In this document: positions 1 through 64,000 of the stretch, piece after piece
Layout of the letters: each line of letters begins with the position of its first letter
How positions within the stretch are numbered: position 1 is the first letter of the stretch
NCBI GenBank assembly: GCA_037139095.1
Contig: JBAXHD010000008.1
Span: 16,781-80,780 of the forward strand
Source: Actinomycetota bacterium
Lineage (GTDB): Bacteria; Actinomycetota; Acidimicrobiia; Acidimicrobiales; Ilumatobacteraceae
DNA length: 64,000 bases
Direction: 5' to 3'
Translations under genes and position numbers: made by a program
The notes under the pieces: generated by a model
Told to the model about the DNA's origin: nothing
What the model saw: the letters and a program-made list of their open reading frames with translations, nothing else
The model's database searches: none

Positions 1-1265
1 GGCTCGGTCATAGCGGTGCGGGCATCGTGGTCGCTGATGAGGGTCTCAAGTCCGGCCCGCGTGGCGAGGCAACGGTCTGCGCGCATGTCGTGATATTGCA
101 GATCGATGGCCTTGAGCTTGGCGTCGCCGGGGCTGAGTTGATGGCGATCGGCGAAACCATCGACCAAGCGCTGCTTGGCCACCCAGTCGACCCAGTGAGC
201 GACCGAGTTGCGGTCAGTCTCGAGGCCAGCCAACACCATCTCCCAACGGGCGAGCAGGTCTATGGCAACTTCTTCTCCCACGCAGGCAAGGCCGTGGCTG
301 CGTTCGTATTTGCGGGCGCGTTCGAACAATGCCCATTGCAACTCGATGGCGGTGAGGCGTGTGCCGTCGCGTAGCGCAACGGTGGTGGTGAGCGACGGGT
401 CCTGGCTGATCTGCCGAATAGCCGAAACGGGATGTGCCAACGTGAGTTCGCTGCCGATGATGTCGTCTTCGATCATGGCCAGCACAATTGCTGTGGTACC
501 CACTTTGAGATAGGTGGCTACTTCGCTCATATTTGCGTCGCCAACAATCACGTGAAGTCGGCGGTATTTCTGAGGATCGCAGTGCGGTTCATCGCGGGTG
601 TTCACAATGGGCCGCTTCAGCGTGGTCTCGAGACCAACCTCTTCTTCAAGAAAGTCGGCGCGCTGACTGATTTGGTACGGCACGGCGAGGGAACTGGTGC
701 CAGAAAGTTCGCTGCCAACTTTTCCTGCGCCGCAAAACACTTGCCGTGACACGAAGTGCGGAGTGACCTGGCTCACGATGCGCGAAAAGGGCGTGGCTCG
801 GTCGACGAGATAGTTCTCGTGGCAGCCGTAGCTGTTGCCTTTGCCGTCGGAATTGTTCTTATACGTAACGATCTCGCTGCCGTCGTTGAGCAACTGTTTT
901 GCTGCGATCATGCTGGCCCGCACGATTTCTTCGGCGGCACGATCGAAGCGCACCACTTCGAGGGCCGTCAGGCACTCGGGGGTAGACACCTCGGGATGAG
1001 CATGATCTACGTAATAGCGAGCGCCGTTGGTGAGTACCGCGTTCACGAGCTGCATCTCGATCTCGGGCGCAAATGAGTCGGGATAGCTGAAGCCGCGCGC
1101 ATCAGAGCCGGGGCGCTCGTGGCCGAAGTCCCAATCAACGTTGCGCAGTTTGCCGCTGACGTAGGCGTTGATCAGCGCGCTTGAGGCTGCAACTGGATTC
1201 GACTCCGCGCCGCGAACCTGAATTCCGTATTCGGTTTCGATGCCGCACACCTTGGCGATGGCCAT
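1..1265 (-). CDS. dop: Pup deamidase/depupylase Dop (N-terminal ~421 codons; the gene runs off the left edge)
   Basis: Absent from the ORF track because it has no stop inside the window. Hand translation of the minus strand from ATG 1265-1263 gives MAIAKVCGIETEYGIQV...LTNGARYYVDHAHPEVSTPEC...GNSYGCHENYL...EVGLETTLKRPIVNTRDEPH...RRLHVIVGDANMSE, with no stop down to position 1. These are signature blocks of the Dop/PafA family. Its position 24 nt downstream of arc favours Dop over PafA. Confidence 0.8.
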   Translation of the reverse strand, partial: MAIAKVCGIETEYGIQVRGAESNPVAASSALINAYVSGKLRNVDWDFGHERPGSDARGFSYPDSFAPEIEMQLVNAVLTNGARYYVDHAHPEVSTPECLTALEVVRFDRAAEEIVRASMIAAKQLLNDGSEIVTYKNNSDGKGNSYGCHENYLVDRATPFSRIVSQVTPHFVSRQVFCGAGKVGSELSGTSSLAVPYQISQRADFLEEEVGLETTLKRPIVNTRDEPHCDPQKYRRLHVIVGDANMSEVATYLKVGTTAIVLAMIEDDIIGSELTLAHPVSAIRQISQDPSLTTTVALRDGTRLTAIELQWALFERARKYERSHGLACVGEEVAIDLLARWEMVLAGLETDRNSVAHWVDWVAKQRLVDGFADRHQLSPGDAKLKAIDLQYHDMRADRCLATRAGLETLISDHDARTAMTE

Positions 1266-1289
1266 GCACTGACCATAGCCCGACGATGC

Positions 1290-3005
1290 CTACAGATATT
1301 GACCTGTGGCCATGCGCTCGATCGAGCGTCCGCCTGCGAACGGAGTTTCGTTGCGGCCCTCGGCAACGAGCGTGCGGATAAACACGATGCGCTCGCCCTT
1401 CTTGCCGCTGATCTTGGCCCAGTCGTCGGGGTTGGTGGTGTTGGGCAGGTCTTCGTGCTCTTTGTATTCCTGCTTGATTGAGTCGAGCATGTCTTGGGTG
1501 CTGACACCCTTCACGCCGCCGGCAATGAGGCGCTTGATCGCCAACTTCTTGGCGCGGCGCACGATGTTTTCGATCATCGCCCCCGAAGCGAAATCCTTGT
1601 AATAGAGCACTTCTTTGTCCCCGTTTTGGTACGTGACTTCGAGGAACCGATTGGCTTCATCGTCGCGATACATCTCGTCGACAGTGCACTCGATCATGTC
1701 GGGGACCGATTCGTTGGGCGCGATGGGGATCTCGGTGGTGAGGTACTGCGCAAAAATCTGCTTGGCGGCAGCCTCGTTCGGTCGCTCGATCTTGATCTTC
1801 ACATCGAGACGGCCGGGGCGAAGAATGGCTGGATCGATGAGATCTTCGCGGTTGGTCGCACCGATCACGATGACGTTGCGCAAGCCCTCGACACCATCGA
1901 TCTCGGCGAGCAGCTGCGGCACGATGGTGCTCTCCATATCGGAGCTAATGCCAGTGCCACGGGTGCGGAACATGCTGTCCATTTCGTCGAAGAACACAAT
2001 GACGGGCCAGCCTTCTTCGCTCTTTTCGCGGGCTCGTTGGAACACGAGGCGAATCTGACGCTCGGTTTCGCCAACGTATTTGTTGAGCAGCTCGGGGCCT
2101 TTGATGTTGATGAAGTAGCTGCGGCCCTTGTCTCCCCCGGTGGCCGCCGCAACCTTCTTCGCCAAGCTGTTCGCAACCGCTTTGGCAATCAGCGTCTTGC
2201 CGCATCCTGGAGGGCCGTAGAGCAGAATGCCCTTCGGCGCTGGCAAGCGGTGCTCGGCAAAGAGTTCTTGATAGAGGTACGGAAGCTCGACAGCGTCGGC
2301 GATCTGCTCGATCTGGGTATCGAGACCGCCGATGTCAGCGTATGAAATGTCGGGCACTTCTTCGAGCAACAAATCTTCGACCTCGGGGCGGGCCAACTTC
2401 TCGAGCAGCATGTTGGTTCGCGGATCCATACGCAACGAATCGCCAGGTCGAAGGTGCATGCCTCGAATCGCGTCAGCAAGCTCGCAGATGCGTTCTTCGT
2501 CGGCGCGGCCTACCACAAGGGCGCGGATGCCGTCGTCGAGAATCTCTTTCACCGTGACGACTTCGCCGCTGATGTCGGGCTGGCGGGCCATCACCACGTT
2601 GAAGCTTTCGTTGAGCACCACTTCGGCGCCACGCTGCAACGATTCGTGGTCGATATCGGGATGCAGGCTGACCCGCATCTTGCGACCGCTGGATGCAATG
2701 TCGACGGTGCCGTCGTCGTTTTTGCCAACGACCACGCCGTAGGCCGACGGCGGTTGAGTGAGTTTGGCCACCTCGTCACGGAGTGACGAGATGTGTTCGC
2801 GGGCCTCACGGAGTGTGTAGCTGAGCTTCTCGTTCTGCGAGGTGAGGTGAGCAACTTGGCCCTTTGCCTCAAGGAGACGTTCGTCGAGGGCGCGCATGCG
2901 CTTGGGCGCGTCGACGAGTTTTTGACGTAGATGGCCGATCTCTTCTTCGAGCACGATTACCTGCGCCCGAAGAATGTCAGCTGCCTCGCTGTCGTTTGAT
3001 GTCAT
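1290..3005 (-). CDS. arc: Proteasome-associated AAA ATPase (ARC/Mpa)
   Basis: 571-aa ORF with an N-terminal coiled coil, Walker A GPPGCGKT and Walker [10 protein letters not shown]. The C-terminus ...ATGQYL is typical of Mpa/ARC. Starts at ATG 3005. Confidence 0.96.
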
Positions 3006-3153
3006 CGGTGCACCTCCTGATACCTGTTCGCGAAGCTACACCGATCGCGGTTGCTGCTTCAGACAATGGAAGCACCATTTCTGCGAAGCCTCGGTGTACA
3101 GTGGCTCTACTTTTACCCCCTTGTTATACGCCTCCCAAGGAGATACATACACC

Positions 3154-3399
3154 ATGAAGGTCTGGATCGATCAGGATCTGTGCACCGGCGACGGGCTCTG
3201 TGAAGAGATCGCCGCCGACGTTTTTACGCTGCTTGACGATGGCTTGGCGTATGTGCGTGAGGGTGCAACCATTTATGCCACCGCAAAGGGCAACCCTCAG
3301 GGCGCCGAAGGCATGGCCAACTTCGCCGACAGCCAACTCGACGCAGTGATCGAATCCGCCGAGGAATGCCCCGGCGAGTGCATCTTCATCGAGCCGTAG
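3154..3399 (+). CDS. Small single-cluster ferredoxin (CxxDxxC...CP type)
   Basis: Internal ATG 3154 of ORF 2974..3399, preceded by AAGGAG at 3137-3142. The 81-aa product MKVWIDQDLCTGDGLCEE...ECPGECIFIEP carries the cysteine pattern of 3Fe-4S/4Fe-4S mini-ferredoxins. Confidence 0.85.
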   Translation: MKVWIDQDLCTGDGLCEEIAADVFTLLDDGLAYVREGATIYATAKGNPQGAEGMANFADSQLDAVIESAEECPGECIFIEP

Positions 3400-3446
3400 T
3401 CACTGCCTCGCTGCGCTCTGCGCAGCGATTACATCGTCTGTACACA

Positions 3447-3471
3447 TCGAAGGGGCGCATTGCGCCCCTTC
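3447..3471. terminator. GC-rich hairpin between the convergent ferredoxin and trmI genes (possible bidirectional terminator)
   Basis: Perfect 11-bp stem CGAAGGGGCGC / GCGCCCCTTCG with a 3-nt loop (3458-3460). There is no clear U-tract on either side. Confidence 0.5.
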
Positions 3472-3500
3472 GTCGTATACAGATTCAGTTTTGGTGACGC

Positions 3501-4406
3501 TCAGTCGGCGTTGTGGTGCGAGGTTTCGTCGTGGGTGCCGTCGGTGGTCTCGATGTCGGCATCGTCGACCACATCGTTGACCACGATGGTCTCAGACACC
3601 GAGTCGAATGCGGTCTCAGGAGTTGACTCGCGTTCGCCCAAGAAACGTGCGGTGGTGAGAAACCCGGTATGGGCCACCATGCGATGATCGGGACGAACCG
3701 CTTGGCCTTCGATATGCCAGCCGCGATGCAACACCTCGAGGGTGCGTGCGCCGTTCCATGCGCGACTGCGAGCAAACGCTTCGCGAACCTGAGCCGCTTG
3801 GGTGATCGATGGTGTGTACGCAACCAAGATGCCGCCGCGACGCAGCGCCTTTTCTGCGTGTGGCACCACGTTCCATGGCTCGGGTAGATCGAGCACCACG
3901 CGATCGAAGTCGCTTTCGTCGATGCCGTCATAGGCGTCGCGAATCTGCACGTGATACCGCGACAGCGCATCTTCGCCCAGGAACGAGCGCACATTGGTGG
4001 TGGCGCGGTTGGCGAAGTCTTCGCGAAGTTCGTAGCCGGTGATCTCTGCGCCATAGCGCAACATGGTCATCGACAGAGCGCCGCTACCAACACCGCTCTC
4101 GAACACACGCACGCCCGGGCCGATGTCGGCCAGCATGCAGATGGGAGCGAGATCTTTGGGGTAGATCACCTGCGCGCCGCGCGGCATCTCGACGACAAAG
4201 TCTTCGAGGGTTGGCCGCAGCGCTGTGTAGGGCGACGCCTTGGTGGATTTCACGTAGAGACCCTCGAGTTGATCGACGATAAGCGAGTGAGCCACAAAGC
4301 CGTTGTGGCTATGAAACTCACCGCCCTCTTTCAGCGTGATCAGGTAGCGGCGTTGCTTGCTGTCGAGCAGCAGCACGCGATCTCCATATTGAAACGATCT
4401 GTTCAT
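3501..4406 (-). CDS. trmI: tRNA (adenine58-N1)-methyltransferase TrmI
   Basis: Real start taken at Met97 of ORF 3501..4694 (MNRSFQYGDRVLL...), forming an ATGA overlap with the upstream gene. The sequence is collinear with mycobacterial TrmI as remembered: EFHSHNGFVAH, MPRGAQVIYPKD, SAM motif VFESGVGSGALS, LDLPEPW, RPDHRMVAHTGFL. It carries an acidic C-terminal tail. Confidence 0.9.
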   Translation of the reverse strand: MNRSFQYGDRVLLLDSKQRRYLITLKEGGEFHSHNGFVAHSLIVDQLEGLYVKSTKASPYTALRPTLEDFVVEMPRGAQVIYPKDLAPICMLADIGPGVRVFESGVGSGALSMTMLRYGAEITGYELREDFANRATTNVRSFLGEDALSRYHVQIRDAYDGIDESDFDRVVLDLPEPWNVVPHAEKALRRGGILVAYTPSITQAAQVREAFARSRAWNGARTLEVLHRGWHIEGQAVRPDHRMVAHTGFLTTARFLGERESTPETAFDSVSETIVVNDVVDDADIETTDGTHDETSHHNAD

Positions 4407-5356
4407 CGTCGTCGAGCCCCTCTTCCGGTGATCAGTTCTACCGGCACCGGCTCGTGTGCGCTTGCGGTGGTAACCAGATGGCAGAACGCGCAGACTTCGC
4501 CAGTGGTTGGAGCGCCGCACGAGGTGCACGGCGCCAGTACGAGATCGTCGCTGAGCGCAAACGCGCTGAGCAGCGGCGCCACCTTGTCGACAAAGTTGAG
4601 ATAGAAGGCGGTCTTGGTGCCTGGCGACTGCGACTCGATCTTGTTGAGTGCGTCTTTGTAGTTGAGGTGGCGATTGCCGGCGGCCATCGGGCACTCATCG
4701 ACGAGATAGTCGATGCCGCGCACGACGCACCATGCCGCAGTCTCACGCTCGGACAAGCGCACCAACGGCTTGACCTTCTTCGGGAATCCGTTACGGGCTG
4801 GCAGTGTCGGTAGCTGGCGCGCCAGATATGGCAGCTCCCATCGCAACGTATTGCCATAGAGCACAGCAGCCTCGTCGTCGAGATTGTGCCCGGTGACGAG
4901 CGCGGTGTAGTTGCCATCAAGCGCCGCTTTGTCGAACAGGTGGCGCTTGCTCATGCCGCATGCCGAACACGGCACGCGACGCGTGGCGCGAGTGGCCGTA
5001 GGAATGTCGTATCCGTAGTCGTCGCGAAGCGAGATCTCGACGAGCTTGAGGCCGCGCTCGGCGGCAAAGGCGCGGGCGTAGTCGCCAGAAACATCGCTGT
5101 AGCTGCCAATGCCGAGACCGATATAGAGACCGTCGGCTTCGTAGCCGAGGTCGATGAGCATGTCCCAGATGGCCAAGCTGTCTTTGCCGCCCGACACAGC
5201 GACCAAGATGCGGTCGTCCTTGGTGAGCATGTCGAAGTCATCGATGGCTTTGATGACCTGCTTGCGGCACATATCGAGGAAGTGCGGTGCGCAGAAGTTG
5301 GCGTTGTGGCGGGGTACGTCGATAATCGCAGGTTCGCGACAGACGCGACATTTCAC
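4403..5356 (-). CDS. ttuA: TtuA-like PP-loop tRNA 2-thiolation ATPase (TtuA/TtcA/NcsA family)
   Basis: 317 aa with a GTG start. N-terminal CxxC...CxxH finger (CRVC...CAPH), PP-loop SGGKDS, Fe-S cysteines CSAC and ECP, and a C-terminal CxxC...CxxC finger (CTSC...CAFC). It is translationally coupled to a ThiS-like gene upstream (GTGA overlap) and to trmI downstream (ATGA overlap). Confidence 0.8.
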   Translation of the reverse strand: MKCRVCREPAIIDVPRHNANFCAPHFLDMCRKQVIKAIDDFDMLTKDDRILVAVSGGKDSLAIWDMLIDLGYEADGLYIGLGIGSYSDVSGDYARAFAAERGLKLVEISLRDDYGYDIPTATRATRRVPCSACGMSKRHLFDKAALDGNYTALVTGHNLDDEAAVLYGNTLRWELPYLARQLPTLPARNGFPKKVKPLVRLSERETAAWCVVRGIDYLVDECPMAAGNRHLNYKDALNKIESQSPGTKTAFYLNFVDKVAPLLSAFALSDDLVLAPCTSCGAPTTGEVCAFCHLVTTASAHEPVPVELITGRGARRR

Positions 5357-5553
5357 AGCGAACCGCCACTGATAACAGGGCGAATCTCGACGACATCGTC
5401 GGCGCCGAGTTCTTCGTCGCTTGGCACCAACGTGCCATTACGAATCACGAGATGCGATTCGCGGTTGAGATCGAGGTCGTTGAGGAGGGCATGAACGCGT
5501 CGGGGCCCAGGAATGTCGAGTTCGCGCCGCGGGTTACGGAGAAGAACTTTCAT
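5353..5553 (-). CDS. ThiS/MoaD/TtuB-like ubiquitin-fold sulfur carrier ending in ...ISGGSL
   Basis: Met90 of ORF 5353..5820 gives a 66-aa product MKVLLRNPRRELDIPGP...VIRNGTLVPSDEELGADDVVEIRPVISGGSL. Its size, the (N)G..V motif and the near-C-terminal GG fit the ThiS/MoaD fold. Its stop overlaps the ttuA-like start. Confidence 0.7.
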   Translation of the reverse strand: MKVLLRNPRRELDIPGPRRVHALLNDLDLNRESHLVIRNGTLVPSDEELGADDVVEIRPVISGGSL

Positions 5554-5647
5554 GACTGACTCGCTGACATAGGTGTTTCCTTCGGGCAGTTCGCAAACAA
5601 GCAACCATTGTGGTGGCGCGCACGACGTATCGGTGCACGATTGCTTG

Positions 5648-5911
5648 TCAGCGACGAGATTTTGCAGCCCGCTGTGACTTTCGCTGCGAGCGAGACTGAG
5701 GCTGAAGCGCCTCGAGGCGCAGCACTTGCCCGGGCTTGAGAATCTCGGTGGCGATGACCCGCTCGGTGCGGCCAAGCGCCTGGCGCAGCACACGAACACC
5801 CCAAAATGTGCCACCCACAATGAGCCAGCTGCGGCTGCCGCCCATCAAGCCTTTACGCAAACCCTGACGACGAATGTAGGCCGAGGGCGACGGCCCAACG
5901 CGAGGAGCCAT
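5648..5911 (-). CDS. Hypothetical small basic protein with one hydrophobic segment
   Basis: 87-aa ORF whose start lies 3 nt after the stop of the upstream small gene. Contains a SWLIVGGTFWGV segment. No recognisable family. Confidence 0.4.
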   Translation of the reverse strand: MAPRVGPSPSAYIRRQGLRKGLMGGSRSWLIVGGTFWGVRVLRQALGRTERVIATEILKPGQVLRLEALQPQSRSQRKSQRAAKSRR

Positions 5912-5914
5912 GGC

Positions 5915-6127
5915 TCAGACCCTGCGAATTTCGACAAACGTGTTCTTGGTCTTGCCGCTGCGACGACCCATCAGGAAGAACGCAATGAGCAAGATGATGC
6001 CGCCAGCTACAACGCCGGCGACCAAGGTCTGCTTACGGTCTTCGACCTTGTTCTGCACCTCGCCTTGAACGGCACGGAACTTGGCTTCGAGGTCGTCGCG
6101 AGTGACTCGGTGTTGCGCCTGTGCCAT
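5915..6127 (-). CDS. Small membrane-anchored protein (coiled-coil N-terminus, one C-terminal TM; DUF3618-like architecture)
   Basis: 70 aa. TM segment LVAGVVAGGIILLIAFFLMG. Forms a TGATG 1-nt overlap with the upstream holin-like gene. Confidence 0.5.
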   Translation of the reverse strand: MAQAQHRVTRDDLEAKFRAVQGEVQNKVEDRKQTLVAGVVAGGIILLIAFFLMGRRSGKTKNTFVEIRRV

Positions 6128-6471
6128 CAGTTGAATTCCTTTTCAATCTTGGTGATTCGCGACAACGCGAACCCGGTGATGGCCACGCAGACCACGAAGA
6201 CAATCAGGTACGGCACGAACGACCACGAGCCGTGCGCAATCGAGTGAACCCGTGCCTGCAGCAGGCGCAGCAAGCCCAACGAGATGAAGAACAACGACAG
6301 GGCTAGCGCCGCAGCGCCTGCAAGACCGAAGCCGATCTTGCGACCGATGCCCTTGAGCGGTCCGAGCGTTTCTTGCTTCGCATAGGCCTTGACCAGTTCG
6401 ATGACATCGGCGATGTCGCCTGAATCGGCAGGCTTCGAAGCTGAAGCAGGCGTGTATCCCTTTTTTGCCAC
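6127..6471 (-). CDS. Phage-holin-family / actinobacterial Holin-X-like membrane protein
   Basis: 114 aa with two TM segments (IGFGLAGAAALALSLFFISLGLL and FVPYLIVFVVCVAITGFAL) and an amphipathic N-terminus. This layout is typical of the Holin-X family. Confidence 0.6.
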   Translation of the reverse strand: MAKKGYTPASASKPADSGDIADVIELVKAYAKQETLGPLKGIGRKIGFGLAGAAALALSLFFISLGLLRLLQARVHSIAHGSWSFVPYLIVFVVCVAITGFALSRITKIEKEFN

Positions 6472-6505
6472 GGCACTATTTGTAGCACGTTGGGCAGGTC
6501 AGTTC

Positions 6506-7150
6506 CTACGGGCGATCGAGATCAGGGGGCATTTCGACCCCTGTTTCGTTCTGCAACCGAAATTGAAGAAGCGCCTCGACATCATCAAGTGCACGACCAA
6601 GACGCACCAACCGCTCTGACGGGCCGGGCGCAGCCAACAGATGTTGTTGATCGGACGTGCCGAGCGGCGCCAATGAACACAGTTGGTAGCTGCCCAGCAC
6701 TACATCGTTGCTGATCTCGGCCATTGGATCGCCATGCCGGTCGCCCATCTCTGTGGCAAGTGCGTTGACACGGCGAACACGTTGAACCATGTCGGAGAGA
6801 TCGACCGCCACGCTGTCGCTCTCTGACAGCTCGTCGGACCAGTTGCTGATCTCGGCGCGTGGGTAGGGACTGTCTTCGAGCCATCGATCGACGCGGATGC
6901 GGCGAGTACCAATGGTGACCAAGGCGTACCTGCCGTCGTCGATCTCGGCCACCTGAATGAGACGCGCCACGGTGGCGACCATGCTGCGGAGGTCGCCGCC
7001 GCCTACTTCTGAACCTCGGGTAATGAGCGCAACCCCGAACTCGTGCTCTTCGCTGGCGAGGCAGTCGCGGACCATCTCGCGATAGCGCGGCTCGAAGACA
7101 TGGAGCGGTAGTACAGCGCCCGGGAACAACACTGAGCCAAGAGGGAACAT
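6506..7150 (-). CDS. LON N-terminal (substrate-binding) domain protein
   Basis: Real start at Met131 of ORF 6506..7540, or at GTG 7174. MFPLGSVLFPGAVLPLHVFEPRYREMV... is the canonical start of the LON_substr_bdg domain. No ATPase or protease domain is present. Confidence 0.8.
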   Translation of the reverse strand: MFPLGSVLFPGAVLPLHVFEPRYREMVRDCLASEEHEFGVALITRGSEVGGGDLRSMVATVARLIQVAEIDDGRYALVTIGTRRIRVDRWLEDSPYPRAEISNWSDELSESDSVAVDLSDMVQRVRRVNALATEMGDRHGDPMAEISNDVVLGSYQLCSLAPLGTSDQQHLLAAPGPSERLVRLGRALDDVEALLQFRLQNETGVEMPPDLDRP

Positions 7151-7206
7151 CGGCAAGGTAGCTATGGCCGCCACTCTACGACTGATCGACCCGACGCGAA
7201 ACCGAC

Positions 7207-8724
7207 CTAGCGAGGCTGCAGCGTTGCCGGGTCTGGGCCCGACGGGTATGTGTTGAGTGCAGACTGAAGCGCCGACCAGATTGGCCTGAAGTTGTTTGGA
7301 TCGCGGGCGTTCGCGAAATTCAACAACAGCGAGAAGGTGATGTTGCCAGCTTTGTTTTCGACGAATCCCGACAGCGACTTTGTGTTGCGCAGCGACCCAG
7401 TTTTGGCGTGCATGCGGCCGACGGCGTCGGTGCCGCTGAACTCGTCGGTCAGAGTGCCTGTTCGGCCTGCGATAGGGAGCGCGGCCCCAATTGCGCTGTC
7501 GAGGCCTTCGTGCTGGAGCACCTGCACCATGAGCGCGCACGTGGCCTTGTCGGCTGCGTCGAGGCCGGATCCGTCGTGGATCAGCAGCTGGCTGGTGTCG
7601 AGGCCGCGGGCAGTGAGGGTGAGCATCATCACGTCGGCACCTGCTTGGCGGCTGCCAGCGTTTCCTGCATGAACGCCGAGCTCTTTGAGCAGCAATTCGG
7701 CGGTGTTGTTGTCGCTGTTGGTGAGCATCTCAGTCAGCACGGCGGTGAGCGGAGCCGAGGTGACCGAGGCAAGCACCGCAAGGTCGGCCGGAGCTGTGCC
7801 GGTGGTTGCCGTGCCGCCGACGGTGATACCTGCCGCGCGCAATAACGAGATCAGATCTGTGGCTGCGCCCGCCGCAGGATCTGAGTAACGAGCACCGGCG
7901 TTTCCGGTAGCGGCTCTGCTCGCGTCGTTCACCATGAGCGCGCCGAGCGGACCCGCCTCAACCCCCACCACACCACTTCCCCACGCCGCCGAGAATCGCT
8001 CGCTGTCATATCGAGAGTCGTCGCCGACAACGTTGCCCTGCACCTGGGTAATGCCTGCCGCAACCAGATCGGAGACCAGGGTCTCGAGCGATGTGGTGTT
8101 GGTGGGGGGATACTTCTGCGTGGATGGGTAGTTAGCGGTAGAAAGCAACGGGTCTCCCCCACCAACCATGTACAGATCGCCTGCGATGATGCCAGCGCTG
8201 GCCATACCTTTGAGCGAGGTCGTGAAGGCATAGTCGGGGCCAAGCACTTCGAGTGCAACTGATGCCAGGAGCACCTTGAGATTGCTCGCAGGTGTGACCG
8301 CCAGACCGGCGCCGTAATCAAGAATCGTTCGGCCTGCCACCGACACCTGCAAGCACGAGTTGCCAATGAGCATCTTGCTCACCGGGATCAAGGCGGCTGC
8401 GAATGCATCGCGACTTGCCGAGATGGCCAATGTCTGCGGGGCTCGACGCAAGGACAGCACCGGTGTTCGTGACGGCGTCGCTAATGGTGTCTCGACCACC
8501 ACTGGCTCTGATGGCAAGGCGATGCGATGCGAATCGGCCCATTGCCAGATTGCACCAAACAGAACTGCTGGGACAATCGCACAAACAATGAGCACGGCGA
8601 CGGGATTCACCCGCCGCGTCGGAGCCTTTGGTCGGATCAATCGAAGCCTCGTGTGCGCCGAAACTCTGCGTAGCGGTAGAGGTGCCCGAGCGCTGTGACG
8701 GCGCGGTTGCCCGAGGCGTAGCAC
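7207..8724 (-). CDS. dacB: D-alanyl-D-alanine carboxypeptidase/endopeptidase, PBP4 (S13) family
   Basis: Contains SxxK (ASNLKVL), DGSGL and KTGSL motifs and an N-terminal TM. The start is uncertain: 8724 overlaps the upstream gene by 88 nt, and GTG 8610 is an alternative. Confidence 0.85.
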   Translation of the reverse strand: MLRLGQPRRHSARAPLPLRRVSAHTRLRLIRPKAPTRRVNPVAVLIVCAIVPAVLFGAIWQWADSHRIALPSEPVVVETPLATPSRTPVLSLRRAPQTLAISASRDAFAAALIPVSKMLIGNSCLQVSVAGRTILDYGAGLAVTPASNLKVLLASVALEVLGPDYAFTTSLKGMASAGIIAGDLYMVGGGDPLLSTANYPSTQKYPPTNTTSLETLVSDLVAAGITQVQGNVVGDDSRYDSERFSAAWGSGVVGVEAGPLGALMVNDASRAATGNAGARYSDPAAGAATDLISLLRAAGITVGGTATTGTAPADLAVLASVTSAPLTAVLTEMLTNSDNNTAELLLKELGVHAGNAGSRQAGADVMMLTLTARGLDTSQLLIHDGSGLDAADKATCALMVQVLQHEGLDSAIGAALPIAGRTGTLTDEFSGTDAVGRMHAKTGSLRNTKSLSGFVENKAGNITFSLLLNFANARDPNNFRPIWSALQSALNTYPSGPDPATLQPR

Positions 8725-10796
8725 AGGCGACCACTTGCGCGCACCGCTACCGGACCTGCGTTGTCAGGGTCGGCCACGGCCAACTCGGTGGCGGTGAGAA
8801 TCGGCTTGTTGTAGCGGCGTGAGAGTTCGTCGGCGGCCTGCGCGAATCGTTCGTCTTGGCGGCGGTGATACGACACAATGCGCTCGAGTCCGTCGCCTGG
8901 ATAGAAGTGTCCTTCGGCCATCAACCGCGCCTGATTGCTCTGGATGCCGAGGCCGAGGTAGACGATGGCGTGAACGTCGGGGTGCGCTGCGATCATCTCC
9001 ATCACTTCGGGAATCGTGTCACGAACTTCGCCACCCGCGCAGTCGACTGGGTTGTTGCGGCTCCAGCGAGGCGGCAACTTGGTGTCGATCTGCGCCTCAA
9101 GGTCGGCGGGCAACGGCATCAGTTGTAGAAGTCCGTCGCGATACAGCGCGTCGCTGGTGACAACTCCCCACCCACCCGCAGTGGTGAGCACGATCACGTT
9201 TGGACCCTTGGGTAGCGGCTGCGTTGCAAAGGTGGCCGCTGCCTCGAACGCCTCTTCAACCGTGCTGGCGCGGGTGACGCCTGCTGCCTTACATGCGCCG
9301 TCGAACACTTTGTCGTCGGCAGCGAGGGCCCCGGTGTGGCTCGCCGCTGCTGCAGCGCCGGCAGCGGTGGCGCCACCCTTGACGATGACGAGTGGCTTTT
9401 TTGCTGCAACGCCAGCAAAGCGTTGGAGCAGGCTGCGCCCGTCGGTGATGCCTTCGACATACGCGAGGCCAACTTTGGTCTCGGGGTCGTTTGCGTAGAA
9501 CTCGAGATAGTCGGCCACGTTGACTGCTGCAGCGTTGCCTGCCGATACAGCGCGGCTGATGCCAACACCAGATGCGCGCGAATAGTTCAGGAAGCTCGAC
9601 ACGAAGTTGCCGCTTTGGCTTGCAACACCAATATGGCCGGCAGGTGGATATGGCGCCACGATTTGAGCGCACAACTGAACTGGCGTGCTGACGACACCTT
9701 GGCCGTTTGGTCCGGCAAGCAAGATGCCGAGTTCGTGAGCGAGCGCAATGAGGTCTGCTTCGGCCTTGCGACCTTCTTCGCCCGCCTCGCCGTAGCCAGC
9801 GCTGGTGAGGAACGCGGCCTTCACGCCCTTGGCGGCACACGCACGCAGCAACGCCGGGTTGGCCGACGCAGGCGTGCAGACGAAGACAAGGTCAATCTCG
9901 CCATCGGGCAATTGGGCGATATCGGCAACGGTGCGAATGCCGAGCACTTCTTCGCCTTGCAGGTTGGTGCCGTAGACGCCACCCGCGTAACCACTGGCAA
10001 GGATGTTGTGCAGCGAGACAAACCCGAACTTGCCGGGGTGCGTTGACGCGCCAGTGACCAACACGCCGCGTGGGTTAAACAACGCGTTGAACTGCTCGGC
10101 CGTTGGCGGTGTGTGCACAACATGTGCTTCGTTCTCGGGTTCGCCAATTTCAACGAGCGCATCCACAGCAATGGGGCTTCCATCGGCGCGAACGATGAGC
10201 GGGTTTACGTCGATGCTGCGCACATCGGGACGGGCGTCAATCACGGCTCCGAGGCCCACGAGCACATCGATGAGTTCGTTTCGGTTCACCGCGCTCTCGC
10301 CGCGGAACGCACCGAGAAGCTTTTGTGTAGCGAGGCTGTCGATCATCTCGCCGGCCTCAAGGCGGCTCAGTGGTGCGGGCCGAAACACAACATCGGCAAT
10401 GGCCTCGGCCAGGACTCCCCCGACTCCGAGCATGACCGTTGCGCCAAACTGCGCGTCTCGCAGCACGCCAGCAATCAGTTCGCGGTTTCCCGAGATCATC
10501 GGGGCAACAAGCAGCGACACGGGTCCGTCTTCGGGTGTGGCCTTTGACAACAGCTCGGCGGCAGCGGCCTCAACGGCTGCGGCATCGGCCAACCGCAGCT
10601 TGACCAAGCCGCGCTCGGTCTTGTGAGCGATGGCATCGCCGCACAACTTCACAACGACCGGATAGCCAAGTGCGCTCGCTGCGATGGCCGCAGCCGAGGC
10701 TGTTGAAACCTCGCGCTCGTCGGCAATTGGCACGCCGTAGTCGCGCAGGAGCGCCTTGGAAGCAGATTCAGAAAGGGTATGGCCGCTGTTTGACAC
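8637..10796 (-). CDS. ADP-forming (NDP-forming) acyl-CoA synthetase family protein, ATP-grasp domain first
   Basis: 719 aa with a GTG start. An N-terminal ATP-grasp region (LLRDYGVPI...) is followed by a CoA-binding Rossmann region (VLVTGASTHPGKFG) and succinyl-CoA-ligase-like domains. No GNAT domain. Confidence 0.85.
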   Translation of the reverse strand: MSNSGHTLSESASKALLRDYGVPIADEREVSTASAAAIAASALGYPVVVKLCGDAIAHKTERGLVKLRLADAAAVEAAAAELLSKATPEDGPVSLLVAPMISGNRELIAGVLRDAQFGATVMLGVGGVLAEAIADVVFRPAPLSRLEAGEMIDSLATQKLLGAFRGESAVNRNELIDVLVGLGAVIDARPDVRSIDVNPLIVRADGSPIAVDALVEIGEPENEAHVVHTPPTAEQFNALFNPRGVLVTGASTHPGKFGFVSLHNILASGYAGGVYGTNLQGEEVLGIRTVADIAQLPDGEIDLVFVCTPASANPALLRACAAKGVKAAFLTSAGYGEAGEEGRKAEADLIALAHELGILLAGPNGQGVVSTPVQLCAQIVAPYPPAGHIGVASQSGNFVSSFLNYSRASGVGISRAVSAGNAAAVNVADYLEFYANDPETKVGLAYVEGITDGRSLLQRFAGVAAKKPLVIVKGGATAAGAAAAASHTGALAADDKVFDGACKAAGVTRASTVEEAFEAAATFATQPLPKGPNVIVLTTAGGWGVVTSDALYRDGLLQLMPLPADLEAQIDTKLPPRWSRNNPVDCAGGEVRDTIPEVMEMIAAHPDVHAIVYLGLGIQSNQARLMAEGHFYPGDGLERIVSYHRRQDERFAQAADELSRRYNKPILTATELAVADPDNAGPVAVRASGRLCYASGNRAVTALGHLYRYAEFRRTRGFD

Positions 10797-10872
10797 ATGC
10801 GTACCGTAGCGATTCGCCGCCGCGAGACGCGACTTCGCGCAACGTTTGCTCGCACGCGAACCGGGCTGGCGA

Positions 10873-11316
10873 CTATGAGCTCACGTTGTAGGTGAGAACG
10901 CTGCGAGCTGCAACCTTGCCGGTGGTGGCGCAGATTGCTTCTGATTCGCAAAACACCACGGTTCGTCCGCGCTTGGTGACCCAACCCTCGGCGATGATGT
11001 CTGTTTGCTTTGCGGCATTCATGAACTGCACGTGCATATCAACTGTTGAGAAGCGCACGTCGCGAGCATATGCAGCGCCAACAGCAGGAACGACCACAGC
11101 ATCAAGCAGTGAGGCAATGGCTCCGCCGTGCACGAGTCCTTGAGGCTGATCAAGCTCGGGTTTGTACTGCATGAGCATGCGGCAGTAATCGACCCGCACT
11201 TCTTGAACCGTCATCCCGAGCAGCGATGGGAAAAAGACGCGATCCCAGCTACCAAATTTCAGCCAACGAGCAGCAACGTCGTCGGGCAAGGGGGCGAACT
11301 GTTCGGCGCGGCTCAT
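10873..11316 (-). CDS. PaaI-family hotdog-fold thioesterase
   Basis: 147 aa. Contains the GLVHGGAIASLLD motif typical of PaaI/YdiI thioesterases. Confidence 0.8.
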   Translation of the reverse strand: MSRAEQFAPLPDDVAARWLKFGSWDRVFFPSLLGMTVQEVRVDYCRMLMQYKPELDQPQGLVHGGAIASLLDAVVVPAVGAAYARDVRFSTVDMHVQFMNAAKQTDIIAEGWVTKRGRTVVFCESEAICATTGKVAARSVLTYNVSS

Positions 11317-12128
11317 ACGCCCGCGATGTGAGCGTGAAGGAGCGTCGCTATGTCATTGGCCAGCTCTTGAATGGCGAGGTGGCCCGCCGGGAGTTCAACG
11401 AGTTGGGCCGAATGAATGGTGTCGGCAAGCGAGCGGCTATGAGCGATGTCGACCCACCGGTCCTCGGTGCCGCCGATGATGAGCGTTGGACACGCGATGG
11501 CCGGCAAGAGCTCAGTGATGTCGAGCACTTTGTCGAGTTCTAGTTGCGCTGCAGAGCCTGGAGCGAGTGTGCCAGCACCCATAGGGATCATCGCCTCAAG
11601 CATGGGCTCAAGCATCGTGAGCGCACCGACAGTGAATCCGTCGGCCATTGCATAACGCATGAACAACTCGGGGTCGGTTGCGATGAGTCGGTTCCACAGT
11701 TCGAAGGTGACTCGCATTCGTGCATCGGACACAGCCCACCCACTGAGCGATGTGGTGGACAACACGCGCTGAGGCGCGATCGCCGCGGTAGCGAGAGCCA
11801 CCACGGCTCCGAGCGAGTAACCGCCGACATGAAAGGTCTGGTGACCGAGCTCGGTCATCAGTGCCAGCGCTTGGTCGACGATGCCTTCGATGGTGAGGGC
11901 GCTCGTAGGCATCGAGGACTCGCCGCTGCCGGGGAATTCGAAGAGGACGTATTGATAGGTGTTCGCTGGCATCGCCGCGCGAACCATGTCCCACGACGTG
12001 CGCGCCATCGTGGTGCCGTGAAACAACAGCACCGGAATGCCGTCACCTTCGATTGCGTATCCGACTGTTGCCTCGCCCAGCTGAAGAGTTGCCATGCCAA
12101 ACGGTAGCCAAGCGTGGCGTTGGGTCAC
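11313..12128 (-). CDS. Alpha/beta hydrolase
   Basis: 271 aa with oxyanion HG (LFHGT) and nucleophile elbow GYSLGA. Overlaps the thioesterase gene by 4 nt. Confidence 0.8.
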   Translation of the reverse strand: MTQRHAWLPFGMATLQLGEATVGYAIEGDGIPVLLFHGTTMARTSWDMVRAAMPANTYQYVLFEFPGSGESSMPTSALTIEGIVDQALALMTELGHQTFHVGGYSLGAVVALATAAIAPQRVLSTTSLSGWAVSDARMRVTFELWNRLIATDPELFMRYAMADGFTVGALTMLEPMLEAMIPMGAGTLAPGSAAQLELDKVLDITELLPAIACPTLIIGGTEDRWVDIAHSRSLADTIHSAQLVELPAGHLAIQELANDIATLLHAHIAGV

Positions 12129-12155
12129 CTAGTGGGAACGTGCGCAGCAGAGGTT

Positions 12156-12767
12156 CTAGGGAACGAGGGCGCTGCGAAAGAAGCCGAGCACATGCTGCAG
12201 GCGTTGTTCAAGCATGGGACTCGCGAGCGGTTCGTCGTCGAGTAGCCCACCGAGAAACGGCGCATCTGAGAAGTAGCTCAGCAACGCGCCGTAGCCGGTG
12301 AGCAAGAGTTGCTCGGGATCGTGTTGACGGAAGTTGCCGTTGTCCATCTCGCGCTGGAAATATGCGGCCGCGCTATCGAACGCTGGACGCAATACGCCCG
12401 CCAGATCGATACCAAGATGGGCCCCATTGTCGAGCGCCTCACGGCGCATGAGGCGCACGTAGTCGGGGTTCTCGCTGAAGAACTGAAAGCCTGCGATGAG
12501 CACAGACTCGACCTTGGTCCACCCGCTCTCGGTGCTGCCGATTGCGTCGGTGAGGCGCTCGAACCAATCGGAGAGCAACTGCTCGAACACCTCGCCGTAC
12601 AGAATCTCCTTCGAAGCGAAGTGATGCAAAAGACTCGGACGGCGAATACCAACAGCCGCAGCAATGTCGTTGAGCGAGGTGCCGTCGTAGCCAGCCTCGG
12701 CAAAGCAGTGCAAGGCCTCAATAACGATCTGGTCCCGCGTCGAAAGTTGCTCGGTCGCGTCGGCCAT
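12156..12767 (-). CDS. TetR/AcrR-family transcriptional regulator
   Basis: The HTH region [41 protein letters not shown] is classic TetR_N. Start taken at Met39 (12767) of ORF 12156..12881; 12797 and 12881 are alternatives. Confidence 0.85.
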
Positions 12768-12781
12768 TGCGCGTACTGTAC

Positions 12782-12797
12782 ATGACGTGTCCGTCAT
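12782..12797. promoter_or_regulatory. Inverted repeat ATGACG-tgtc-CGTCAT at the tetR/nagA divergent junction (candidate operator)
   Basis: Perfect 6-4-6 palindrome read directly from the sequence. It overlaps the nagA GTG (12787) and lies 15 nt from the preferred TetR start. Confidence 0.25.
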
Positions 12798-13872
12798 CAC
12801 TGCCAACTCCGTGCTCACCCCCGGTGGGTGGACCCAACCGAGTTCGGTCACGGTTGACGATGCTGGATTCATCGTCGACATTGCCCCGACGAGCGGGCCG
12901 GTTCAGCACCGTTCGTTGGTCCCTGGTTTTGTCGACCTACAGGTAAACGGCGTCGACGACATCGATGTGTCACGCGCTGCCGACCACGACTGGATCCGCA
13001 TCGGAGAACTGTTGCTCGAGCAGGGTGTCACCTCGTGGTGTCCCACGTTGGTGACGGCTCCCCTCTCGAGGTACGAACAGCCATTGCGGCGAATTGCCGA
13101 AGCGCAGGCTCTCGGCGGGCCAGCCATCATCGGCGCACATCTCGAGGGTCCGTTTCTGGGTGGCGCCCCCGGAGCGCACCGTCGCGACATGCTTGCGCCA
13201 ATTGACCTGGCTTGGCTCGCAGCGTTGCCAGACATTGTTCGGCTCGTCACGTTGGCGCCCGAACTCGAACTCGCTGCCGAGGCGATCGAGTTGTTGGTCG
13301 AGCGCCACATCGTGGTGTCTCTCGGTCACAGCACACCATCGATAGCTCAGTGCGATGCAGCGGTCGAAGCAGGAGCGGCGATGGCCACTCACCTTTTCAA
13401 CGGAATGTCGGGTGTACACCATCGGGACCCGGGTCTCGCTGCCTACGCGCTCGTGAACGACCGATTGACGGTGGGCCTCATCGCCGACCTCATCCACGTT
13501 CATCCGTTGGCCATCGAGCTTGCATTTCGGGCCAAGCCCGCCGATGGGGTCGTGCTCGTCACCGACGCCGTTGCGTGGCGCGCCGGTACCGCCGGAGCTG
13601 TTGGTCTCTCGATGAGCGATGGCGCACCCCGCTTGGCCAATGGCACGCTCGCCGGTAGCGCCCTCACGATGGATCAAGCGATTCGCAACGTGGTGAACCA
13701 TTGCTCGGTACCGCTCGAGCAAGCAGTGCGTGCAGCGTCAACCAACCCAGCGCACCTCATTGGTTGTGCCGACCGCGGCGCTATCGCTGTTGGCAAACGC
13801 GCCGACCTTGTCGAACTCGACGACGAACTTCGCGTCGGCGGAGTGTGGCTCAACGGCGTCCGCGCTCGTTAG
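12787..13872 (+). CDS. nagA: N-acetylglucosamine-6-phosphate deacetylase
   Basis: 361 aa. Contains the NagA signature blocks [31 protein letters not shown] and VTDAVAW. Confidence 0.88.
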
Positions 13873-13892
13873 CAAGCCGATACCCTCGCCGC

Positions 13893-14288
13893 ATGCAGAT
13901 CGTCTCAGCACTCTTTGTCGAGAACTTCGAGATGCGTCAGGCTCCTGGGCCGTCGACACGCATCGACCTCACTGGCGCAATGTTCTCTATGGCTGCGCCC
14001 TCACCCGTGCCCGTCACCGTGTCTCCTCACCTTGTGGCGCTCATTTCGTGCGCGCCCGACGAGGTCGGCAGCGGCGTGTTCGAGGTCATCTTCCGCAAGG
14101 GTCGCAGCGAAGACGACGAACAAGTGGCACGCAACGTGAGCCCGTTCACGGTTGAGCCCGGCAAGTTCACCTACCGCCTTGTGCGCGGCGAGTTGGAGTT
14201 CGACACCTATTGCCAGATCTTCGCTCACTGTCGCGTTGATCATGGTCCGTGGCATCTCGTGCCGCTGACCTTGCTGCCGCCAGTGTGA
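13893..14288 (+). CDS. Hypothetical protein (131 aa)
   Basis: Met65 of ORF 13701..14288, 20 nt after the nagA stop. MQIVSALFVENFEMRQ...HLVPLTLLPPV. No motif I can name with confidence. Confidence 0.55.
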   Translation: MQIVSALFVENFEMRQAPGPSTRIDLTGAMFSMAAPSPVPVTVSPHLVALISCAPDEVGSGVFEVIFRKGRSEDDEQVARNVSPFTVEPGKFTYRLVRGELEFDTYCQIFAHCRVDHGPWHLVPLTLLPPV

Positions 14289-14363
14289 TTTTCAGCCAAT
14301 AAATGGCCACGCGCGCCATTTGAAACGGGGACTCGCGACACCCCAGCGATTAGTGTCGGCCGA

Positions 14364-16328
14364 GTGCCATCTACGTTGACGCCCGAACAAGACTCTGCAG
14401 CTATCAGCCTCATTCGTGGCTTCGCCATGGATGCTCCCCTCTACGCCAAGAGCGGGCATCAGGGCACCGCAATGGCGCTGGCCCCTCTGGCTCATGTGCT
14501 GTACAGCCGTGTCATGCGCCACGATCCCGCCAATCCGTCGTGGCCCGATCGAGATCGGTTCATCCTCAGCAACGGCCATGCCAGCATCTTGCAGTACTCG
14601 ATGCTGTACCTCAGCGGCTATGGGCTCGAACTCGACGACATCAAGCAGTTCCGTCAGTGGCAATCGGCCACTCCAGGTCACCCAGAGGCGGGTCACACAG
14701 CTGGCGTCGAGGTCACAACCGGACCGCTCGGACAGGGCTTCGCCAACGCAGTTGGCATGGCTATCGCCGAGCGCTCGTTGGCCGATCGGTTTGGCTCCAA
14801 CGTTCAAGATCACCACACCTTCGTCATTGCCGGCGATGGCTGTTTCATGGAAGGCCTCAGCCACGAAGCTGCATCACTGGCGGGTCATCTCAAACTTGGT
14901 GGTCTCATCTGCGTTCACGACGACAACGGCATCACCATCGACGGAAACACCAACCTCGCGTATAGCGACGACGTTGCCATGCGCTTTCGGAGCTACGGCT
15001 GGCATGTCGAAAGCGTTGGCGAGATCGCCGACGATTGCGATGCGCTCGAAGCCGCACTGCGCCGGGCGATGGCGGTCACCGACCAGCCGAGCTTGATCAT
15101 CCTTCGCTCGCACATCGGCTACCCGTCACCCGATCTCACTGATACGCACGAGGCCCACGGCAACCCGTTCACGCTTGATCTCACCAATCGAACCAAAGAT
15201 GCGATGGGCATTCCTCAAGAGCCGTTCTGGGCGCCTACCGATCTGGTCGATGCGTACCGAGCCTCTGCTGCCCAGCGCGGACAAGCCGCCAGTGCTCAAT
15301 GGCAGCAACGCTTCGAAGCATCGGCGCTCAATCACGCCGAATGGGATGCTTGCTGGGCAGCCACTGGCCTCGCTGATTGGACCGATTCGCTGCCTACGTT
15401 TGCTCAGGGCGACAGCATCGCAACCCGCGTTGCGATCCAAAAGGTGTTCGACGCAACGCTTGCACAATTGCCAGGCCTGGTCGCCGGATCCGCCGACCTC
15501 ACCGGAAACACCGGTACCAAGCTGGCGGGTCAGGTTGCCCAATCGGCTGCTGCGCCGGGCGGACGTCAGGTGTATTACGGAATCCGCGAGCACGCGATGG
15601 CAGCCGTAATGGTCGGCATGTCGCTGCATGGCGGTGTGCTTCCCGTGGGCGGCACCTTCTTGGTTTTTGCCGACTACCTGCGCCCTTCTGTGCGCCTCGC
15701 AGCTCTCTCGAAGGCCAAGGTTGTGTTTGTGCTCACGCATGACTCGGTTGGCGTGGGCGAAGACGGACCCACCCATCAGCCGGTCGAGCAGCTTGCGTCG
15801 CTACGCATTATCCCTGACCTGCAGGTAATCCGCCCGGCCGACGCCAACGAGACCGCTCACGCATGGCGCGTTGCGGTGGAGCACGACGGCCCAACCGCCT
15901 TGGTGCTCAGCCGACAGAACCTGCCCGTGTGCACCGATGGCGCCGCAGTAGAGACTGGGGCGGCAACGCTCAGCGCAGCGGCCGATCCTCGGGTGGTGCT
16001 CGTGGCTACCGGCAGCGAGGTGCATCTCTGCACCGCTGCCGCCGAACAGCTCGCAGCGCAAGGCATCGGTGCCAACGTGGTGTCCATGCCATCGTGGGAT
16101 CGCTTTGAGCGCCAGTCGGCGGCATACCGTGCCACTGTGTTCCCCAAGGGAGTACCCGTGCTTTCCGTCGAGGCTGCAGTCACCTTTGGTTGGGCGCGCT
16201 ACGCCCACGACAGCATTGGCATCGATCGTTTTGGGGCAAGCGCGCCAGGCGCGCTGGTGCTCGACAAGCTCGGCATCAATATCGACAACATCGTTGCTCG
16301 GGCGACTGCGCTCGCGACGAACGCCTAG
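14364..16328 (+). CDS. tkt: Transketolase
   Basis: 654 aa with a GTG start. Contains SGHQGTAMALAPL, the GDGCFMEG thiamine-diphosphate motif and the THDSVGVGEDGPTHQPVE block. Confidence 0.95.
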   Translation: MPSTLTPEQDSAAISLIRGFAMDAPLYAKSGHQGTAMALAPLAHVLYSRVMRHDPANPSWPDRDRFILSNGHASILQYSMLYLSGYGLELDDIKQFRQWQSATPGHPEAGHTAGVEVTTGPLGQGFANAVGMAIAERSLADRFGSNVQDHHTFVIAGDGCFMEGLSHEAASLAGHLKLGGLICVHDDNGITIDGNTNLAYSDDVAMRFRSYGWHVESVGEIADDCDALEAALRRAMAVTDQPSLIILRSHIGYPSPDLTDTHEAHGNPFTLDLTNRTKDAMGIPQEPFWAPTDLVDAYRASAAQRGQAASAQWQQRFEASALNHAEWDACWAATGLADWTDSLPTFAQGDSIATRVAIQKVFDATLAQLPGLVAGSADLTGNTGTKLAGQVAQSAAAPGGRQVYYGIREHAMAAVMVGMSLHGGVLPVGGTFLVFADYLRPSVRLAALSKAKVVFVLTHDSVGVGEDGPTHQPVEQLASLRIIPDLQVIRPADANETAHAWRVAVEHDGPTALVLSRQNLPVCTDGAAVETGAATLSAAADPRVVLVATGSEVHLCTAAAEQLAAQGIGANVVSMPSWDRFERQSAAYRATVFPKGVPVLSVEAAVTFGWARYAHDSIGIDRFGASAPGALVLDKLGINIDNIVARATALATNA

Positions 16329-16337
16329 GAGGCATCT

Positions 16338-17453
16338 GTGGATCGGCTCGTACATCTCGCTCGCGACTTTGGTCAGAGCCCGTGGCTCGACAACCTGAAG
16401 CGCAGCTACATCACCTCAGGCCAGTTGCAGGGACTCGTCGATCGCGGTGTTCGCGGGCTCACCTCGAACCCAACCATCTTTCAAAAGGCCATTCAGGGCT
16501 CGCCCGATTACGACGAGCAATTCTCGGCGCTCGCCGCCGGCGCTCCCCATCCCATCATCGATGACTACTGGGCGATGGTCTTGCGCGATATCAACAGCGC
16601 GCTCGACATCTTTGAACCGGTCTATGCCGCAACGGCGGGTCTCGACGGATACGTAAGCGTCGAGGTCGATCCGGGTCTGGCCCACGACAGCGTTGGTACC
16701 GAAATCGCCGCACGCGAGCTCAGCGAGCGCGTGAATCGCCACAACCTGATGGTGAAAGTACCGGCCACACATGCTGGCTTGCCTGCTATCGAGCAGATGA
16801 TTGCCGAAGGACGCAGCATCAATGTCACGCTCATCTTCAGCCTCGAGCGCTATGCAGCGGTTGTCGAGGCCTACATCAGCGGCCTTGAGCGCCTCGCCGC
16901 TTCGCCAACGGCCGACCTCTCTTCGGTCGCCAGTGTCGCAAGTTTCTTCATCAGCCGTGTCGACACCGAGATCGATAAGCGGCTCGACGCCATGGGCTCT
17001 CCCGAAGCATTAGCGCTGCGCGGCAAGGCTGCTGTTGCCCAAGGCAAGCTCGCCTACCAGATGTTTCAGAAGGCGTTCAGCGGTCCGCGCTGGCAGGCGC
17101 TGGCCGATCGCGGAGCTCGTGTGCAGCGTCCGCTGTGGGCGAGTACCAGCACCAAGAATCCTGCGTACCCCGACACGTTGTATGTCGACGAACTCATTGG
17201 TCCGCACACGGTGAACACGTTGCCCGATGCCACGCTCGAGGCGTTCGCCGATCACGGCAACCTCGTTCGTCGCGTTGATGTCGATGTCGATCAAGCGGGG
17301 CAAGATTGGCAAGCTCTCGCCGCTGTCGGCATCGACCTCGATGCCATCGCCGAGCAACTCGAGACCGAAGGTGTCGCTTCATTTCAAGCCAGCTTTAACG
17401 AGTTACTCGAAGCGCTCGAGGTGAAAGCCGCCTCGTTGCGTCACAACGCGTGA
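16338..17453 (+). CDS. tal: Transaldolase (actinobacterial long type)
   Basis: 371 aa. AGGAGG lies upstream of GTG 16338. Contains SPWLDNL, TSNPTIF, the VKVPAT active-site Lys block and INVTLIFS. Confidence 0.95.
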   Translation: MDRLVHLARDFGQSPWLDNLKRSYITSGQLQGLVDRGVRGLTSNPTIFQKAIQGSPDYDEQFSALAAGAPHPIIDDYWAMVLRDINSALDIFEPVYAATAGLDGYVSVEVDPGLAHDSVGTEIAARELSERVNRHNLMVKVPATHAGLPAIEQMIAEGRSINVTLIFSLERYAAVVEAYISGLERLAASPTADLSSVASVASFFISRVDTEIDKRLDAMGSPEALALRGKAAVAQGKLAYQMFQKAFSGPRWQALADRGARVQRPLWASTSTKNPAYPDTLYVDELIGPHTVNTLPDATLEAFADHGNLVRRVDVDVDQAGQDWQALAAVGIDLDAIAEQLETEGVASFQASFNELLEALEVKAASLRHNA

Positions 17454-18478
17454 CCACACCCGAGCTGTCTCCCGAGGTTGCACTCGCAGTGCAGCATCTG
17501 CTCGATGTGCTTGGCCCCACCCACGACCGTCGCCTTGCCGAAGAGTTGCTCACGGCGTCTGCGGGCATGATCGCCGATCACCCGGCAACGCTCGATCTCA
17601 AGATTGCTGCCTCCGCAGTTGTCGAAATGCGCGATGCCTACGGCATGTTTGCTCCGTATCGCGGGCGCAAGAAGGTGACTATCTTTGGCTCGGCGCGCAC
17701 CAAGCAATCCGATCCGCTCTACGAGCAAGCGCGCAACGTCGCAGCCCAACTCGGTGACCACGGATGGATGGTGATCACTGGCGCAGGCCCCGGAATCATG
17801 CACGCCGCCATGCAGGGTGCAGGCCGCGAGATGAGCATCGGCGTTTCGATTCGCCTGCCATTTGAACAGCAGGCGAACCCGGTCATAGCGGGTGACCCCA
17901 AGTACGTGAGCATGAAGTACTTCTTCACGCGCAAGCTCATGTTGGTCAAAGAGAGCAGCGCGTTTGTGTGCTTGCCAGGCGGGTTCGGAACGCTCGACGA
18001 GATGTTCGAACTGCTCACGCTGACGCAAACAGGCAAGGGCGTGCCGGTGCCAATTGTCTTTCTCGAAACTGTTGGCGACAACTATTGGGAGCGAGTCGCC
18101 AATCTGATCAACGATCAGTTGGTCGCTCGAGGTTTTGTCGATCAGATCGACACCAATCTCTATCTCATCACCGACAGCACCGAGCTGGCAGCTCGCGAAA
18201 TCCGTCGCTTCTACGCCAACTACGACAGCATGCGTTATGTGGGCGATCTCTTGGTGCTGCGCATGAAGCAATCCCCCGACGACGAACAACTTGCGCTGCT
18301 TAACGAACGCTTCGGGCACCTGTGCACGAAAGGCGTCATCGCCCGAACCCCTGCCCTCCCGATCGAGGTGCGCGAGGGCGATAGTGTCGCGCTACATCGG
18401 GTGGCATTCACGTTTGCCAAGCACGGCTTTGGCGACTTGCACCAGATGATCGACACACTGAACTCATTCGTTTCTTAA
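17450..18478 (+). CDS. LOG-family (TIGR00730) nucleotide 5'-monophosphate nucleosidase-like protein with a C-terminal extension
   Basis: 342 aa. Contains the VTIFGSAR, ITGAGPGIMHA and PGGFGTLDE motifs. ATGA overlap with tal. Confidence 0.85.
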   Translation: MTTPELSPEVALAVQHLLDVLGPTHDRRLAEELLTASAGMIADHPATLDLKIAASAVVEMRDAYGMFAPYRGRKKVTIFGSARTKQSDPLYEQARNVAAQLGDHGWMVITGAGPGIMHAAMQGAGREMSIGVSIRLPFEQQANPVIAGDPKYVSMKYFFTRKLMLVKESSAFVCLPGGFGTLDEMFELLTLTQTGKGVPVPIVFLETVGDNYWERVANLINDQLVARGFVDQIDTNLYLITDSTELAAREIRRFYANYDSMRYVGDLLVLRMKQSPDDEQLALLNERFGHLCTKGVIARTPALPIEVREGDSVALHRVAFTFAKHGFGDLHQMIDTLNSFVS

Positions 18479-18493
18479 GCAGTAGGGGCCTCC

Positions 18494-19330
18494 ATGCAAC
18501 TCGACCAAATCTGGCAGTACCCGGTGAAGTCGATGCGAGGCTCCAACGTCACCCACGGAGCGCTTGCAACCAACGGTGTCGTTGGCGATCGGATGTGGGC
18601 GCTGCGCGACGACCAACGTGGAGCAATTGCCAGCGCCCGCCGAATCAAGTCGCTCAGCCGTCTCGAAGCATCGTTCGACAGCGATGGCAACGGTGTCTCC
18701 GTTCGCCTTCCCGATGGATCAACAGTGTGCAATACCGACGCCGATGCCAACGCTCGCCTCAGCGCAGAACTTGACCATCAGGTGTCGCTATGGGCGAAAG
18801 AACCGATTTCGAACCTCGATCATTATCGACGCGGCCGTCCCGACAGCGACGACATGATGGCCGAACTCCGCTCGATCTTCGGACGCCTCGAGGACGAACC
18901 GCTCCCCGACCTGTCGATCTTCCCGCCGGAGATGCTCGAGTTCGAGTATCCGCCGGGCAACTACTTCGATTGCTACCCGTTGATGATCATGTCCACGTCG
19001 GCGCTTGCCGCACTGCGCGATGCGCTTCCCAACTCAGCCATCGATGAGCGGCGCTTTCGGCCATCGTTGGTCATCGACACCGGCGACGCAGTTGGTCATC
19101 CCGAGTTCAAGTGGGTCGGGCGCCGCCTTGCCATCGGCGGTGCCGAGGTGCAGATCCTTTCGGCGTGCCCGCGCTGTGCCGCTGTTGCCAATGAGTTCGC
19201 TCCCGAGCTCCCACGGGACTCTGAGGTGCTGCGCCACGTGGTGCGCGACCTCGATCAAAACGTGGGCGTGTACGCAACAGTGACGCGCGCCGCGCCAATC
19301 ACGATCGGTGACTCAGTCGAGTTCGTGTGA
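18494..19330 (+). CDS. MOSC domain-containing protein (MOSC_N beta-barrel plus MOSC)
   Basis: 278 aa. Has the typical N-terminus IWQYPVKSMRG, FRPSLVID, and the conserved Cys in ILSACPRCA. Confidence 0.85.
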   Translation: MQLDQIWQYPVKSMRGSNVTHGALATNGVVGDRMWALRDDQRGAIASARRIKSLSRLEASFDSDGNGVSVRLPDGSTVCNTDADANARLSAELDHQVSLWAKEPISNLDHYRRGRPDSDDMMAELRSIFGRLEDEPLPDLSIFPPEMLEFEYPPGNYFDCYPLMIMSTSALAALRDALPNSAIDERRFRPSLVIDTGDAVGHPEFKWVGRRLAIGGAEVQILSACPRCAAVANEFAPELPRDSEVLRHVVRDLDQNVGVYATVTRAAPITIGDSVEFV

Positions 19331-19540
19331 CCCTGATAGATCGTTGTCGGCGTCTATCGAACGCAGCAAATGTGCCGCTTTCTCTACCGCGCGGCGGGCC
19401 TGAGTAACTGCTCGTTCGGCGGCCGGACGTTTGCTGGCGCCGCCCCGAATGGCTTGGCTCAGTTCGGCGAGAGCCACTTCGGCAAGCTCTTCGGAGATGG
19501 CATCAAGGCGGTCGGCCAGTGTGTCGAACTGCTCGCTCAT
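19313..19540 (-). CDS. Hypothetical small helical protein (75 aa)
   Basis: Its start overlaps the glcF stop (ATGA at 19537-19540). Its 3' end overlaps the convergent MOSC gene by 18 nt. Alanine/glutamate-rich and predicted helical. Confidence 0.5.
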   Translation of the reverse strand: MSEQFDTLADRLDAISEELAEVALAELSQAIRGGASKRPAAERAVTQARRAVEKAAHLLRSIDADNDLSGSHELD

Positions 19541-20697
19541 GGCAACAAGTCGGCGACGATATCGAGTGGGTGCATCGTGACCACTGAGGCGGCCGCAAGG
19601 TGCATGGCGCAGCCTGGGTTAGCGCTGGCAACCACAGTTGCTTGCGATGCCGATGTAGCACGCGCGATTGCTGCAAGCTTGCGGTCGCGTATCTGGCCGG
19701 CGAGCTCGGGCTGAAGCGCCGAGTAAGCGCCGCCAGCGCCGCAGCACAATCCGTCGTCGTCGAGCTCGACAATGTCGGCGTAACGGCCAAGCACTGTGCG
19801 CACTGGCATGTGCGCTTTTTGCACGTGGCGCAGATGGCACGGGTCTTGCACGATGATGCTTGGCCGGGCTCGGGTTGGGTCGGCGGCGGGCAACGAGTGG
19901 AGCCTGTCGGCAAGCCACTCGTGTACGTCGAGCACGCGTGACGAAAACGTGCGCGCTTCATCGGTGTCGAGTAGATGCCCGTAGTCCTTCATGGCCGCGC
20001 CGCAGCCTGCCGAGTTGACCAACACTGGTGAGTCGCCGGGCATGCTCGCCATGGTGCGGATAGCCAGACGTTGTGCCTGCGATGTGAGGCCCGCGTGTGA
20101 GTGCAAAGCTCCACAGCATTCGCCTCCCTTGGCAGCCACCGCGCAGGTGGCTCCGGTGGACTCGATGACGCGTTGCGTGGCGCGATGTGTGGGCCGCTGC
20201 CACGCGTCCATCACGCATCCGGTGAATACGTACACGTCGGTACCGGTGGGCTTGAGCGCCGGGCCTCGACGCAATGCAAGTTTGGTGAGTCCAGCGCGCT
20301 TGGGCACCAGATGCAGTCGTTGGGCCACGGCGATAAGCGAAGAGCCCACGAGCAGCAACCGATGATGAGCGAGCGCACGGAACGCGAGGCGCTGCCAGCG
20401 CGGTGTGCTGCGATGGTGAGCGGCCAGTGACTCACGCGTGTCTTCGATGAGATGCCCGTAGTTCACGCCAGATGGGCACGCCGGTTCGCATCCGCGGCAC
20501 TGCACGCACGTTTCCATGAACCCAATAAACGCGTCGTCTACCGGGGCGTCTTCGTAGATGACCGTGCGCATCGCCGCAATGCGGCCGCGAGGCGACAAGC
20601 TCTCTTCGCCAGTAGCGCGGTATGTGGGGCAATGTGGCAGGCATAGGCCACAGCCCACACAACTCGCTAGTTCGGCTTTGTTGAGCTGTAGCTTCAT
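19537..20697 (-). CDS. glcF: Glycolate oxidase iron-sulfur subunit (GlcF-like (Fe-S)-binding protein)
   Basis: Start at Met23 of ORF 19537..20763. Two ferredoxin motifs (CVGCGLCLPHCP and CVQCRGCEPACP) are followed by two cysteine-rich CCG-type domains. Confidence 0.85.
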   Translation of the reverse strand: MKLQLNKAELASCVGCGLCLPHCPTYRATGEESLSPRGRIAAMRTVIYEDAPVDDAFIGFMETCVQCRGCEPACPSGVNYGHLIEDTRESLAAHHRSTPRWQRLAFRALAHHRLLLVGSSLIAVAQRLHLVPKRAGLTKLALRRGPALKPTGTDVYVFTGCVMDAWQRPTHRATQRVIESTGATCAVAAKGGECCGALHSHAGLTSQAQRLAIRTMASMPGDSPVLVNSAGCGAAMKDYGHLLDTDEARTFSSRVLDVHEWLADRLHSLPAADPTRARPSIIVQDPCHLRHVQKAHMPVRTVLGRYADIVELDDDGLCCGAGGAYSALQPELAGQIRDRKLAAIARATSASQATVVASANPGCAMHLAAASVVTMHPLDIVADLLP

Positions 20698-20746
20698 CAA
20701 CGCTTCACCGTAGTTGCCCGATACCAGTTGAGAGACATACGAACGC

Positions 20747-21544
20747 ATGCCCGAAGGCCACACAGTCCACCGAATCGCTCGGGATCATGGCCGACTCCTT
20801 GTCGGCGAGTCGCTGCGGATCACATCGCCTCAGGGTCGATTCGCTGCCGATGCCGCCCGGGTTGATGGACAGGTACTCACTGATCTCGAAGCAGTTGGAA
20901 AGCATCTTTTTTATTGGTTCGCGAGCGGCGACATCGGCCATGTGCACCTCGGTCTCTTCGGAAAGTTTCGGGTGGCCAAGGGTCCAGTGGCCCCCGACGT
21001 TGTTGGCATGGTGAGAATGCGAATGCAATCGCGCAACGCCACCATCGATCTTGCCGGTCCCACCGAATGCTCGATTGGCACGCTCGATGATCGCGCCAAG
21101 ATCCTCAAACGACTCGGACCTGACCCGCTGGGCAAACAGGCCGACTCAGAGCTGGCCATCACGCGGATGGGTAAGTCGAAGCAGGCCCTTGGCGCAGTGC
21201 TGCTTGATCAAGCAGTGCTCTGCGGGGTGGGCAACGTATATCGCGCCGAGGCGTTGTTCGTGTGCGGCATACATCCGTCACGTCTTGGTCTCGCACTGAG
21301 CCGCCACGAGTTGCAGATGTTGTGGGACACGGTGGTCGCAATGCTTCGTCAAGGCGTGAAAGACAATCGCATCATCACCGTGGGCCCGGAACACCTCACC
21401 CGCGTCAAGGGTCGAGCATTTCGCCGAGGAGAAGCCACGTTCGTGTATCACCGCGACCGTTGCCTGCGCTGCGACACGCCAATTCAGACGGTTGAGCTTG
21501 CTGGTCGGCCCTGTTACTTCTGCCCGACCTGCCAGCCGCGCTGA
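20747..21544 (+). CDS. nei: Fpg/Nei-family DNA glycosylase (endonuclease VIII-like)
   Basis: 265 aa. Has the MPEGHTVHR N-terminus, an H2TH region (LLDQAVLCGVGNVYRAEALF) and a C-terminal zinc finger CLRC...CPTC. Confidence 0.85.
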   Translation: MPEGHTVHRIARDHGRLLVGESLRITSPQGRFAADAARVDGQVLTDLEAVGKHLFYWFASGDIGHVHLGLFGKFRVAKGPVAPDVVGMVRMRMQSRNATIDLAGPTECSIGTLDDRAKILKRLGPDPLGKQADSELAITRMGKSKQALGAVLLDQAVLCGVGNVYRAEALFVCGIHPSRLGLALSRHELQMLWDTVVAMLRQGVKDNRIITVGPEHLTRVKGRAFRRGEATFVYHRDRCLRCDTPIQTVELAGRPCYFCPTCQPR

Positions 21545-21669
21545 TTCTTTTGTGTCAAGAAATTGTGTAGATCTTGCGTTTGGTGTTCACATGACGATTC
21601 TTTTTCGCTGAGGGAAAGTATTTTTCGACGGTCTGGTCGTGGCGGCCAGAGTCGAAAGGGCGAAGACAC
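21545..21669 (+). promoter_or_regulatory. AT-rich intergenic region upstream of the collagen-like repeat protein
   Basis: Hand count of 21541-21600 gives 23/60 G+C (38%), against about 60% in neighbouring coding lines. I cannot assign a specific -10/-35. Confidence 0.3.
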
Positions 21670-23469
21670 ATGTTCGGTGATCGGTTTGCAAAGTCAGCCA
21701 TGCGTTCGAGGTGGGCGGCAATTGGAGCCGCAGTAGCGGTGGCGTTTGGCGCTGGCGGCGTCGGATGGGTCGCTCATGCGACATCGGGCGCCTCGATCTC
21801 GTCGCTCGTCAATATTGCACCGTGTCGTCTGTTCGATACTCGCGGCGGCGGAGACACCGTGGGCGACCGGTCGACACCGCTTGGATCGGGCGAAACATTT
21901 GACCGGCAAGTGTGGGGCACCAATGGCGACTGCACAATCCCGTCGACTGCAACCGGCATTTCGTACAACCTCACTGTGCCTGACCCCATCGTTACTGGAT
22001 TCGTGAAGATCTATCCGGGCGACGCCGCCGTCCCGAACGCCAGCGCAATCAACCCGTCGGCTCTCTTGGGCACCAAGGCAAATGGCGGCATCGTCGGCCT
22101 GTCGGCTTCGGGCAGCATCAAGTTGTTCAACCAGGTCGGACCGCTGAACGCAATTCTTGACATCACCGGATACTTCGTTGGGGTCACGCCCGGCACCGCT
22201 GGCGCCCCTGGCGCGCTCGGTACGAACGGAACCAATGGAACGAACGGAACGAACGGCACCAACGGCACCAACGGCACGCCTGGAACCAATGGCACCAACG
22301 GCACCAACGGGACAAACGGCCTCGATGGCGTCAATGGTGTGAGCGGAGCCCAGTACGGCCGCGACATCGCCGCGGTTTCGGCGGTTGTGGCCGGGTCGCC
22401 CGGCGCCACGCCCAATGATGTGTCGATCACCGTGGGGGCCGATGGGTTCCCAGTGTTGGCGTTCCTTGTGCCCAACGATCCCCTGTTGCCGTTGAACGGC
22501 GAGTTGACCATCGTGAAGTGTCTCGACCCTGCATGCAACGCTCCTGTATTGCCAGTGGGCACGAGCTACACCGGATTACTGACTCATCTCACGTCCATAT
22601 CGATTGGCTCCGATGGAAACCCGGTGGTGGCATTCAGCGACACCCTTGGAGCGCTCAGTGTTACAAAGTGCGCTACGCCGAACTGCGTCAGCTTCGGACC
22701 CGCCCAGACGCTCGACCTCATCGCTGCGCTCGATCCGTCGATCACTGTCGGTGCTGATGGAAACCCAATCGTGTCGTACTACGACTCGTTGAATACATCG
22801 CTGAAAGTGGCACATTGTGCCGATGTGGACTGCCTTGTCGTAGACACACCGGTCACCGTTGACCCTGCCGTGGCAGATCCCACGGTGGACGCTGGGTCCT
22901 TTTCCTCGATCACGATTGGTGCCGATGGGAACCCTGTGATCTCGTATTACGACTTCGCCGGCTCTGTAAAGCTCGTGAAGTGCAGCGACGCTACCTGCGG
23001 CACGTACAGAGCTCCGGTCACGCTTGACGCATCAGCGCTTGGCAACACCTCAATTGCTATTGGTGTCGACGCCAATCCAGTGATCTCGTACGCCGATTTG
23101 AATAGCACGGCGCTGAAGGTTGTTCATTGCAGCAATCAAGCTTGCTCTGCTGCGGTTACGCCGGTCATCTTGGATGCCGCTGCCGGCGCAGTGTTCACAA
23201 CGTCATTGGCCATTAGCGCCGACGGCAATCCGTACGTGAGCTACACCAGTGGCGGCGACCTGAAGGTTGTCCGCTGCACGAACGTAGCGTGCACCACCAC
23301 GAAGGCACCGCTCACCGTGGACGCTACGGGTGGTGTTGGATCGCAGGCGATGACGATCGGCAGCGACGCCAACCCGGTGCTCGCATATGTTGACTCGGCT
23401 GTGACAGGCGACGTGAATGTGGCCAAGCTGACCCACAGCTCGTGGACTCCATACGGCTGGGGCCGCTAA
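21670..23469 (+). CDS. Secreted multidomain protein: signal peptide, actinobacterial lectin-like domain, collagen-like (GTN)n stalk and seven Cx4C repeat modules
   Basis: 599 aa. Signal-like segment MRSRWAAIGAAVAVAFGAGGVGWVAHA (the start may be 21700). The CRLFDTR...ILDITGYF domain recurs in many actinobacterial surface proteins. There are 18 G-X-Y triplets at aa 175-228, followed by 7 repeats of IGxDGNPVISY.D....LKVV.Cx4C. Confidence 0.8.
   Translation: MFGDRFAKSAMRSRWAAIGAAVAVAFGAGGVGWVAHATSGASISSLVNIAPCRLFDTRGGGDTVGDRSTPLGSGETFDRQVWGTNGDCTIPSTATGISYNLTVPDPIVTGFVKIYPGDAAVPNASAINPSALLGTKANGGIVGLSASGSIKLFNQVGPLNAILDITGYFVGVTPGTAGAPGALGTNGTNGTNGTNGTNGTNGTPGTNGTNGTNGTNGLDGVNGVSGAQYGRDIAAVSAVVAGSPGATPNDVSITVGADGFPVLAFLVPNDPLLPLNGELTIVKCLDPACNAPVLPVGTSYTGLLTHLTSISIGSDGNPVVAFSDTLGALSVTKCATPNCVSFGPAQTLDLIAALDPSITVGADGNPIVSYYDSLNTSLKVAHCADVDCLVVDTPVTVDPAVADPTVDAGSFSSITIGADGNPVISYYDFAGSVKLVKCSDATCGTYRAPVTLDASALGNTSIAIGVDANPVISYADLNSTALKVVHCSNQACSAAVTPVILDAAAGAVFTTSLAISADGNPYVSYTSGGDLKVVRCTNVACTTTKAPLTVDATGGVGSQAMTIGSDANPVLAYVDSAVTGDVNVAKLTHSSWTPYGWGR
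22219..22317 (+). repeat. Eleven tandem 9-bp units (GGN ACN AAY; one unit is GGC ACG CCT) encoding (Gly-Thr-Asn)n
   Basis: Read directly and in frame with the ORF: ggtacgaac ggaaccaat ggaacgaac ggaacgaac ggcaccaac ggcaccaac ggcacgcct ggaaccaat ggcaccaac ggcaccaac gggacaaac. Confidence 0.9.
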
Positions 23470-23481
23470 CTTGAGCCAGAT

Positions 23482-24357
23482 CTACGCGCTGAGCGGCTCA
23501 ACCCCAGGGTTGAGCCGCAGCGTCGGATCAAACTCGTGTTTGAGACGCTTGTGGAGCGCAGCGATTGCCGCATCGGCCTTTCGAGGCTGAGCGGCATCGC
23601 TGCGGTGCACAACGCCAATACCAATCTCGGCCACAAACGGTGTGCTGATCGACATTGATCGCAACGTAGATGGCGCGACCGACCATCGATGCGCCGTAGG
23701 CAACGACGGCGGACCGTCGACCGGTGCTAATCCCGCTAGGGCCGCCTGCTCGGCGACATCGGCGCCGTGGCCTTCGAGGAGCACCCATGTGGTGGTGCCG
23801 TCCCAGAGAACGCTCACAGGGCGATACAGCGTGGCGAAGGTAACCCACGGATCGACCGAGGTAGAGAACCACTGCGACACAGCAGCCAGCGGCCGGGTGC
23901 GAAGAATCACGTGCCCGAGAAAGCCCAATGTGCCCTGCGAGCCCACCAGCAACCGACACAGATCGAAACCCGACACGTTCTTCACGGTTGGCCCGCCAGC
24001 TTTCACCACGACACCCGCAGCCGACACGTAATGAGCTTGCAACAACGCATCGCGAAGAGGTCCGTAGCCGAGTCGGCGAATGTCGCTGAGGCCACGAGCC
24101 AACGCGCCGCCCACAGTTCCGGATGCGGGCAGTGACACGCATTGGCCAACAGCGGCCAACGCCTCGTTGAGTTCGACGACGGGTGTACCTGCGCCGCAAT
24201 GCACGATCATCTCATCAGCTTGAATCGATTCGATTCCGCTGGGCGCAGCAACAACGCGGCACCCGGCCACGGGCCCGCCACGCGTAGAGAGTCCGGAGAT
24301 TGTGACATCGCCGTCGTTGATGCCACCGACCTCGCTGGCGAAGGCTGTCAGATCCAT
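23482..24357 (-). CDS. glcE: Glycolate oxidase FAD-binding subunit GlcE-like
   Basis: Start at Met12 of ORF 23482..24390, overlapping the glcD stop by 10 nt. The FAD_binding_4-like fold lacks the C-terminal oxidase domain, as in GlcE. Confidence 0.8.
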   Translation of the reverse strand: MDLTAFASEVGGINDGDVTISGLSTRGGPVAGCRVVAAPSGIESIQADEMIVHCGAGTPVVELNEALAAVGQCVSLPASGTVGGALARGLSDIRRLGYGPLRDALLQAHYVSAAGVVVKAGGPTVKNVSGFDLCRLLVGSQGTLGFLGHVILRTRPLAAVSQWFSTSVDPWVTFATLYRPVSVLWDGTTTWVLLEGHGADVAEQAALAGLAPVDGPPSLPTAHRWSVAPSTLRSMSISTPFVAEIGIGVVHRSDAAQPRKADAAIAALHKRLKHEFDPTLRLNPGVEPLSA

Positions 24358-25766
24358 GCGCCCTCCGGAACGTGATGCACGTCGCCACAACCCGATGCAC
24401 TGGGCAAGACCTTGGTTGGGTTAGCAAGCGCGGTGGGGTCGAATGCCCGGCGCATTGCTGCCTGTGCTTCGAGATCTGCTGCGGCGAACATCAGCGGCAT
24501 GAGGTCGCGCTTTTCAAGACCGATGCCATGTTCGCCACTGAGCACTCCCCCAGCGGCAATCGACACGCGCACGATCTCTTCGCCGGCAGCATGCACGCGC
24601 TCCATGATTCCGGGCTCACGCTTGTCGAAGATCAACAGCGGATGCAGGTTGCCGTCGCCGGCATGGAACACGTTCATCACCAGCAGATCGTGGCGCTTGG
24701 CGATCTCGTACACGTGCTTGAGCACCTCGGGCAGCTTGCGCCTTGGCACCACGGTGTCGTGCAAGTAGTAGTTGGGCTTGATGCGGGCGATGGCGCCGAA
24801 GGCGGTCTTTCGGCCCTTCCAGAGCAAGGCCCGCTCGGCTTCGTCTTGGGCCACTCGCACGGTGCGCGCCCCGTGCGATTTGGCGATGGCGATAATGCGT
24901 TCGACTTGGTCATGAAGGCCGTGCGGTAATCCGGCGACCTCGACCAACAAGATGGCCGCTGCATCAACCGGTAGCCCAGCGTGGATGTAGTCCTCTACTG
25001 CTTGGGTGCACAACTGATCCATCATCTCGAGCGCCGCTGGCACCATGCCGTCGGCGATGATTGCGCTCACGGTTTCGGCGCCGTCGTCGACGCGGTTGAA
25101 ATCGAACAGCATCGTGCGAACCGTTGGCGCGTTTTGAGTGAGGCGCACGCAGATCTTGGTGGCAATACCGAACATGCCCTCGCTGCCTACGAATGCGCCG
25201 CGCAGGTCGAGGCCATCTGGGTCGGGGTCTTCGCCGCCGAGGGTGACAATGTCGCCTTCGGGGAGCACCACTTCGAGCGCCACAATGTGTGCCGCTGTAA
25301 CGCCGTCGGCTAGGCAGTGCGGACCGCCGGAGTTGTTAGCCACGTTGCCGCCGATGGTGCAGCTTTGTTGGCTGCTCGGGTCTGGGGCGAAGTGCAGTCC
25401 GAGGTGTGCAACGGCCTTGGTGAGGTCGAGGTTCAACAGGCCGGGCTCTATCCATGCTTGGCGATTCTCAGCGTCGACCGACAGCAGGCGATCCATCTTG
25501 GCAAGCGAGATCACAACGGCACCATCGAGTGGGATGGCCCCACCCGCTAGACCTGTGCCACTACCCCGCGCCACATAGGGCTTGTTGTGTCGAATGCACG
25601 CCCGGATAACGCTCTGCACCTCGGCGGTTGTTGTTGGGAAACACACGATCGACGCGTCGCCGGAGAAATTTGAGGCGTCGCGCCGATACAGGCTCACCTC
25701 GGCGGCGCCCACGCGCACACGGTCGGGAGCCATTGCCCGACGCAGATCGTCGGCAAGCGTTGTCAT
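24348..25766 (-). CDS. glcD: FAD-linked oxidase, glycolate oxidase subunit GlcD / D-lactate dehydrogenase family
   Basis: 472 aa. Contains ARGSGTGLAGGA and SGEHGIGLEKR, with FAD_binding_4 plus FAD-oxidase_C architecture. Confidence 0.9.
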   Translation of the reverse strand: MTTLADDLRRAMAPDRVRVGAAEVSLYRRDASNFSGDASIVCFPTTTAEVQSVIRACIRHNKPYVARGSGTGLAGGAIPLDGAVVISLAKMDRLLSVDAENRQAWIEPGLLNLDLTKAVAHLGLHFAPDPSSQQSCTIGGNVANNSGGPHCLADGVTAAHIVALEVVLPEGDIVTLGGEDPDPDGLDLRGAFVGSEGMFGIATKICVRLTQNAPTVRTMLFDFNRVDDGAETVSAIIADGMVPAALEMMDQLCTQAVEDYIHAGLPVDAAAILLVEVAGLPHGLHDQVERIIAIAKSHGARTVRVAQDEAERALLWKGRKTAFGAIARIKPNYYLHDTVVPRRKLPEVLKHVYEIAKRHDLLVMNVFHAGDGNLHPLLIFDKREPGIMERVHAAGEEIVRVSIAAGGVLSGEHGIGLEKRDLMPLMFAAADLEAQAAMRRAFDPTALANPTKVLPSASGCGDVHHVPEGAWI

Positions 25767-26149
25767 GCGCCGCGTCGCGTGCGGCGAGCATTTCGACTGT
25801 GGCCCTCATCGTTTGCATCGCGAACCTGGCGCAGCACGATGATCTGCCCCGGCTCTACGGGCTTGCCGTCGACCAAGACCTGATCACTTGAGCCGAGTTC
25901 GTCGGCGGTCTCGAAGGTTCCGTCGCGGCGGGCAATGAGCTCGGCTTCTTTGCTCTGCATCGCGCTGCGGCCATCGCGGAGCGCTTCGCTGACATCGAGG
26001 CGTCGCTCGCGCAGGCGAGCCCGGGCCGACTTCACGACATTGGATGGCGTGAGGTGCGAGGCGGTGGCCTTCACCTTCTTCTTTGCGTATCCAACGCCAG
26101 CGACACCCGCCAGCGCGCCACTGATGAACCAGCTCAGCCGTTTGATCAT
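25763..26149 (-). CDS. Hypothetical membrane-anchored protein (128 aa)
   Basis: N-terminal TM WFISGALAGVAGVGYA followed by a charged helical region. Has 4-nt overlaps at both ends. Confidence 0.6.
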   Translation of the reverse strand: MIKRLSWFISGALAGVAGVGYAKKKVKATASHLTPSNVVKSARARLRERRLDVSEALRDGRSAMQSKEAELIARRDGTFETADELGSSDQVLVDGKPVEPGQIIVLRQVRDANDEGHSRNARRTRRGA

Positions 26150-26586
26150 CTCGGGACTCCGGTGATGCTGTGGCGCTTTGAGCTGCGCTCGGCTTTGTTC
26201 GTTGCTTTGTGGTCGACGCGGCGCAGGCGACGCCAGGCGCGGTTGGTGCCCGTAGCGATGCCCGCAACCTTGATCACCGGTACCGATAACGCTGCACGAG
26301 CAACGCGGCCTCCGCCGGATACGGCATCGCTAATGGCCTCGGCTGAGCCCAACACCCGGTCGAAGCGATCGAGATCGTGACGTGCCTCGGCCATCGTGGC
26401 GCGTGCCTCGTCGGTAGAGAGCTGCAACTCGGCGAGCAGCGGGCGGGTCTCGGCGCGCAGAGATTCGACCTCACCGCGCAGCGACTTGAGCGTGTCGAGC
26501 ACACGCAGCAACACAACAATGAGCGCCGCGAAGCCAATGGAGCACAGCACCGTGGCGAGCACAACAGCGAGTTCGCCCGCTGTCAT
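26146..26586 (-). CDS. DUF948-like membrane-anchored coiled-coil protein
   Basis: 146 aa. N-terminal TM LAVVLATVLCSIGFAALIVVLL followed by a heptad-like LRGEVESLRAETRPLLAELQ region, the layout of DUF948. Confidence 0.65.
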   Translation of the reverse strand: MTAGELAVVLATVLCSIGFAALIVVLLRVLDTLKSLRGEVESLRAETRPLLAELQLSTDEARATMAEARHDLDRFDRVLGSAEAISDAVSGGGRVARAALSVPVIKVAGIATGTNRAWRRLRRVDHKATNKAERSSKRHSITGVPR

Positions 26587-27887
26587 TGCGTGTCCTCGCT
26601 CTCGGTTGTGGTCTGGGTGCGCATCATGCGAAGCGTAACTTCCTGCTCAAAGCCAAGTGTTGTCGGATCATACAACGTGGTGCCAATGAGCTCTTCGGGC
26701 CGATACGTCTGGGGCACCCAGCCGCGTGGATCATCGTGCGGATACAGGTAGCCGGCACCGTGGCCCAGCGCAGCAGCGCCTTGATAATGCGCGTCGCGTA
26801 GGTGTGCCGGCACTTCGCCTACGGCGCCATCGCGCACCATGGCGCGGGCGTTCCATATGCCTAGAGCTGCCCTGTTGCTTTTTGGCGCAGTGGCGAGGTG
26901 AACCACGGCCTGCGCCAAATTGAGCTGAGCCTCGGGCAGACCCACATGTTCGAGTGCGTGGGCAGCGGCCACTGCAATCACCAACGATTGGGGGTCGGCC
27001 ATACCGATGTCTTCGCTGGCCAACACAATCAAGCGCCGAACAATAAAGCGAGCATCTTCGCCCGCTTCGAGCATGCGCGCCAGCCAATACAGCCCAGCGT
27101 CGGGATCGCTGCCGCGAATGCTCTTGATGAACGCGCTGATGACGTCGTAGTGGTCGTCTCGCCCGTAACGCAACGCACTGGTGCCAAGTGCCGACTCGAC
27201 ATGCTCAAGTGCCACTGGATCAGGATGCGCGAGCGCGCAGGCAACTTCGAGCGCAGTGAGCACCTGTCGACCATCGCCCCCTGAGCGGTCTGCTAGCAGC
27301 GCTACTGCGGCTGGGTCTGCAGTGGCCGCTTCGGAGGCGAGCCCGCGCTCGATGAGCAACACGATTGCCTCGCGGTCGAGCGGCTCGAGCCGAAAGAGCG
27401 TGCTTCGGCTACGCAGCGGAGCATTGACCTCGAAGAACGGATTTTCAGTAGTGGCGCCGATCAATGTGAGCGTGCCGTCTTCGACCGCAGGCAAGAGCGC
27501 ATCTTGTTGCGCCTTCGAGAAACGATGGATCTCATCGAGAAACAGAATGGTTCCGCGAGCATGCTCACCGAGGCGCTGCCGCGCCCGTTCGATGACCTCG
27601 CGAACATCTTTGACTCCCGCAGATACAGCCGACAACTGTTCAAACTGACGTTTGGTGGTGCCCGCAACTGCCAACGCAAGCGTGGTCTTGCCGGTGCCTG
27701 GTGGCCCCCAGAAGATGGCCGAGCTGAGTCGGTCCTGCTCGACAAGTCGACGCAGCGGCCTGCCAGGACCAACAAGGTGCGCCTGGCCGACCACCTCGTC
27801 GAGAGTGCGCGGCCGCAGCCGCGCGGCGAGGGGTGCTTGTTGGCGCAGTCGATCGGCCGCGGCCGAGCTGAACAGATCGTCGCTCAC
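26583..27887 (-). CDS. rarA: Replication-associated recombination protein A (RarA/MgsA AAA ATPase)
   Basis: Start taken at GTG 27887 (VSDDLFSS...), which forms a GTGA overlap with the Nudix gene. Walker [10 protein letters not shown], Walker [11 protein letters not shown], and the C-terminal MgsA block [10 protein letters not shown]. Confidence 0.93.
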
Positions 27888-28321
27888 AACGAGCTCAGCA
27901 CCAACTGATAGCCAGCACGTCGGAAATCGACAACACTCTCGAGCAGCCATTCGCGTGTAACCCATTGCCACGCAACGAACTCTTGATTATCGGGCGTGGG
28001 CACGATGTCGGCACGGAGCGCGTCGAACAAGAACCAGCGATGCACCTGCCCGAGGCGACCCTTGGCGGTCTTGAGCTCATCGGGGTATTCGTACGGCACC
28101 CAATCGGGGTATTGCGCAACGGCTTGCACCTCGTTAGGGCCGAGTCCGGTTTCTTCGCCGAGCTCACGCCATGCAGCAGCGAGTGGATCCTCGCCAATTT
28201 CTAGGCCGCCCTGCGGGAGTTGCCATTGCCCTCGTACGTCGCCGCGTTCGAAAGCCAGCAAACGGTCGTCGACGCCGCGGACGACCATCACGACTCCTGC
28301 TCGGAAATGTGCGCTTGCCAT
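27884..28321 (-). CDS. NUDIX hydrolase
   Basis: 145 aa. Nudix box [23 protein letters not shown]. Confidence 0.85.
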
Positions 28322-28382
28322 ATGGCTCAGAACCTACAAGCTCGTGGTGGCGCCGGCGCGATGCGCCGACGCCAACAGCGAC

Positions 28383-30128
28383 TTAGGCCTTGGGTGGCAT
28401 CGTGCGGATGCCAAGCTCGGCCAACTGCTTCGGGTTTGGAGCCGTCGGAGCGTTGGTCATTGGGTCGGTGCCGCTTTGGGTCTTCGGGAAGGCAATGACC
28501 TCACGGATGTTCTCTTCGCCAGCAAGGATTGCCACAAGGCGATCGATACCAAACGCAAAGCCGCCGTGCGGCGGGGCGCCGTATTCGAATGGGCGCAGGA
28601 AGAAGCCGAACTTCTTCTCGGCATCTTCGTCGCTGATACCCAAGGCGGTGAACACCTTGCGCTGAAGGTCGCTCTTATGAATTCGAATTGAGCCCGAGCC
28701 CAACTCCCATCCATTGAGCACCAAGTCGTATGCCATTGCTCGCACCGACATCGGGTCGGTGTCGAACTTGTCGAGATCGTCGGGGTGCGGCATGCAGAAC
28801 GGGTGATGGCCAGGCTTTGGCTTTCCGGTCTCTTTGTCGACACCTACGAACAATGGGAACTCGATGACCCACACGTAGCGATACGGCCCCTGCCAAACCG
28901 GTGGACGACCAAGATCGTTGCGGATCTGACCGAGAACTTCGCAGGTGGTGTCCCACGCATCGGCAACGATGAGAATCAGGTCGCCAGGCTTCGCCTCAAG
29001 ACGTGCCATCAATGCGGCCTGCTCGTCGGCGCTGAGGAACTTTGCCACGGGCGATTCGAGGTTGCCGTCGGCGGCAACCTTGAGCCATACCAAACCCTTG
29101 GCGCCCATCTGCTTGGCGCGGTCGGTGAGTGCATCGAGCTTGTTGCGGCCCAACTCTTCGGCTTTGCCCGAGGCGTTGATGCCCTTGATACAGGCCGCGC
29201 CAGCAAATGCCTTGAACTCGGTTGCTGCGAAAATGTCGGTGAGTTCGTGGAGTTCCATACCGAAGCGAAGGTCGGGCTTGTCGACGCCAAAGCGGTTCAT
29301 GGCGTCGCGCCATGTCATCTGCTCGATGGTTGGTGGACGCTCGCCGGTGACGGCCTCTGCTGCTGCCATCACCGCCAAGCTGATCGCGGCAAGGACGTCG
29401 TCTTGGCTTACGAAGCTCATCTCAGCGTCGAGTTGCATGAACTCGTACTGGCGATCGGCGCGCAGGTCTTCGTCGCGGAGGCAACGTGCGATCTGGTAGT
29501 AGCGATCCATGCCAGCCACCATCAGCAGTTGCTTAAAGAGCTGGGGGCTCTGAGGCAAGGCGTAAAACGCACCGGGCTCTTTGCGGCTTGGCACCAAGAA
29601 CTCGCGAGCACCCTCGGGGGTAGACGGCACCAACATTGGCGTCTCTACTTCGACGAAGCTTTGCGCTTCCATTGCCCCACGAATAGCCGAGTTCACTTTG
29701 GCGCGCACGCGCAGGTTCTTCTGCATGCGCTCGCGGCGAATGTCGAGATAGCGGTACTGCAACCGGGTGGTCTCTTCGACCTTGTCGGCGCGTGAGTCGA
29801 TGGGGAACGGCGGTGGCTCGGCGGTGCGCAACACCTCGACCACACACTCGCCCAGTTCGATCTCGCCCGTAGGCAGGTTGGGGTTCACGGTGCCTTCGAG
29901 GCGGGCTCGCACAGTGCCAGTGATGCGCACCACGAACTCGCTGCGCACATCGACATCGTTGTCGACCACGCACTGCACGACGCCGGTGTGGTCGCGCACA
30001 TCGACAAACGCCAATTGCGTGCCGTGCTCGCGGCGACTGGCCACCCATCCGCAGACGCTGATGGTTTGGCCGATGTGGGTAGTACGGACTTCGCCGCACA
30101 TGTTGGAGCGCATGCTGGTAGCACTCAT
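28383..30128 (-). CDS. aspS: Aspartate--tRNA ligase
   Basis: 581 aa. OB-fold N-terminus, class II motifs (FRDEDLRADRQ.EF-like block, GGFAFGIDRL) and the bacterial insertion domain. Confidence 0.97.
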   Translation of the reverse strand: MSATSMRSNMCGEVRTTHIGQTISVCGWVASRREHGTQLAFVDVRDHTGVVQCVVDNDVDVRSEFVVRITGTVRARLEGTVNPNLPTGEIELGECVVEVLRTAEPPPFPIDSRADKVEETTRLQYRYLDIRRERMQKNLRVRAKVNSAIRGAMEAQSFVEVETPMLVPSTPEGAREFLVPSRKEPGAFYALPQSPQLFKQLLMVAGMDRYYQIARCLRDEDLRADRQYEFMQLDAEMSFVSQDDVLAAISLAVMAAAEAVTGERPPTIEQMTWRDAMNRFGVDKPDLRFGMELHELTDIFAATEFKAFAGAACIKGINASGKAEELGRNKLDALTDRAKQMGAKGLVWLKVAADGNLESPVAKFLSADEQAALMARLEAKPGDLILIVADAWDTTCEVLGQIRNDLGRPPVWQGPYRYVWVIEFPLFVGVDKETGKPKPGHHPFCMPHPDDLDKFDTDPMSVRAMAYDLVLNGWELGSGSIRIHKSDLQRKVFTALGISDEDAEKKFGFFLRPFEYGAPPHGGFAFGIDRLVAILAGEENIREVIAFPKTQSGTDPMTNAPTAPNPKQLAELGIRTMPPKA

Positions 30129-31402
30129 TGTGTTGCCTCTTTCGGAGCCGTTTGAAGGGCTTGGATGACTTCGGATATCAGTGTGTCGCGGGCGACAGAT
30201 CGCTGAGCGTCCTCGCCGCGCAGAGGGCGGATCACGACCTGGCCCGCGTCGAGTTCGTTGGAGCCGACGATGATGGCCAACGGGGCGCCGCTGCGATCGG
30301 CGCCCTTCATCTGGCTCTTCATACTGCGATTCTCGAATGCACGATCGGCTGAGATACCAGCTGCACGTAATTGTGCAGTGATGCGCAACGCTTCTTGACC
30401 GCCGGTGGTGTCGACGACGAACACATCGACAGTTTTGTTGGGCGCACCAAACACGCCTTCGTCGTCGCAGGCCAACAAGGTGCGATCGAGACCGAGTGCG
30501 AAGCCAATGCCATGGGTGGCTGGACCGCCCAATGACTCGACGAGTCCGTCGTATCGGCCGCCACCGCCGAGCGCGTTTTGCGCTGAGTCGAGCGTGCCGC
30601 CCTGGAACTCGAACGTGGTGCGTCGGTAGTAATCGAGGCCGCGGACCAAAGCGGTGTCGATAGTGAACGGGATGCCCAGATCGGTGAGGCCCTGCTGCAC
30701 CGCTTCGAAATGTGCCGCAGCCTCTGGGCTGTAGAACGATGCGATGCGTGGAGCATTGGCCAACACAGCAGCGTCGGCCGCACGCTTTGAGTCGAGCACA
30801 CGCAACGGATTCTTGGTCAAGGTGATCTGGCTCTCGGGCGACAACCGATCAAGGTTGTCGTTGAAGTACTGCGCCAAGCTGGCCTCGTAACGCGCCCGGT
30901 CGTCGGGCTCGCCCAGAGAGTTGAGCAACAACTTCACCTGACGAAGCCCCAGTCGCTGATAGAACTCCCAGCCCAACGCAATGACCTCAACGTCGAGGTA
31001 CGGATCATCAGCGCCGAGCACTTCGATGCCCACTTGATCGAACTGCCGGAAGCGCCCGCGCTGGGGCTTCTCGTAGCGAAAGTTTGGGCCGGCGTAGAAG
31101 ACCTTCCACGGCGTGGCAGGGCGATGCTGCGCAAAGATACGACACACGCTGGCCGTGCATTCGGGCCGCAGTGACACGTGACGACCACCGCGATCGATGA
31201 AGTCGTACATCTCTTTGGTGACAACATCGGTTGCCTCGCCAACGCGTTGGAAGACAGCAAGATCTTCCATGAGTGGCGGCATCACTTCGCCGTAACCGGC
31301 AGACTCGACTACCTGTGCGAACACGGCCTGAAACTGTCGCCAGCGCCCCGAATCGGGAGGCAGGATGTCGCGCATCCCTGGGCTGTGCTGGAACTCGGGC
31401 AT
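30125..31402 (-). CDS. hisS: Histidine--tRNA ligase
   Basis: Start at Met81 of ORF 30125..31642 (MPEFQHSPGMRDILP). Contains LRPECTAS, GGGGRYDGL and an anticodon-binding C-terminus. ATGA overlap with aspS. Confidence 0.95.
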   Translation of the reverse strand: MPEFQHSPGMRDILPPDSGRWRQFQAVFAQVVESAGYGEVMPPLMEDLAVFQRVGEATDVVTKEMYDFIDRGGRHVSLRPECTASVCRIFAQHRPATPWKVFYAGPNFRYEKPQRGRFRQFDQVGIEVLGADDPYLDVEVIALGWEFYQRLGLRQVKLLLNSLGEPDDRARYEASLAQYFNDNLDRLSPESQITLTKNPLRVLDSKRAADAAVLANAPRIASFYSPEAAAHFEAVQQGLTDLGIPFTIDTALVRGLDYYRRTTFEFQGGTLDSAQNALGGGGRYDGLVESLGGPATHGIGFALGLDRTLLACDDEGVFGAPNKTVDVFVVDTTGGQEALRITAQLRAAGISADRAFENRSMKSQMKGADRSGAPLAIIVGSNELDAGQVVIRPLRGEDAQRSVARDTLISEVIQALQTAPKEATQ

Positions 31403-31484
31403 AGGTGACAAGGTTAGAGCACGGCAGGCGTGAACACTCGGAGTATTTCGTGAGACGAGACGTTGCGAGTGGCAGCGTATGGGC

Positions 31485-33704
31485 TCAGGTGCCCTTTCCT
31501 GGCACGAGTCGATAGGCGTCGTACACACCATCGACAGTCTTGATCGTGCGCAACACCGAGTCGAGCAAGCTTGGGTCTCCCAATTCGAACTCGAAGCGCA
31601 TCTTCGCCACGCGGTCGCTACCAGTGTGTGTGCTGCACGCAACGATGTTCACGTGCTGCTCGCTCAGCGCATTGGCCACATCGCGCAGCAAGCGAGAGCG
31701 ATCGAGCGCCACTACTTCGACACCGGCGCGGAACACGGCCTTGCGGTTATCGCCCGCCCACTCGACCTCGATGAGGCGCGATGCTTGGTCGCTCATCAGC
31801 GACACTGCGTTGGCGCAGTCGGAGCGGTGCACGCTGACACCACGACCGCGGGTGACGAAGCCCATAATCTCGTCGCCGGGCACAGGAGTGCAGCAACGCG
31901 AGAGACGAACTAACACATCGTCGAGACCCTCAACATGAATGCCAGCGGTAGACCGTGCCCGACGAAACCCTCGAGGCCGCACGACCTGAGATGACGACAG
32001 CTGCTCATCTTGGTTGCCAGTGCGAAATTCGTGTGCCACCTTTTGCACCAAACCACGCGCCGACAGGTGTCGCTCGCCGATAGCAGCAAGGGCAGTGTCG
32101 AGATCGGTAAAGCCGTGCGCTCCGAGCTCTTTGAGAAACACGTCTGAGGTCCACATGCCGTGCACCGGCAAGCCTTCGCGTCGGAACTCTTTGGTGAGTT
32201 CGTCGCGGCCAGTGTCTACGGCGTCGTCGCGACGCTCGCGACTGAACCACTGACGAATCTTGCTTCGCGCTCGCGGTGACTCAACAAAGGCCAGCCAATC
32301 TTGTGAGGGTGCCGCAGATTCGAGTTTGGAGACGAAGATCTCGCACGTGTCGCCACTGCGCAGTTCGCTATCGAGTGGCACGAGTCGGCCATTGACCTTG
32401 GCGCCGATGCACTTGTGGCCCACTTCGGTATGCACGGCGTACGCAAAGTCGACCGGGGTTGCGTGAATCGGCAACGTGACCACTCGGCCCTTGGGCGTGA
32501 ACACGAACACTTCTTCTTGCTCAAGGTCGCTCTTGAGGCTCTCCATGAACTGGTTCGGATCGGTGATCTCGGCTTGCCAGTCGATGATGCGGTTCAGCCA
32601 ATCGATGTCTTGGGTAGGCGCATCTTCTTTGTAGGCCCAGTGTGCAGCCACGCCCCACTCGGCGCGTTGGTGCATTTCGCGTGTGCGGATTTGAACCTCG
32701 ATGGGCTTGCCATCGGGCCCGATCACCGTGGTGTGCAAGCTCTGATACAGATTGAACTTGGGCATTGCGATGTAGTCCTTGAACCGGCCTACAACGGGCT
32801 TCCACCGGCCGTGAATACATCCGAGTGCTGCATAGCAATCTTTGATGGAGTCGACCGTGACGCGAATGGCCACGAGGTCGAAGATCTCGTCGAAGTCGCG
32901 GTTCTTCTGGATCATCTTTTCGTAGATGCTCCACATGTGTTTGCCTCGACCCGTGACCTCGGCATGAATGCCAAGCTCAACAAGCCGTGACCGAACATCG
33001 GCCAAGGTCTTGGCCAAATACATGTCGCGCTCGGGGCTACGGGTTGCCACAAGGTGATCGAGTTCGGCGAAACGCTTGGGATAGAGCGAGGCGAAACTGA
33101 GGTCTTCGAGTTGCTGACGAAGCTCTTGCATTCCGAGGCGGTGAGCCAGCGGAGCGTAGATATCGAGGGTCTCTTGGGCGATGCGGCGCTGCTTGTCGGC
33201 AGGCATGCCGGCGATTGTGCGCATGTTGTGCAAACGATCGGCCAACTTGATGATGAGCACGCGTAGATCGCGTGCCATGGCAACAAGCATCTTGCGCATG
33301 GTTGCTGCTTGTTGCGCTTCTTTCGAATCAAACTGCAGCCGCTCGAGTTTGGTGACGCCATCGACGATTGCGGCCACATCTTTGCCGAACTGCTTTTCGA
33401 CCTCGGCAATCGTGATCTCGGTGTCTTCGACAGCATCGTGCAACAGCGCGGCAGCAAGCGATGTTTCATCGAGCCCGATATCGGCGACAATACGAGCTAC
33501 TGACAGCGGGTGATTGATGTAGCTCTCACCGCTACTTCGGGTTTGATGCATGTGCGCTTCGCTGGCCATTGCGAACGCACGAGTGATCATTGCAGTGCTG
33601 GCCTTGGGGTGGCGCTTCTTGTAGGCGGCGAGCACGGGCGCAAGGGCATCGTTGGTGGGCTGATGTTGTCGACGCCACGGCAGCACTCGGTCAACGGTGC
33701 CCAT
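31485..33704 (-). CDS. rel: Bifunctional (p)ppGpp synthetase/hydrolase Rel
   Basis: 739 aa. HD hydrolase domain (HPLSVA...HDAVEDT), RelA/SpoT synthetase domain (YQSLHTTV), and TGS and ACT domains. Confidence 0.97.
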   Translation of the reverse strand: MGTVDRVLPWRRQHQPTNDALAPVLAAYKKRHPKASTAMITRAFAMASEAHMHQTRSSGESYINHPLSVARIVADIGLDETSLAAALLHDAVEDTEITIAEVEKQFGKDVAAIVDGVTKLERLQFDSKEAQQAATMRKMLVAMARDLRVLIIKLADRLHNMRTIAGMPADKQRRIAQETLDIYAPLAHRLGMQELRQQLEDLSFASLYPKRFAELDHLVATRSPERDMYLAKTLADVRSRLVELGIHAEVTGRGKHMWSIYEKMIQKNRDFDEIFDLVAIRVTVDSIKDCYAALGCIHGRWKPVVGRFKDYIAMPKFNLYQSLHTTVIGPDGKPIEVQIRTREMHQRAEWGVAAHWAYKEDAPTQDIDWLNRIIDWQAEITDPNQFMESLKSDLEQEEVFVFTPKGRVVTLPIHATPVDFAYAVHTEVGHKCIGAKVNGRLVPLDSELRSGDTCEIFVSKLESAAPSQDWLAFVESPRARSKIRQWFSRERRDDAVDTGRDELTKEFRREGLPVHGMWTSDVFLKELGAHGFTDLDTALAAIGERHLSARGLVQKVAHEFRTGNQDEQLSSSQVVRPRGFRRARSTAGIHVEGLDDVLVRLSRCCTPVPGDEIMGFVTRGRGVSVHRSDCANAVSLMSDQASRLIEVEWAGDNRKAVFRAGVEVVALDRSRLLRDVANALSEQHVNIVACSTHTGSDRVAKMRFEFELGDPSLLDSVLRTIKTVDGVYDAYRLVPGKGT

Positions 33705-33707
33705 TGG

Positions 33708-34232
33708 CTAGTAGACCGCCAGGCTCTCGACCAGATGCTCGCCGAGTCGAGCACGACCATTGAGGCCGCCAATCTCGAGCAGGAATCCGAGTCCGACTAC
33801 GACTCCCCCGAGCTCTTCGATGAGCCGGCACGTGGCCGCTGCGGTGCCGCCGGTGGCGAGCACATCGTCGATGACAAGAACTCGCTCGCCGGGATGAATG
33901 GCATCGCGGTGCATCTCTAGTTTGTCGGTGCCGTACTCGAGGCTGTATTCCTCACGTACTACAGCCCACGGCAACTTGCCCGCCTTGCGTACCGGCACAA
34001 ACCCGGCGCCGAGTAGATACGCAACCGGCGCCGCGATGATGAAGCCTCGAGCTTCCATGCCGAGCACGCGATCGATTTCGAGATGCTCGAAGCGCTCGAC
34101 CAAGCTCTGAATGGCTCGGCGAAAACCGTCGGCGTTGCCAAGCAACGGGGTGATGTCACGAAACACCACGCCCTCGGTGGGATAGTCGGCGATCTCTCGC
34201 ACGAGGCCACGAAGCCAAGGGGTGTCGGTCAT
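33708..34232 (-). CDS. apt: Adenine phosphoribosyltransferase
   Basis: Start at Met7 of ORF 33708..34250. Contains FRDITPLL and the PRPP motif VLVIDDVLATGGTA. Confidence 0.93.
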   Translation of the reverse strand: MTDTPWLRGLVREIADYPTEGVVFRDITPLLGNADGFRRAIQSLVERFEHLEIDRVLGMEARGFIIAAPVAYLLGAGFVPVRKAGKLPWAVVREEYSLEYGTDKLEMHRDAIHPGERVLVIDDVLATGGTAAATCRLIEELGGVVVGLGFLLEIGGLNGRARLGEHLVESLAVY

Positions 34233-34299
34233 TGAAACGTCGGCATCCATGCGTGCAGGCTAGCGAACCTGCACGCAGTAGCGCTTGGATACAGAAGCG

Positions 34300-35466
34300 T
34301 CAGCGACGCTTCTTCTTGCGAGGGCGTGGCTCGTGTGTCAGCAACGACGCGGGAGCGTTTACCGCTGCGCCGCCTGCTGCGACTGCGTCTCCGGCCCGAG
34401 CAGCGCGCAAGCGCTGAGACTCGCGGCGAGCAGCCGGTGAGCCACCCATCACGAGGCGCTCGAGATCGACACCAACGGCTCGTGGGCCACGCATTGCTTT
34501 GTACTTCGGCGTCTGGCCCTTGATCCAAGCCAACAATGGCGATGCAATGAAGATCGAGGAATACGAACCGGTGACCAGACCCACGAACAATGCCAGAGCG
34601 AATTCGCGCAACGAGATGGCACCGAGCAAGCCTGCGCCAACAACGAGAAGGGACAGCACCGGTAACACCGCAGCGAGGCTGGTGTTCAGCGAGCGCATCA
34701 CAACCTGGTTCATCGACACGTTGATCACGTCGTCGTAGGGCAGACGAGAACCTGCAAAACGCGCCGTGTTCTCGTCGACCTTGTCGAACACCACGATGGT
34801 GTCGTAGAGCGAGAAGCCCAAAATCGTCAGGAACGCAATGACCGTTGCGGGTGTTACCTCAAGCTGCAGGATCGAGTAGATACCAACGCTGATGAGTACG
34901 TCGTGAAGCATGGCGGCAATGGCGCTGAGGGCCATGGCCCATTCGAACCTCCACGCAATAAACAACGCCACCAAGATGATGAACACCACCAAGGCTCGAA
35001 CGGCCTTTTTGGTGATTTCCTTACCCCATGACGCTGTAACAGAGTTGCTGCTGATGTCTTTGATGTCGACCTTGGCTGCCTTTGCCAATGCGGTGCTCAC
35101 CTTTTGGCGAACATCGGCAGGCTGCTCAGAGGTCTGGATGCGCAGGCGCTGAACGCCGCTTGCAGACACGGTGACAATCTTCGCGTCGGCCGCTTTTACG
35201 CCGTTTGCCGCGAGCACGTCGCGTGCTTGGGCGTCGCTGATGTTTGCGGCTGGCACTTCCCATTGAACGCCGCCATTGAAGTCGAGACCGAGATTGAGTC
35301 CCTGGGCGAGCAGCGAAACGAGCGTGGCAGCGATGAGTGCCAGCGAGATGCCGATGCCCCACCACTTGCGACCCATGAAGTCGACACGCGTCTCTCCGTG
35401 GTACAGGCGGGCACGCGCCGTGCGATGCAGCGACACTTCGATTTCGGGTGCGAGGACTTCGGTCAC
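34300..35466 (-). CDS. secF: Protein translocase subunit SecF
   Basis: 388 aa, multi-TM SecD/SecF family. GTGA overlap with secD. Basic C-terminal tail. Confidence 0.93.
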   Translation of the reverse strand: MTEVLAPEIEVSLHRTARARLYHGETRVDFMGRKWWGIGISLALIAATLVSLLAQGLNLGLDFNGGVQWEVPAANISDAQARDVLAANGVKAADAKIVTVSASGVQRLRIQTSEQPADVRQKVSTALAKAAKVDIKDISSNSVTASWGKEITKKAVRALVVFIILVALFIAWRFEWAMALSAIAAMLHDVLISVGIYSILQLEVTPATVIAFLTILGFSLYDTIVVFDKVDENTARFAGSRLPYDDVINVSMNQVVMRSLNTSLAAVLPVLSLLVVGAGLLGAISLREFALALFVGLVTGSYSSIFIASPLLAWIKGQTPKYKAMRGPRAVGVDLERLVMGGSPAARRESQRLRAARAGDAVAAGGAAVNAPASLLTHEPRPRKKKRR

Positions 35467-37145
35467 GACGTTGCTCCTAATGCCTGGGTTGCGTCGACAG
35501 AGGTCTCTATACCCATGATCTTCTTACCGCTCATGAACTTGCTACGGGCCAGCAACAACACCGCTGGGCGGGTGAAGAAGTAGGCAACGAACACGTCGAC
35601 CAGGGTGGACAAGCCGAGGTAGAAGGCGAAGCCGCGAACGGCTCCGACCGAGAGGTACCACAGCACAGCCGCACCGATGAGCGACACGGAGTCGGCCACC
35701 AAGATGGTGTGGAACGCTGCCTTGAACCCGCGTTGGGCGGAGTTGCGAAGCGATCGACCGGCGCGCATTTCGTCCTTGAGGCGTTCGAAGAAGACCACGT
35801 ATGAGTCGATGGTGACACCGATGGACACGATGAGACCAGCCACACCGGCGAGCGACAGCACGCCGTTGTAGAACCGCGAGATGAATGAGGTGATGCTGTA
35901 AATCAACGTGCCCGAGACACACAGACCAAGCAACACCACGATCGCTAGGCGGCGGTAGTAAGCGAACATAAACGCCAGCACCAAGGCCACGCCGATAGCG
36001 CCCGCAATGAGCGCTGCGCGCAGCGAGTCCTTACCCAGCGTTGCCGACACGGTTTGTACCGCTTCGGCCTGCAACGTGATCGGAAGCGCACCCGAGTTCA
36101 TTACCTGAGCCAATTTGGTGGCTTGATCTTTTGTGAAGCTGCCCGTGATCTGCACGCTGCCCGTGAAGTTTTCGGCGTTTACGGTTGGAGCAGACTGAAT
36201 TTGACCGTCGAGCTCAATTGCCAGCCGCTTGGACGGGCAGGTTGCAGTGGCGTTGAAGCACTCCTTTGCAAGAGCGTTCCATACGCCTTCGCCGCTGCCG
36301 CCGGTCTTGAGGTCGACCGTAACACCCCAACCGCCGCCGATAATGCGTGGAAGCGCAGAGTCACGAACAAACACCTCGCCGGTACCGCCTGATGGACCCA
36401 CCTGACACCTGCCACCGTCGCGGGTGGGCAGTATTTGCGTTGCGGTTGGGTCGGAGAAGGGCAGTCCGGTCGTTGTTGTTGCACCGCTCACCACCGTTGT
36501 GGTTGAAGCGCCAGCGACCACAGTCGTGTCGGTGGATGCAGTGCCTCCCGTTGGAGGCGTTGCGGTGAGAGCCGGAGTGGTGGTGCTCACAGGAGATGTG
36601 GGTGGCACGCTGTTGACACGGCGAGACGGCCCGGGCGAACCCGATGTTGGGGTGGTGCCAGACGATGCGGTTGCGCCGGTGGTAGCCGTGGGCAGGCTGA
36701 TCACCGTGGTGTTGGCAACAGTGGTAGTTCCAGTACCAGCGGTGCTCGTGGCTGTGCCCACGATTGAGGTCACCGGGGTGGAGGTCACAGCGCTTTGGCA
36801 ACCGATGACTGGGCGCAGGTACACCTTGCCGGTCACGTTGACGAGATCGATCGCCTGCTGCTGATCGTTGACACCTGGCAGGTTGACCACAATGGCGTTG
36901 TCTTGGCGCAGAATTTCGGGCTCGCCCACGCCGAAGCTGTCGACTCGCTCGCGAATGCGCTCAACAGCGAGGTCGAGGCTCGACTTATCGTAGGCCTGCC
37001 CGGTGACGGGACGCAGCGTGACGGAGATTCCGCCCCGAAGGTCGAGACCCAACGCTGGGTGATACCCCGCGCCGAGCGTGATGGCGATGAGGCTGACAGC
37101 GAGCAGCAGGATCGCGCTCAACGAATAGATGAGTTTGCGGCGCAT
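35463..37145 (-). CDS. secD: Protein translocase subunit SecD (with a ~110-aa Thr/Ser/Gly/Pro-rich insert)
   Basis: 560 aa. Contains LGLDLRGG and a C-terminal 6-TM SecD/F core. A low-complexity insert spans aa ~118-228. Confidence 0.93.
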   Translation of the reverse strand: MRRKLIYSLSAILLLAVSLIAITLGAGYHPALGLDLRGGISVTLRPVTGQAYDKSSLDLAVERIRERVDSFGVGEPEILRQDNAIVVNLPGVNDQQQAIDLVNVTGKVYLRPVIGCQSAVTSTPVTSIVGTATSTAGTGTTTVANTTVISLPTATTGATASSGTTPTSGSPGPSRRVNSVPPTSPVSTTTPALTATPPTGGTASTDTTVVAGASTTTVVSGATTTTGLPFSDPTATQILPTRDGGRCQVGPSGGTGEVFVRDSALPRIIGGGWGVTVDLKTGGSGEGVWNALAKECFNATATCPSKRLAIELDGQIQSAPTVNAENFTGSVQITGSFTKDQATKLAQVMNSGALPITLQAEAVQTVSATLGKDSLRAALIAGAIGVALVLAFMFAYYRRLAIVVLLGLCVSGTLIYSITSFISRFYNGVLSLAGVAGLIVSIGVTIDSYVVFFERLKDEMRAGRSLRNSAQRGFKAAFHTILVADSVSLIGAAVLWYLSVGAVRGFAFYLGLSTLVDVFVAYFFTRPAVLLLARSKFMSGKKIMGIETSVDATQALGATS

Positions 37146-37522
37146 TATTTCTCTGACTTGTCGTCGGCCGCTGAATCGTCAGCTGCAGTTTTGGATCCGC
37201 CCGCAGAGCCGGCCGACGTGTCGACCTTCTTCTGGATGGCGGCCTTGGCAATGCGAATCTGAACGGTGTCATCGATTTCGATCCACACGATGTCGCCATC
37301 GAAACCGGTGATGAAGCCATAGATGCCCGAGGTCGTGATGATCTCGTCGCCCTCTGAAAGACTCGACTGCATCGTCGTTTGCTCCTTCATGCGACGCCGC
37401 TGCGGCCGAATGAGCAAGAAGTACATGCCAACCATCATCAGCGGCAAGATGAGCAGGCTCAGTGGGCTGCCGCCGGATTTAGTGGCTTCAAGAAGTAACG
37501 GATTAGGCATCAGAACATCCAA
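37145..37522 (-). CDS. yajC: Preprotein translocase subunit YajC
   Basis: 125 aa. Single TM followed by the YajC signature LIRPQRRRMKEQ. TAATG 1-nt overlap with secD. Confidence 0.85.
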   Translation of the reverse strand: MDVLMPNPLLLEATKSGGSPLSLLILPLMMVGMYFLLIRPQRRRMKEQTTMQSSLSEGDEIITTSGIYGFITGFDGDIVWIEIDDTVQIRIAKAAIQKKVDTSAGSAGGSKTAADDSAADDKSEK

Positions 37523-37632
37523 AATGACTGTTGCGCGGCAGGGGGCCGAGCCGACGGCAAAGCATAGTCACACTGATGCGCAAGTTCAGTGGATGCCTCG
37601 CCCTGAAAGTTGTTAAGGATTCTTGAGCTTTG

Positions 37633-38730
37633 TCAGCCCCAGACTGCAACAACGTGGCGTCTGAGCGACTCGAACGTGCCCGCCTCGATTGCTGAGCGCA
37701 TGTCGCGCATCAGCTGCAAGGTCCATGCAATGTTGTGCATGCTCACAAGCCGTGGGCCGGTTGGCTCACCCACCTGAAACAGGTGGCGGATGTAGCCGAT
37801 CGAGTGGCGTTGACACACTTCGCACGAGCAGCTTGTATCGATCGGCTGGTCCGAAGTGATGTGCTTGGCGTTCTTCACATGCACTTTGCCGGTGCTGGTC
37901 AGCGCCGTGCCGTGGCGACCAATACGCGTCTGCATCACGCAATCAAACTGATCAACTCCCAAAGCGACTGCCTCGATCAGCGAGGCAGGGTCGCCCACAC
38001 CCATCAGGTACCGCGGCCGGTCAGCGGGAAGGTGTTCGATGGCGGCAGCCAGTGCCGGAAGCATTTCGGCTCTGGTTTCGCCAACGCTGAGTCCGCCGAT
38101 GCCATATCCATCGAAGCCAAGTTCGACCGTGCGTTGCGCCGACTCGGCGCGCAGCGTTTCGTCGAGTCCGCCTTGAACGATTCCGAACAGGGCCTGGTCG
38201 GGTCGCTTGTGTGCAGCATGAGCTCGTGCCGCCCATGCGCTCGTGCGGTCGAGCGCAAGGCGGATCACATCGGGAGGAGATGGCAACGGGGCGCACACAT
38301 CGAGCACCATTTGGATGTCTGCGCCGAGCAACTCTTGGGTGGCCACTGCCGACTCGGGTGTGAACCGATGCATCGACCCGTCGTAGGTGCTGCGAAATGT
38401 GGCGCCGTCGTCGTCGACCTTTGGCTCGAGCGAGAAGATCTGAAATCCGCCTGAGTCGGTCAACGTGAGGCCGCCCCATCCGGCGAAGCGGCCGAGTCCG
38501 CCAAGGGCCGCCACTGTCTCAGCACCAGGGCGCAGCATGAGGTGGTAGGTATTGCCCAAAACGATCTCGGCACCGATCCGTTCGTAGTCGGCAGCCGACA
38601 GGTACTTGATCGCGCCGCGGGTGCCCACCGGCATGAAACACGGCGTGTTGTATTGGCCGCGCGCCGTATGACCAATGCCGGCGCGGGCGCTGCCATCGGT
38701 GGCGAGAAGTTCGAACCGAACTGGGTGCAT
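37633..38730 (-). CDS. tgt: tRNA-guanine transglycosylase (queuine tRNA-ribosyltransferase)
   Basis: 365 aa. Contains TPCFMPVGT, LTDSGGFQ, GLSVGE and the zinc site CSCEVC...H. Confidence 0.95.
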   Translation of the reverse strand: MHPVRFELLATDGSARAGIGHTARGQYNTPCFMPVGTRGAIKYLSAADYERIGAEIVLGNTYHLMLRPGAETVAALGGLGRFAGWGGLTLTDSGGFQIFSLEPKVDDDGATFRSTYDGSMHRFTPESAVATQELLGADIQMVLDVCAPLPSPPDVIRLALDRTSAWAARAHAAHKRPDQALFGIVQGGLDETLRAESAQRTVELGFDGYGIGGLSVGETRAEMLPALAAAIEHLPADRPRYLMGVGDPASLIEAVALGVDQFDCVMQTRIGRHGTALTSTGKVHVKNAKHITSDQPIDTSCSCEVCQRHSIGYIRHLFQVGEPTGPRLVSMHNIAWTLQLMRDMRSAIEAGTFESLRRHVVAVWG

Positions 38731-39749
38731 TACAGGCTCCTGTCGAGCAGCATCGCGTCGCCGAATGACAAGAATCGATAGTCGTTGGCGAGCGCAGATT
38801 CATAGAGCGAACGCCAGCGCGGGCCAACGAACGCATCGATCATCATCAGCAAGGTGGTCTTGGGCAGATGAAAGTTGGTCATCAGTACGTCGACCAGCTT
38901 CCACTCGTAGCCGCGGTGGATGAACAAACGGGTTCGGCCTTCGAGTTCGCCAAACGTGGCGGCCGACTCAAGCGCTCGCGTGGCGGTGGTGCCCACCGCA
39001 ACCACCCGTTTGGCGGATCGGCACTGTTCGAGTACCTCGGCGCTGACGCGGTAACGCTCGCTGTGAATGCGATGCTCGAGTGGGTTATCGACGCTCATTG
39101 GTTGAAAGGTGTCGAGACCAACCACGAGTTCGACGCGAGCTATCTGAACTCCGATTGCTTGCAGCGCTTCGAGCACTGCTGGCGTGAAGTGCAAGCCAGC
39201 GGTGGGCGCTGCGGCGGATCCGGGTTCGTTGGAATAGACGGTCTGGTATCGCTCGCTCTCGCCGAGACGCGTCGTGATGTACGGCGGCAATGGCATCTCG
39301 CCATAGGCAGCAAGCAGCTCGAGCACATCGCCATCACCGAGCAAGGTGACCTCGAACGTGTCGCCGGCCGCAGTGCGCGGACCGATCTCGACTACAGCTG
39401 AGTTGTCGCTTGCAACCAACTGCTCGCCCACCTTGAGCTTTTTGCCCGGTCGAACCAGTGCCTCCCACACCCGACGATCGCTGCCGGAGCCAGCCACGGG
39501 CTCGAGCAGCAGCACCTCGGCCGCTCCCCCGGTGTGTCGATGCAACGAAAGCCGTGCCGGAATCACTCGTGAGTCGTTGACCACCAGCAGATCGCCCGGA
39601 CGAAGCATCTGGTGCAGATCGCTGACGTGCAGGTGCAGCGGCGCCGAGGCTCCCTGATCGACGAGCAGCTTGGCGCTGTCGCGTGGCTCAATGGGTGTTT
39701 GCGCGATGCGATCGGTAGGGAGCTCGTAATCGAAATCAACCAAACGCAC
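38730..39749 (-). CDS. queA: S-adenosylmethionine:tRNA ribosyltransferase-isomerase
   Basis: Start taken at GTG 39749 (VRLVDFDYELP) within ORF 38730..39872. Contains TAGLHFT, GTT..RALE and NFHLPKTTLLMM. 1-nt overlap with tgt. Confidence 0.92.
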   Translation of the reverse strand: MRLVDFDYELPTDRIAQTPIEPRDSAKLLVDQGASAPLHLHVSDLHQMLRPGDLLVVNDSRVIPARLSLHRHTGGAAEVLLLEPVAGSGSDRRVWEALVRPGKKLKVGEQLVASDNSAVVEIGPRTAAGDTFEVTLLGDGDVLELLAAYGEMPLPPYITTRLGESERYQTVYSNEPGSAAAPTAGLHFTPAVLEALQAIGVQIARVELVVGLDTFQPMSVDNPLEHRIHSERYRVSAEVLEQCRSAKRVVAVGTTATRALESAATFGELEGRTRLFIHRGYEWKLVDVLMTNFHLPKTTLLMMIDAFVGPRWRSLYESALANDYRFLSFGDAMLLDRSL

Positions 39750-39783
39750 GAACGTTGAGGCTACGGCCGACAAACGGGTTGCG

Positions 39784-40815
39784 CTAGCTGAAAAGGTTGG
39801 GGCGTGCTTCGCTCGGAGCTGGCATCTCGAGCCCGAGGTGTTGCCACGCAATGGGCATCGCAACTCGGCCACGTGGGGTGCGCGCCAGCAGGCCCTGCTG
39901 GATCAAGAACGGCTCGTACACATCTTCGACCGTCTCGGTTTGCTCGCCGACGCTGATGGCCACGGTTGACAGACCCACGGGCCCGCCCCCGAACTGCACA
40001 CAAATGGCGGTGAGAATGGCACGGTCTACTTTGTCGAGACCGCGCTGATCCACGCCGAACACAGCGAGACCGTCACGAGCGGTGTCTTGATCGATGGATC
40101 CGTCGCCGCGTACTTCGGCGTAGTCGCGTACCCGTCGGAGTAACCGATTGGCTATGCGCGGGGTGCCGCGACTGCGGCGCGCAATTTCCCATGCTCCTTG
40201 CTCGGTGATGCTGACACCCACGATGCTGGCGGTGCGACGCACGATCGATTCGAGTTCATCGTCGTGATAAAAGTCGAGCCGAGCCACGAGACCAAAACGA
40301 TCGCGCAGCGGGCCGGTGATCATGCCCGTACGTGTGGTTGCCCCGACGAGCGTGAACGGGGGCAAGGGCAGCCTGATCGACGATGCCGCGGGGCCTTTGC
40401 CCACCACTATGTCGAGCTGGAAATCTTCCATCGCCGGATACAAAATCTCTTCGACAGCGCGAGAGAGCCGATGGATCTCATCGATGAACAACACGTCGCC
40501 CTCACCGAGTTTGGTGAGAATGGCAGCGAGGTCGCCTGCCCGCTCGAGCGTGGGGCCCGAAGTGATGTGTAGGTGCACGCCCATTTCGGCGGCAACGATG
40601 CCAGCCATTGTTGTCTTGCCGAGTCCGGGAGGGCCGGCGAGCAGGAGATGGTCGATGGGTTGGTTGCGTCGTCGAGCAGCCTCAATGACGATCGCGAGAT
40701 GCTCTTTGAGTTCGCGCTGGCCAACGAAGTCGCTGAGCCGGCGAGGGCGAAGACCAATCTCGTCGCTCTCCTCGATCTCGTTGTTGACCCCTGGGTCGAG
40801 GAATTCCTCACGCAC
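39784..40815 (-). CDS. ruvB: Holliday junction branch migration DNA helicase RuvB
   Basis: 343 aa. Contains [21 protein letters not shown] and LFIDEIHRL. Confidence 0.97.
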
Positions 40816-41404
40816 GTTTGGCCCCTAACAACTGCAACGCATCGCGCAGAAGAGTAGACGCATTGTCGCCCGCCGAAATCTCGCGCAGCGCGTCGCGTAC
40901 TTCTTCTGGTGCGTAGCCCAGGCCATACAGCGCCTCGCGCACATCACCAAGCACCGAGTTGCCCGTTGCACCGCCGCCCATCGAGATGGGATCGAGCATG
41001 GGGATGTTCAGGCGATTCTTGAGTTCGATGAGCAGACGTTCGGCGGTCTTTTTGCCCACACCTGGCACCATGCACAGCGACGCATTGTCGGCGCTGGCAA
41101 CGATGTCGATAAGCGCTGACGGCGTGTGCGTACCCAAGATGGCCATCGCCATCGAGGGGCCAACGCCGTGAGTGCCGATGAGCACCTGAAATGTGGCTCG
41201 CTCTTCGCGCCGCAAGAAACCAAACAGCGTCTGAGCGTCTTCGCGGATGTGGTGATGCACATAGACAAACACGTTGGCGCCGGGCTCGAGTTCGGCCAAG
41301 GTGCGCGGCGTTACGGTGACGAAATAACCGACACCGCCAACCTCGAGCAGCACTTCGCTATCGGCGCCGCGTTCGAGCACAGCGCCACGCAGTGAGCCGA
41401 TCAT
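40808..41404 (-). CDS. ruvA: Holliday junction DNA-binding protein RuvA
   Basis: 198 aa. MIGSLRG start, with HhH motifs (GVGPSMA and [12 protein letters not shown]). Confidence 0.93.
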
Positions 41405-41934
41405 CGTGAGCCTGCCGTTGCCTCACGCACACGCTGACGCAACGGCGCCATCGCGAGATGACATAGCGCCAAGGCCGCAGCGTCGGCAGCGTCGGCGGGT
41501 TTCGGAACGGCCGTGAGGCCAAGTCGGGCTTGCACCATCTTTTGTACCTGGGCTTTATCGGCGGCGCCCCAGCCGGCAACGGCGCCCTTCACTTGGTTCG
41601 GCGTGTATTGCACAACCTCGCAGCCACACAGCCACGCCTCGGCGAGGGCAAGCCCACTGGCTTGGGCGACGCTCATTGCGGTGCGTACGTTGTTCTGAAA
41701 GAACACTTGCTCAACGGCAACAACGTGCGGTCGAAACTCAAGCAGCAGCGCAGCAAACTCTTCGCGAAGCTCTCCCAAGCGCTTGGGCAGTGGATCGCCT
41801 GGAGCGGTCTTGATCACGCCCAGACTCAGTGCGATTGCCGCGCCGGGGCCACTGGCTTGTACGGCTGCGTATCCGCATCGGGTGAGACCCGGGTCTATCC
41901 CGAGCACAACAAGAGGCTCGTCGAGGGAGCGCAT
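41401..41934 (-). CDS. ruvC: Crossover junction endodeoxyribonuclease RuvC
   Basis: Start at Met48 (or Met45, 41943) of ORF 41401..42075. Contains VLGIDPGLTRCGY. ATGA overlap with ruvA. Confidence 0.9.
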   Translation of the reverse strand: MRSLDEPLVVLGIDPGLTRCGYAAVQASGPGAAIALSLGVIKTAPGDPLPKRLGELREEFAALLLEFRPHVVAVEQVFFQNNVRTAMSVAQASGLALAEAWLCGCEVVQYTPNQVKGAVAGWGAADKAQVQKMVQARLGLTAVPKPADAADAAALALCHLAMAPLRQRVREATAGSR

Positions 41935-42057
41935 CACGAACATAGGTTCGTATGGTACCAAACAGGTCTTGAGGCACCGCGGATGAGCCACGCTGAAGCG
42001 GGCGCTTCGCGGAGCGCAGTCCTCTTGAGTCGCCGATGTGTGTGTCATAGTCGGTGC

Positions 42058-44076
42058 ATGCGTCACTCTGTTCAAGCTCTGTGTATTACTGCCACGCTGC
42101 TCTTCAGCGCCTGTGCGAGCAGTAGCAACAGTTCGTCTACGTCGCTTTCTGCAGTGCCAGCGGCAAGCGGGCCCGCAGACAGTTTGGTGCCCACGGCTAT
42201 TGCAGATGCCGCACCGCTGCCGTGCGACCCCATCGATCCGAGCGCTTGCTTGCTTCCATGGCCTAACGACGCATTCACGAAAGCAGACCCCGCGTCTGGC
42301 ACCGGTCGGCGCCTCGCCATTGCCCCAAGCGCACCACCGTCAAACGTTGGCGACAAAGTCATCGATGTCACCGACCAGAATCGAAGCGACGGATTCTCGC
42401 CTGGCTCAGCGATGCTCGTGCGGGTGCCTCAACTTGATCTGGCGGCATCGGGAGTCGCCTCCAGCACCTTTATTGCAAAGTCGCTCGAAGCTGACGCCCC
42501 GATCGTGTTGCTCGATGCCACCACCAAGCAGCGCTGGCCGTACTGGGCAGAACTCGACGCCCATGCAGTGCACGACGATCAGCGGCTGCTGATGATCCAT
42601 CCTGCAAGTTCGCTTCTCGAAGGGCATCGCTATGTGGTCGCGCTCCAGCATCTGAAATCGGCCACTGGGCCGATCGCTTCGCCCAGCTCGTTCACCGATG
42701 CGCTCGCCAGTACAGCCACGCCCGATCGCGCAGCCCACCTTCATGGTGTCGTTGCTGAAGCGACTGCTGCTGGCGTTGACCCCGCAACGCTGTACATGGC
42801 GTGGGACTTCACGGTTGCAAGCGCACAAAGCTTGTCGGCGCGTTTGCTGCACATGCGCAGCGATGCCTACGCCTCGGTGGGCTCAACTGCACCGGTGTTC
42901 ACCGTTGACTCGAGCGTCGACGAGGGAGCCGTGCGCACGATTCGCGGCACGTATTTGATTCCGAACTACCTCACGGGCACTGGCGCACCCGGGTCTTCGT
43001 TCGAGCTCGGCTCCGATGGCTTACCCGCGCGCAACGTGGCCAATCCCGATTTCAGCGCGCCGTTCCTGTGCCTGGTGCCAGTGGCGCCATCAGCGCCTAC
43101 TCCTGTTGTGGTCTACGGCCACGGCTTGTTGGGTTCGCGCGAAGAGATCAACGGCCTCCGCGCTGTGGTCGAGCAGGGCTCGCTGTCATTGTGCGGCAGC
43201 GACTGGATCGGTATGTCGAGTGAGGACATCGGCAACCTGGCCGGAATCCTCGGCGATATGAGCAACTTCAAGCAACTGGCCGATCGCTTGCAGCAGGGGC
43301 TACTCAACATGCAATTCCTTGGACGTGCCATCAACGCCGCCGACGGATTCGCGTCGAATGCCAGCTTCCAAACAGCTACACACGCACCGCTGATTGCGCC
43401 CGGCAAGACAACGCTGCTCGGCAACAGCCAAGGCGGCATTCTTGGTGGAGCTGCTTCGGCGATCTCTACCGAGTGGACCAATGTGGTGCTTGGCGTGCCC
43501 GGCATTAACTACTCGCTGTTGCTGCCACGATCATCCGACTGGCCCGAATTCGAATCGGTCTTCAACGCTGCATACACCGGCGATATCGATCGAGTCATCG
43601 CGCTTCAACTCATCCAGCTGTTGTGGGATCGCGGCGAGAACAATGGATACGCGCAGCACCTCACCCAGGACCCCTATACAGGTATCTCAGCAAAGAAAGT
43701 TCTGATGATCGAAGCCTTTGGTGATCATCAGGTCTCAAACGTGTCCACCGAAGTGCTGGCCCGCACCATTCATGCCGGGGTCCACTCCCCTGCGCTGCGT
43801 CCATCGCGAAGCCCCGATGTGAATCCGTATTTCGGTATTGATGCAATCACCGACAAGAACGTCGACCGGTCGATCGTTGTGCAATGGGACTACGGCAATC
43901 CGGCGCCACCAACAGTGAATCTGCCTCCGACTGATCCAGCCTTTGGTGAGGACCCCCACGGCAAAGGATCGAGTGAAGCGCGAGTGATTCACTTGGCGCT
44001 TGGGTTCCTAACAACGGGCAAGATCTCGATCCCGTGCGACGGGCCGTGCGTGAGCGACAGCGTGGCGGGCGGCTAG
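42058..44076 (+). CDS. Secreted lipoprotein, alpha/beta-hydrolase fold (putative lipase/esterase)
   Basis: Real start at ATG 42058 inside the 848-aa ORF. Lipobox LLFSAC, oxyanion-like YGHGLLGS, nucleophile elbow GNSQGG and a candidate catalytic His in FGDHQV. 672 aa. Confidence 0.75.
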   Translation: MRHSVQALCITATLLFSACASSSNSSSTSLSAVPAASGPADSLVPTAIADAAPLPCDPIDPSACLLPWPNDAFTKADPASGTGRRLAIAPSAPPSNVGDKVIDVTDQNRSDGFSPGSAMLVRVPQLDLAASGVASSTFIAKSLEADAPIVLLDATTKQRWPYWAELDAHAVHDDQRLLMIHPASSLLEGHRYVVALQHLKSATGPIASPSSFTDALASTATPDRAAHLHGVVAEATAAGVDPATLYMAWDFTVASAQSLSARLLHMRSDAYASVGSTAPVFTVDSSVDEGAVRTIRGTYLIPNYLTGTGAPGSSFELGSDGLPARNVANPDFSAPFLCLVPVAPSAPTPVVVYGHGLLGSREEINGLRAVVEQGSLSLCGSDWIGMSSEDIGNLAGILGDMSNFKQLADRLQQGLLNMQFLGRAINAADGFASNASFQTATHAPLIAPGKTTLLGNSQGGILGGAASAISTEWTNVVLGVPGINYSLLLPRSSDWPEFESVFNAAYTGDIDRVIALQLIQLLWDRGENNGYAQHLTQDPYTGISAKKVLMIEAFGDHQVSNVSTEVLARTIHAGVHSPALRPSRSPDVNPYFGIDAITDKNVDRSIVVQWDYGNPAPPTVNLPPTDPAFGEDPHGKGSSEARVIHLALGFLTTGKISIPCDGPCVSDSVAGG

Positions 44077-44093
44077 CGATTGCGAGTGATGCG

Positions 44094-44549
44094 TTATGCC
44101 TGTGCAGCTCGCACGGCATCGACCAGTTCATCCACCGGCCGGTAGGTAAGGCCAGCAATGGCTCGATGCACATATCGCACGACACCGTTTGCATCGACAA
44201 CGAACACGCTGCGACGAGGGAAGCCAAGTGGACCCAACGTGCCATAGGACGACGCAACTGCCTTGTCGGGATCGGCCAACAAGGGGAACTTGAATCCGTG
44301 CTTGCTGCTGAACTTGTCGTGACTGCTCACGCTCTGCGCTGAGATAGCCAAGACCTGTGCGCCAACCTCGGAGAACTCGTCGAGATCGTCGTTATAGGTA
44401 TTGAGTTGCTTGGTACACACCGGCGCGTCGTCGCCCGGATAGAACACAAGCACCACCGCTTGTCCGCGGTACGACGCCAATGAATAGGTTTCGCCGCCGG
44501 TACCGCTCAGGGTGAAGTCGGGTGCCTTGTCACCAATGCCAATGCTCAT
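44094..44549 (-). CDS. bcp: Peroxiredoxin, Bcp/AhpC-TSA family
   Basis: 151 aa. Peroxidatic Cys in [10 protein letters not shown]. 4-nt overlap with yebC. Confidence 0.88.
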
Positions 44550-45295
44550 GTGCTGACGGCCTCCATCAGTTCATCGGAGATATCGAAGTTGCTATAGACA
44601 TCTTGGACATCGTCGTTGTCTTCGAACGCATCCATGATGCGCAGAATATTACGCGCGTCGCCAGCATCGGTGACCTCGATGGTGATTGACGAGACCATGG
44701 TGCTTTCAGCCGAACGAACCACAAGGCCCGCCGCCTCAAGCGCAGCCTGCAGGTCATACACGTGGCTCGGCGTGCAAGTGATGCGCCAGTCGTCGCCGTC
44801 GCGGGCTACGTCGTCGGCCCCAGCATCGAGTGCCGCCATCATTACGTCGTCTTCGCCGACAGCGCCATCGACAATGATCACGCCCTTGCGGCTGAACTGC
44901 CAGCCAACTGCGCCGGGCTCGGCCAAACTGCCGCCGAGCTTGTTGAAAATGTTGCGAACATCAGAGCCGGTGCGGTTGCGGTTATCGGTGAGCGTGTCGA
45001 CCAAGATCGCCACGCCGCCAGGCGCGTAGCCTTCGTACATGATGGCCTCGTAGGTGCCGCCGTCGTCGGCGCCAGTGCCGCGCTTTATTGCGCGATCAAT
45101 CGCGTCGTTGGTCATCTGTCCGGCCTTGGCCTTTTGGATGGCGGTACGCAGCGAAGCATTGCTGGCTGGGTCGCCACCGCCTTCGCGTGCCGCTACCTCG
45201 AGGATGCGCGCAATCTTGTTGAACAACTTGCCGCGAGCTTTGTCCTTGGCACCTTTTTGGTGCTTGATTGTCGCCCATTTTGAATGACCGGACAT
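44546..45295 (-). CDS. yebC: YebC/PmpR-family DNA-binding regulator
   Basis: 249 aa. Canonical N-terminus [25 protein letters not shown]. Confidence 0.93.
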
Positions 45296-45297
45296 GG

Positions 45298-45864
45298 TTA
45301 AACCTCCTGAAGGAACAACGAGTGGAGACGATAGTCGGCAGTGAGCTCAGGGTGAAACGAGGCCACAAACACTGAACCCTGGCGAGCCAGCACGGGGACG
45401 CCTGCGTGTGAGGCGATGACCTCGACACCGGGACCCACGCGCTCGACTTTTGGGGCCCGAATAAACACAGCGTGAAACGGTTCATCGAGCTTGGGTATGT
45501 CGATGTCGGCCTCGAAGCTGTCTACCTGACGGCCGTAGCCGTTGCGACGCACGGTGATGTCGATAGCGCCAAAGCTCACCTGATCGAGGCGACCATCGAG
45601 CACTTCGGTGGCCAGCAAGATCATGCCGGCGCAGGTGCCGAACACGGCGAGGCCGTCGGAGATGCGTTTGCTCAGCGGGTCGAACAGACCCGAGGTGGCG
45701 AGCAGCCGCGACATCGTGGTGCTTTCGCCGCCAGGCATGACCAACGCAGCGATGCCATCAAGATCGTCGGCGACGCGCACCTGACGACAACTGACTCCGC
45801 ACTCAGCGAGCGCCCGTTCGTGCGCGGCGAACGCGCCTTGCAATGCAAGAACGCCGACGAGCAC
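45298..45864 (-). CDS. pdxT: Pyridoxal 5'-phosphate synthase glutaminase subunit PdxT
   Basis: 188 aa. Contains VGVLALQGAF, FGTCAGMILL (catalytic Cys) and FHPEL. Confidence 0.93.
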   Translation of the reverse strand: MLVGVLALQGAFAAHERALAECGVSCRQVRVADDLDGIAALVMPGGESTTMSRLLATSGLFDPLSKRISDGLAVFGTCAGMILLATEVLDGRLDQVSFGAIDITVRRNGYGRQVDSFEADIDIPKLDEPFHAVFIRAPKVERVGPGVEVIASHAGVPVLARQGSVFVASFHPELTADYRLHSLFLQEV

Positions 45865-45924
45865 CAGGGGGCTCCGAACTAGATTGCTGCACTCGAACCG
45901 CTTTCGTGCCGTGAAGAACTGTGA

Positions 45925-46827
45925 CTACCAGCCGCGCTCAGCGAAGCGTTGGTTGATTTCGTCCATGCCGATACCGGTCATTGGGGCGCCGAGACCACGG
46001 CTCACCTTGGCAAGAATGCTTGCGTCGCGGAAATGAGTGGTGGCCTCAACAATGGCCTTGGCCCGCGGTGATGGATCATCGCTCTTGAAGATGCCCGAGC
46101 CCACGAACACCGCTTCAGCACCAAGCTGCATGGCCAATGCTGCGTCGGCCGGGGTTGCGATGCCACCTGCACAAAACATTGGCACGGGGAGCCAACCGGT
46201 CTCGGCTATCTCCTGAACGAGCGGCAGTGGGGCTTGCAGGCGCTTGGCCCACTCGAACAGTTCGGCCGAGTCGGCCTGGGTGATCTTCTTCATGTCGCCG
46301 ATGATCGAACGAAGGTGACGCACTGCCTCGACGATGTTGCCAGTGCCAGCCTCACCCTTTGAGCGAATCATGCAGGCGCCCTCAGAGATACGCCGCAATG
46401 CTTCGCCAAGGTTGGTGGCGCCGCACACGAAGGGCACGGTGAACTTGAACTTGTCGATGTGGTGGGTCTCATCGGCGGGGGTGAGCACTTCGCTCTCATC
46501 GATGAAGTCGACGCCGAGCGACTCGAGAATCTGCGCCTCGACAAAGTGGCCGATGCGCACCTTGGCCATCACGGGGATCGACACCATGGCCTGAATGCCT
46601 TCGATCATTTCGGGATCGCTCATGCGTGACACACCGCCATCGCGACGAATGTCGGCAGGCACTCGCTCGAGCGCCATCACTGCGCATGCGCCGGCGTCTT
46701 CGGCGATTCGTGCTTGCTCGGGGGTGACCACATCCATGATCACCCCGCCCTTCAACATCTCGGCGAGCCCGCGCTTGACGGGATAGGTACCGGTAGCGCG
46801 CGCCGTGGGGGAATCGGGTGAACTCAT
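45925..46827 (-). CDS. pdxS: Pyridoxal 5'-phosphate synthase lyase subunit PdxS
   Basis: 300 aa. Contains [32 protein letters not shown] and FVGSGIFKS. Confidence 0.97.
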
Positions 46828-46906
46828 TTGGCCATCGTACAGAACGAGGCCCCGAACTCGCCTACTCGTCGAGCCTCAAACAGCGCCAGAGCGACCAAGA
46901 TTTTGG

Positions 46907-48028
46907 CTACGGGAAAGGAACTGACTTCGGATCGGTGCCAGCTGGCACGATCGCAGCCGAGTCGACGCGCCCAAGTTCGACAAAGGTGCGTCCGGCCGTG
47001 AGGCCAACAGGCGCTCCCGCTGCGTCCTTGAGCGCGAACGGCTGAAGCCGGTCGGTGCGGCTCCACGTGGCTTTGACGACCTTGCCGTCAGAGAACACCA
47101 ACGCAGTGCCTTTGCCGAGGGTCTGTGCTTCGGGACTCTTGAGGTCGGCCGGGCTCGGCTTGTAGTCGACATACAGCACCACCACGTTGCTGGTGGAGAC
47201 CTGCGAGTTGTCGACAGCGTCACGGTGTACTTTGCCGTCGCTCGACCGAAGGAACAGCTTTGTCGCTGGATCCCAGACCCAGGCAACTTTGACGCCGTCC
47301 ATCGAAAGATTGAGGCCGTTCACAGCGTCGCCAGTCGATGCAGCGCCAGCGGCGCGATAGCTGAACTGGGCGGGCGGTGGGCCAGCGTCGGCGGGAGCAA
47401 ACGCAAACAGCGACGCAGTCTTTGAGTACAAGTTGTGCGGTGCTGGCCGGGCGTTAGAGCGGAAGTAAGCCGACCTGTGTTGCTGAGTGAGGGCACCGAC
47501 GTCGCGCAGATCGCTTGCTTCGATAGCAGATGTGACCCGAGCGTTACCGCCGCTCCATGCAAACAGTGGGTGGTTGAGCGAACCCAACATGGCTACGTCT
47601 TGGGTGCGACCTGATCTGATAGGACCCACGGGATCAGACGACCCGCTCTGGAACACCGCTGCGAACCGCGTGAGTTGCTCGACATTTTCTTCGAACACGA
47701 TGTCGGCCTCGTTCAGGCCACTTTGTGGACGAGCCAACGGATGGTTATCGATCTTGACAACAAGCGCTGGGCGAGCAACAGCGGCCGCGTCACTTGTAGC
47801 GAGGCCTGTCAGCGGGAACACCGGGCCTGCGTCGGCGGTGACGATAGGTGTGCCTTCTACTGGGACGGTAGCAACAACTGTGGTGGTGTCTGGAGCCGAT
47901 GATTGCGGGGCCGCAGATGATTCGGTGGTCTTCGACGAGCTTGAGCTACATGAGCTCAGAAGCAGGCCGATGCTCACGACAGCGGCGAAACCGCCTTGGC
48001 TCAAACGCTTGTGGGTACTTGTTCTCAT
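46907..48028 (-). CDS. DUF3048-family lipoprotein
   Basis: 373 aa. Lipobox LLLSSC and a Ser/Thr linker, followed by the block PLTG...ARPALVVKIDNHPLARPQSGLNEADIVFEENVE..LTRFAAVF that I recognise as DUF3048. Confidence 0.8.
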   Translation of the reverse strand: MRTSTHKRLSQGGFAAVVSIGLLLSSCSSSSSKTTESSAAPQSSAPDTTTVVATVPVEGTPIVTADAGPVFPLTGLATSDAAAVARPALVVKIDNHPLARPQSGLNEADIVFEENVEQLTRFAAVFQSGSSDPVGPIRSGRTQDVAMLGSLNHPLFAWSGGNARVTSAIEASDLRDVGALTQQHRSAYFRSNARPAPHNLYSKTASLFAFAPADAGPPPAQFSYRAAGAASTGDAVNGLNLSMDGVKVAWVWDPATKLFLRSSDGKVHRDAVDNSQVSTSNVVVLYVDYKPSPADLKSPEAQTLGKGTALVFSDGKVVKATWSRTDRLQPFALKDAAGAPVGLTAGRTFVELGRVDSAAIVPAGTDPKSVPFP

Positions 48029-48927
48029 AGCTCCCTCAGCAACTCAATTCGCTCTTCGAGCGGGGGGTGGGTATCGAACATCCGGTGGAAACGACTTGGC
48101 TTGCCCTCGCCCTTCATGCCCGACATGGGTTGCTCAATCCACATATGTGCAGTAGCTGTTGAGGCCGATCGAACCTCGGTGGAATCGTCGCGAAGCTTTT
48201 CTAGCGCAGAAATCAACCCCGGTGGGTAACGCGTCATCTGACATGCCGATATGTCGGCCAGTGTCTCTCGTCGACGGCTCACGGCGGCCTGCATTGCCTT
48301 GGCGATCAGCGGAGCAAAGATGATCAACACGATGCCGACGATGGCCAGCGGGCCGCTTGAGTTGTTGTCGTCTGAGCGTCGGCTGCGAGCGCCACCCCAC
48401 CACAGCATGCGAATGGCCATGTCGGTGAGCAACGCAATGGTTCCCACAAGTGTGACCGCCAACGTGGACACCAGAATGTCGTAGTTGCGAATGTGTGAGA
48501 GTTCGTGAGCGAGAACACCTTCGAGCTCTACGCGGTTCATCTTCTCGAGCAGACCAGTGGTCACGGCGATTGCAGCGTGCTTTGGGTCGCGTCCCGTAGC
48601 GAAGGCGTTTGGCGACGGATCGTTCACGATGTAAACGCCTGGCTTTGGTAAGCCGCTTGCGATGCATAGCCCTTCGACCAAGTTGTGGAGTCGGCGATAC
48701 TCCTCGGGATCGGCGGGCACCGCACGACTGAGCCGCAACGCTATTGCGTCTGCTTTCCAGTACGAGACGGCGGCGGTGGCACCAGAAAAGACAAGAGCGA
48801 AAAGTGTGCCGGCGATGCCATAGCCCACCAGCACGCCAACCGCAGCGCCCACGGCGCACAGCAGCACAACAAATGAGGCGATGAGCGCGACGCTTCGGCG
48901 CTTATTAGAACGGATCAGATCGAACAT
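48025..48927 (-). CDS. htpX: Zinc metalloprotease HtpX (M48)
   Basis: 300 aa. TM segments and HELSHIRN. ATGA overlap with the downstream DUF3048 gene. Confidence 0.9.
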   Translation of the reverse strand: MFDLIRSNKRRSVALIASFVVLLCAVGAAVGVLVGYGIAGTLFALVFSGATAAVSYWKADAIALRLSRAVPADPEEYRRLHNLVEGLCIASGLPKPGVYIVNDPSPNAFATGRDPKHAAIAVTTGLLEKMNRVELEGVLAHELSHIRNYDILVSTLAVTLVGTIALLTDMAIRMLWWGGARSRRSDDNNSSGPLAIVGIVLIIFAPLIAKAMQAAVSRRRETLADISACQMTRYPPGLISALEKLRDDSTEVRSASTATAHMWIEQPMSGMKGEGKPSRFHRMFDTHPPLEERIELLREL

Positions 48928-48972
48928 GGTGAGTCGCAGGCTAGAGGCCGCAGGCCCCGAACCGGGGGAAGG

Positions 48973-49527
48973 TCAGAACTGCACCTTGGGGACTTCGCGA
49001 GCGGCTGGCTCAGCTTCGAAAAACTCACGACGCGTGAAGCTCATCATCTTGGCGAAGATCAGGGTGGGGAAAGTCTGCAGCGAGTTGTTGTAGGCCAACA
49101 CCGAGTCGTTGTAGAACTGGCGGGCATAGGCGACACGGCCCTCGGTAGCGGTGAGCTCTTCTTGCAGCGCTAAGAAGTTTTGGTTTGCCTTCAGATCGGG
49201 ATAGGCCTCGCTGAGTGCAAACAACTGACGCAGCGCACCCGTGAGCATGTTGTCGGCTTGCGCCTGAGCCGCCGGGTTCGCAGGCGCAGCCATTGCTGAG
49301 TTGCGAGCCTTGATGACAGCGTCGAGAGTTTCCTTTTCGTGGGTTGCGTAGCCCTTGACCGTTTCGACCAGATTGGGAATGAGGTCGATACGGCGCTTGA
49401 GCTGAACGTCGATCTGCGACCAAGCGTTCTCTACGGTGTTGCGCCGACGAACGAGTCCGTTGTACAGCACAATGCCGAAGATCACGAGCAGGGCGATCAG
49501 GCCGATCACGATCAGTAGAGCGGTCAT
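48973..49527 (-). CDS. lemA: LemA family protein
   Basis: 184 aa. N-terminal TM followed by YNGLVRRRN..ENAWSQIDVQLKRR, typical of LemA. Confidence 0.88.
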   Translation of the reverse strand: MTALLIVIGLIALLVIFGIVLYNGLVRRRNTVENAWSQIDVQLKRRIDLIPNLVETVKGYATHEKETLDAVIKARNSAMAAPANPAAQAQADNMLTGALRQLFALSEAYPDLKANQNFLALQEELTATEGRVAYARQFYNDSVLAYNNSLQTFPTLIFAKMMSFTRREFFEAEPAAREVPKVQF

Positions 49528-49570
49528 GGTTCTCCTTCGTGGGGGTGTATTGCAGCGCAGGCGCTTAGAG

Positions 49571-50761
49571 TTAGTGCATCATACGTTGCACTGCGGCACG
49601 CAGACGTGGCACTGCGCCCAACTGTGCCGGCTGCGCAATCGGCTGCTCACGTGCAAGCCGTTCGTAGATCTCGGCGTAGCGCGTAGCCAACGCCGACATG
49701 CTGAACTGCTCGGCGCGTTGTTGGCCTGCGCATCGGAGTCGGTCGCTGAGTGCGCTGTCGTCAATGACGCGTAGCAGCGCAGCCGCCAGCTCGGCCACGT
49801 CGCCAGGGGCGCACAACAACGAGTCGACCTCGTGCGTTGCAACGTTCATATAGCCGTCAAGCGAACTAGCGACCACGGGCGTACCGGCAGCCATCGCTTC
49901 GAGCAGCACCACGCCGAATGACTCGCCACGCAGCGACGGGGCGCAGAACACCGCCGAGCCTTGTAGGTAGGCCACTTTCTCGTCTTCGGTGATTCGCCCT
50001 ACCCAGTCGATACGGCTGTCGGCCGCGTATTGCTGCTGCAGTCGCTTTGTGTCGGGGCCGTTGCTCGCAATCACAAGACGCACGTTTGCGGGCAGTGACG
50101 TGAAGGCCTCGAGAAGAACGTCGAGTCCCTTGCGATCTTCGTGACGGCCGCAGAAAAAGATGGTTGGGTGCTCAAACGAGTGCGCAGAAGCTTCGCGAAA
50201 ACGATGTAGCTCAACGCCGTTGAACAGCACCTCGTATTCGCCGCCCATGTAGCCCTGAATCAGGGCCAGCGCATCTTTGCTGACCACAACTCGGTGCGAA
50301 ATGTTGTCGGCCAAGCGAGACAGCGGAGCAGTGAGCAACTTGTACGACGTGGACTCCCCTGCTGCGTGAAACGTGCCAACGATGGGTGCTGGATGCAAGA
50401 ACAACGCGGTCTGCGCCGCGCCGGGCGCAAGCGGTTCGTGCACATGGAGCACGTCGAAGTTCTCGTCGTTGAGGAGCTGGATGGTGCGAAACTGAGCACT
50501 CGGATCGGGCGCGATCGGTACGACCGAACCATTCGATGCGGTGGGCAGGCTGTTCCCCACGGGACTCACGAACGTGGCCGGAGGCGGACCGTCGCACGGG
50601 CCGATGACTCGTGCTTCATAACCCATCGAGCGCAGTTCGCGGGCGAGGCCCATCACCTGTGCTTGAACGCCGCCAGGAATGCTGAGGCTGTACGGACACA
50701 CAATGCCAATACGCAGGCCGCGCTGCTGGCGCTGTAACTGGCCCCCGTTGTCCTGCTGCAC
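49571..50761 (-). CDS. pimA: GT4 glycosyltransferase, PimA-like phosphatidylinositol mannosyltransferase
   Basis: LRIGIVCPYSLSIPGGVQAQVMGLAREL closely resembles the mycobacterial PimA N-terminus as I remember it. Has a C-terminal GT1 E(x7)E-type region. The start (GTG 50761) is uncertain. Confidence 0.78.
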   Translation of the reverse strand: MQQDNGGQLQRQQRGLRIGIVCPYSLSIPGGVQAQVMGLARELRSMGYEARVIGPCDGPPPATFVSPVGNSLPTASNGSVVPIAPDPSAQFRTIQLLNDENFDVLHVHEPLAPGAAQTALFLHPAPIVGTFHAAGESTSYKLLTAPLSRLADNISHRVVVSKDALALIQGYMGGEYEVLFNGVELHRFREASAHSFEHPTIFFCGRHEDRKGLDVLLEAFTSLPANVRLVIASNGPDTKRLQQQYAADSRIDWVGRITEDEKVAYLQGSAVFCAPSLRGESFGVVLLEAMAAGTPVVASSLDGYMNVATHEVDSLLCAPGDVAELAAALLRVIDDSALSDRLRCAGQQRAEQFSMSALATRYAEIYERLAREQPIAQPAQLGAVPRLRAAVQRMMH

Positions 50762-50842
50762 GCGCCAGACGTTACCCGCGGATCACCACTTGTGTTTCAG
50801 TCCAGCATTCGGGCCTTGGCCTGCTGCGGCTACCGTCGACAC

Positions 50843-51754
50843 ATGACCTCAACTGTCACCCAACTTCCCGCATTGTCAGTCATCGGCTCAGCCAACAAGC
50901 GCACTGCCATTCTTGAGTTGGCCGCCGAGGCCGAGACCCGCGGCTTCGCAGGCCTGGCATGCCCCGGAGTAGGCGGCAACCTCGCGCTGTGTGGCTCTCT
51001 AGCGCACGTCACGAAGTCGATCCCGTTTTGGTCGTCGATCCAGCCGATTTACCTGTCGCACCCGATGGAGACTGCTGCTACTGCGGCGCACATCGCCGAA
51101 GTGAGCGGTGGCCGATTCCGCCTCGGACTTGGCGTGAGTCATGTGCCGATGCTCGATCGCATTGGCTTGGCCACGGGAAAGCCGTTGTCCGACATGCGCG
51201 ACTACGTCGCTTCTCTTCATGCAGCCGAGCGAGGCGCGGGCGCTCTGCCCCCGATTCTTCTTGCCGCCCTTCGTGATCGAATGCTCGACCTTGCTGTCGA
51301 AATTGGCGACGGCGCGTTATGGGCAAATGCCTCGCTGTCGCACACGCCCACCCAAGTAGCGAGAATTCCTGCAGAGCGACGCAGCGAACTGCAGTTGGCC
51401 AACATGGTTCCCACAGTTATCGACGCCGACCTCAATGCGGCACGCGCCATTCATCGGCGCACACTCGGCGGCTACATCGTGCTTCCGAACTATCGCAACT
51501 ATTGGCGCGTCGCTGGCTACGGCGACGAGATGGATGCAATCGAGGCGGCTCTCGAGCGCGGCGACCGCGATGCTGCAATCGCAGCGATGAGCGACCGGTG
51601 GATCGACGACTGCACCATTAGCGGCGACGCAACCCAGGTGCGTGACCGACTCGCAGCGTGGTACTCAACTGGCGTCACACCGATCGCCGTGATGTCGAGC
51701 ACCACGGGTGGACAAGCCAAGGCCATTCGCGAACTGTTCGACCTCTACAGCTAA
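50843..51754 (+). CDS. LLM-class (luciferase-like) flavin/F420-dependent oxidoreductase
   Basis: Start at Met18 of ORF 50792..51754. Contains GRFRLGLGVSH and a TIM-barrel LLM pattern. Confidence 0.8.
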   Translation: MTSTVTQLPALSVIGSANKRTAILELAAEAETRGFAGLACPGVGGNLALCGSLAHVTKSIPFWSSIQPIYLSHPMETAATAAHIAEVSGGRFRLGLGVSHVPMLDRIGLATGKPLSDMRDYVASLHAAERGAGALPPILLAALRDRMLDLAVEIGDGALWANASLSHTPTQVARIPAERRSELQLANMVPTVIDADLNAARAIHRRTLGGYIVLPNYRNYWRVAGYGDEMDAIEAALERGDRDAAIAAMSDRWIDDCTISGDATQVRDRLAAWYSTGVTPIAVMSSTTGGQAKAIRELFDLYS

Positions 51755-51757
51755 AGC

Positions 51758-52531
51758 TCAGAACAAACGGTCGGCAGCCGGCGACGCGCTGACGTCGTGT
51801 GTCGCTGGCGAGCTATCGGTGTCGGCTGGCGCAATTAGTTCGGCGCCTTTGTTGCGAACGCTGTTCACTGCACTTGAGACCCGATGCATTGCGAGAATGT
51901 CGTTTGCGGCGGGACGCAGCAACTGAGCGAGCTGCTCGGCATCGTCGATCGCTGGGTCGAGCCACTCGTGCCACGCCGACGCCGGAAGAATTGCGGGCAT
52001 GCGATCGTGAACAGTCGACATCGTGTCGTTGGCCGCAGTGGTGATGATGGTGCAGCTGTGTAGCCACGGGCCATTAGTCGGCCCAGCCTTATCTCGCCAC
52101 GCAGTCCACAGCCCAGCAACCGCAAGTAGGTGGCCATCGGATCTATGGATGAACATCGGTTGTTTCACCGGCTTGCCTTTGGCGCTCAAGGCTGCGGCGG
52201 GCGCTGGGGCCTGCCATTCGTAGAACCCATCGATTGGGATGATGCACCGACGCTTGCGCAGTAGTCCTTTGAAGGAGGGCTTCTCATTGAGGGTCTCGGC
52301 ACGGGCGTTGATCATCGACGAACCGATCTTCGTGTCTTTCGCCCAGACGGGCACAAGGCCCCAATGAAAGGCGCGCACGGCTGGCTCTGGGCCGTCTTCG
52401 TTTACTACTGCGTAGACATCGGTGGTTGGCGCCACGTTGTAGTTCACGGGCAAGGGGTCGCCCTCGAACGAAGCGCCAAAGAAATCGGCTATCTGTTGAG
52501 GGGTGCTAGTAGAAACGACACGTCCACACAC
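51758..52531 (-). CDS. SOS response-associated peptidase (SRAP/YedK family)
   Basis: GTG 52531 is followed by Cys-Gly-Arg, giving the invariant (M)CGR N-terminus. Also contains YNVAPT, INARAET and DGFYEW. The longer annotated ORF extension is not needed. Confidence 0.85.
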   Translation of the reverse strand: MCGRVVSTSTPQQIADFFGASFEGDPLPVNYNVAPTTDVYAVVNEDGPEPAVRAFHWGLVPVWAKDTKIGSSMINARAETLNEKPSFKGLLRKRRCIIPIDGFYEWQAPAPAAALSAKGKPVKQPMFIHRSDGHLLAVAGLWTAWRDKAGPTNGPWLHSCTIITTAANDTMSTVHDRMPAILPASAWHEWLDPAIDDAEQLAQLLRPAANDILAMHRVSSAVNSVRNKGAELIAPADTDSSPATHDVSASPAADRLF

Positions 52532-52606
52532 GCTTCGTACCGTATCGGGTGGGTGACGTCGGCTACGTTTCTGACACGCCGTCAGATTTGAGAAGAGGAA
52601 GACGCA

Positions 52607-53779
52607 ATGACAGAACTCGGCTTTTTGCCCTTCGACGCAGACAACCATTACTACGAGGCAACCGACGCCTTTATTCGCCACATCGAGCCATCGATGGCGA
52701 AGCGATGCATGCAGTGGGTTGAGCTCGACGGTCGGCAGCGCTTGCTGGTTGGCGGCGCAATCAACCGGTTCATTCCGAACCCAACGTTTAACCCAGTCTC
52801 CAAGCCAGGCGCACTCGACTTGTACTTCCGCGGCAAGGTCGCTGGTTCAGATCTCAAGTCGATGTTCGGAGAGCTCGATCAGATCAGCCCCACCTACCGC
52901 GACCGTGATGCTCGCCTTGCGCTGATGACCGAGCAAGGGCTCGATGCTGCGTTCTTCTTCCCCACTCTGGGCGTCGGCATGGAAGAGTCGCTGAAGCACG
53001 ACATTCCGGCGTTGACCGCTGCGTTTCGCGCGTTCAACCGCTGGCTCGACGACGATTGGGGCTTCGCCTACAAGAACTCGATTTACGCTGCGCCCTACAT
53101 CACCTTGGCCGACCCGCAGTGGGCGCTCGACGAACTCAACTGGGCAATCGGTCGCGGCGTTCGCATCATCGTGATGCGCACAGCTCCGGTGCCCATCGCC
53201 GGCGGTCTCACCCGCTCCCCCGGCGACACGATGTACGACCCATTTTGGGCGCGTGCTGCCGAGGCTGGCGTCACGGTTGCGTTCCACTCAGGCGACGCTG
53301 GCTACGGCAAGTACATCGACGACTGGGAGCCCGGCGGCGCGTTCGAGGCGTTTAAGTTTTCGGCTCTACGCACCATCACCGGAGACCGCGCACCGTTCGA
53401 CATGTTTGCTGTGCTCGTGTGCCATGGCGTGTTCTCTCGGCACCCCGACCTTCGCTGCGCCAGCATTGAAGCCGGCAGCGAATGGGTGCAGCCCTTGCTC
53501 AAGAAGTTCAAGAAGGCTTACTCGCAGAACCCCTACATGTTCCCCAGCGATCCGATTCAGCAGTTCCGTGATCACGTGTGGGTGGCGCCGTTCTACGAAG
53601 ACGACATCCGTGGACTCGCCGACGCAATCGGTACCGAGCGCGTGTTGTTTGGCAGCGACTATCCGCACGCCGAGGGCCTCGCCGTGCCGGTTGCGTTCAT
53701 CAACGATCTGCACGGGTTCAACGACCAAGAGGTTCGCCTCATCATGCGCGACAACGCACGCGAACTGATCGGAGCCTGA
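52607..53779 (+). CDS. Amidohydrolase-2 family metal-dependent hydrolase
   Basis: 390 aa. A GAGGAAG-like RBS precedes ATG 52607. Has the FDADNHYYE N-terminal motif and FGSDYPHAEG near the C-terminus. Confidence 0.8.
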   Translation: MTELGFLPFDADNHYYEATDAFIRHIEPSMAKRCMQWVELDGRQRLLVGGAINRFIPNPTFNPVSKPGALDLYFRGKVAGSDLKSMFGELDQISPTYRDRDARLALMTEQGLDAAFFFPTLGVGMEESLKHDIPALTAAFRAFNRWLDDDWGFAYKNSIYAAPYITLADPQWALDELNWAIGRGVRIIVMRTAPVPIAGGLTRSPGDTMYDPFWARAAEAGVTVAFHSGDAGYGKYIDDWEPGGAFEAFKFSALRTITGDRAPFDMFAVLVCHGVFSRHPDLRCASIEAGSEWVQPLLKKFKKAYSQNPYMFPSDPIQQFRDHVWVAPFYEDDIRGLADAIGTERVLFGSDYPHAEGLAVPVAFINDLHGFNDQEVRLIMRDNARELIGA

Positions 53780-53781
53780 TC

Positions 53782-54660
53782 ATGGCCATGCCCGCAGTTG
53801 GTCCCGGCGGCCTCGGCATCATCGAAACGATGATGGGATTCCCCGACCCAGATCCTCGTCATCTGTATGAGTTCTTCCGCCCCAACATCAAAGATGTGGC
53901 CAGCAAAGAGACCATGTTCCCGGTGGAGTACTTGTTTAAGGGCAACGTTCCCGGCGCCATGCCCGAAACCCTCGATCCCATCGAGGTAGCCATCAACACG
54001 ATGGACCATTTCGGTATTGAGCGTTCGCTCATCGGCATCGAGGGCGAGGTTGGGCAAAAGGCGATGCGTCTGCACCCAACGCGTTTCATTCCATCGCTGT
54101 CAGCCGACGGCAACAAAGGCGTCGACGAAGTTCGCAAGATTCGTCGCGCTCACGAAGAGTTCGGGCTGAAGGCCGTAGGCACCTTCCCCGCTGGCTGCCA
54201 TCCGCAGATCCCTATCGATCACGCGCGCTGGTATCCCATCTATTCGGTGTGCGCCGAACTCGGCATCCCCATTTTCATTTGTGCAGGCATTCCCGGGCCA
54301 CGTTTGCCGAGTATGTGTCAGCACGTAGAACTGCTCGACATTGTTTGCTACGACTTCCCTGAGCTCAACATCGTGACCCGCCACGGCTGCGAGCCGTGGA
54401 CCGAGCTGGCCGTGAAACTCATGCTCAAGTGGCCGAACCTGTACTACAGCACCAGCGCTTTTGCGCCGCAGCATTACAACCAGCGCATCATCGATTACGC
54501 CAACACCCGTGGCGCCGACAAGATCATCTACGCCGGCTATTGGCCGATGGGTCTCACTTACGAACGCATCATGGGCGACATGCCCAAGGTTCCGTTTAAA
54601 GATCACGTGTGGCCCAAGTTCTTGCGCGAAAACGCTATGCGGGTGCTCGGCCTCGACTGA
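53782..54660 (+). CDS. Amidohydrolase-2 family protein (second copy)
   Basis: Start at Met69 of ORF 53578..54660, 2 nt after the upstream stop. 292 aa with a TIM-barrel amidohydrolase pattern (VTRHGCEPW, YYSTSAF). Confidence 0.75.
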   Translation: MAMPAVGPGGLGIIETMMGFPDPDPRHLYEFFRPNIKDVASKETMFPVEYLFKGNVPGAMPETLDPIEVAINTMDHFGIERSLIGIEGEVGQKAMRLHPTRFIPSLSADGNKGVDEVRKIRRAHEEFGLKAVGTFPAGCHPQIPIDHARWYPIYSVCAELGIPIFICAGIPGPRLPSMCQHVELLDIVCYDFPELNIVTRHGCEPWTELAVKLMLKWPNLYYSTSAFAPQHYNQRIIDYANTRGADKIIYAGYWPMGLTYERIMGDMPKVPFKDHVWPKFLRENAMRVLGLD

Positions 54661-54685
54661 GGGTTGGAGCGCGCGATATGCGGCG

Positions 54686-56188
54686 CTACCCCACGGCCCA
54701 TGTGTTCACGGCGTATGCGCCGTTGGCGTTGACCTGCACCACTGCATCAGAAGTAACCACTGGCGTGCCCGAGGTGGTCGCGCTCTTGAGACGCAGCACG
54801 AGTTGAGTCACCACTTCAGACACTCCTACCTTGAACTTGGCTGGGCTGTCACCGGGAACCTCGATAGTTCGAGCCAAGACTCCACCGTCGAAGTTGATCG
54901 AATCCTTGACTCCTAGTCCGGCGCCAATCGAGATCAGAAAGCGGCCCTGTGGCACGTCGACATAACCGGGCACCGAGATGGTGGTGGCAGTGCCCTGGGT
55001 GAGATTGACCTCAACGATCGCCGAGTTATCAGGCACTGCAGGAACCAACGTAGAAGGCCGATACTTGTTGAGCGTTGCGGCGCCAAACGTGGTGGCGCCG
55101 GTGGGCGCCAGCGAATAGGGCACGTACAACACGCCCGACTGGTCGAGGTCTTGGATCGAGTTGCTCAGGTTCGAACTCGGGAGCAAGCCATTTACCGACA
55201 TGATGTTCACGGTTGCCGACGGCAAGTTGTTCGTGTCGGTAGAACTCACGTAGCGCTGGTTAAACACCAAGCTGATCGAGTCGGTCGCAGCGCCGGTGTA
55301 CGGCACGGAGTTCTTCACCACGAGGCGTCCGGTCATGCCGAACACAAAGGTTGCTCCGAGTCCGGTGATGTTATGCGTAGCTGGCGCGTTCACTGCGTAG
55401 AACGCAGCGAACTGGTCGGTGGTACAACCATCAACGCCACCGCCCCCGACGACAACATTTGCGTTGTCGGTAATGGTCACCGAGTTTTCGAAGTAATAGA
55501 TGCCTGAGGTGAAATAGACCGGTGTCGATCCAGAGATCACGATGGGGTCAACATAGGTGCCAGGGAAATACACCTTGCAGGCGTCGAACCCGTCGGGCAT
55601 GACGTAGGCAGTGGCCGAACGTGGACTCAGCGCATGCACCGGAAGGTTCTGCGACCATATGGTGTCAATCGTTCGGGTCAGGCTGATTGCGTTGCGCCAT
55701 GCTCGAGTATCGCTTTGCCCCGAACCCGGGTACACCGAGTGAACGTTGGCGGCCGATGGCGTATAGGCCGCCGGGAGCGGCACTCCAACTTGTAGCGAGG
55801 TGGCGCCGTACGGGCGCTTCGTTGCGTCTTCGGAATAGTTCACTGCCATCAGCGCACAGGTCGTTGCTACCGGTACCCGCAACGATGGGCTAGCGAGCGC
55901 TGGGTTGAGGCTCACTCCGGCTTTGTCTTGGTTGCACGCTTTGAAGAGCGCCACCGGGTCAGCAAGAGCAGTGCGCAGGCCACCCTTCACCGCTTCGAGT
56001 CGCTGCGCTTTGTTGTCCACGAGTCGACTCGCCCTGGTAACGGTCACCGCGTAGGTGAGCATTGGGGTAACGATCAATGTCGCCACGATGATGACCACCA
56101 ACGACAAGATCAGCGCAGACCCCTCGTCGCTGTTACCGCACTCACGCGCCAAGCGAAGTGCCTCGAGTCTGCGTCTGACCAGGTTCAT
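54686..56188 (-). CDS. Pilus-associated protein with a pilin-like leader but no Glu5 (500 aa)
   Basis: Start taken at ATG 56188, forming an ATGA overlap with the stop of the 910-aa gene. The longer ORF 54686..56563 would overlap that gene by 379 nt. The leader MNLVRRRLEALRLARECGNSDEG is followed by SALILSLVVIIVATLIVTPML. The remainder is Gly/Thr/Val/Asn-rich, beta-rich and has no TM. Confidence 0.7.
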   Translation of the reverse strand: MNLVRRRLEALRLARECGNSDEGSALILSLVVIIVATLIVTPMLTYAVTVTRASRLVDNKAQRLEAVKGGLRTALADPVALFKACNQDKAGVSLNPALASPSLRVPVATTCALMAVNYSEDATKRPYGATSLQVGVPLPAAYTPSAANVHSVYPGSGQSDTRAWRNAISLTRTIDTIWSQNLPVHALSPRSATAYVMPDGFDACKVYFPGTYVDPIVISGSTPVYFTSGIYYFENSVTITDNANVVVGGGGVDGCTTDQFAAFYAVNAPATHNITGLGATFVFGMTGRLVVKNSVPYTGAATDSISLVFNQRYVSSTDTNNLPSATVNIMSVNGLLPSSNLSNSIQDLDQSGVLYVPYSLAPTGATTFGAATLNKYRPSTLVPAVPDNSAIVEVNLTQGTATTISVPGYVDVPQGRFLISIGAGLGVKDSINFDGGVLARTIEVPGDSPAKFKVGVSEVVTQLVLRLKSATTSGTPVVTSDAVVQVNANGAYAVNTWAVG

Positions 56189-58917
56189 AGGGTCACCGTC
56201 TGCACGCACGACACGGCCTCGTTGGCCGCCACCTTGACTCGAATACCCGAAAAGATCGGACTCGCAGTGGGCACGAGTGTGAACGTTCGATTCGTGACAC
56301 CTGCTTTGCAGCTCCATGTCCCCGATTTGTAACTCGACAAGCCAGAAAGGTTCTGCGGTTGGATCTCGACGGTTTGGTAGGTGCCGTCGCTGATGTTGAG
56401 GTCGAAGGTGCCACTCGAGAACTGCTTCGTCGTAGTGATCACCGTCATGTCGGATACCAACGGCTTGCCGGCCGAGTCGGTGAGCGCCGTCTTTTGGTAG
56501 GTGAACGGATCTGCGGCCGACGTACTGCCCACCTTGGTTTGCAAGGTCAATGTGCCGCCGCACTGCGAGAGCGCGATGGTCTGTAGCGCAAGGCCGAAGT
56601 TGGTGTAGTCGGGCGAGATATACATGTTGGCGGTGAGCGCATTGGTGTACTTGCCATTGACCAGTGTTGCGGGCACGCCGGTATCTGAGTTGGCCACCAG
56701 CCGCGACAAGATCTGGGCGCCAGTGACCGTAGATGTCACTGGCGAGTCGTATGCCGTGTACGGCAGGCTGTACTGCTTGGCCGATCTGGTCCAGCTGGAA
56801 TCGGTGCTGCTGTAACCAGTACCTGTGGTGTCTACGGGATCCGAGAGCGAGTACGGCGACGTATAGCTCTTACCGGTCCAGCCATCGGTGGAGTCGGTGT
56901 CGGGCGCTCCAGGATTCATCACGGAATAGATGCTCTGGTTGGTAACGGTGGGTGAAGCGTTTGTGGTCCACGATGTTGTTGGGTTGGCGATGGCTGGGTC
57001 TGTCAAGTTGACCGACCGGGCAAATGAATACGGCGCACTGAATGCGGCGCGTGATGAGCTTGACAGTGACGTCGATGATGTCGCCGACGTGTTGATCTCC
57101 CAATACGTGTAGGGCGATGTGTACAGGCGCCCGGCAGACCAACCGTCGCTGCCGTCGCTCACCGAATTCGCTGCGATGTCTTGGGCAGTGAACAAGGTCA
57201 GGTTGGTCGAACCCGACGAAGGCGCCGTCCATGTGGTGGCCATGTCTTGCGATGCAATTGCGCTGGCGCTCAGCGACGTCTTCGACAAGCGGAAGGGCGA
57301 TGTAAAACGGAGGCGTCGTTGGCCATTTGAGGTGCCGAGTGTGCTATTCGAAGTCGCTGACGAATCGTCGACCCACACAGGCGAACTCGTGCTGCCCGTG
57401 TTCTTCTCCATGTGGTACCAACGCGTCATCGTGGTGTCGGCGTGGTATCCCTTTTCGATGTGGTAGTAGCGCGAGTATGCGAGGTGATAGCTGTGTGTGT
57501 AGTTGTAGTGGTAGCCAGGGATGCTTGAGATCCACGTTTGGTTACCGCTGACGCCCGGACCAACGCCCACTCCGATGAAGCGTGTGCTGTCGCGGAATGC
57601 GGCCGCAATGAGGTTCGCTCGGTCGAAGCCTTGCTGCTGGTAGTTGCCGTTCATTGTCGTTGAGTAGCCAGGCTGAGCGAGAGGCGGTTCTGCGGGGATC
57701 GAGCTCGAAGAGTTGTTCAAACGCGAGTTGGTCGGAACACCGTCTGTAAAGAACACCACCATCCCGGGGAGGTCTTGCGCCACCGTTCCGTCTGCGTTGT
57801 AGAACGTGCGGAACATCGCATCTTCCCAGTTGGTATATCCAGCTGGGTATGTCATGTTCGTTACTTCGTTCAACAACGCATTGGACTCAGTGCTGTTGAG
57901 CATGTTGTACGACATCGTCCATGTGGGCGATGTTGCGCCGACCGTGCTTGCGACGGTGTCGAAGGGAACAAGCTTCAATCGCACCGGTGTACCGACAAAC
58001 ATGGTCACGAATTGGCCAACAGCTGTTTTGATCTTGGCGAAGTCGGTAGATCCGATTGAGCCCGATCGGTCGATGATCAACGTGATCGAGCCGCCGCACA
58101 GCGAGCGAGCGGCAATCAACGACGGCGCTCCTTGCATGCTGGTCGAGTCAATCAAAGTGCGGTTCGTGCCACCCGCGCTGAGGCTGATCTGATTCGTCCC
58201 GCCGCCGGCGCCTGCCGACTTGCCGCCGCCGTTCACGGTAACGACAACTCGCTGTGCGTTCTTGACGGCAACGGCTGATGCCGAGCCCGCGATGGTGGTG
58301 ACTGTTGGATCGATTGCTAGGGGATCCGGCGGGGTGCTGACTTTGATAATCCAGTCGGGCACGGTGACACCTGCAGTGAACACACCGTCTGGTGGAGCAT
58401 CGAGATTGTGCAATACAACACTGGCTCGACAGGTGACCGCGCCCTCGGTCTGATCGCACTGCACTCGAATGAGTTGGTACTCGCTACCGACCAGTACATA
58501 GCGGTATGACACCTGTGTCAGGCGTGTGACCGACTGTCCGCTGGCGTTGGCCACGAGAGTGCTCCACGAGAGCATCATCGCGTTGGAGCCACCGACATCG
58601 GCCCCAGGTGGGCAGGCTCCGAAACAGGAATTGATACCCGGAGAGGTGTCGACGTTCTGACCCGCTGACGCAAGATCGCCTGGGATCCACAGACCCGCCC
58701 CGTTCTCGGCGCGGGCGTTGTTGAGTCGGCCGTTGCCCGTGGACTGCTGATTCATAATGACCACAACCGCTCCGGAAAGCGCTGTGACGAGCACACCTGT
58801 GAGAGCGATCGAGATGAGCAACTCCACCAGCGTCATTCCCTCGTCGCGGCGGGGATCTCGATTGGTGAAGTGTTTGCGGAATTGGCGCAAGAGACGGACG
58901 AATGGGTGTCTACACAT
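56185..58917 (-). CDS. Giant modular type IV pilin-like protein with an internal vWA (MIDAS) domain
   Basis: 910 aa. The leader ...DPRRDEG is followed by MTLVELLISIALTGVLV, a prepilin cleavage/methylation motif with Glu5. The vWA domain covers aa ~275-455 (DNA 57553-58095) with DRSGS (D283/S285/S287), T362 and D392 (FFTDGVPT). It is followed by a Ser/Thr/Tyr/Trp-rich region and a C-terminal beta-rich domain. Confidence 0.8.
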   Translation of the reverse strand: MCRHPFVRLLRQFRKHFTNRDPRRDEGMTLVELLISIALTGVLVTALSGAVVVIMNQQSTGNGRLNNARAENGAGLWIPGDLASAGQNVDTSPGINSCFGACPPGADVGGSNAMMLSWSTLVANASGQSVTRLTQVSYRYVLVGSEYQLIRVQCDQTEGAVTCRASVVLHNLDAPPDGVFTAGVTVPDWIIKVSTPPDPLAIDPTVTTIAGSASAVAVKNAQRVVVTVNGGGKSAGAGGGTNQISLSAGGTNRTLIDSTSMQGAPSLIAARSLCGGSITLIIDRSGSIGSTDFAKIKTAVGQFVTMFVGTPVRLKLVPFDTVASTVGATSPTWTMSYNMLNSTESNALLNEVTNMTYPAGYTNWEDAMFRTFYNADGTVAQDLPGMVVFFTDGVPTNSRLNNSSSSIPAEPPLAQPGYSTTMNGNYQQQGFDRANLIAAAFRDSTRFIGVGVGPGVSGNQTWISSIPGYHYNYTHSYHLAYSRYYHIEKGYHADTTMTRWYHMEKNTGSTSSPVWVDDSSATSNSTLGTSNGQRRLRFTSPFRLSKTSLSASAIASQDMATTWTAPSSGSTNLTLFTAQDIAANSVSDGSDGWSAGRLYTSPYTYWEINTSATSSTSLSSSSRAAFSAPYSFARSVNLTDPAIANPTTSWTTNASPTVTNQSIYSVMNPGAPDTDSTDGWTGKSYTSPYSLSDPVDTTGTGYSSTDSSWTRSAKQYSLPYTAYDSPVTSTVTGAQILSRLVANSDTGVPATLVNGKYTNALTANMYISPDYTNFGLALQTIALSQCGGTLTLQTKVGSTSAADPFTYQKTALTDSAGKPLVSDMTVITTTKQFSSGTFDLNISDGTYQTVEIQPQNLSGLSSYKSGTWSCKAGVTNRTFTLVPTASPIFSGIRVKVAANEAVSCVQTVTL

Positions 58918-59419
58918 CGCTCTTCACCACCTGCAGAGATTTTTTGATTTTTCCGTCGGGACTTGTGACCGTGATCGTCACGAGTTGAACTGCAAGGTCG
59001 GCAGGCGCAGATTGGGTTGTGAGACAAGCAAGGTCGGCCCATTGGCCTTCGGTGCTTGCAGTTGCGCCAGGAACAAAGTGTTGCTGAAGAACTGACGTTG
59101 TAGTGGCATCCCACCCGTTGGTCTGTGCCGCAGCCTGCGCATACAACGTGTAATCGCAACTCTTTGGCGCACGGTTCACGCGGTCGGCTGCATTCTGGAG
59201 CACGGTCTCAACCGCTGACATGTTGGTGTTCAATCGGCCAGCTGTGATCGTGGACATCACCGCGTTCAAGGTCGGAACCATGATGATCGCCATGATCGTG
59301 ATGGTCATCACGATCTCAACCAACGAGAATCCAGCGTCAGCGCTCTCGGTGTCGCAGCGCACAGCCTCATCGCGGGCGTACATGAGCCAGGAGCGTGTGC
59401 CGCTCTTGTCATGCTTCAT
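58910..59419 (-). CDS. Small type IV pilin/pseudopilin-like protein
   Basis: The maximal ORF is 58910..59446 with a GTG start. ATG 59419 has the only weak SD-like sequence (AGGACGGG), and ATG 59383 is also possible. The leader ends ...ESADAG and is followed by FSLVEIVMTITIMAIIMVP with Glu5. The ~140-aa mature part has 2 Cys. Its stop overlaps the next gene's start by 8 nt. Confidence 0.75.
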   Translation of the reverse strand: MKHDKSGTRSWLMYARDEAVRCDTESADAGFSLVEIVMTITIMAIIMVPTLNAVMSTITAGRLNTNMSAVETVLQNAADRVNRAPKSCDYTLYAQAAAQTNGWDATTTSVLQQHFVPGATASTEGQWADLACLTTQSAPADLAVQLVTITVTSPDGKIKKSLQVVKSDV

Positions 59420-59551
59420 ACGACGCCCGTCCTGTTCGCACGCCACAGCCGATCTGTGGCACCACTAATTCATCGGTATCTGCGTTGCAGACTTGAGGCA
59501 TTTCAGCATCGCGCTGGACTTTGAAGGCCCCATTCGGCAATCCTGCATCCA

Positions 59552-60457
59552 ATGCTCGAGCGTGTTTGCCCCCTATGTCGAGGCTCCTTGCGCGTCTCTG
59601 AGCGCGTCTATGCGTGCGTCACCTGCACTGAGAGCTATTCCCGGGTTGACAACATCGATCTGTTCTTGCCTGCGGCGCGGGTGGCGCACTTCGAGCAATT
59701 CCTGAACGATTACACGACAGTGCGACTCGCTGAGGGCCGCGCCAGCGATGACCCCGAATACTTCAGACGGTTGCCCGAGACCGCACCTGGAGCACCGTTG
59801 GAGTGGCAGTGGAACATGCGAAGTCGGTCGTGGCGCACCGTGCGGTCGCGCGTGTTTCGTCCTCGGACGCAGTCGCTCGTTGTCGTCGATGTTGGAGCCG
59901 GAGTCGGCTGGCTGTCGAACCGACTCACTGAGCTCGGCCACGAGGCTCTGGCAGTCGACCTCACGATTGACCCTCACGATGGTCTTGGCGCTGCTCGCCA
60001 CTATCAACACAAGTTCTCGTGCTCTCAGGCCGAGATGGACGCCTTGCCCTTCCCAGATGCCAGTGCAGATGTCGTGATCTACAACGCCAGCCTGCATTAC
60101 TCATGCGATTACGCCGTCACGCTCGCCGAAGCGCTGCGAGTGCTCAAGTCCACAGGCCGAATCGTGGTCATGGACTCCCCCATCTACCGACAACGCTCCG
60201 CCGGCGAGGCGATGATTGCCGAGCGGCACGCCGATTTCGAGCAGCGGTTCGGATCGCGATCCGACTCCGTGCCGTCGGTTGGATATCTCACGCCACACAT
60301 GCTGCACGATCTGGCCCTGAGCCTCGGTCTCCGTTGGCGCAGGCATCACACCTGGTACGGCTGGCAGTGGGCGTGGAAGCCGTGGCGAGCCCGCCTACGC
60401 GGCAAGCGTCAGCCAAGCCGATTCGTGGTGCTCGTCGCCAAGCGTGTGGGTCCGTAA
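59552..60457 (+). CDS. Class I SAM-dependent methyltransferase with an N-terminal Zn-ribbon
   Basis: 301 aa. CPLC...CVTC ribbon, SAM motif I VVDVGAGVGWLS and motif post-I ALAVDL. Confidence 0.85.
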   Translation: MLERVCPLCRGSLRVSERVYACVTCTESYSRVDNIDLFLPAARVAHFEQFLNDYTTVRLAEGRASDDPEYFRRLPETAPGAPLEWQWNMRSRSWRTVRSRVFRPRTQSLVVVDVGAGVGWLSNRLTELGHEALAVDLTIDPHDGLGAARHYQHKFSCSQAEMDALPFPDASADVVIYNASLHYSCDYAVTLAEALRVLKSTGRIVVMDSPIYRQRSAGEAMIAERHADFEQRFGSRSDSVPSVGYLTPHMLHDLALSLGLRWRRHHTWYGWQWAWKPWRARLRGKRQPSRFVVLVAKRVGP

Positions 60458-60475
60458 GCGACTCCATAAAGCATC

Positions 60476-60496
60476 AGCGCACGCTTACCGTGCGCT
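60476..60496 (+). terminator. Hairpin 19 nt after the methyltransferase stop
   Basis: 8-bp stem AGCGCACG / CGTGCGCT with a 5-nt loop. No U-tract. Confidence 0.35.
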
Positions 60497-60540
60497 AGCG
60501 CTTCGTGGGACCGAGCAACCCGGTAGCGGCCAGGTGGCTA

Positions 60541-60572
60541 AAAAGCAAAAGGGCCACCCTTGCGGATGGCCC
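60541..60572 (-). terminator. Rho-independent terminator downstream of tRNA-Pro
   Basis: The minus strand reads GGGCCAtccgcaagggTGGCCC followed by TTTTGCTTTT, 16 nt after the tRNA 3' end. Confidence 0.65.
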
Positions 60573-60588
60573 CTGACCTGCTACTTCG

Positions 60589-60665
60589 TGGTCGGGCTGG
60601 CGGGATTTGAACCCACGACCCCTTGTCCCCCAGACAAGTGCGCTACCAAGCTGCGCTACAGCCCG
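60589..60665 (-). tRNA. tRNA-Pro (anticodon GGG), CCA encoded
   Basis: Hand-folded 77-nt cloverleaf. Acceptor stem CGGGCTG/CAGCCCG, D stem GCGC/GCGC, anticodon stem CTTGT/ACAAG with loop CTGGGGG, T arm GTGGG-TTCAAAT-CCCGC, discriminator A and CCA. Confidence 0.93.
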
Positions 60666-60746
60666 TTGTTACGGAATGGCCAGCGTAGCGGATGCCGTTG
60701 CAACCACCCACGCCAAAAGCCGATGAGAGTTCTACTGCGTCGATGC

Positions 60747-61007
60747 CTAGCGAAAGAGCTGCACGATGCGGTACACGAAGTACAACACCAGCAGTACCAT
60801 CAGCAGCTTGAAGTGCCACGGGGCCTTCATGTCTTCGTCGGCGTCGTCTCCGGCAGCCAATTTGCGAAGGTCGAGATTCTTAGCCGTGATTGGCGTCTTC
60901 GGTACCTGCGCCTCAAGGCTTCGCCCGCATGTTGGACAGTTGCCATCTTCGGTCATAGCCGATGGCGCGAAGTACTTGGCGCAGTCTTCACACCAGGGCA
61001 TGCGCAC
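60747..61007 (-). CDS. Small Zn-ribbon protein with a C-terminal TM anchor
   Basis: 86 aa. CEDC...CPTC ribbon, an acidic linker, then WHFKLLMVLLVLYFVYRIV. Lies 37 nt downstream of der on the same strand. Confidence 0.5.
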   Translation of the reverse strand: MRMPWCEDCAKYFAPSAMTEDGNCPTCGRSLEAQVPKTPITAKNLDLRKLAAGDDADEDMKAPWHFKLLMVLLVLYFVYRIVQLFR

Positions 61008-61044
61008 TCCTGAGATCGGTGATTGTCATGGCCATGCTCGAACG

Positions 61045-62400
61045 CTATTCGGTGCGGCGACGAACACGAAGTTTCAGCGGCGTAGAACCGAAGTCGAACG
61101 CTTCGCGAATGCTGCGCTCGAGATACCGCAGATACGTGTGCGGCAGTTCGCGGTTCACGAACAACGTGAAGGTCGGCGGGTCGGTGGCTCCCTGCATCGC
61201 GTAGAGCACCTTGGTGCCGCCCGGTGCTGGCTGCTTTTGCTGAGCCGCGGCGATCACTTTGTTCACGTCGCGTGTCGGCACGCGCCGGTGGTACTGCACG
61301 ATGGCTTCTTTGAGTACTGGCGCCAACTTGTTGACACCTTTGCCGCTGAGCGCAGAGATCTTCAGAATGGGAGCGTCGCCGATGAAGCCCAGCTTGCGCT
61401 TAACCTCGGCCAAAATGTCGAGGCGCCGCTCGGCGTCGTCGATCAGTTCCCACTTGTTGAGCAGCAGCACGATTGGGCATCCGGCAGCATCGACACGCTC
61501 GGCCAAACGCTGGTCTTGGCCGGTAATGCCTTCGGTGGCATCGATGACAAACAGCGCGATGTCGGCGTCGTCGATGGCGCGAAGCGCTCGAACTAACGAG
61601 TAGTACTCGGCCGAGTCGTCGATCTTCGAGCGGCGGCGCATACCTGCGGTGTCGACGAACACGATGGGACCGTCTTCGGTCTCGACCAATGTGTCGATGG
61701 CATCGCGCGTGGTGCCAGGCATGTCGTGAACCACAGAGCGATTCTCTCCAACCAACCGGTTGAACAGAGTGCTCTTGCCCACGTTTGGTCGCCCCACAAC
61801 AGCAACGCGCGGCGCTGCTTGCTCTGGCGGTGTCCAGTTTTCGTCGTCTTCGAGCAGGGCTTCGACAATGCCTGCCGGGCTGACATCGGGGATGCGAGCA
61901 ATAACTTCGTCGAGCAGATCGCCGGCGCGACGGCCATGCAGCGCGCTGACTGGCAAGGGCTCGCCAAGGCCGAGCGACAGGAACTCCCAACGCGCCCCTT
62001 CTCGTTGATCGTTGTCGGCCTTGTTGACCACCAGCAGCACGGGAGGCTTAATGCGGCGCAGCCAGATAGCAATCTGCTCGTCATCGTCGGTGACGCCCAC
62101 AGAGCCATCGACGAGGAACATCACCAACGATGCGCGCCGTACGGCGGCTTCTACTTGGCGGCTGACCTTGTCGTCGAGCTCGCTGCCGGACGGCAACCAG
62201 CCGCCAGTATCGACCAACGTAAACGGTCGCCCAAGCCATTCGGCCTCGACCTCTTTGCGGTCGCGAGTAACGCCCGGACGGTCTTCGACGATGGCCACTT
62301 GCTCACCCACAATGCGGTTGAACAAGGTGCTCTTGCCCACGTTTGGGCGGCCAACAATCACCACGCTTGGCAGTTCGGGGGCTTCATCTACTTCGGTCAT
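61045..62400 (-). CDS. der: Ribosome-biogenesis GTPase Der (EngA)
   Basis: 451 aa. Two G domains (GRPNVGKST twice, DTGG/DTAG, NKAD/NKWE) and a KH-like C-terminus. Confidence 0.97.
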   Translation of the reverse strand: MTEVDEAPELPSVVIVGRPNVGKSTLFNRIVGEQVAIVEDRPGVTRDRKEVEAEWLGRPFTLVDTGGWLPSGSELDDKVSRQVEAAVRRASLVMFLVDGSVGVTDDDEQIAIWLRRIKPPVLLVVNKADNDQREGARWEFLSLGLGEPLPVSALHGRRAGDLLDEVIARIPDVSPAGIVEALLEDDENWTPPEQAAPRVAVVGRPNVGKSTLFNRLVGENRSVVHDMPGTTRDAIDTLVETEDGPIVFVDTAGMRRRSKIDDSAEYYSLVRALRAIDDADIALFVIDATEGITGQDQRLAERVDAAGCPIVLLLNKWELIDDAERRLDILAEVKRKLGFIGDAPILKISALSGKGVNKLAPVLKEAIVQYHRRVPTRDVNKVIAAAQQKQPAPGGTKVLYAMQGATDPPTFTLFVNRELPHTYLRYLERSIREAFDFGSTPLKLRVRRRTE

Positions 62401-63806
62401 CGTCCTACCTCCAGGGCGTGTCGCAACGCGATTCCGTTGGTGGGAATGACCTCAACGGAGCGGGGCAGCGAATCAACTGTGGTGCCATCGAGGAAACGTC
62501 CCTCGCTGAGGCACACATCGGGCAACAGGTAACGGTGAGTGAGCGGCTCTTGGCTGAGCACTCGGGCAATATCTTCGCCCACCATCAACCCGGTGACGGC
62601 GGTATTGCCGCCAAAGAACAAGTTCGGAACGGCGATGACGCGCACATCATCGCGGCCGAGTTCGGCAACAAGCGGCCCGAGCACCTGAGCGCCAAACACT
62701 CCGGTAAGGATGCCGATGGGCGCCGTGGCGCGTGGCCGAAGTTGTACCGAACCTGCGGTGCCTGAGTCGCCACCGCAGCCACGAAGGCCCGTGTCGCCAG
62801 CGGGATTGCGAGGAGCGCGGTAACCCGCAGCAGGCGCGCCATCGACCGAGGCAAAGAATCCAGCTTGTGGACCGACCGGCGTATCGACCTTGCCGCTGAA
62901 CTCCATCTCAAAGGTGCGTGCCATGCCGATGCCGTCTTCGTGCATTTCGAAACCTGCGTAGGTTTCGGCGTCGGGGAATGGACGGCCGGTCATGAGGTAG
63001 TACTCGTCGGCGGCAAAAACCATGCGGTGGCCAATTGTCGCTTTGAACAGGTCCTGCCAATCGTGAACGGTGTCGAGTACGGCGTTGGCTTCGGCCAGAG
63101 TGTGCTCGCGCATTGCTGACTCTGCATTGAACTTGCTGAGACCCAACGGCACGCAGGCAATAGATGCCAACTCGGGGTACTGATCAAGTACACCAGCGAG
63201 CGTGTCGTCGAGCACCGCGCCATCGTTCACACCAGGACACACCACGATCTGGCCGTGCACAGTGATGTCATGATCGAGCAGCGCACGAAGCCAACGCAGG
63301 CTCATACCGCCGCGAGGGTTGCGCAACATGCGGTTGCGGATCTCGGGGTTTGTGGCATGAATGCTCACGTTCAGCGGCGACAAGCGTTCGGTGATCACAC
63401 GCTCGAGGTCGGCTTCGGTGAAGCGAGTGAGGGTGGTGAAGTTGCCGTACAAGAAGCTGAGTCGGTAGTCGTCGTCTTTGAGGTAGAGGCTCTTACGAAG
63501 ACCCTTTGGGAGCTGGTAAATAAAGCAGAACTCACAATGGTTGTCGCATGTGCGCACTCGATCGAACAGAGCGCTTTCGATGTCGACCCCAAGCGGCTCG
63601 CCTGCTCGCTTCGCAATTTCGAACGAGAGTTCTACGTTGCCCCGGCGGATATCGACATCGATCTCGGCTTCGTCGACAAGGAAGCGCCACTCGATGATGT
63701 CTCGCGGCACTTGACCATTGAGCCGCAGCACTTCGTCGCCCGCCAATAGCCCAGCCATCGCTGCAGGTGAACCTGGTTCGATGAGGGTAACGACGGGGGT
63801 GGACAT
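62397..63806 (-). CDS. PDZ plus radical-SAM-like DUF512 protein
   Basis: 469 aa. N-terminal PDZ (GSPAAMAGLLAGDEVLRLNG), CX3CX2C (CDNHCEFC) and a long DUF512-type C-terminus. ATGA overlap with der. Confidence 0.85.
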   Translation of the reverse strand: MSTPVVTLIEPGSPAAMAGLLAGDEVLRLNGQVPRDIIEWRFLVDEAEIDVDIRRGNVELSFEIAKRAGEPLGVDIESALFDRVRTCDNHCEFCFIYQLPKGLRKSLYLKDDDYRLSFLYGNFTTLTRFTEADLERVITERLSPLNVSIHATNPEIRNRMLRNPRGGMSLRWLRALLDHDITVHGQIVVCPGVNDGAVLDDTLAGVLDQYPELASIACVPLGLSKFNAESAMREHTLAEANAVLDTVHDWQDLFKATIGHRMVFAADEYYLMTGRPFPDAETYAGFEMHEDGIGMARTFEMEFSGKVDTPVGPQAGFFASVDGAPAAGYRAPRNPAGDTGLRGCGGDSGTAGSVQLRPRATAPIGILTGVFGAQVLGPLVAELGRDDVRVIAVPNLFFGGNTAVTGLMVGEDIARVLSQEPLTHRYLLPDVCLSEGRFLDGTTVDSLPRSVEVIPTNGIALRHALEVGR

Positions 63807-63859
63807 AGCCCGTCAAGGCTACCGTGCGCCAGCTTGGAGCGCTCCGGTAGTCTGCTCGG

Positions 63860-64000
63860 GTGAATGTTGATCGGGTGCTACTCGCCGAGCCACGTGGTTT
63901 TTGCGCTGGAGTCGAGATGGCCATTAAGGCATTGGCATTCATGGTGCGCAGCTTCCCCGCGCCGGTGTACTGCTACCACGAGATCGTGCACAACAAGCTC
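63860..64000 (+). CDS. ispH: 4-hydroxy-3-methylbut-2-enyl diphosphate reductase IspH (N-terminal 47 codons; runs off the right edge)
   Basis: Hand translation from GTG 63860 gives [29 protein letters not shown]...[22 protein letters not shown] and HEIVHN are IspH signatures. GTG 63875 is an alternative start. Confidence 0.85.

Follow-up and report, generated by a model that had tools for sequence, protein, structure and literature searches.

A putatively exported Acidimicrobiia protein combining a conserved beta-sandwich, a collagen-like stalk and a seven-bladed propeller may form a trimeric fibre

Gene, locus and upstream leader

The 64-kb window (the whole stretch of DNA analysed here) carries a gene for a 599-aa protein composed of four parts, a signal-like N-terminus, a 137-aa N-domain, 18 G-X-Y triplets and seven repeats, as described in the initial annotation (Table 1). 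The neighbouring genes encode a transaldolase, a LOG-like protein, MOSC, GlcF, Nei, GlcE, GlcD, DUF948 and RarA. The best NCBIfam matches were GlcF on one side of the gene and GlcE and GlcD on the other, all of them below the equivalog cut-offs, and an Fpg/Nei gene also lies within the glcF–glcE gap. With that reservation about the cut-offs, the flanks agree with the split glycolate oxidase locus proposed earlier, but the inference drawn from it, that the gene is accessory, did not hold. In seven orthologous contigs, nei and the gene for the 599-aa protein are kept in the same order between glcF and glcE. The close orthologues, assembled from lake samples of the Lake Zurich/Rimov type, are 593–605 aa long and share ~80% identity with the 599-aa protein; their dN/dS over the whole CDS was 0.16–0.17 at a dS of ~0.8, with values of 0.05 for the N-domain, 0.15–0.21 for the stalk and 0.20–0.22 for the propeller. 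The GC3 of the gene was 0.70, like that of its neighbours, and its GC likewise equals theirs. The conserved synteny in seven contigs, the dN/dS of 0.16 and the neighbour-like GC3 indicate that the gene is not accessory; it is real, conserved, under purifying selection and fixed in its synteny. Recent horizontal transfer was rejected, as composition and synteny speak against it. No second copy was detected in the window by tblastn, which returned the gene itself only.

The low-GC gap of 125 nt noted upstream of the gene was confirmed, and its GC of 0.464 is the minimum of all 125-nt windows in the 64 kb. This leader is 72–82% identical to the orthologous loci, although the dS of the CDS is ~0.8. 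A simple sigma-70 scan found no consensus promoter in it. RNAalifold with five orthologues predicted a hairpin of -20.5 kcal/mol; all five share its inner stem of 8 bp unchanged, and GC alternates with CG at one outer pair. The pairing of the Shine-Dalgarno sequence within this hairpin is a prediction only.

Table 1. Features of the gene and its leader (positions in the window)
Feature	Position	Strand	Basis or remark
AT-rich leader/promoter region	21545..21669	+	GC 0.464
Predicted leader hairpin	21621..21660	+	U-run predicted to pair with Shine-Dalgarno GAAAGGG (21654-21660)
Coding sequence, 599 aa plus stop	21670..23469	+	ORF list, translation; ATG start
Signal-peptide-like N-terminus, aa 1-37; putative cleavage after AHA	21670..21780	+	Conserved motif
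N-domain, beta-sandwich, aa 38-174; conserved Cys52-Cys88 pair	21781..22191	+	AF2
Collagen-like stalk, aa 175-228; 18 uninterrupted G-X-Y triplets, 10 of them GTN	22192..22353	+	Pfam Collagen
Imperfect 9-nt DNA tandem repeat AACGGCACC x10.7, encoding GTN triplets	22225..22320	+	Tandem Repeats Finder, 79% matches
Seven-bladed beta-propeller, aa 229-585	22354..23424	+	AF2, Foldseek
C-terminal tail KLTHSSWTPYGWGR, replacing C-x4-C of blade 7	23425..23466	+	Invariant in all close orthologues

N-terminus, N-domain, stalk and propeller

The N-terminal sequence is MFGDRFAKSAMRSRWAAIGAAVAVAFGAGGVGWVAHA, followed beyond the putative cleavage site by TS. A basic n-region is followed by an h-region rich in Gly and Ala, where the Kyte-Doolittle value peaks at 1.94 (over 15 aa), and by an A-H-A site. 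Family members whose mature parts are only 35–40% identical still share the motif R-[ST]-R-W-A-A-I-G-A-A-V-A-V...G-G-G, with a small-x-small site after it. Judged from these sequence features, the protein looks exported by a Sec-type signal-like N-terminus, in agreement with the initial annotation. Two other routes were rejected: the orthologues' 'AVAC' is AVAF in the 599-aa protein, which speaks against a lipoprotein, and the motif R-x-R-W is not a twin arginine, which speaks against Tat export. The 14 Cys residues fall in conserved pairs (C52/C88 and six C-x4-C). Neither LPXTG nor another cell-wall anchor motif is present in the 599-aa protein, and its attachment to the cell is conjectural.

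The AF2 model of the N-domain was a beta-sandwich with a pLDDT of 94.9. The domain had no sequence match in Pfam, NCBIfam or the PDB, and its profile gave nothing significant against PDB sequences. The same profile recovered 38,046 protein clusters, often with tandem copies, and aa 38–174 is a genuine domain; the earlier claim that it recurs, often repeated, in many actinobacterial extracellular proteins was borne out, with three, six or nine copies in tandem. Exactly three copies were found in 128 of the 150 best representatives, six in eight, nine in one and four in three; as this list is biased to multi-copy proteins, the counts show only that three copies far outnumber four and do not compare three with one or two. 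None of these 150 representatives carries a G-X-Y run of at least six triplets. Among 77 single-copy N-domain proteins, by comparison, a G-X-Y run directly follows the domain in 34 and an HxHDxRYYTK neck is present in 6 more, while 37 have no recognisable trimeriser. The domain occurs in two layouts, either in three tandem copies or singly, ahead of a collagen-like run and an exchangeable module at the C-terminus, and about 20 unrelated C-terminal modules were found behind it at 80 genomic loci. Elsewhere it is fused to diverse extracellular enzymes, for example a matrixin and a heparinase-like protein.

Fold matches of the N-domain were weak (TM 0.4–0.56) and comprised the trimeric Bd2133 fibre tip, phage fibre proteins, BclA/C1q heads and CBM6/35. 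Of PDB entries, the domain came closest to the Bd2133 fibre of Bdellovibrio, in its beta-sandwich tip (TM ~0.5); the BclA C-terminal domain and the C1q heads matched weakly (TM ~0.40–0.45, E ~6e-3 to 3e-2). Unlike the C-terminal C1q/TNF heads, the N-domain lies N-terminal to the collagen run.

The count of 18 uninterrupted collagen-like triplets proved exact, and the stalk passes the Pfam Collagen model (PF01391; 35.1 bits against a cut-off of 27.2). Every orthologue has 16–19 uninterrupted triplets and all indels are whole triplets, while the stalk is also the most variable part of the protein, with 54% of positions differing among close orthologues. Paralogues carry Pro-rich canonical GPxGPx runs of 7–21 triplets at the same position. 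T/V/I occupies position X in 84% of the triplets, and N/D occupies position Y in 80%. Pro at X and charged pairs are absent, and the stalk thus lacks the stabilising features usual in characterised bacterial collagens (Pro at X, charged pairs or Thr at Y). Characterised bacterial and viral collagens have Thr at Y, and (GPT)10 folds only when glycosylated (PMC11923368). Given this case, the lack of Pro at X and of charged pairs, and a Thr that is not at Y, the intrinsic stability of a triple helix may be low; glycosylation might lend stability to this unusual G-[T/V/I]-[N/D] stalk. N-glycosylation of the nine N-G-T sequons in the stalk was rejected, as the sequon is not conserved and orthologues have GVD, GID or GIN. 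The initial annotation had called (GTN)n odd, which stands in comparison with characterised bacterial collagens but not with viral contigs, where GTN collagen-like runs are frequent; in phage ORFs, GTN triplets occur inside uninterrupted runs, mixed with canonical triplets. The full protein compared with PDB sequences gave low-complexity collagen matches only, for example 'spindle fibril' 8zxl.

The seven repeats, earlier taken for propeller blades, were modelled by AF2 as a seven-bladed beta-propeller (pLDDT 91.6, pTM 0.91). The blades span approximately aa 242–298, 299–346, 347–402, 403–450, 451–501, 502–549 and 550–599, with repeats of 48–57 aa, and share the motif S-I-x-I-G-x-D-G-N-P-V-I-S-Y-x-D...L-K-V-x-x-C-x4-C; C-x4-C is present in six of the seven repeats. 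The top 22 Foldseek matches were all PLL/PHL lectins (E 7e-16 to 9e-14, TM 0.70–0.83), and the best fold matches overall were carbohydrate-binding or -processing propellers (PLL/PHL, CV39L, sialidases and GH145). The description 'lectin-like' consequently applies to the propeller, which has lectin-type structural neighbours, but not to the N-domain. Identity to PLL/PHL in the structural alignments was 12–14%, and no PLL/PHL chain was recovered from PDB sequences with the propeller profile (E up to 1) or the single sequence (E up to 10). Sugar sites of the PLL type rely on stacking by inter-blade Trp (PMC6943638). The propeller contains no inter-blade Trp, the only Trp residues after aa 82 being W592 and W597 in the C-terminal tail. 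The tail recurs as ...T-[RH]-[TS]-S-W-T-P-N-G-W-[GED]-[RS] in about 20 distant relatives, and its last 8 residues have a pLDDT below 50.

Pfam DUF1936 (PF09151) matched the full protein with 26.9 bits and the C-domain with 30.3 bits (cut-off 25), covering only model positions 14–30 of 34, that is, the LKVV-x-C-x4-C of blade 6; 21 of 80 relatives match the model too, and the name carries no functional information. No BNR family (Pfam) and no enzyme family (Pfam/NCBIfam) was matched in the 599-aa protein, BNR_4 being found in only 3 of the 80 relatives. Metal binding by C-x4-C, raised by PyrI_C matches in 3 of the 80 relatives, was rejected; because each blade has only two Cys and the protein appears to be exported, the C-x4-C pairs are more likely disulfides.

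A proposed trimeric fibre and alternative readings

The same three-part architecture was found in dozens of non-redundant unnamed proteins with 30–40% identity, nearly all from Acidimicrobiia MAGs. The claim that it is unique was not sustained, the more so as eCIS fibres combine like modules (PMC12923769). Among the propeller-bearing members, the linker was a collagen run only in 27, the neck only in about 9–12, both in about 5 and neither in three. Together these proteins make up a large, modular and still unnamed family of Acidimicrobiia whose members keep the N-domain but differ in their C-terminal module. The 599-aa protein, as a member of this family, is uncharacterised but not a one-off. 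A literature search on DUF1936, the DRYYTK motif and Acidimicrobiia with collagen returned nothing relevant. It had been allowed that the architecture would lose its novelty if it belonged to a common annotated family; the family is common yet still unannotated, so this objection applies only by half. The beta-sandwich and the C-x4-C propeller, which has no solved structure, are two high-confidence new domains.

We propose with moderate confidence that the protein is an exported homotrimeric fibre with the conserved N-domain as base, a stalk of ~15 nm and three propellers as binding heads, the trimer and the ligand being what we infer. In this proposal, three chains of an exported, disulfide-stabilised, fibre-like protein of this freshwater bacterium would associate, and the G-X-Y run would wind into a collagen triple helix, about 15 nm long at 0.286 nm for each of its 54 residues, which the globular domains on either side would nucleate or hold together. 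The three N-domains together would amount to the three-copy unit seen as tandem triplets in other proteins and would form a common base on the cell envelope or on a shared partner, while the three propellers would be distal, faster-evolving multivalent heads whose ligand is most plausibly a glycan. Such a fibre would function at or near the cell surface as a stalked multivalent device for recognition or adhesion, akin to a collectin, a ficolin or a tail fibre. The strict Gly periodicity in all orthologues, the canonical GPxGPx runs at the same site in paralogues, the predominance of three among tandem N-domains (128/150 best representatives), the G-X-Y runs beside single-copy N-domains and the constancy of the N-domain against about 20 alternative C-terminal modules at 80 loci are consistent with this proposal. 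The three propeller-bearing members with neither collagen run nor neck, the 37/77 single-copy proteins with no trimeriser, the weak fold matches of the N-domain, the propeller's lack of lectin sequence similarity and inter-blade Trp, the stalk's lack of Pro at X and of charged pairs, and the missing cell-wall anchor motif argue against it.

Several of these observations would suit a monomeric exported binder of two modules, a possible but doubtful reading in which the G-X-Y run is an extended, perhaps glycosylated, polyproline-II-like spacer and forms no triple helix. Such a spacer has its likeness in the Thr/Pro linkers of secreted glycoside hydrolases. The stalk composition just mentioned points in this direction, as do the random coil that unglycosylated Thr-rich collagen peptides can adopt (PMC11923368), the family members that join both domains with no G-X-Y run, and the variability of the stalk (54% of positions, 16–19 triplets). 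However, a mere spacer needs no Gly at each third residue, so the periodicity, which is unbroken over 48–57 residues in every orthologue and changes by whole triplets only, counts against it. The canonical collagen triplets of the paralogues, the co-occurrence of the alternative linker HxHDxRYYTK with collagen runs, as if both served oligomerisation, and the association of collagen runs with single-copy N-domain proteins, together with their absence from three-copy ones, also speak for more than a spacer. It is improbable that the N-terminal hydrophobic segment remains uncleaved as a membrane anchor, which would hold the N-domain at the membrane and let the stalk lift the propeller through the wall. 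The segment (RSRWAAIGAAVAV..GGG) is unusually conserved in paralogues only 35–40% identical elsewhere, is full of small-residue packing motifs and would supply the anchor that no other motif in the protein provides; its hydrophobicity, however, is moderate (maximum KD 1.6–2.0 over 15 aa), and in all members a small-x-small site (AHA, SAS, ANA or AQA) follows 20–25 residues after the basic residues, a spacing that fits signal peptidase I substrates.

The fold matches also bear on whether the propeller works as an enzyme, either a glycoside hydrolase or a lyase, with the N-domain as its carbohydrate-binding module. Sialidases, GH145 and a rhamnose-glucuronate lyase were matched by Foldseek at E ~1e-9 to 1e-10, and the BNR_4 matches in relatives and the fusion of the N-domain to enzymes elsewhere agree with this, but the lectin matches were better by five orders of magnitude and higher in TM, the 599-aa protein matches no enzyme family, and what the blades all conserve, a G-x-D-G-x-P turn and a C-x4-C staple, looks structural and does not converge on one active site; a catalytic role is very unlikely. 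Origin as a recently acquired accessory gene or a phage- or eCIS-derived fibre gene inserted in the glycolate oxidase operon has been largely refuted and has next to no probability left. The interruption between glcDE and glcF, the abundance of GTN runs in viral contigs and the similar module sets of eCIS fibres had spoken for it. Against these stand the presence of the insertion together with nei in all orthologous contigs, which come from several MAG species, and the base composition shared with the neighbours. No phage, eCIS or defence genes were found near the locus, PADLOC gave no match and PHROGs a single weak one of unassigned function, the sole tRNA of the window lies 37 kb away, and neither the N-domain nor the propeller was found in any of 120 viral GTN-bearing ORFs.

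Known fibres, wall modules and biological meaning

By module description, the proposed fibre resembles the eCIS 'eBAP3' tail fibres, in which a beta-propeller lectin, a collagen-like shaft and a TNF-like domain are combined and which have been read as flexible trimeric binding fibres (PMC12923769). Both unite a propeller, a collagen-like shaft and a jelly-roll-type beta-sandwich in one chain, but the module order is reversed, the beta-sandwich of the 599-aa protein being N-terminal and its propeller C-terminal; moreover, its gene has no contractile-injection or phage genes nearby and the protein has its own Sec-type signal-like sequence. The beta-sandwich tip of Bd2133 is trimeric, packed around a three-fold axis, and the Bdellovibrio mosaic adhesive trimer (MAT) fibres likewise form a paralogous family, which keeps the N-terminal part and exchanges the binding tips at the C-terminus (PMC10769870). 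Their shafts, however, are beta-helical rather than collagenous, the fold matches only weakly (TM ~0.5), and the beta-sandwich is the distal tip in MAT fibres, whereas it is the conserved N-terminal module in the 599-aa protein.

Scl1/Scl2 and BclA are likewise exported with an uninterrupted G-X-Y run beside globular domains. BclA also has a Thr-rich run of polymorphic length, but the 599-aa protein has Thr at X and not at Y, and the BclA/C1q head matches its N-domain weakly (TM ~0.40). The NCBIfam equivalog models for streptococcal Scl and Legionella Lcl gave 28.3, 20.6 and 19.9 bits, where 325, 400 and 500 are the cut-offs, and over the G-X-Y run only; the protein matches none of them over its full length and has no LPXTG. 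The Photorhabdus PLL/PHL ('bangle') lectins share the fold, the seven blades and the blade size of ~48 aa, but at the low identity given above, with no profile match and with the inter-blade Trp that the 599-aa propeller lacks. The C-x4-C in each blade is specific to the present family, and PLL lectins have neither stalk nor extra domain. Among animal proteins, MBL and the ficolins have roughly 11–20 collagen triplets in a short stalk with three globular recognition heads that bind multivalently, and gliomedin (a colmedin) joins collagen to an olfactomedin propeller. The stalk of 18 triplets is comparable in length to those of MBL and the ficolins, and the likeness to collectins, ficolins, C1q and colmedins is an analogy only: lineages and heads are unrelated, the stalk has no Pro/Hyp and there is an extra N-terminal globular domain.

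In Gram-positive surface proteins, 3 x SLH and 3 x CWB2 are triple-repeat modules for wall anchoring, and single-SLH proteins with trimeric coiled coils exist. The N-domain, too, is typically present in exactly three neighbouring copies at one end of a protein, joined to extracellular enzymes of diverse kinds, and by analogy a single N-domain on a trimeric stalk would parallel the single SLH on a trimeric coiled coil. However, the N-domain has no sequence or fold relationship to SLH or CWB2, and its binding to a wall polymer is conjectural. As a tentative extension, which we hold to be possible at best, the N-domain may be an unrecognised envelope-anchoring three-fold module of Acidimicrobiia and other Actinomycetota, supplied either as three tandem copies on enzymes or as single copies gathered by a collagen-like triple helix. 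The 599-aa protein would then be part of a 'bacterial collectin' system of paralogous collagen-stalked surface fibres with swappable heads (propellers, NHL, pentapeptide and other modules), which would bind glycans, particles or other cells for abundant freshwater bacteria.

Lakes and oceans are rich in Acidimicrobiia of the acIV/Ilumatobacteraceae type; most of these are uncultured, and to our knowledge almost nothing is known of their cell surface. The locus is a clean, single-copy and syntenic example of a large unannotated family with a constant domain, many heads and often a collagen-like stalk. If the trimeric-fibre reading is false, two high-confidence new domain definitions remain. If it is true, tens of thousands of 'hypothetical' proteins would gain a name and a function open to testing, a new module would be recognised that acts in threes and binds the wall or a partner, and a Pro-free, Asn/Asp-rich variant of collagen would become relevant to the rules of collagen folding and to biomaterials.

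Make-up and setting of the gene

Translation of the ORF agreed in every particular with the sequence description of the 599-residue product in the initial annotation. A regular-expression scan showed a single G-X-Y run (the stalk, aa 175–228) of exactly 18 triplets, 10 of them Gly-Thr-Asn (GTN), just as an uninterrupted, mostly GTN run had been described; because Gly makes up 12.5% of the residues, 18 in-phase Gly are not attributable to chance. The seven repeats, put earlier at about 48 aa, were delimited by the motif [GS]-x-D-[GA]-[NF]-P, which occurs seven times, as units of 57, 48, 56, 48, 51, 48 and 50 residues, C-x4-C being present in six of the seven. Pfam returned the Collagen repeat (35.1 bits), a marginal DUF1936 match to 17 residues of blade 6 and nothing further on the protein; NCBIfam gave only collagen-adhesin matches below threshold, confined to the G-X-Y run, and PDB sequence searches gave only low-complexity collagen matches.

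The gene order around the orthologue P0121, tal-LOG-MOSC-glcF(-)-nei(+)-target(+)-glcE(-)-glcD(-)-hyp-DUF948-rarA (nei being an Fpg/Nei gene), was found on four independent contigs, and the tal-to-rarA order including the target also in three GTDB species representatives. Protein identity to the orthologous loci was 82–96% for the neighbours and 79–80% for the target, which is therefore evolving faster than any other gene of the block, yet under clear constraint. The dN/dS ratio (Nei-Gojobori, against three orthologues) was 0.16–0.17 for the whole protein, 0.05–0.06 for the N-domain (aa 38–174), 0.15–0.21 for the stalk and 0.20–0.22 for the C-terminal propeller, and GC (0.607) and GC3 (0.70) were the same as those of the neighbours. 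By conserved order, constraint and composition the gene is not accessory, contrary to the earlier suggestion. Its position inside a split glycolate oxidase locus had been taken as a sign of that status; the split is old and shared with nei and does not carry this meaning, while "split glycolate-oxidase-like" is a fair label because the best NCBIfam matches of the neighbours are GlcF, GlcE and GlcD, each below its equivalog cut-off. The substrate of the oxidase may be other than glycolate. Between the ORFs predicted for glcE and glcD there is a 43-nt overlap.

The AT-rich 125-nt region noted upstream of the gene was borne out, its GC content being 0.464 versus a window mean of 0.608, the lowest of any 125-nt stretch in the 64-kb window. 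This leader is 72–82% identical to orthologous loci, although dS of the coding sequence is ~0.8. RNAalifold predicted a hairpin in which a U run pairs with the Shine-Dalgarno sequence GAAAGG, resembling a fourU thermometer, with a GC/CG swap at one pair. Just 3′ of the stop codon of nei, six of seven aligned loci have an identical direct repeat, TTGTGT-N7-TTGTGT, and the seventh (L009) differs from it by two substitutions; the repeat is a possible operator or promoter element. L009 (CAMASN010000001.1) is a lake MAG carrying a 79%-identical orthologue; it bears the title "Ferrithrix thermotolerans DSM 19514 isolate LH-02apr19-314" and looks like a mislabelled freshwater Acidimicrobiia MAG.

Coordinates of the target gene and of features in and around it
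Feature	Position	Strand	Remarks
GlcD/GlcE/GlcF-like genes	19537-25766		NCBIfam, below equivalog cut-offs
Leader	21545-21669		5′ of target
Direct repeat	21550-21572		TTGTGT-N7-TTGTGT
Predicted hairpin	~21621-21660		RNAalifold
Target CDS	21670..23469	+	ATG start, 599 aa (ORF list)
Signal-like N-terminal segment	21670-21780		unusually conserved (P0012, P0031, P0064, others)
C-terminal tail KLTHSSWTPYGWGR	23425-23466	+	invariant in orthologues; poorly modelled
Predicted glcE ORF	23482-24390	-	
Predicted glcD ORF	24348-25766	-	

The N-domain family and the full-length relatives

AlphaFold2 modelled the N-domain as a nine-strand beta-sandwich (pLDDT 94.9). Its fold matches were weak, the best being the tip of the Bdellovibrio fibre Bd2133 (E 1e-4, TM 0.5), a beta-sandwich that packs about a three-fold axis (PMC10769870). 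Others were a phage cement protein, the BclA and C1q heads and CBM6/35 (TM ~0.4), and, in BFVD, uncharacterised phage and tail-fibre proteins. The N-domain matched no model in Pfam or NCBIfam and no sequence relative was found in the PDB; its profile matched 38,046 clusters (50% identity) at E <= 1e-3, of which 12,792 also passed E <= 1e-30. It is a very large unmodelled domain family, new here, and the initial remark that the domain is found repeated in many actinobacterial surface proteins is supported. Among the best 150 of the 38,046 clusters (P0256–P0405), 128 proteins have three tandem copies (in 100, at the very C-terminus), eight have six and one has nine, against three with four copies and ten with five; the family thus appears to work in threes. 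None of these 150 contains a G-X-Y run of at least six triplets. Their companion domains include matrixin, PKD, fn3, CarboxypepD_reg and Rha78A-Ig, the typical arrangement being exactly three copies side by side at the C-terminal end of an extracellular enzyme, and the named proteins among the best matches come from Acidimicrobiales.

A whole-protein search gave 642 relatives. Eight clusters of 593–605 aa, whose sources are freshwater metagenomes and MAGs labelled "Actinobacteria bacterium", are ~80% identical to the target, and further dozens (545–600 aa, all "hypothetical") show 30–40% identity across 88–99% of its length. Among the best 120 of the 642, about 45 non-redundant proteins carry the N-domain, joined to the propeller by a collagen-like run of 6–21 mostly Pro-rich GPxGPx triplets in 27, by a conserved "DHNHDDRYYTKxQxD" neck in about 9–12, by both in about five and by neither in three. 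In many relatives the neck, DHNHDDRYYTK-x-Q/E-x-D, stands sharply conserved directly after the N-domain, alone or before the collagen run (P0012, P0028, P0031, P0034, P0039, P0041, P0053, P0059, P0091); no match to such a motif was found in the searchable literature, and it may serve as a neck or in trimerisation.

The modules are shuffled: the propeller also occurs with different N-terminal parts and in 14-blade versions, and the N-domain with different C-termini. With one genome per species, the N-domain profile gave 136 confirmed loci, and the 80 listed are essentially all in Acidimicrobiia-type MAGs (Ilumatobacteraceae, Acidimicrobiaceae, Acidimicrobiales), several of which hold 6–8 or more paralogues. 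Only three of these 80 have the propeller; the others have ~20 unrelated C-terminal modules, often following a collagen-like run and including NHL/YncE-type propellers, pentapeptide repeats and DUF6923. In a distant lineage, the 56-kb contig L005 has four paralogues of the three-part architecture within 10 kb (1672–11722), three in tandem, adjoining a GH77 gene and a P450 gene.

The collagen-like stalk and the propeller

In orthologues the stalk is always uninterrupted, with 16–19 triplets, and its DNA is an imperfect 9-nt repeat. Characterised bacterial collagens have Thr at Y, and (GPT)10 folds only if glycosylated (PMC11923368), whereas here 84% of X positions are T/V/I, 80% of Y positions are N/D and no X is Pro; this composition is what argues most strongly against a stable triple helix. 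Three points speak in favour of one: the strict Gly periodicity is kept under purifying selection, paralogues have canonical collagen triplets at the same position, and (GTN) runs of at least five occur in at least 120 IMG/VR contigs (L087–L206). The viral runs are embedded in longer uninterrupted G-X-Y runs with GPQ/GAT/GAD triplets, so GTN is nothing out of the ordinary in the collagen-like segments of environmental phages; the viral ORFs among the matches listed (at least 120) have a median length of ~500 aa and contain neither N-domain nor propeller. The earlier statement that (GTN)n is not the usual Pro-rich triplet therefore stands for characterised bacterial collagens and not for viruses. 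Eighteen triplets (~15 nm at 0.286 nm per residue) fall inside the span covered by those collectin and ficolin stalks that fold with trimerising domains beside them. New here, in a protein of cellular origin, is a stalk of G-[T/V/I]-[N/D] triplets free of Pro.

That the repeats are propeller blades was supported by the AlphaFold2 model of aa 229–599 (80-sequence alignment; pLDDT 91.6, pTM 0.91), whose 28 strands form seven four-stranded blades. The top 22 Foldseek PDB entries were Photorhabdus PLL/PHL seven-bladed lectins (E 7e-16 to 9e-14, TM 0.70–0.83, 12–14% identity); next came the CV39L lectin, sialidases, GH145 enzymes and a rhamnose-glucuronate lyase. PDB searches gave no sequence or profile similarity to solved chains, and the blades are without any Trp, whereas Trp stacking is required at PLL-type sugar sites (PMC6943638); the propeller is therefore a structural neighbour of these lectins and not one of their family. 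Glycan binding is suggested solely by such neighbours in the modelled fold. This C-x4-C propeller family, for which no structure has been solved, is new here. The tail KLTHSSWTPYGWGR is one of at least four recurrent types in the family; tails observed include ...SWTPNGWGR, C-x4-C-x-P-[YF]-x-R-R-R, ...SPWW-x-x-GGR and ...VDGVV-x-IFE.

A trimeric fibre as the best-supported reading

The evidence best supports reading the protein as an exported homotrimeric fibre, in which three chains would share the N-domain as common base, a collagen-like stalk and the propeller as variable head. Three-fold organisation is favoured by the preference for exactly three (or 6, 9) tandem N-domains, the restriction of collagen-like runs to single-copy proteins, the two alternative, sometimes combined, linkers at one position, the trimeric fibre tip as best structural neighbour, and the published precedent of fibres in which propeller lectins occur together with collagen shafts and TNF-like domains (PMC12923769). 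The polarity from base to head is inferred from the ~4-fold slower evolution of the N-domain and from the variation of the C-terminal module among paralogues, as in tail fibres, Bdellovibrio MAT fibres and Cwp/SLH-type surface proteins. A monomer with the G-X-Y run as mere spacer, to which the Pro-free composition lends some weight and against which the copy-number pattern counts, is the most plausible alternative, though an unlikely one. A catalytic propeller is improbable: the sialidases, GH145 enzymes and lyase among the structural matches rank only after PLL/PHL. Least credible is a mobile fibre gene; viral contigs do share GTN runs, but neither a tRNA or Rfam element near the target nor a second copy in the 64-kb window was found.

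Concerning export, the segment R-[ST]-R-W-A-A-I-G-A-A-V-A-V...G-G-G is conserved between paralogues with only 35–40% mature-protein identity, which may point to a dedicated signal for export or sorting. A Tat signal was rejected for want of a twin-arginine motif, and a lipoprotein signal for want of a conserved lipobox. Retention of the segment as an uncleaved anchor is rather improbable: its conservation might be read that way, but a small-x-small site follows it after 20–25 residues in every family member. No LPXTG or hydrophobic C-terminal anchor was found in the protein, and the conserved Cys pairs (C52/C88 and six C-x4-C) fit an oxidising, extracytoplasmic location.

The combination had been called unusual; it is common, with dozens of 30–40%-identical relatives, and the gene itself is syntenic and part of the core. 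None of the parts is of a new kind, and recognition proteins on collagen stalks are, as a general design, familiar from animals, phages, eCIS and some bacteria; the specific protein family is new here. It is large and unannotated, and the bacteria to which it belongs are ecologically dominant and poorly understood.

Follow-up and report, generated by a model that had tools for sequence, protein, structure and literature searches.

Does a three-gene set encoding pilin-like proteins, found in an Actinomycetota bacterium with no pilus assembly genes around it, represent a new kind of filament system or the minor pilins of a known one? The earlier note on this DNA had put the set forward as its best candidate for an undescribed system. 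We analysed the whole stretch of DNA, 64,000 nucleotides in length and referred to as the window, in which the genes, here called A, B, and C, are arranged as follows (positions are those of the window; in the motifs given here and below, a slash marks the putative cleavage site).

58910..59419, minus strand: gene A, small putative minor pilin (open reading frame, N_methyl, TIGR02532)
59309..59332, minus strand: class III signal-peptide core of A, G/FSLVEIV, with Gly at -1 and Glu at +5 (six-frame regex match)
56185..58917, minus strand: gene B, 910-aa modular putative minor pilin (open reading frame, N_methyl, VWA, AF2, Foldseek)
54686..56188, minus strand: gene C, 500-aa pilin-like protein without Glu5 (open reading frame, leader alignment, AF2)

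The list of open reading frames and the reading of the sequence agreed with the proposal that the three minus-strand genes are translationally coupled. The ATG of B at 58917 runs into the TAG of A (ATGTGTAG), with 8 nt shared, and the ATG of C at 56188 lies in the TGA of B as an ATGA overlap, a coupling of B and C that was kept in 49 loci of the locus census. C sits inside the open reading frame ending at 54686. The span of 54686-59446 previously assigned to the operon was confirmed for its genes and its lower end. Its upper end is that of the maximal A reading frame (58910-59446, minus strand, GTG start). A probably starts at the ATG at 59419 (MKHDKS...), since the N-terminus read from this codon agrees with those of orthologues in two loci (L006 and L008; 83-85% identical), and position 59446 therefore marks the maximal open reading frame only.

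A six-frame regex scan of the whole 64 kb detected prepilin-like motifs at the N-termini of A, B, and C only, and their occurrence there is not due to chance. The acidic-x-Gly leaders followed by a hydrophobic helix, recognized earlier in the single sequences, were also found in the alignments: the D(-3)/G(-1) leader is common to the A, B, and C families and to the major pilin of relatives (KKDRG/FTLVELL), and G(-1) is present in all A, B, and C sequences that contain the leader. Alpha1 helices of about 55 residues were modelled for B and C. The prepilin motif exceeded the HMM cut-offs (21.2 bits for PF07963 and 16.3 bits for TIGR02532) in A and B only. The pilin and vWA profile searches suggested by the earlier note were thus positive with N_methyl and TIGR02532 for A and B and with Pfam VWA (cut-off, 23.8 bits) for B, and C passed no cut-off. 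These results support the assignment of A, B, and C as type IV pilin-like proteins, with canonical class III signal peptides in A and B. In pilin filaments, Glu5 is believed to offset the charge at the N-terminus of the adjacent subunit, and both the K-type minor pilins that act as caps and S. sanguinis PilA are marked by its absence (PMC9934059). As had been noticed, the first two proteins possess this residue and the third does not, a pattern that, together with the pilin signatures, is consistent with the proposed minor-pilin or tip complex.

Counted from the ATG at 59419, A consists of 169 amino acid residues, with a leader of about 30 residues terminating in D-A-G before FSLVEIV... and a predicted mature protein of about 139 residues. 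It scored 22.6 bits against Pfam N_methyl (PF07963) and 20.9 bits against TIGR02532. R(-4) D(-3) x G(-1) is conserved across 30 A sequences, and Glu5 is present in all of them (30/30). The family profile matched T4 pilins of known structure over their N-terminal helices, with Geopilin as the best match (E = 7.6e-5), and members weakly matched models of I-type minor pilins, namely PilV (17/30), ComGE (7), and GspI (5). The XpsI model was also among the weak matches of this family.

B has a modular architecture, in which the following regions were delimited.

58402..58836, minus strand: pilin module, aa 28-172 (model secondary structure and alignment)
57538..58092, minus strand: vWA domain, approximately aa 276-460 (Pfam VWA, PDB profile, Foldseek)
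56728..57330, minus strand: Ser/Thr-rich variable repeat region, approximately aa 530-730 (motif positions, composition)
56188..56562, minus strand: conserved C-terminal beta domain, aa 786-909 (alignment and model)

With the cleavage motif D-E-G/MTLVELL, B scored 25.0 bits against N_methyl and 17.7 bits against TIGR02532, and Glu5 is invariant in 31/31 family members. In the AF2 model of B (pLDDT 76), the pilin module comprises the alpha1 helix (residues 30-84) followed by a four-stranded sheet (strands 111-172), and Cys98, Cys102, Cys154, and Cys163 are invariant in the B-family alignment. The Pfam VWA match (31.9 bits) covers aa 278-404, and the MIDAS is complete (D283-x-S285-x-S287, T362, and D392) and invariant in the 31 homologues. 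A PDB profile search matched the integrin alpha-X I domain (2.5e-5), and Foldseek showed that the model resembles vWA adhesins, among them PilB, a minor pilin of S. sanguinis (7b7p_A; E = 1.2e-5, probability 1.0). B thus combines a pilin with a MIDAS vWA domain, as do modular pilins of the S. sanguinis PilB type. The vWA-plus-repeat insert is flanked by the invariant Cys274 and Cys786. The repeats contain five [YF]x[STAL]P[YF] motifs, at positions 538, 599, 626, 685, and 716, and Ser and Thr account for 34% of aa 456-760, the wider region that was measured. Homologues of B range from 615 to 1224 aa and differ in repeat copy number and length. The C-terminal domain was modelled with strands at 789-909 (pLDDT about 74-91, mostly >83), and Cys870 and Cys904 are likewise invariant. 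Pfam searches detected no PilY1-type beta-propeller domain in B or C.

The leader of C closes with D-E-G/SALILSLVV... and is followed by a long N-terminal helix and beta-rich domains. D(-3) and G(-1) are kept in every leader-containing member (38 of the 40 in the alignment), and all 40 have L, F, M, I, or V at position +5, with Glu5 in none. The AF2 model (pLDDT 84, pTM 0.74) places the helix at residues 22-76. C is without a detectable sequence or fold relative: none of the 40 family members had a Pfam match, C remained below the cut-off in every pilin HMM with neither PF07963 nor TIGR02532 matched, no PDB sequence was matched, and Foldseek returned nothing significant (best E = 3, probability 0.06). 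The sole NCBIfam match was a weak one to the HpsC pseudopilin, at its N-terminus (E = 5e-4). For the K-type structures 3ci0_K and 5vtm_X (GspK and XcpX), Foldseek gave E values of about 5-6 and probabilities of 0.06-0.07. The weak Foldseek neighbours of C are beta-helix proteins. Membership of C in the GspK/PilX family was ruled out by the lack of any K-type match in Pfam or NCBIfam and of a fold match. A K-like role of C is suggested by the missing Glu5, the protein size, and the gene order, with the HMMs and the fold giving no support.

The earlier note had mentioned a Tad-type TadE/TadF/TadG set as an alternative, and this small type IVc pseudopilin set, in which TadG may carry a vWA domain, does resemble A-B-C. 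TadG-like proteins can bear vWA domains. In addition, the T4 filaments so far studied in Actinobacteria are Tad pili (PMC6916266). However, neither Pfam nor NCBIfam yielded a TadE or Tad-family match, even at E<=1, and the motif found instead was of the N_methyl / GFxxxE type, a different N-terminal motif family. The linked machinery in relatives also differs, being of the PilB/PilC/PilD/PilT type and not TadA/B/C/Z or Flp. A Tad origin of the set is therefore extremely improbable.

In the window, A-B-C is flanked on one side by two Amidohydro_2 genes and SRAP and on the other by Methyltransf_11, tRNA-Pro(GGG), and der; the two amidohydrolases, the methyltransferase, and tRNA-Pro agree with the earlier note. 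Pfam searches of the larger open reading frames across 1-64 kb detected no T4P, T2SS, or Tad machinery genes and no prepilin peptidase, and the six-frame regex scan of the 64 kb detected no major pilin, so that the reported lack of nearby machinery extends, for the larger reading frames, to the whole window.

Conservation of the A-B-C module extends across Acidimicrobiia, with 177 genome hits, and C forms 699 clusters at 50% identity. Machinery genes adjoin the module in 25 of the 79 fetched loci, and these are canonical type IVa pilus (T4aP) loci. When the 40 informative loci, the subset of the 79 with sufficient flank, were considered, the module was embedded in 17, and machinery was absent within the fetched flank (up to 10 kb per side) in 23. 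In one locus (L031), the gene order is major pilin, A, B, C, DUF429, PilT, PilD, PilC, and PilB, with the machinery recognized by Pfam as T2SSE, A24_N_bact + Peptidase_A24, T2SSF, and MshEN+T2SSE; in another (L062), it is PilB-PilC-A-B-C, followed by a T2SSE ATPase. The linked set of relatives consists of a single PilC, PilB with MshEN, PilD with A24_N_bact and Peptidase_A24, PilT, and a 111-aa T4a-type major pilin.

In the clade of the window (L005-L012), which includes the 87-90% identical relatives L006 and L008, the module is always detached and located beside der, and the synteny DUF512-der-A-B-C-amidohydrolases-SRAP is kept in this clade and beyond. This stably inherited layout would also fit an independent role, as would the 23 loci without machinery in the fetched flank and the lack of a major pilin in the window: A-B-C might form a short membrane-anchored pseudopilus stub or surface adhesin in the der-linked clade, outside any pilus, and might need a prepilin peptidase only, or none. 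However, embedded and detached modules are clearly homologous and share their leader motif with the major pilin, and Glu5, a residue tied to filament packing (PMC9934059), is invariant in A and B. Moreover, one relative carries a detached module (L015) on its 5.26-Mb chromosome (OZ257157.1), and the longest contig for the PilB protein P0328 (5,259,373 bp) is equal in length to this chromosome. The locus fetched for P0328 (L085, on a 260-kb contig with an identical protein) has the L031 gene order with three major pilins, and A-B-C is absent from it. If the detached module acted alone, this T4aP locus would be left without minor pilins, which are essential for assembly in the systems studied (PMC9934059). 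We consider such a machinery-independent role very unlikely.

The embedded homologues and the T4aP locus lacking A-B-C in a relative indicate instead that the operon is a relocated minor-pilin set, next to der. It is normal for the minor pilins of well-studied T4aP to have an operon of their own, e.g., fimU-pilVWXY1E in Pseudomonas, and detachment from the motor genes therefore does not call for a new kind of system. The claim of an undescribed orphan system was accordingly abandoned. The earlier note had regarded the set as an ordinary relocated one if homologous modules were always embedded in canonical loci; embedding was frequent and not universal, which comes close to this. The novelty is reduced to a relocated minor-pilin set of a known pilus type, in which C has no known relative. 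In our judgement, A-B-C is probably a T4aP minor-pilin operon of an Acidimicrobiia bacterium, lying away from the assembly genes here. It most likely encodes a small tip or starter complex, and the host is most likely a freshwater or soil actinobacterium (Acidimicrobiia), which, judging from its relatives, would itself possess a T4aP.

The closest analogues are S. sanguinis PilABC and the GspI/J/K-type tip complex. S. sanguinis PilA-PilB-PilC are, like A-B-C, three minor pilins encoded together for a monoderm T4aP, and they form a tip complex that is essential for assembly (PMC8179133, PMC9934059). Both sets include one subunit without Glu5 and one large modular pilin besides the vWA one, and in PilB, as in B, the pilin is joined to a vWA adhesin with a MIDAS. 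However, the Glu5-less subunit is the small PilA in S. sanguinis (PMC9934059) and the large C here, which speaks against our main reading. B additionally has the variable repeat region and the C-terminal beta domain, the head of C lacks a lectin signature and a known fold match, sequence homology is limited to the N-terminal helix and the vWA domain, and the window operon stands apart from the machinery.

GspI-GspJ-GspK and PilV-PilW-PilX, of the 'HIJK' complexes of T2SS and diderm T4aP, share with A-B-C the order of a small, a larger, and a bulky Glu5-less subunit; Glu5 is missing in the last and bulkiest subunit in GspK/PilX as in C, and the weak model matches of A (PilV, GspI, XpsI, and ComGE) liken it to GspI/PilV. 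The diderm minor-pilin operon is also commonly apart from pilBCD. In contrast to the HIJK complex, no fourth, H-type subunit was found with A-B-C, C matches neither K-type models nor the GspK/XcpX structures, and the adhesin is built into the pilin B, whereas it is the non-pilin PilY1 in diderms. PilY1/PilC adhesins present a vWA domain at the pilus tip, where that of B would also be expected, and this domain is N-terminal in P. aeruginosa PilY1 (cited in PMC8179133). PilY1 is, however, defined by its C-terminal beta-propeller and is not a pilin, whereas B carries a class III signal peptide and gave no propeller match. Thermus thermophilus ComZ, a large minor pilin whose pilin N-terminus bears an additional beta-rich module (PMC8179133), is comparable to C, although C gave no significant structural or sequence match.

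If A-B-C is a minor-pilin set, translational coupling would allow A, B, and C to be made in fixed proportion, each would be inserted into the membrane via its hydrophobic N-terminal helix, and the PilD prepilin peptidase of the major pilin would also cut them after the shared R-D-x-G. The three proteins would assemble on the PilC platform into a complex that starts filament growth and finishes at the distal tip. C, with no Glu5 and a bulky beta-rich head, may be the capping, first-in subunit in the GspK/PilX role; A, as a small I-type pilin, may nucleate the complex and join it to the major pilin; and B may be a metal-dependent tip adhesin, composed of the MIDAS vWA domain, a stalk of variable Ser/Thr-rich repeats, and the C-terminal beta domain. 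With extension by PilB and retraction by PilT, the complex would serve attachment, possibly twitching or DNA uptake.

DNA-uptake pili rely on PilT-driven retraction, and the filament bearing the same minor-pilin set could act mainly in DNA uptake or in the export of protein or polysaccharide, as a T2SS/Hps-like pseudopilus, and not in adhesion. Weak N-terminal matches to the ComGE, ComGF, GspH, GspI, and HpsC pseudopilins point in this direction, and the beta-solenoid module that Thermus ComZ carries on its pilin part is implicated in DNA binding (PMC8179133). Such a main function is nevertheless unlikely: an unsystematic look at the linked loci examined revealed no comEC, comEA, secretin, or T2SS-specific genes, and typical ligand- and surface-binding modules occur both in B, as the invariant MIDAS vWA domain, and in many C homologues, as discoidin or FN3 modules.

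The earlier note described three minus-strand ORFs in the window, and the ORF list confirmed that they are real. They are designated genes A, B, and C, and together A-B-C or the module.

58910-59446, minus strand: gene A, maximal GTG ORF in the ORF list
59419, minus strand: ATG (MKHDKS...), the likelier start of gene A because it agrees with the orthologues in L006 and L008, loci of close relatives
56185-58917, minus strand: gene B, 910 aa, ORF list
56188 (ATG) to 54686, minus strand: gene C, 500 aa, ORF list

The TAG of A and the ATG of B overlap within ATGTGTAG in the sequence as read, and the TGA of B and the ATG of C overlap as ATGA. This translational coupling is conserved, the B-C ATGA being kept in 49 loci. 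In a six-frame scan, the only prepilin-type motifs in the 64-kb window were the three N-termini of A, B, and C, indicating that the three-pilin pattern is not due to chance. The flanks were as had been claimed, with amidohydrolases on one side and a methyltransferase and tRNA-Pro on the other. The former side carries a pair of Amidohydro_2 genes together with SRAP, a luciferase-like gene, and GT4; on the latter, a Methyltransf_11 gene and tRNA-Pro(GGG) are followed by a small ORF, then der, and then a DUF512/radical-SAM gene. When the larger ORFs from 1 to 64 kb were scanned with Pfam, no T4P, T2SS, or Tad machinery was revealed; only housekeeping genes were identified, including mpa/arc, transketolase, ruvAB, queA, tgt, yajC-secDF, relA, hisS, aspS, htpX, lemA, and der, among others. 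When the surroundings of the operon were scanned for promoters and terminators, the scores were no better than those of shuffled sequence.

Several other genes in the window were noted. The Methyltransf_11 gene (59552-60457, plus strand), divergent from gene A, encodes a protein with an N-terminal CxxC...CxxC segment and was found by tblastn in L006 and L008 alone, which are the closest relatives (81-84% identity); because of this restriction, it probably has no functional tie to the pilin module. Directly 3′ of der, an 86-aa ORF (60747-61007, minus strand) without a Pfam match contains two CxxC pairs (zinc-ribbon-like) and a hydrophobic stretch at its C-terminus, and in L002 and L003 the corresponding place after der is taken by an unannotated gene of 84-85 aa. 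An 848-aa ORF (41530-44076, plus strand) between ruvA and an AhpC/TSA gene has a normal coding GC3 of 0.68 and no Pfam match at E<=1e-3.

The N-termini of A, B, and C carry class III signal-peptide signatures, and a leader end of R(-4) D(-3) x G(-1) was common to the three families. Glu at +5 was present in all A (30/30) and B (31/31) sequences, and C never had it, its position +5 being L, F, M, I, or V (40/40); the claim that A and B have Glu5 and C lacks it was therefore borne out. The major pilin adjoining the module in relatives shares the D-x-G cleavage context (KKDRG|FTLVELL), which argues for one common prepilin peptidase. When the three proteins were compared with pilin HMMs, A and B passed, with Pfam N_methyl scores of 22.6 and 25.0 bits, respectively (gathering cut-off, 21.2), and TIGR02532 scores above the cut-off; C exceeded the cut-off of no pilin model. 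Among type IV pilins of solved structure, the A profile matched the N-terminal helix of Geopilin (E 7.6e-5) and those of MshA, PilA, and PilE1, and members of the A family gave weak matches to I-type minor pilins (PilV in 17/30, ComGE in 7, GspI in 5, and XpsI in 4).

Protein B also contains a VWA domain (Pfam, 31.9 bits; cut-off, 23.8) with an intact MIDAS, the residues of which (D283, S285, S287, T362, and D392) were invariant across 31 homologues. In its AF2 model (pLDDT 76), a pilin module made up of a helix of 55 residues plus a four-stranded sheet is followed by a low-confidence Gly-rich linker, the vWA domain, a beta-rich segment, Ser/Thr-rich repeats, and a C-terminal beta domain. Foldseek searches with B returned vWA adhesins and integrin I domains, as well as the modular minor pilin PilB of Streptococcus sanguinis (7b7p_A, E 1.2e-5, probability 1.0). 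In L087, a distant trio (15759-18494) adjoins PilB-PilC-PilD-PilT-DUF429; its B-like gene product is a plain pilin of 208 aa that has no vWA, and its C-like protein of 483 aa again lacks Glu5. The plain B-like pilin suggests a J-like minor pilin that later acquired the vWA, repeat, and C-terminal modules by grafting. The repeats of B lie in the following region.

56728-57330, minus strand: Ser/Thr-rich region of B, in which the five [YF]x[ST/AL]P[YF] motifs often follow DGW

The length and copy number of this region vary widely among homologues, B ranging from 615 to 1224 aa; a variable stalk and a glycosylation region are both conceivable.

Protein C has no recognisable relatives by the searches made. 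Its model (pLDDT 84, pTM 0.74) shows a helix at residues 22-76 and then beta-rich domains. A Foldseek search of PDB yielded nothing significant (best E=3), the probability against the GspK and XcpX folds being only 0.06-0.07; the C profile matched no PDB sequence, and Pfam gave no match in any of 40 C members. Tested as a member of the K family, C was rejected by both sequence and fold. Many C homologues have an extra discoidin or FN3 module before the C-terminal domain, seen as two matched stretches. C could represent a structurally new K-type cap family working on a normal pilus; this milder possibility is counted below together with a machinery-independent one.

Homologues of B and C were numerous, their named sources being Acidimicrobiia-type MAGs (Ilumatobacteraceae, Acidimicrobiaceae, and Acidimicrobiales). 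Run against 1.84 billion proteins clustered at 50% identity, the C profile matched 699 cluster representatives at E<=1e-3, of which 213 reached E<=1e-30. A scan with the C profile, using one genome per species, gave 177 relatives, of which the best 80 were kept, corresponding to 79 distinct loci; nearly all bore titles of Acidimicrobiia-type or unclassified actinobacterial MAGs, and a few were Bifidobacterium-titled and probably mislabelled. Their contexts were sorted by a Walker-A regex and a tblastn census. The module, which had been proposed as an orphan, undescribed system, proved to be widespread and to lie inside a type IVa pilus (T4aP) locus in 25/79 loci (17/40 of those with enough flank), so that this proposal did not hold; elsewhere, the module was detached, with no machinery gene in the fetched flank (<=10 kb each side). 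In L031, the gene order is PUA-methyltransferase, major pilin (111 aa, N_methyl 39 bits), A, B, C, DUF429, PilT (T2SSE, 383 aa), PilD (A24_N_bact and Peptidase_A24), PilC (T2SSF), and PilB (MshEN and T2SSE), and in L062 it is PilB-PilC-A-B-C followed by a T2SSE ATPase; Pfam confirmed every assignment in both orders. The alternative reading of the set as TadE/TadF/TadG failed, since no TadE or Tad HMM matched and the machinery linked to the module in relatives is T4a-type. In membership tests, Tad pseudopilins and PilY1 were excluded as the identity of A-B-C.

The close relatives of the window (L005-L012, 56-90% identity) were all detached, and detached loci with a long enough flank usually showed the synteny of the window, DUF512-der-...-A-B-C-amidohydrolases-SRAP. 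In a rough NJ tree of C, the embedded loci formed two clades (25 and 5 loci) apart from the detached ones. The detached A-B-C of the der-linked clade, to which the window belongs, could be a self-sufficient surface organelle, either a membrane-anchored three-subunit 'tip without a shaft' or a short pseudopilus. If so, C would be a previously unseen fold class, a Glu5-less capping pilin with a beta-helix-like head. In diderm models, the minor-pilin operon is usually located away from pilBCD. A PilB profile search retrieved P0328, a PilB protein of a relative, the longest contig of which (5,259,373 bp) has the size of the Ilumatobacteraceae chromosome OZ257157.1; this chromosome carries a detached module (L015) lying outside the der context. 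P0328 is represented by the locus L085, which is on a 260-kb contig with an identical protein and has one further similar place; L085 contains PilB, PilC, PilD, PilT, DUF429, three tandem major pilins, and PUA-methyltransferase in the L031 order without A-B-C. In at least one genome, therefore, the minor-pilin set has moved out of the pilus locus, and no other such set is present there. A-B-C was also absent from the machinery locus L086. Among the 79 loci (from the best 80 of 177 matches), no MAG had both an embedded and a detached module. Even taken together, a machinery-independent complex in the der-linked clade and a new cap fold for C are improbable.

Tandem extra module genes occurred in some genomes (L002/L061, 4257-16921; also L014, L016, L076, and L080). 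Between der and SRAP of L002 (1.84-Mb contig), the A-B-C trio is accompanied by an extra 739-aa B-like gene, by another trio with products of 192, 595, and 800 aa, and by a 117-aa gene resembling an N_methyl major pilin. Two separate modules were found in at least two MAGs (EUL_283 and MFD09779.bin.1.277).

The linkage to PilB, PilC, PilD, PilT, and a major pilin in many relatives leads us to conclude that A-B-C is most likely the priming and tip minor-pilin complex of Acidimicrobiia T4aP; the pilin-like tip set proposed in the earlier note was judged right. From the relatives, we infer that the window organism has T4aP machinery of its own. By analogy with HIJK and S. sanguinis PilABC (PMC9934059), PilD would cleave A, B, and C; C, bulky and lacking Glu5, would be the first and topmost subunit; B would present the adhesin; and A would nucleate the complex and join it to the major pilin, after which PilB and PilT would extend and retract the filament. 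In its logic and in the order of its genes, the module resembles GspI-J-K and PilV-W-X. Its closest analogue is PilA-PilB-PilC of S. sanguinis, a tip complex essential for assembly (PMC8179133, PMC9934059): both belong to a monoderm T4aP and comprise a three-minor-pilin operon with one subunit lacking Glu5, one pilin-vWA fusion, and one large modular pilin. In contrast to S. sanguinis, it is the large subunit that lacks Glu5 here, like that of GspK/PilX; B has additional modules, and C has neither a lectin signature nor a known fold.

A-B-C is a lineage-specific variant of a known module, in a class whose T4aP have so far had no experimental study, and reveals no new kind of machine. It would be a third, independent case of the design of small nucleator, bulky cap, and adhesin, beside HIJK and S. 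sanguinis PilABC. In Actinobacteria, Tad pili are the only type IV filaments studied experimentally (PMC6916266). A literature search on T4P in Acidimicrobiia and Ilumatobacter turned up no account of these minor pilins; it yielded only a paper that mentions pilABCEMOTY1 genes, at the KEGG level, for UBA5794, a sister order (PMC12008989). The module and its relatives show that retractile T4aP occur in many Acidimicrobiia, bacteria that abound in freshwater, soil, and marine habitats, and have a lineage-specific minor-pilin set of three subunits, including one MIDAS vWA adhesin and one large Glu5-less protein without known relatives. The vWA of B, the head of C, and the discoidin/FN3 inserts of C homologues are targets for studying attachment to particles, polymers, and other cells in these mostly uncultured planktonic bacteria.

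Other genes of the relatives' T4aP loci were also noted. PilM, PilN, and PilO were not recognised in the loci L031, L085, L086, and L087. PilT in L085 (15527-16676) and PilC in L086 (11599-12994) are split into two frames and could be pseudogenes or assembly frameshift errors. A DUF429 (PF04250) gene, for which we know of no reported pilus role, invariably adjoins PilT in four loci and is placed between C and PilT in embedded loci.

L024 11651-12367: DUF429 gene
L085 16702-17421: DUF429 gene
L086 14992-15711: DUF429 gene
L087 15029-15748: DUF429 gene

A conserved gene of ~400-445 aa without a Pfam domain, giving only faint coiled-coil-type matches, adjoins pilB on its promoter-proximal side in 4/4 T4aP loci and may encode a lineage-specific assembly component.

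L031 17966-19276: ~400-445 aa gene by pilB
L085 8622-9956: ~400-445 aa gene by pilB
L086 8758-9960: ~400-445 aa gene by pilB
L087 8613-9950: ~400-445 aa gene by pilB

Follow-up and report, generated by a model that had tools for sequence, protein, structure and literature searches.

A long open reading frame in the 64-kb stretch of DNA analyzed here (the window) raises the question of whether one actinobacterial polypeptide joins a type IV pilin to a vWA domain, and what such a protein may do on a filament. The original prediction described a 910-aa protein of this kind, and we found that the reading frame in question (gene 2; 56185..58917, stop codon included) is a genuine gene rather than a fortuitous open reading frame, because it has many homologues: a word-indexed search returned more than 310, and comparison with 50%-identity representatives gave 590 clusters at E ≤ 1e-3 and 132 clusters at E ≤ 1e-30. 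The frame starts with ATG, encodes 910 aa, and lies on the minus strand, as do all features described below; the strand had not been given in the original prediction. With N_methyl and VWA in one polypeptide, the product is a modular type IV pilin (sensu Raynaud et al. 2021), in which a pilin module, a vWA domain, and a repeat region precede a beta domain at the C-terminus.

The N-terminus reads as a prepilin signal. Residues 1–27 (58837..58917) form a class III signal-peptide leader with Asp-x-Gly at its end; they finish with RRDEG and are followed by MTLVE, such that mature position 5 is Glu (E32) and the predicted cleavage site falls between DEG and MTLVELLISIALTGVLV. The hydrophilic leader up to the Gly, about 20 hydrophobic residues, and Glu5 are all present. 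Consistent with this pattern, both Pfam N_methyl (PF07963; 25.0 bits vs. a cut-off of 21.2) and TIGR02532 (17.7 vs. 16.3) match this segment. Every homologue compared has Gly-1 (55 of 55) and Glu5 (65 of 65), and all but two have Asp-3 (53 of 55). The leader itself is disordered in the AlphaFold model (pLDDT <50). Because these three positions are conserved and orthologous cassettes adjoin pilus genes, Peptidase_A24 among them, we regard the signal as genuine, which supports the predicted leader and pilin helix with Glu5 over a generic transmembrane anchor unrelated to pilins. The protein is predicted to be cleaved and N-methylated by an A24 prepilin peptidase and incorporated into a filament.

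The pilin module (aa 28–270; 58108..58836) was delimited from the AlphaFold model (mean pLDDT of 81.9 for the whole protein), invariant residues, and the family profile, the N-terminal part of which matches geopilin and PilA chains among PDB sequences. In the model, an alpha1 helix of 55 residues (aa 30–84) is combined with an antiparallel four-stranded sheet (aa 111–172; strands 111–123, 129–143, 146–157, and 160–172), and this arrangement of a long alpha1 helix on an antiparallel beta-sheet points to a pilin fold. The pLDDT of the block is mostly about 75–92, and that of most of the helix is 64–78. The two Cys pairs expected in this region, C98/C102 (SCFGAC) and C154/C163, proved invariant in 65 homologues. 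A Gly/Ala-rich connector (aa about 200–271) is poorly modelled at low confidence, and no GspJ/PilW class assignment was obtained for the module.

The assignment of a vWA domain with all MIDAS positions (aa 271–458; 57544..58107) was borne out by both profile and structure comparisons. PF00092 matches aa 278–404 with 31.9 bits (cut-off 23.8), and the metal-coordinating set DxSxS...T...D is complete in the sequence, its five residues (D283-x-S285-x-S287, T362, and D392) being invariant in 65 homologues. Among PDB sequences, the best matches of the gene 2 family profile were an Aeromonas adhesin vWFA domain (1.1e-7), ITIH4, and integrins (integrin alpha-X I domain, 6e-4). In Foldseek, the AlphaFold model matched integrin I domains and vWF A3 (probability of 1.0; TM of about 0.57, normalized to the target), consistent with a Rossmann-like fold, and FIGVGVG is modelled as a strand (aa 446–452), as had been proposed. 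Binding of Mg2+ or Mn2+ and metal-dependent ligand binding are predicted for this domain. Inactivation of the MIDAS in Streptococcus sanguinis PilB left fibronectin and fibrinogen binding in vitro (PMC8179133), and a complete MIDAS is thus no proof of metal-dependent ligand binding.

The vWA domain is followed by a Ser/Thr/Tyr/Trp-rich region (aa 459–775; 56593..57543), the composition of which (18% Ser, 15% Thr, and 7% Tyr) agrees with its original description. GYH hairpins occur in this region together with two units of a DGW..Y.SPY repeat. Homologues have zero to six DGW repeats and differ in the length of the region, and those of 640–780 aa lack it. It is also the most divergent part of gene 2 (41% identity vs. 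65–75% elsewhere in the comparison with L010). AlphaFold modelled it at pLDDT 73–95, and it has no match to any family in Pfam or to any PDB entry in Foldseek. The conserved C-terminal domain (aa 776–910; 56188..56592) is kept in the short homologues and is predicted to be all-beta, a beta-sandwich, as the expectation of a beta-rich domain implied (strands aa 788–909; pLDDT 83–93). It opens with a CGG motif, and C786, G787, C870, and C904 are invariant. This motif is part of a recurrence noticed earlier that is indeed present at both sites, namely, SLCGGSITL (aa 272–280; C274-G275-G276 invariant) and SQCGGTLTL (aa 784–792; C786-G787 invariant), with the core Cys-Gly invariant in both.

Gene 2 had been described by itself; it is not a stand-alone gene and occupies the middle of a three-gene pilin cassette. 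The end of gene 1, with its stop, runs 8 nt into the start of gene 2, and genes 2 and 3 share a 4-nt ATGA start/stop overlap, an arrangement that argues for one translationally coupled operon. Gene 1 (58910..59419) encodes a small minor pilin of 169 aa, a length that follows the call in public contigs; the open reading frame reaches a GTG at 59446. Its prepilin site reads ADAG followed by FSLVE, with Glu5 present, and 31 homologues all share Asp-3, Gly-1, and Glu5. The protein has two invariant Cys, matches N_methyl (22.6 bits vs. a cut-off of 21.2) and TIGR02532, and its profile matched pilin N-termini only in the PDB.

Gene 3 (54686..56188) encodes a pilin-like protein of 500 aa, recognized from leader conservation, the AlphaFold model, and the overlap with gene 2. 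Its leader ends in Asp-x-Gly (DEG followed by SALIL), with Asp-3 and Gly-1 conserved in 69 of 69 sequences. Glu5 is never present, and position +5 is L, F, I, M, or V in all 72 sequences. The model (pLDDT 90.2) has an alpha1 helix (aa 22–76) and a globular part, about 400 aa long and rich in beta structure, and no significant match to the protein was found in Pfam, PDB sequences, PDB folds, or BFVD folds. Some gene 3 homologues gain an extra C-terminal discoidin or fn3 domain. With its prepilin-like N-terminus and no Glu5, a residue that GspK, the K subunit, and PilA of S. sanguinis also lack (PMC9934059), gene 3 is a candidate cap subunit of the GspK/PilX kind. Significant similarity to GspK/PilX was not found in sequence or fold: only one of the 72 members matched PilX_N (E = 0.018), and the fold matches in Foldseek (3ci0_K, E = 4.3; 5vtm_X, E = 6.0) cover about 50 columns (51 for 3ci0_K).

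The original prediction regarded this architecture as unusual in an actinobacterium, which did not hold within the lineage: gene 2 belongs to a conserved family found at 178 genome loci across Acidimicrobiia, and the triplet occurs in about 180 species genomes. Of 87 sources with gene 2, 85 also have gene 1 next to it, and 77 have gene 3 there. At the window locus, the cassette stands alone between der and a SRAP gene, and pilB, pilC, pilD, pilT, and a major pilin gene were all absent from the 64 kb. These genes all adjoin orthologous cassettes in other Acidimicrobiia. Roughly one in four of the loci retrieved has the triplet beside pilB, pilC, pilT, a gene for a prepilin peptidase, and one for a small protein resembling a major pilin; within 10 kb of cassettes, pilT was found at 23 loci, pilB at 22, the peptidase gene at 20, pilC at 15, and a pilin of ~111 aa at 29. 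For example, the order at locus L086 is N_methyl pilin, gene-1 type, gene-2 type (P0029), gene-3 type, DUF429, PilT, Peptidase_A24, T2SSF, and MshEN+T2SSE. P0029 (864 aa), which is counted in the gene 2 homologue alignment, has the same architecture along its full length (97% of the query aligned at 39% identity). The gene-1 orthologue at this locus is a weak PilV match (TIGR02523; 3.4e-6, below the cut-off), and the PilT of L086 scores 443 bits vs. a TIGR01420 cut-off of 319.

We read the gene structure, the conservation of the signal, the MIDAS, and the triplet, the linkage to machinery elsewhere, and the predicted folds as those of a cassette that probably encodes a complex which forms the tip of a retractile type IVa pilus, or primes its assembly, and presents a metal-dependent adhesin, with gene 2 as a minor, low-abundance subunit. 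An A24 prepilin peptidase would cut all three proteins after Asp-x-Gly, and their N-terminal helices would pack in the membrane as a staggered complex. The gene 3 protein would be topmost because it has no Glu5 to neutralize a subunit above it, with the gene 2 and gene 1 proteins below. Such a complex would prime polymerization of the small major pilin by PilB/PilC and would hence be located at the pilus tip, a position suggested by analogy and steric reasoning. There, the vWA MIDAS (with Mg2+ or Mn2+) and the gene 3 module would bind external ligands, and PilT would retract the filament. Both the association of the three proteins and their role in adhesion are putative.

A different division of labor within a tip or priming complex, which we consider unlikely, would have the vWA domain serve mainly in surface or force sensing or in assembly control, as in Pseudomonas PilY1, with an external ligand being secondary. 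PilY1 vWA modules are implicated in surface sensing (PMC9210963, PMC8806160), minor-pilin/PilY1 complexes prime assembly in Myxococcus (PMC7541494), and an S. sanguinis delta-pilB mutant is non-piliated (PMC8179133). However, the complete and invariant MIDAS of gene 2 is typical of ligand-binding vWA domains, the gain of discoidin or fn3 by gene 3 paralogues points to binding roles for the cassette, and a signaling partner was absent from every neighborhood examined. Somewhat less probable still is a non-adhesive filament, either a short secretion pseudopilus or a pilus for competence (DNA uptake), in which substrates and not surfaces would be what the large modules handle. The bona fide PilT-family retraction ATPase in the linked clusters argues against this; to our knowledge, Com and T2SS systems are characteristically without PilT. 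The linked small pilin matches the GspG (1.8e-9) and ComGC (6e-8) models weakly, the linked PilB-like ATPase scores 531 bits with GspE vs. 529 bits with PilB (both below cut-offs), and JGI names some homologues PulJ or PulG, but the ComGA and ComGB models score far below the PilB/GspE and GspF/PilC models, and ComEA and ComEC genes were not found in the neighborhoods seen.

Pilus machinery is absent from the window and housekeeping genes surround the cassette, which would also fit a gene 2 N-terminus that goes unprocessed here and leaves a membrane-anchored surface vWA protein outside any filament, for example, in a relic cassette cut off from its machinery. We regard this as very improbable: the der-site copies conserve Gly-1, Asp-3, and Glu5 as strictly as the machinery-linked copies, which is unexpected for a mere anchor, and related genomes keep the three-gene unit intact at 88–90% identity with its stop/start overlaps.

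The preferred reading, an adhesin-bearing tip complex, has a counterpart in PilA-PilB-PilC of S. sanguinis. PilB has a monoderm host, a class III signal with Glu5, and, after a small pilin module, a vWA domain with complete MIDAS, as does gene 2. Two further minor pilins stand alongside, one without Glu5 and one also modular, and the complex is predicted to fit the tip only in both systems; Mg/Mn as well as host proteins are bound by the grafted vWA of PilB, which modelling places at the tip (PMC8179133, PMC9934059). Gene 2, at 910 aa, is twice the size of processed PilB (50.5 kDa) and adds the variable repeat region and C-terminal beta domain after the vWA domain. The subunit without Glu5 has 500 aa here, whereas it is small in S. 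sanguinis, and the companion module has a fold without known relatives instead of a lectin. The family profile matched 39 PDB sequences (E ≤ 10), none of them PilB or another pilin-vWA chain, and the best 50 of 187 Foldseek matches included no PilB chain; the vWA graft therefore looks independent of PilB. Orthology was rejected, as there is no specific relatedness beyond the generic vWA and the architecture differs in its extra modules; gene 2 is an analogue of PilB.

The order small, medium, and large, with the last and largest protein lacking Glu5 and having an extra domain, resembles GspI-GspJ-GspK and PilV-PilW-PilX, as does the weak PilV match of a gene-1 orthologue, and such a set would prime pilus assembly and cap the filament (PMC9934059, PMC7541494). 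The cassette proteins have no significant sequence or fold match to GspJ/GspK. Unlike in T2SS and type IVa minor pilin sets, a separate H-type subunit is absent from the window, and the adhesin is built into a pilin instead of being supplied as a separate PilY1. In diderms, PilY1/PilC also place a vWA (N-terminal in some) at the type IVa pilus tip with minor pilins, a location that is predicted here, and one genome can have several alternative sets, as described for Myxococcus (PMC8833165). PilY1, which is no pilin, has a C-terminal beta-propeller as its defining domain (IPR008707; PMC8179133). Gene 2 has its own prepilin signal and matches no such propeller in Pfam/NCBIfam (E ≤ 1), and was thus rejected as a PilY1/PilC adhesin. 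SpaC, which is among the top Foldseek matches of the gene 2 model, and RrgA are also vWA-based pilus adhesins of Gram-positive bacteria, but their sortase-based assembly is unrelated; gene 2 has a prepilin N-terminus and, ending in VSCVQTVTL, lacks both an LPXTG sorting signal and a membrane anchor at its C-terminus. TadG of Tad/Flp pili is likewise a large pilus-associated protein with an N-terminal hydrophobic helix, and according to the original prediction, TadG proteins also carry vWA domains. In contrast, the gene 2 signal is of the GFxxxE/N_methyl type, a Tad/TadE-type N-terminal domain was not detected in Pfam, and the linked machinery is PilB/PilC/PilT and not TadA/B/C.

The combination of pilin and vWA is already known from Streptococcus, and the cassette does not represent a new kind of system. 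Both the cassette and its architecture are widespread in uncultured Acidimicrobiia and hence not rare in this class.

The open reading frame at 56185-58917 (gene 2, 910 codons) is real and lies on the minus strand, which the original prediction had not specified; the plus-strand translation of the same interval contains stops throughout. All of the sequence features claimed for its product were found. The leader ends in ...RRDEG and is followed by MTLVELLISIALTGVLV, in which Glu occupies mature position 5. Two cysteine pairs (C98 and C102 in SCFGAC, and C154/C163) precede a vWA domain that contains the FIGVGVG strand and a metal-ion-dependent adhesion site (MIDAS) made up of IIDRSGS (D283, S285, and S287), GYTNW (T362), and FFTDG (D392). 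Residues 459-775 are rich in Ser (18%), Thr (15%), and Tyr (7%), and two CGG motifs are present (SLCGGSITL at 272-280 and SQCGGTLTL at 784-792). Pfam detects N_methyl at residues 23-47 (25.0 bits; cut-off 21.2) and VWA at residues 278-404 (31.9 bits; cut-off 23.8), and the NCBIfam domain IV_pilin_GFxxxE is above its own cut-off.

In an alignment of 65 gene 2 homologues, E32 and the five MIDAS residues are among the invariant positions, as are eight cysteines (98, 102, 154, 163, 274, 786, 870, and 904). Among the sequences that reach the cleavage site, Gly-1 is present in 55/55 and Asp-3 in 53/55; the mature N-terminus has Thr+2 in 58/65, Leu+3 in 64/65, and Glu+5 in 65/65. On sequence grounds, this pattern is that of a prepilin-peptidase substrate rather than a generic membrane anchor. 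The idea that the N-terminus is a transmembrane anchor unrelated to pilins therefore found no support, given the conservation of Gly-1 and Glu+5 and the N_methyl score. We regard the identity of gene 2 as a prepilin-type vWA protein, and that identity alone, as close to certain.

An AlphaFold2 model of gene 2 was built with the same alignment (mean pLDDT 81.9 and pTM 0.60). The leader (residues 1-25) is disordered and is followed by an alpha1 helix of 55 residues (30-84) and a four-stranded antiparallel sheet (111-172), which together form a canonical pilin fold in the model. A Gly/Ala-rich connector (about 200-271) is of poor model quality. The alpha/beta vWA domain spans residues 276-452, the region 459-780 is beta-rich and mixed and modelled confidently, and the C-terminal domain (788-909) is all-beta. 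Foldseek searches of this model against the PDB gave 187 hits at E<=1e-3 with probability 1.0 and TM of ~0.55-0.58, normalised to the target. The main matches are vWF A1-A3, integrin I domains, TRAP/MIC2, the anthrax receptor, an Aeromonas adhesin vWFA, and SpaC. When compared with PDB sequences, the profile of the gene 2 family matches 9das vWFA (1.1e-7) and integrin alpha-X (6e-4), while its N-terminus matches geopilin and PilA. The predicted vWA assignment is thus borne out by Pfam, by the PDB profile comparison, and by Foldseek.

Residues 459-775 include GYH hairpin motifs along with DGW..Y.SPY units, of which homologues carry 0 to 6. This repeat region is entirely missing from the forms of 640-780 aa, in which the pilin module and both the vWA and C-terminal domains are retained. 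Compared with the homologue at locus L010, the repeat region has 41% identity and a length difference of 100 residues, and the other modules have 65-75% identity. By these comparisons, it is the fastest-evolving part of gene 2. Our interpretation is a variable spacer or stalk, or an accessory binding surface; no annotated relative was found for its fold. Local pairing is obvious for six of the eight invariant cysteines: 98/102 (CxxxC), 154/163 (hairpin), and 870/904 (last domain). By elimination, a long-range disulfide may link C274 and C786, the cysteines of the CGG motifs, which are the two conserved ones left with no obvious partner nearby; such a bond would join the entry of the vWA domain to that of the C-terminal domain.

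Gene 2 is the middle of three minus-strand genes. Upstream lies gene 1 (58910-59419, 169 aa), which has an ADAG/FSLVE site and an N_methyl match above the Pfam cut-off, and whose stop overlaps the start of gene 2 by 8 nt. A comparison of its profile with the PDB gave matches to the pilin N-terminus only. Downstream lies gene 3 (54686-56188, 500 aa), whose start and the gene 2 stop share an ATGA overlap; its N-terminus reads ...SDEG and then SALILSLVVIIVATLIV. Among 72 gene 3 homologues, Asp-3 and Gly-1 are invariant, and position +5 is always L, F, I, M, or V. The cassette encodes three co-translated proteins with conserved Asp-x-Gly prepilin leaders, of which two carry Glu5 and the third never does. 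The AlphaFold model of gene 3 (pLDDT 90.2 and pTM 0.82) has a pilin-like helix (residues 22-76) and a beta-rich body of ~400 residues. No significant match to this body was found in Pfam, NCBIfam, PDB sequences, PDB folds, or BFVD folds; the only hints, all insignificant, were to beta-helix, tailspike, and pectate-lyase-like folds. Many gene 3 paralogues carry an extra domain at the C-terminus, either discoidin (F5/8 type C) or fibronectin type III.

The cassette is flanked by housekeeping genes: a DUF512 radical-SAM gene, der, tRNA-Pro, and a methyltransferase gene on one side, and amidohydrolase genes, an SRAP gene, and a GT4 glycosyltransferase gene on the other. Some 1.1 kb upstream of the cassette, the tRNA-Pro(GGG) gene (60589-60665, minus strand) separates der from the methyltransferase gene. 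No other prepilin motif was found in the window, nor was any PilB/PilT Walker motif or A24 peptidase motif within its 64 kb. The GC content of the cassette is 57-59%, compared with 61% for the flanks. This offset and the nearby tRNA-Pro could point to a horizontally acquired island, but conservation of both site and synteny throughout the class leaves that explanation weak. Elsewhere in the window (21670-23469, plus strand), a 599-aa predicted secreted protein contains a run of GTNGTNGTNG collagen-like triplets followed by ~8 repeats of a ~45-aa unit with I(T/A)(V/I)G(A/S)DGNPV and often a segment bearing a Cys. It is a possible beta-propeller or repeat surface protein.

The gene 2 family is large. 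A word-indexed search found at least 310 homologues, and an exhaustive HMMER search of 1.84 billion cluster representatives found 590 clusters at E<=1e-3 and 132 at E<=1e-30. Existing annotations include "hypothetical" and "VWA domain-containing." By name, nearly all sources are Acidimicrobiia or unplaced Actinomycetota MAGs from water and soil. The original prediction had considered such a protein unusual for an actinobacterium. This does not hold for its occurrence, as it is common in Acidimicrobiia (178 encoding loci in GTDB species genomes), but it does for its study, as our search for literature on type IV pili of Acidimicrobiia found nothing relevant. The taxonomy of the family was taken from majority labels (Acidimicrobiales and Ilumatobacteraceae) and from actinobacterial markers in the window; one such marker, read from the sequence, is a proteasome ATPase-like ORF (1290-3005). 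Six loci (L009, L080, L017, L049, L051, and L074) are titled "Ferrithrix thermotolerans DSM 19514 isolate ..." or "uncultured Bifidobacterium sp.", probably through taxonomic mislabelling of metagenome-assembled genomes.

Among 87 tblastn sources (85 fetched loci, L086, and the window), gene 2 is accompanied by gene 1 in 85 and by gene 3 in 77, and the missing companions largely correspond to loci cut by contig ends. Judged from this gene content, the triplet is a conserved unit. It occurs in two settings. In ~24 loci, genes of the pilus machinery are found at most 10 kb away (pilT in 23, pilB in 22, the peptidase gene in 20, and pilC in 15), and a ~111-aa pilin with GFTLVELLIVIVILGILA was counted in 29 loci for this setting. 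In L086, the order is an N_methyl pilin, the gene 1 type (with a weak PilV match, 3.4e-6), the gene 2 type (864 aa with the full architecture), the gene 3 type, and DUF429, followed by T2SSE (383 aa), Peptidase_A24, T2SSF, MshEN+T2SSE (578 aa), and a 436-aa protein without a family. NCBIfam assigns the 383-aa ATPase to the PilT/PilU family (443 bits; cut-off 319); the 578-aa ATPase resembles PilB/GspE (about 530 bits), and the platform protein resembles GspF/PilC. Orthologous cassettes in other genomes are genetically linked to a type IVa machine with a retraction ATPase among its parts. The 436-aa protein (L086 20617-21927, minus strand) adjoins pilB and was seen in 10 loci, and the DUF429 protein (L086 14769-15488, minus strand) adjoins pilT and was seen in 23; both are possible lineage-specific parts of the Acidimicrobiia pilus machine.

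In the second setting (~30 loci, including the window, L004, L006, L031, L079, and others), one to three cassettes are found at the der-SRAP site. The interval between der (engA) and SRAP (about 52500-62400 in the window) is a conserved insertion site for cassettes in Acidimicrobiia; whether one, two, or three divergent triplets are present depends on the genome (L004, L005, L006, L031, L079, etc.), and L004 and L065 have an additional small major-pilin-like gene there. In UPGMA clustering based on the first 440 mature residues of gene 2, the machinery-linked copies fall mostly into one group and a second small group, paralogues of a single der-site locus fall into different clusters, and the window copy clusters with those of L008-L012. 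This grouping of machinery-linked copies and splitting of same-locus paralogues indicates, at the level of sequence, that the family has diversified into several paralogous cassette types.

The closest functional analogue of gene 2 is Streptococcus sanguinis PilB, in which a vWA module grafted onto the pilin binds Mg/Mn as well as host proteins (PMC8179133). Raynaud et al. (PMC8179133) reported >1,200 modular pilins with 264 architectures, pilin plus vWA ranking in the top 15 by frequency; this kind of system is thus already known. However, gene 2 has two further modules after the vWA domain, and no PilB chain was among the PDB sequences matched by the gene 2 family profile at E<=10. Orthology with PilB is unsupported, since both the profile matches and the architecture differ. 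A TadG or Flp-type pseudopilin does not fit either: there is no Tad/TadE domain, the signal is of the N_methyl type, and the linked machinery is PilB/C/T. PilY1 was rejected because gene 2 lacks a beta-propeller and is itself a pilin, and a sortase-pilus adhesin because SpaC was matched through the vWA domain only and neither LPXTG nor a C-terminal anchor is present. The lack of Glu5 makes gene 3 similar to the K/PilX class; similarity to GspK or PilX was not found in sequence or fold.

We consider it probable that gene 2 is a type IV minor pilin of a tip cassette with an adhesive role. The steps proposed for the cassette follow analogies with GspI-J-K and PilV-W-X for the tip complex (PMC9934059), with the Myxococcus xanthus minor pilins and PilY1 (PMC7541494), and with S. 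sanguinis PilA-B-C (PMC8179133; PMC9934059). All three proteins would be processed by an A24 peptidase and would nucleate a staggered membrane complex, with the Glu5-less gene 3 product as its cap. The small major pilin would be polymerised underneath by PilB/PilC, such that the complex is carried at the tip. The vWA MIDAS and the gene 3 module may then bind external ligands, and PilT would retract the filament.

Other explanations appear unlikely to varying degrees. The vWA domain may serve in PilY1-like sensing or priming instead of adhesion, which we consider improbable, though the least so of the three. Slightly less probable still is that the cassette builds a secretion or competence pseudopilus, against which stand the linked PilT and the low ComGA and ComGB scores. 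Gene 2 could also encode a surface protein that stays unprocessed and anchored in the membrane, its genome having lost the pilus machine; we give this little credence, as Gly-1 and Glu5 are strictly conserved in the der-site copies and the coupled operon is still intact.

Beyond the minor-pilin assignment of gene 2, the multiple paralogous cassettes suggest exchangeable pilus heads. Such heads have been proposed for Myxococcus, which has several minor-pilin/PilY1 sets (PMC8833165). More tentatively, and with less than even confidence, the triplet may be a self-contained and duplicable tip cassette that serves one retractile type IVa machine, with one to three divergent copies at the der-SRAP site and others beside the machinery, making alternative adhesive heads per filament possible. 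If true, the cassette would provide the first defined tip complex of an actinobacterial type IV pilus and would solve the I-J-K cap in a new way.

What is new here is an uncharacterised family of four-part vWA pilins, restricted to Acidimicrobiia on the majority labelling, residing in a conserved and duplicable three-gene cassette, and a third cassette member with a confidently predicted fold that has no PDB or BFVD neighbour. These findings overturn no concept and bring no conceptual surprise, as the kind of system was known beforehand, but they provide a solid and testable lead into actinobacterial type IV pilus tips. They carry the modular-pilin principle known from S. sanguinis PilB over to a considerably larger subunit with four parts and to an entire class of Actinomycetota, and define a candidate tip complex that combines a predicted metal-dependent adhesin with a module whose fold is unknown. 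To our knowledge, hardly any studies have addressed the type IV pili of high-GC monoderm bacteria. Acidimicrobiia are abundant and mostly uncultured members of freshwater, marine, and soil communities, and the cassette offers a testable handle on their attachment to particles or other cells.
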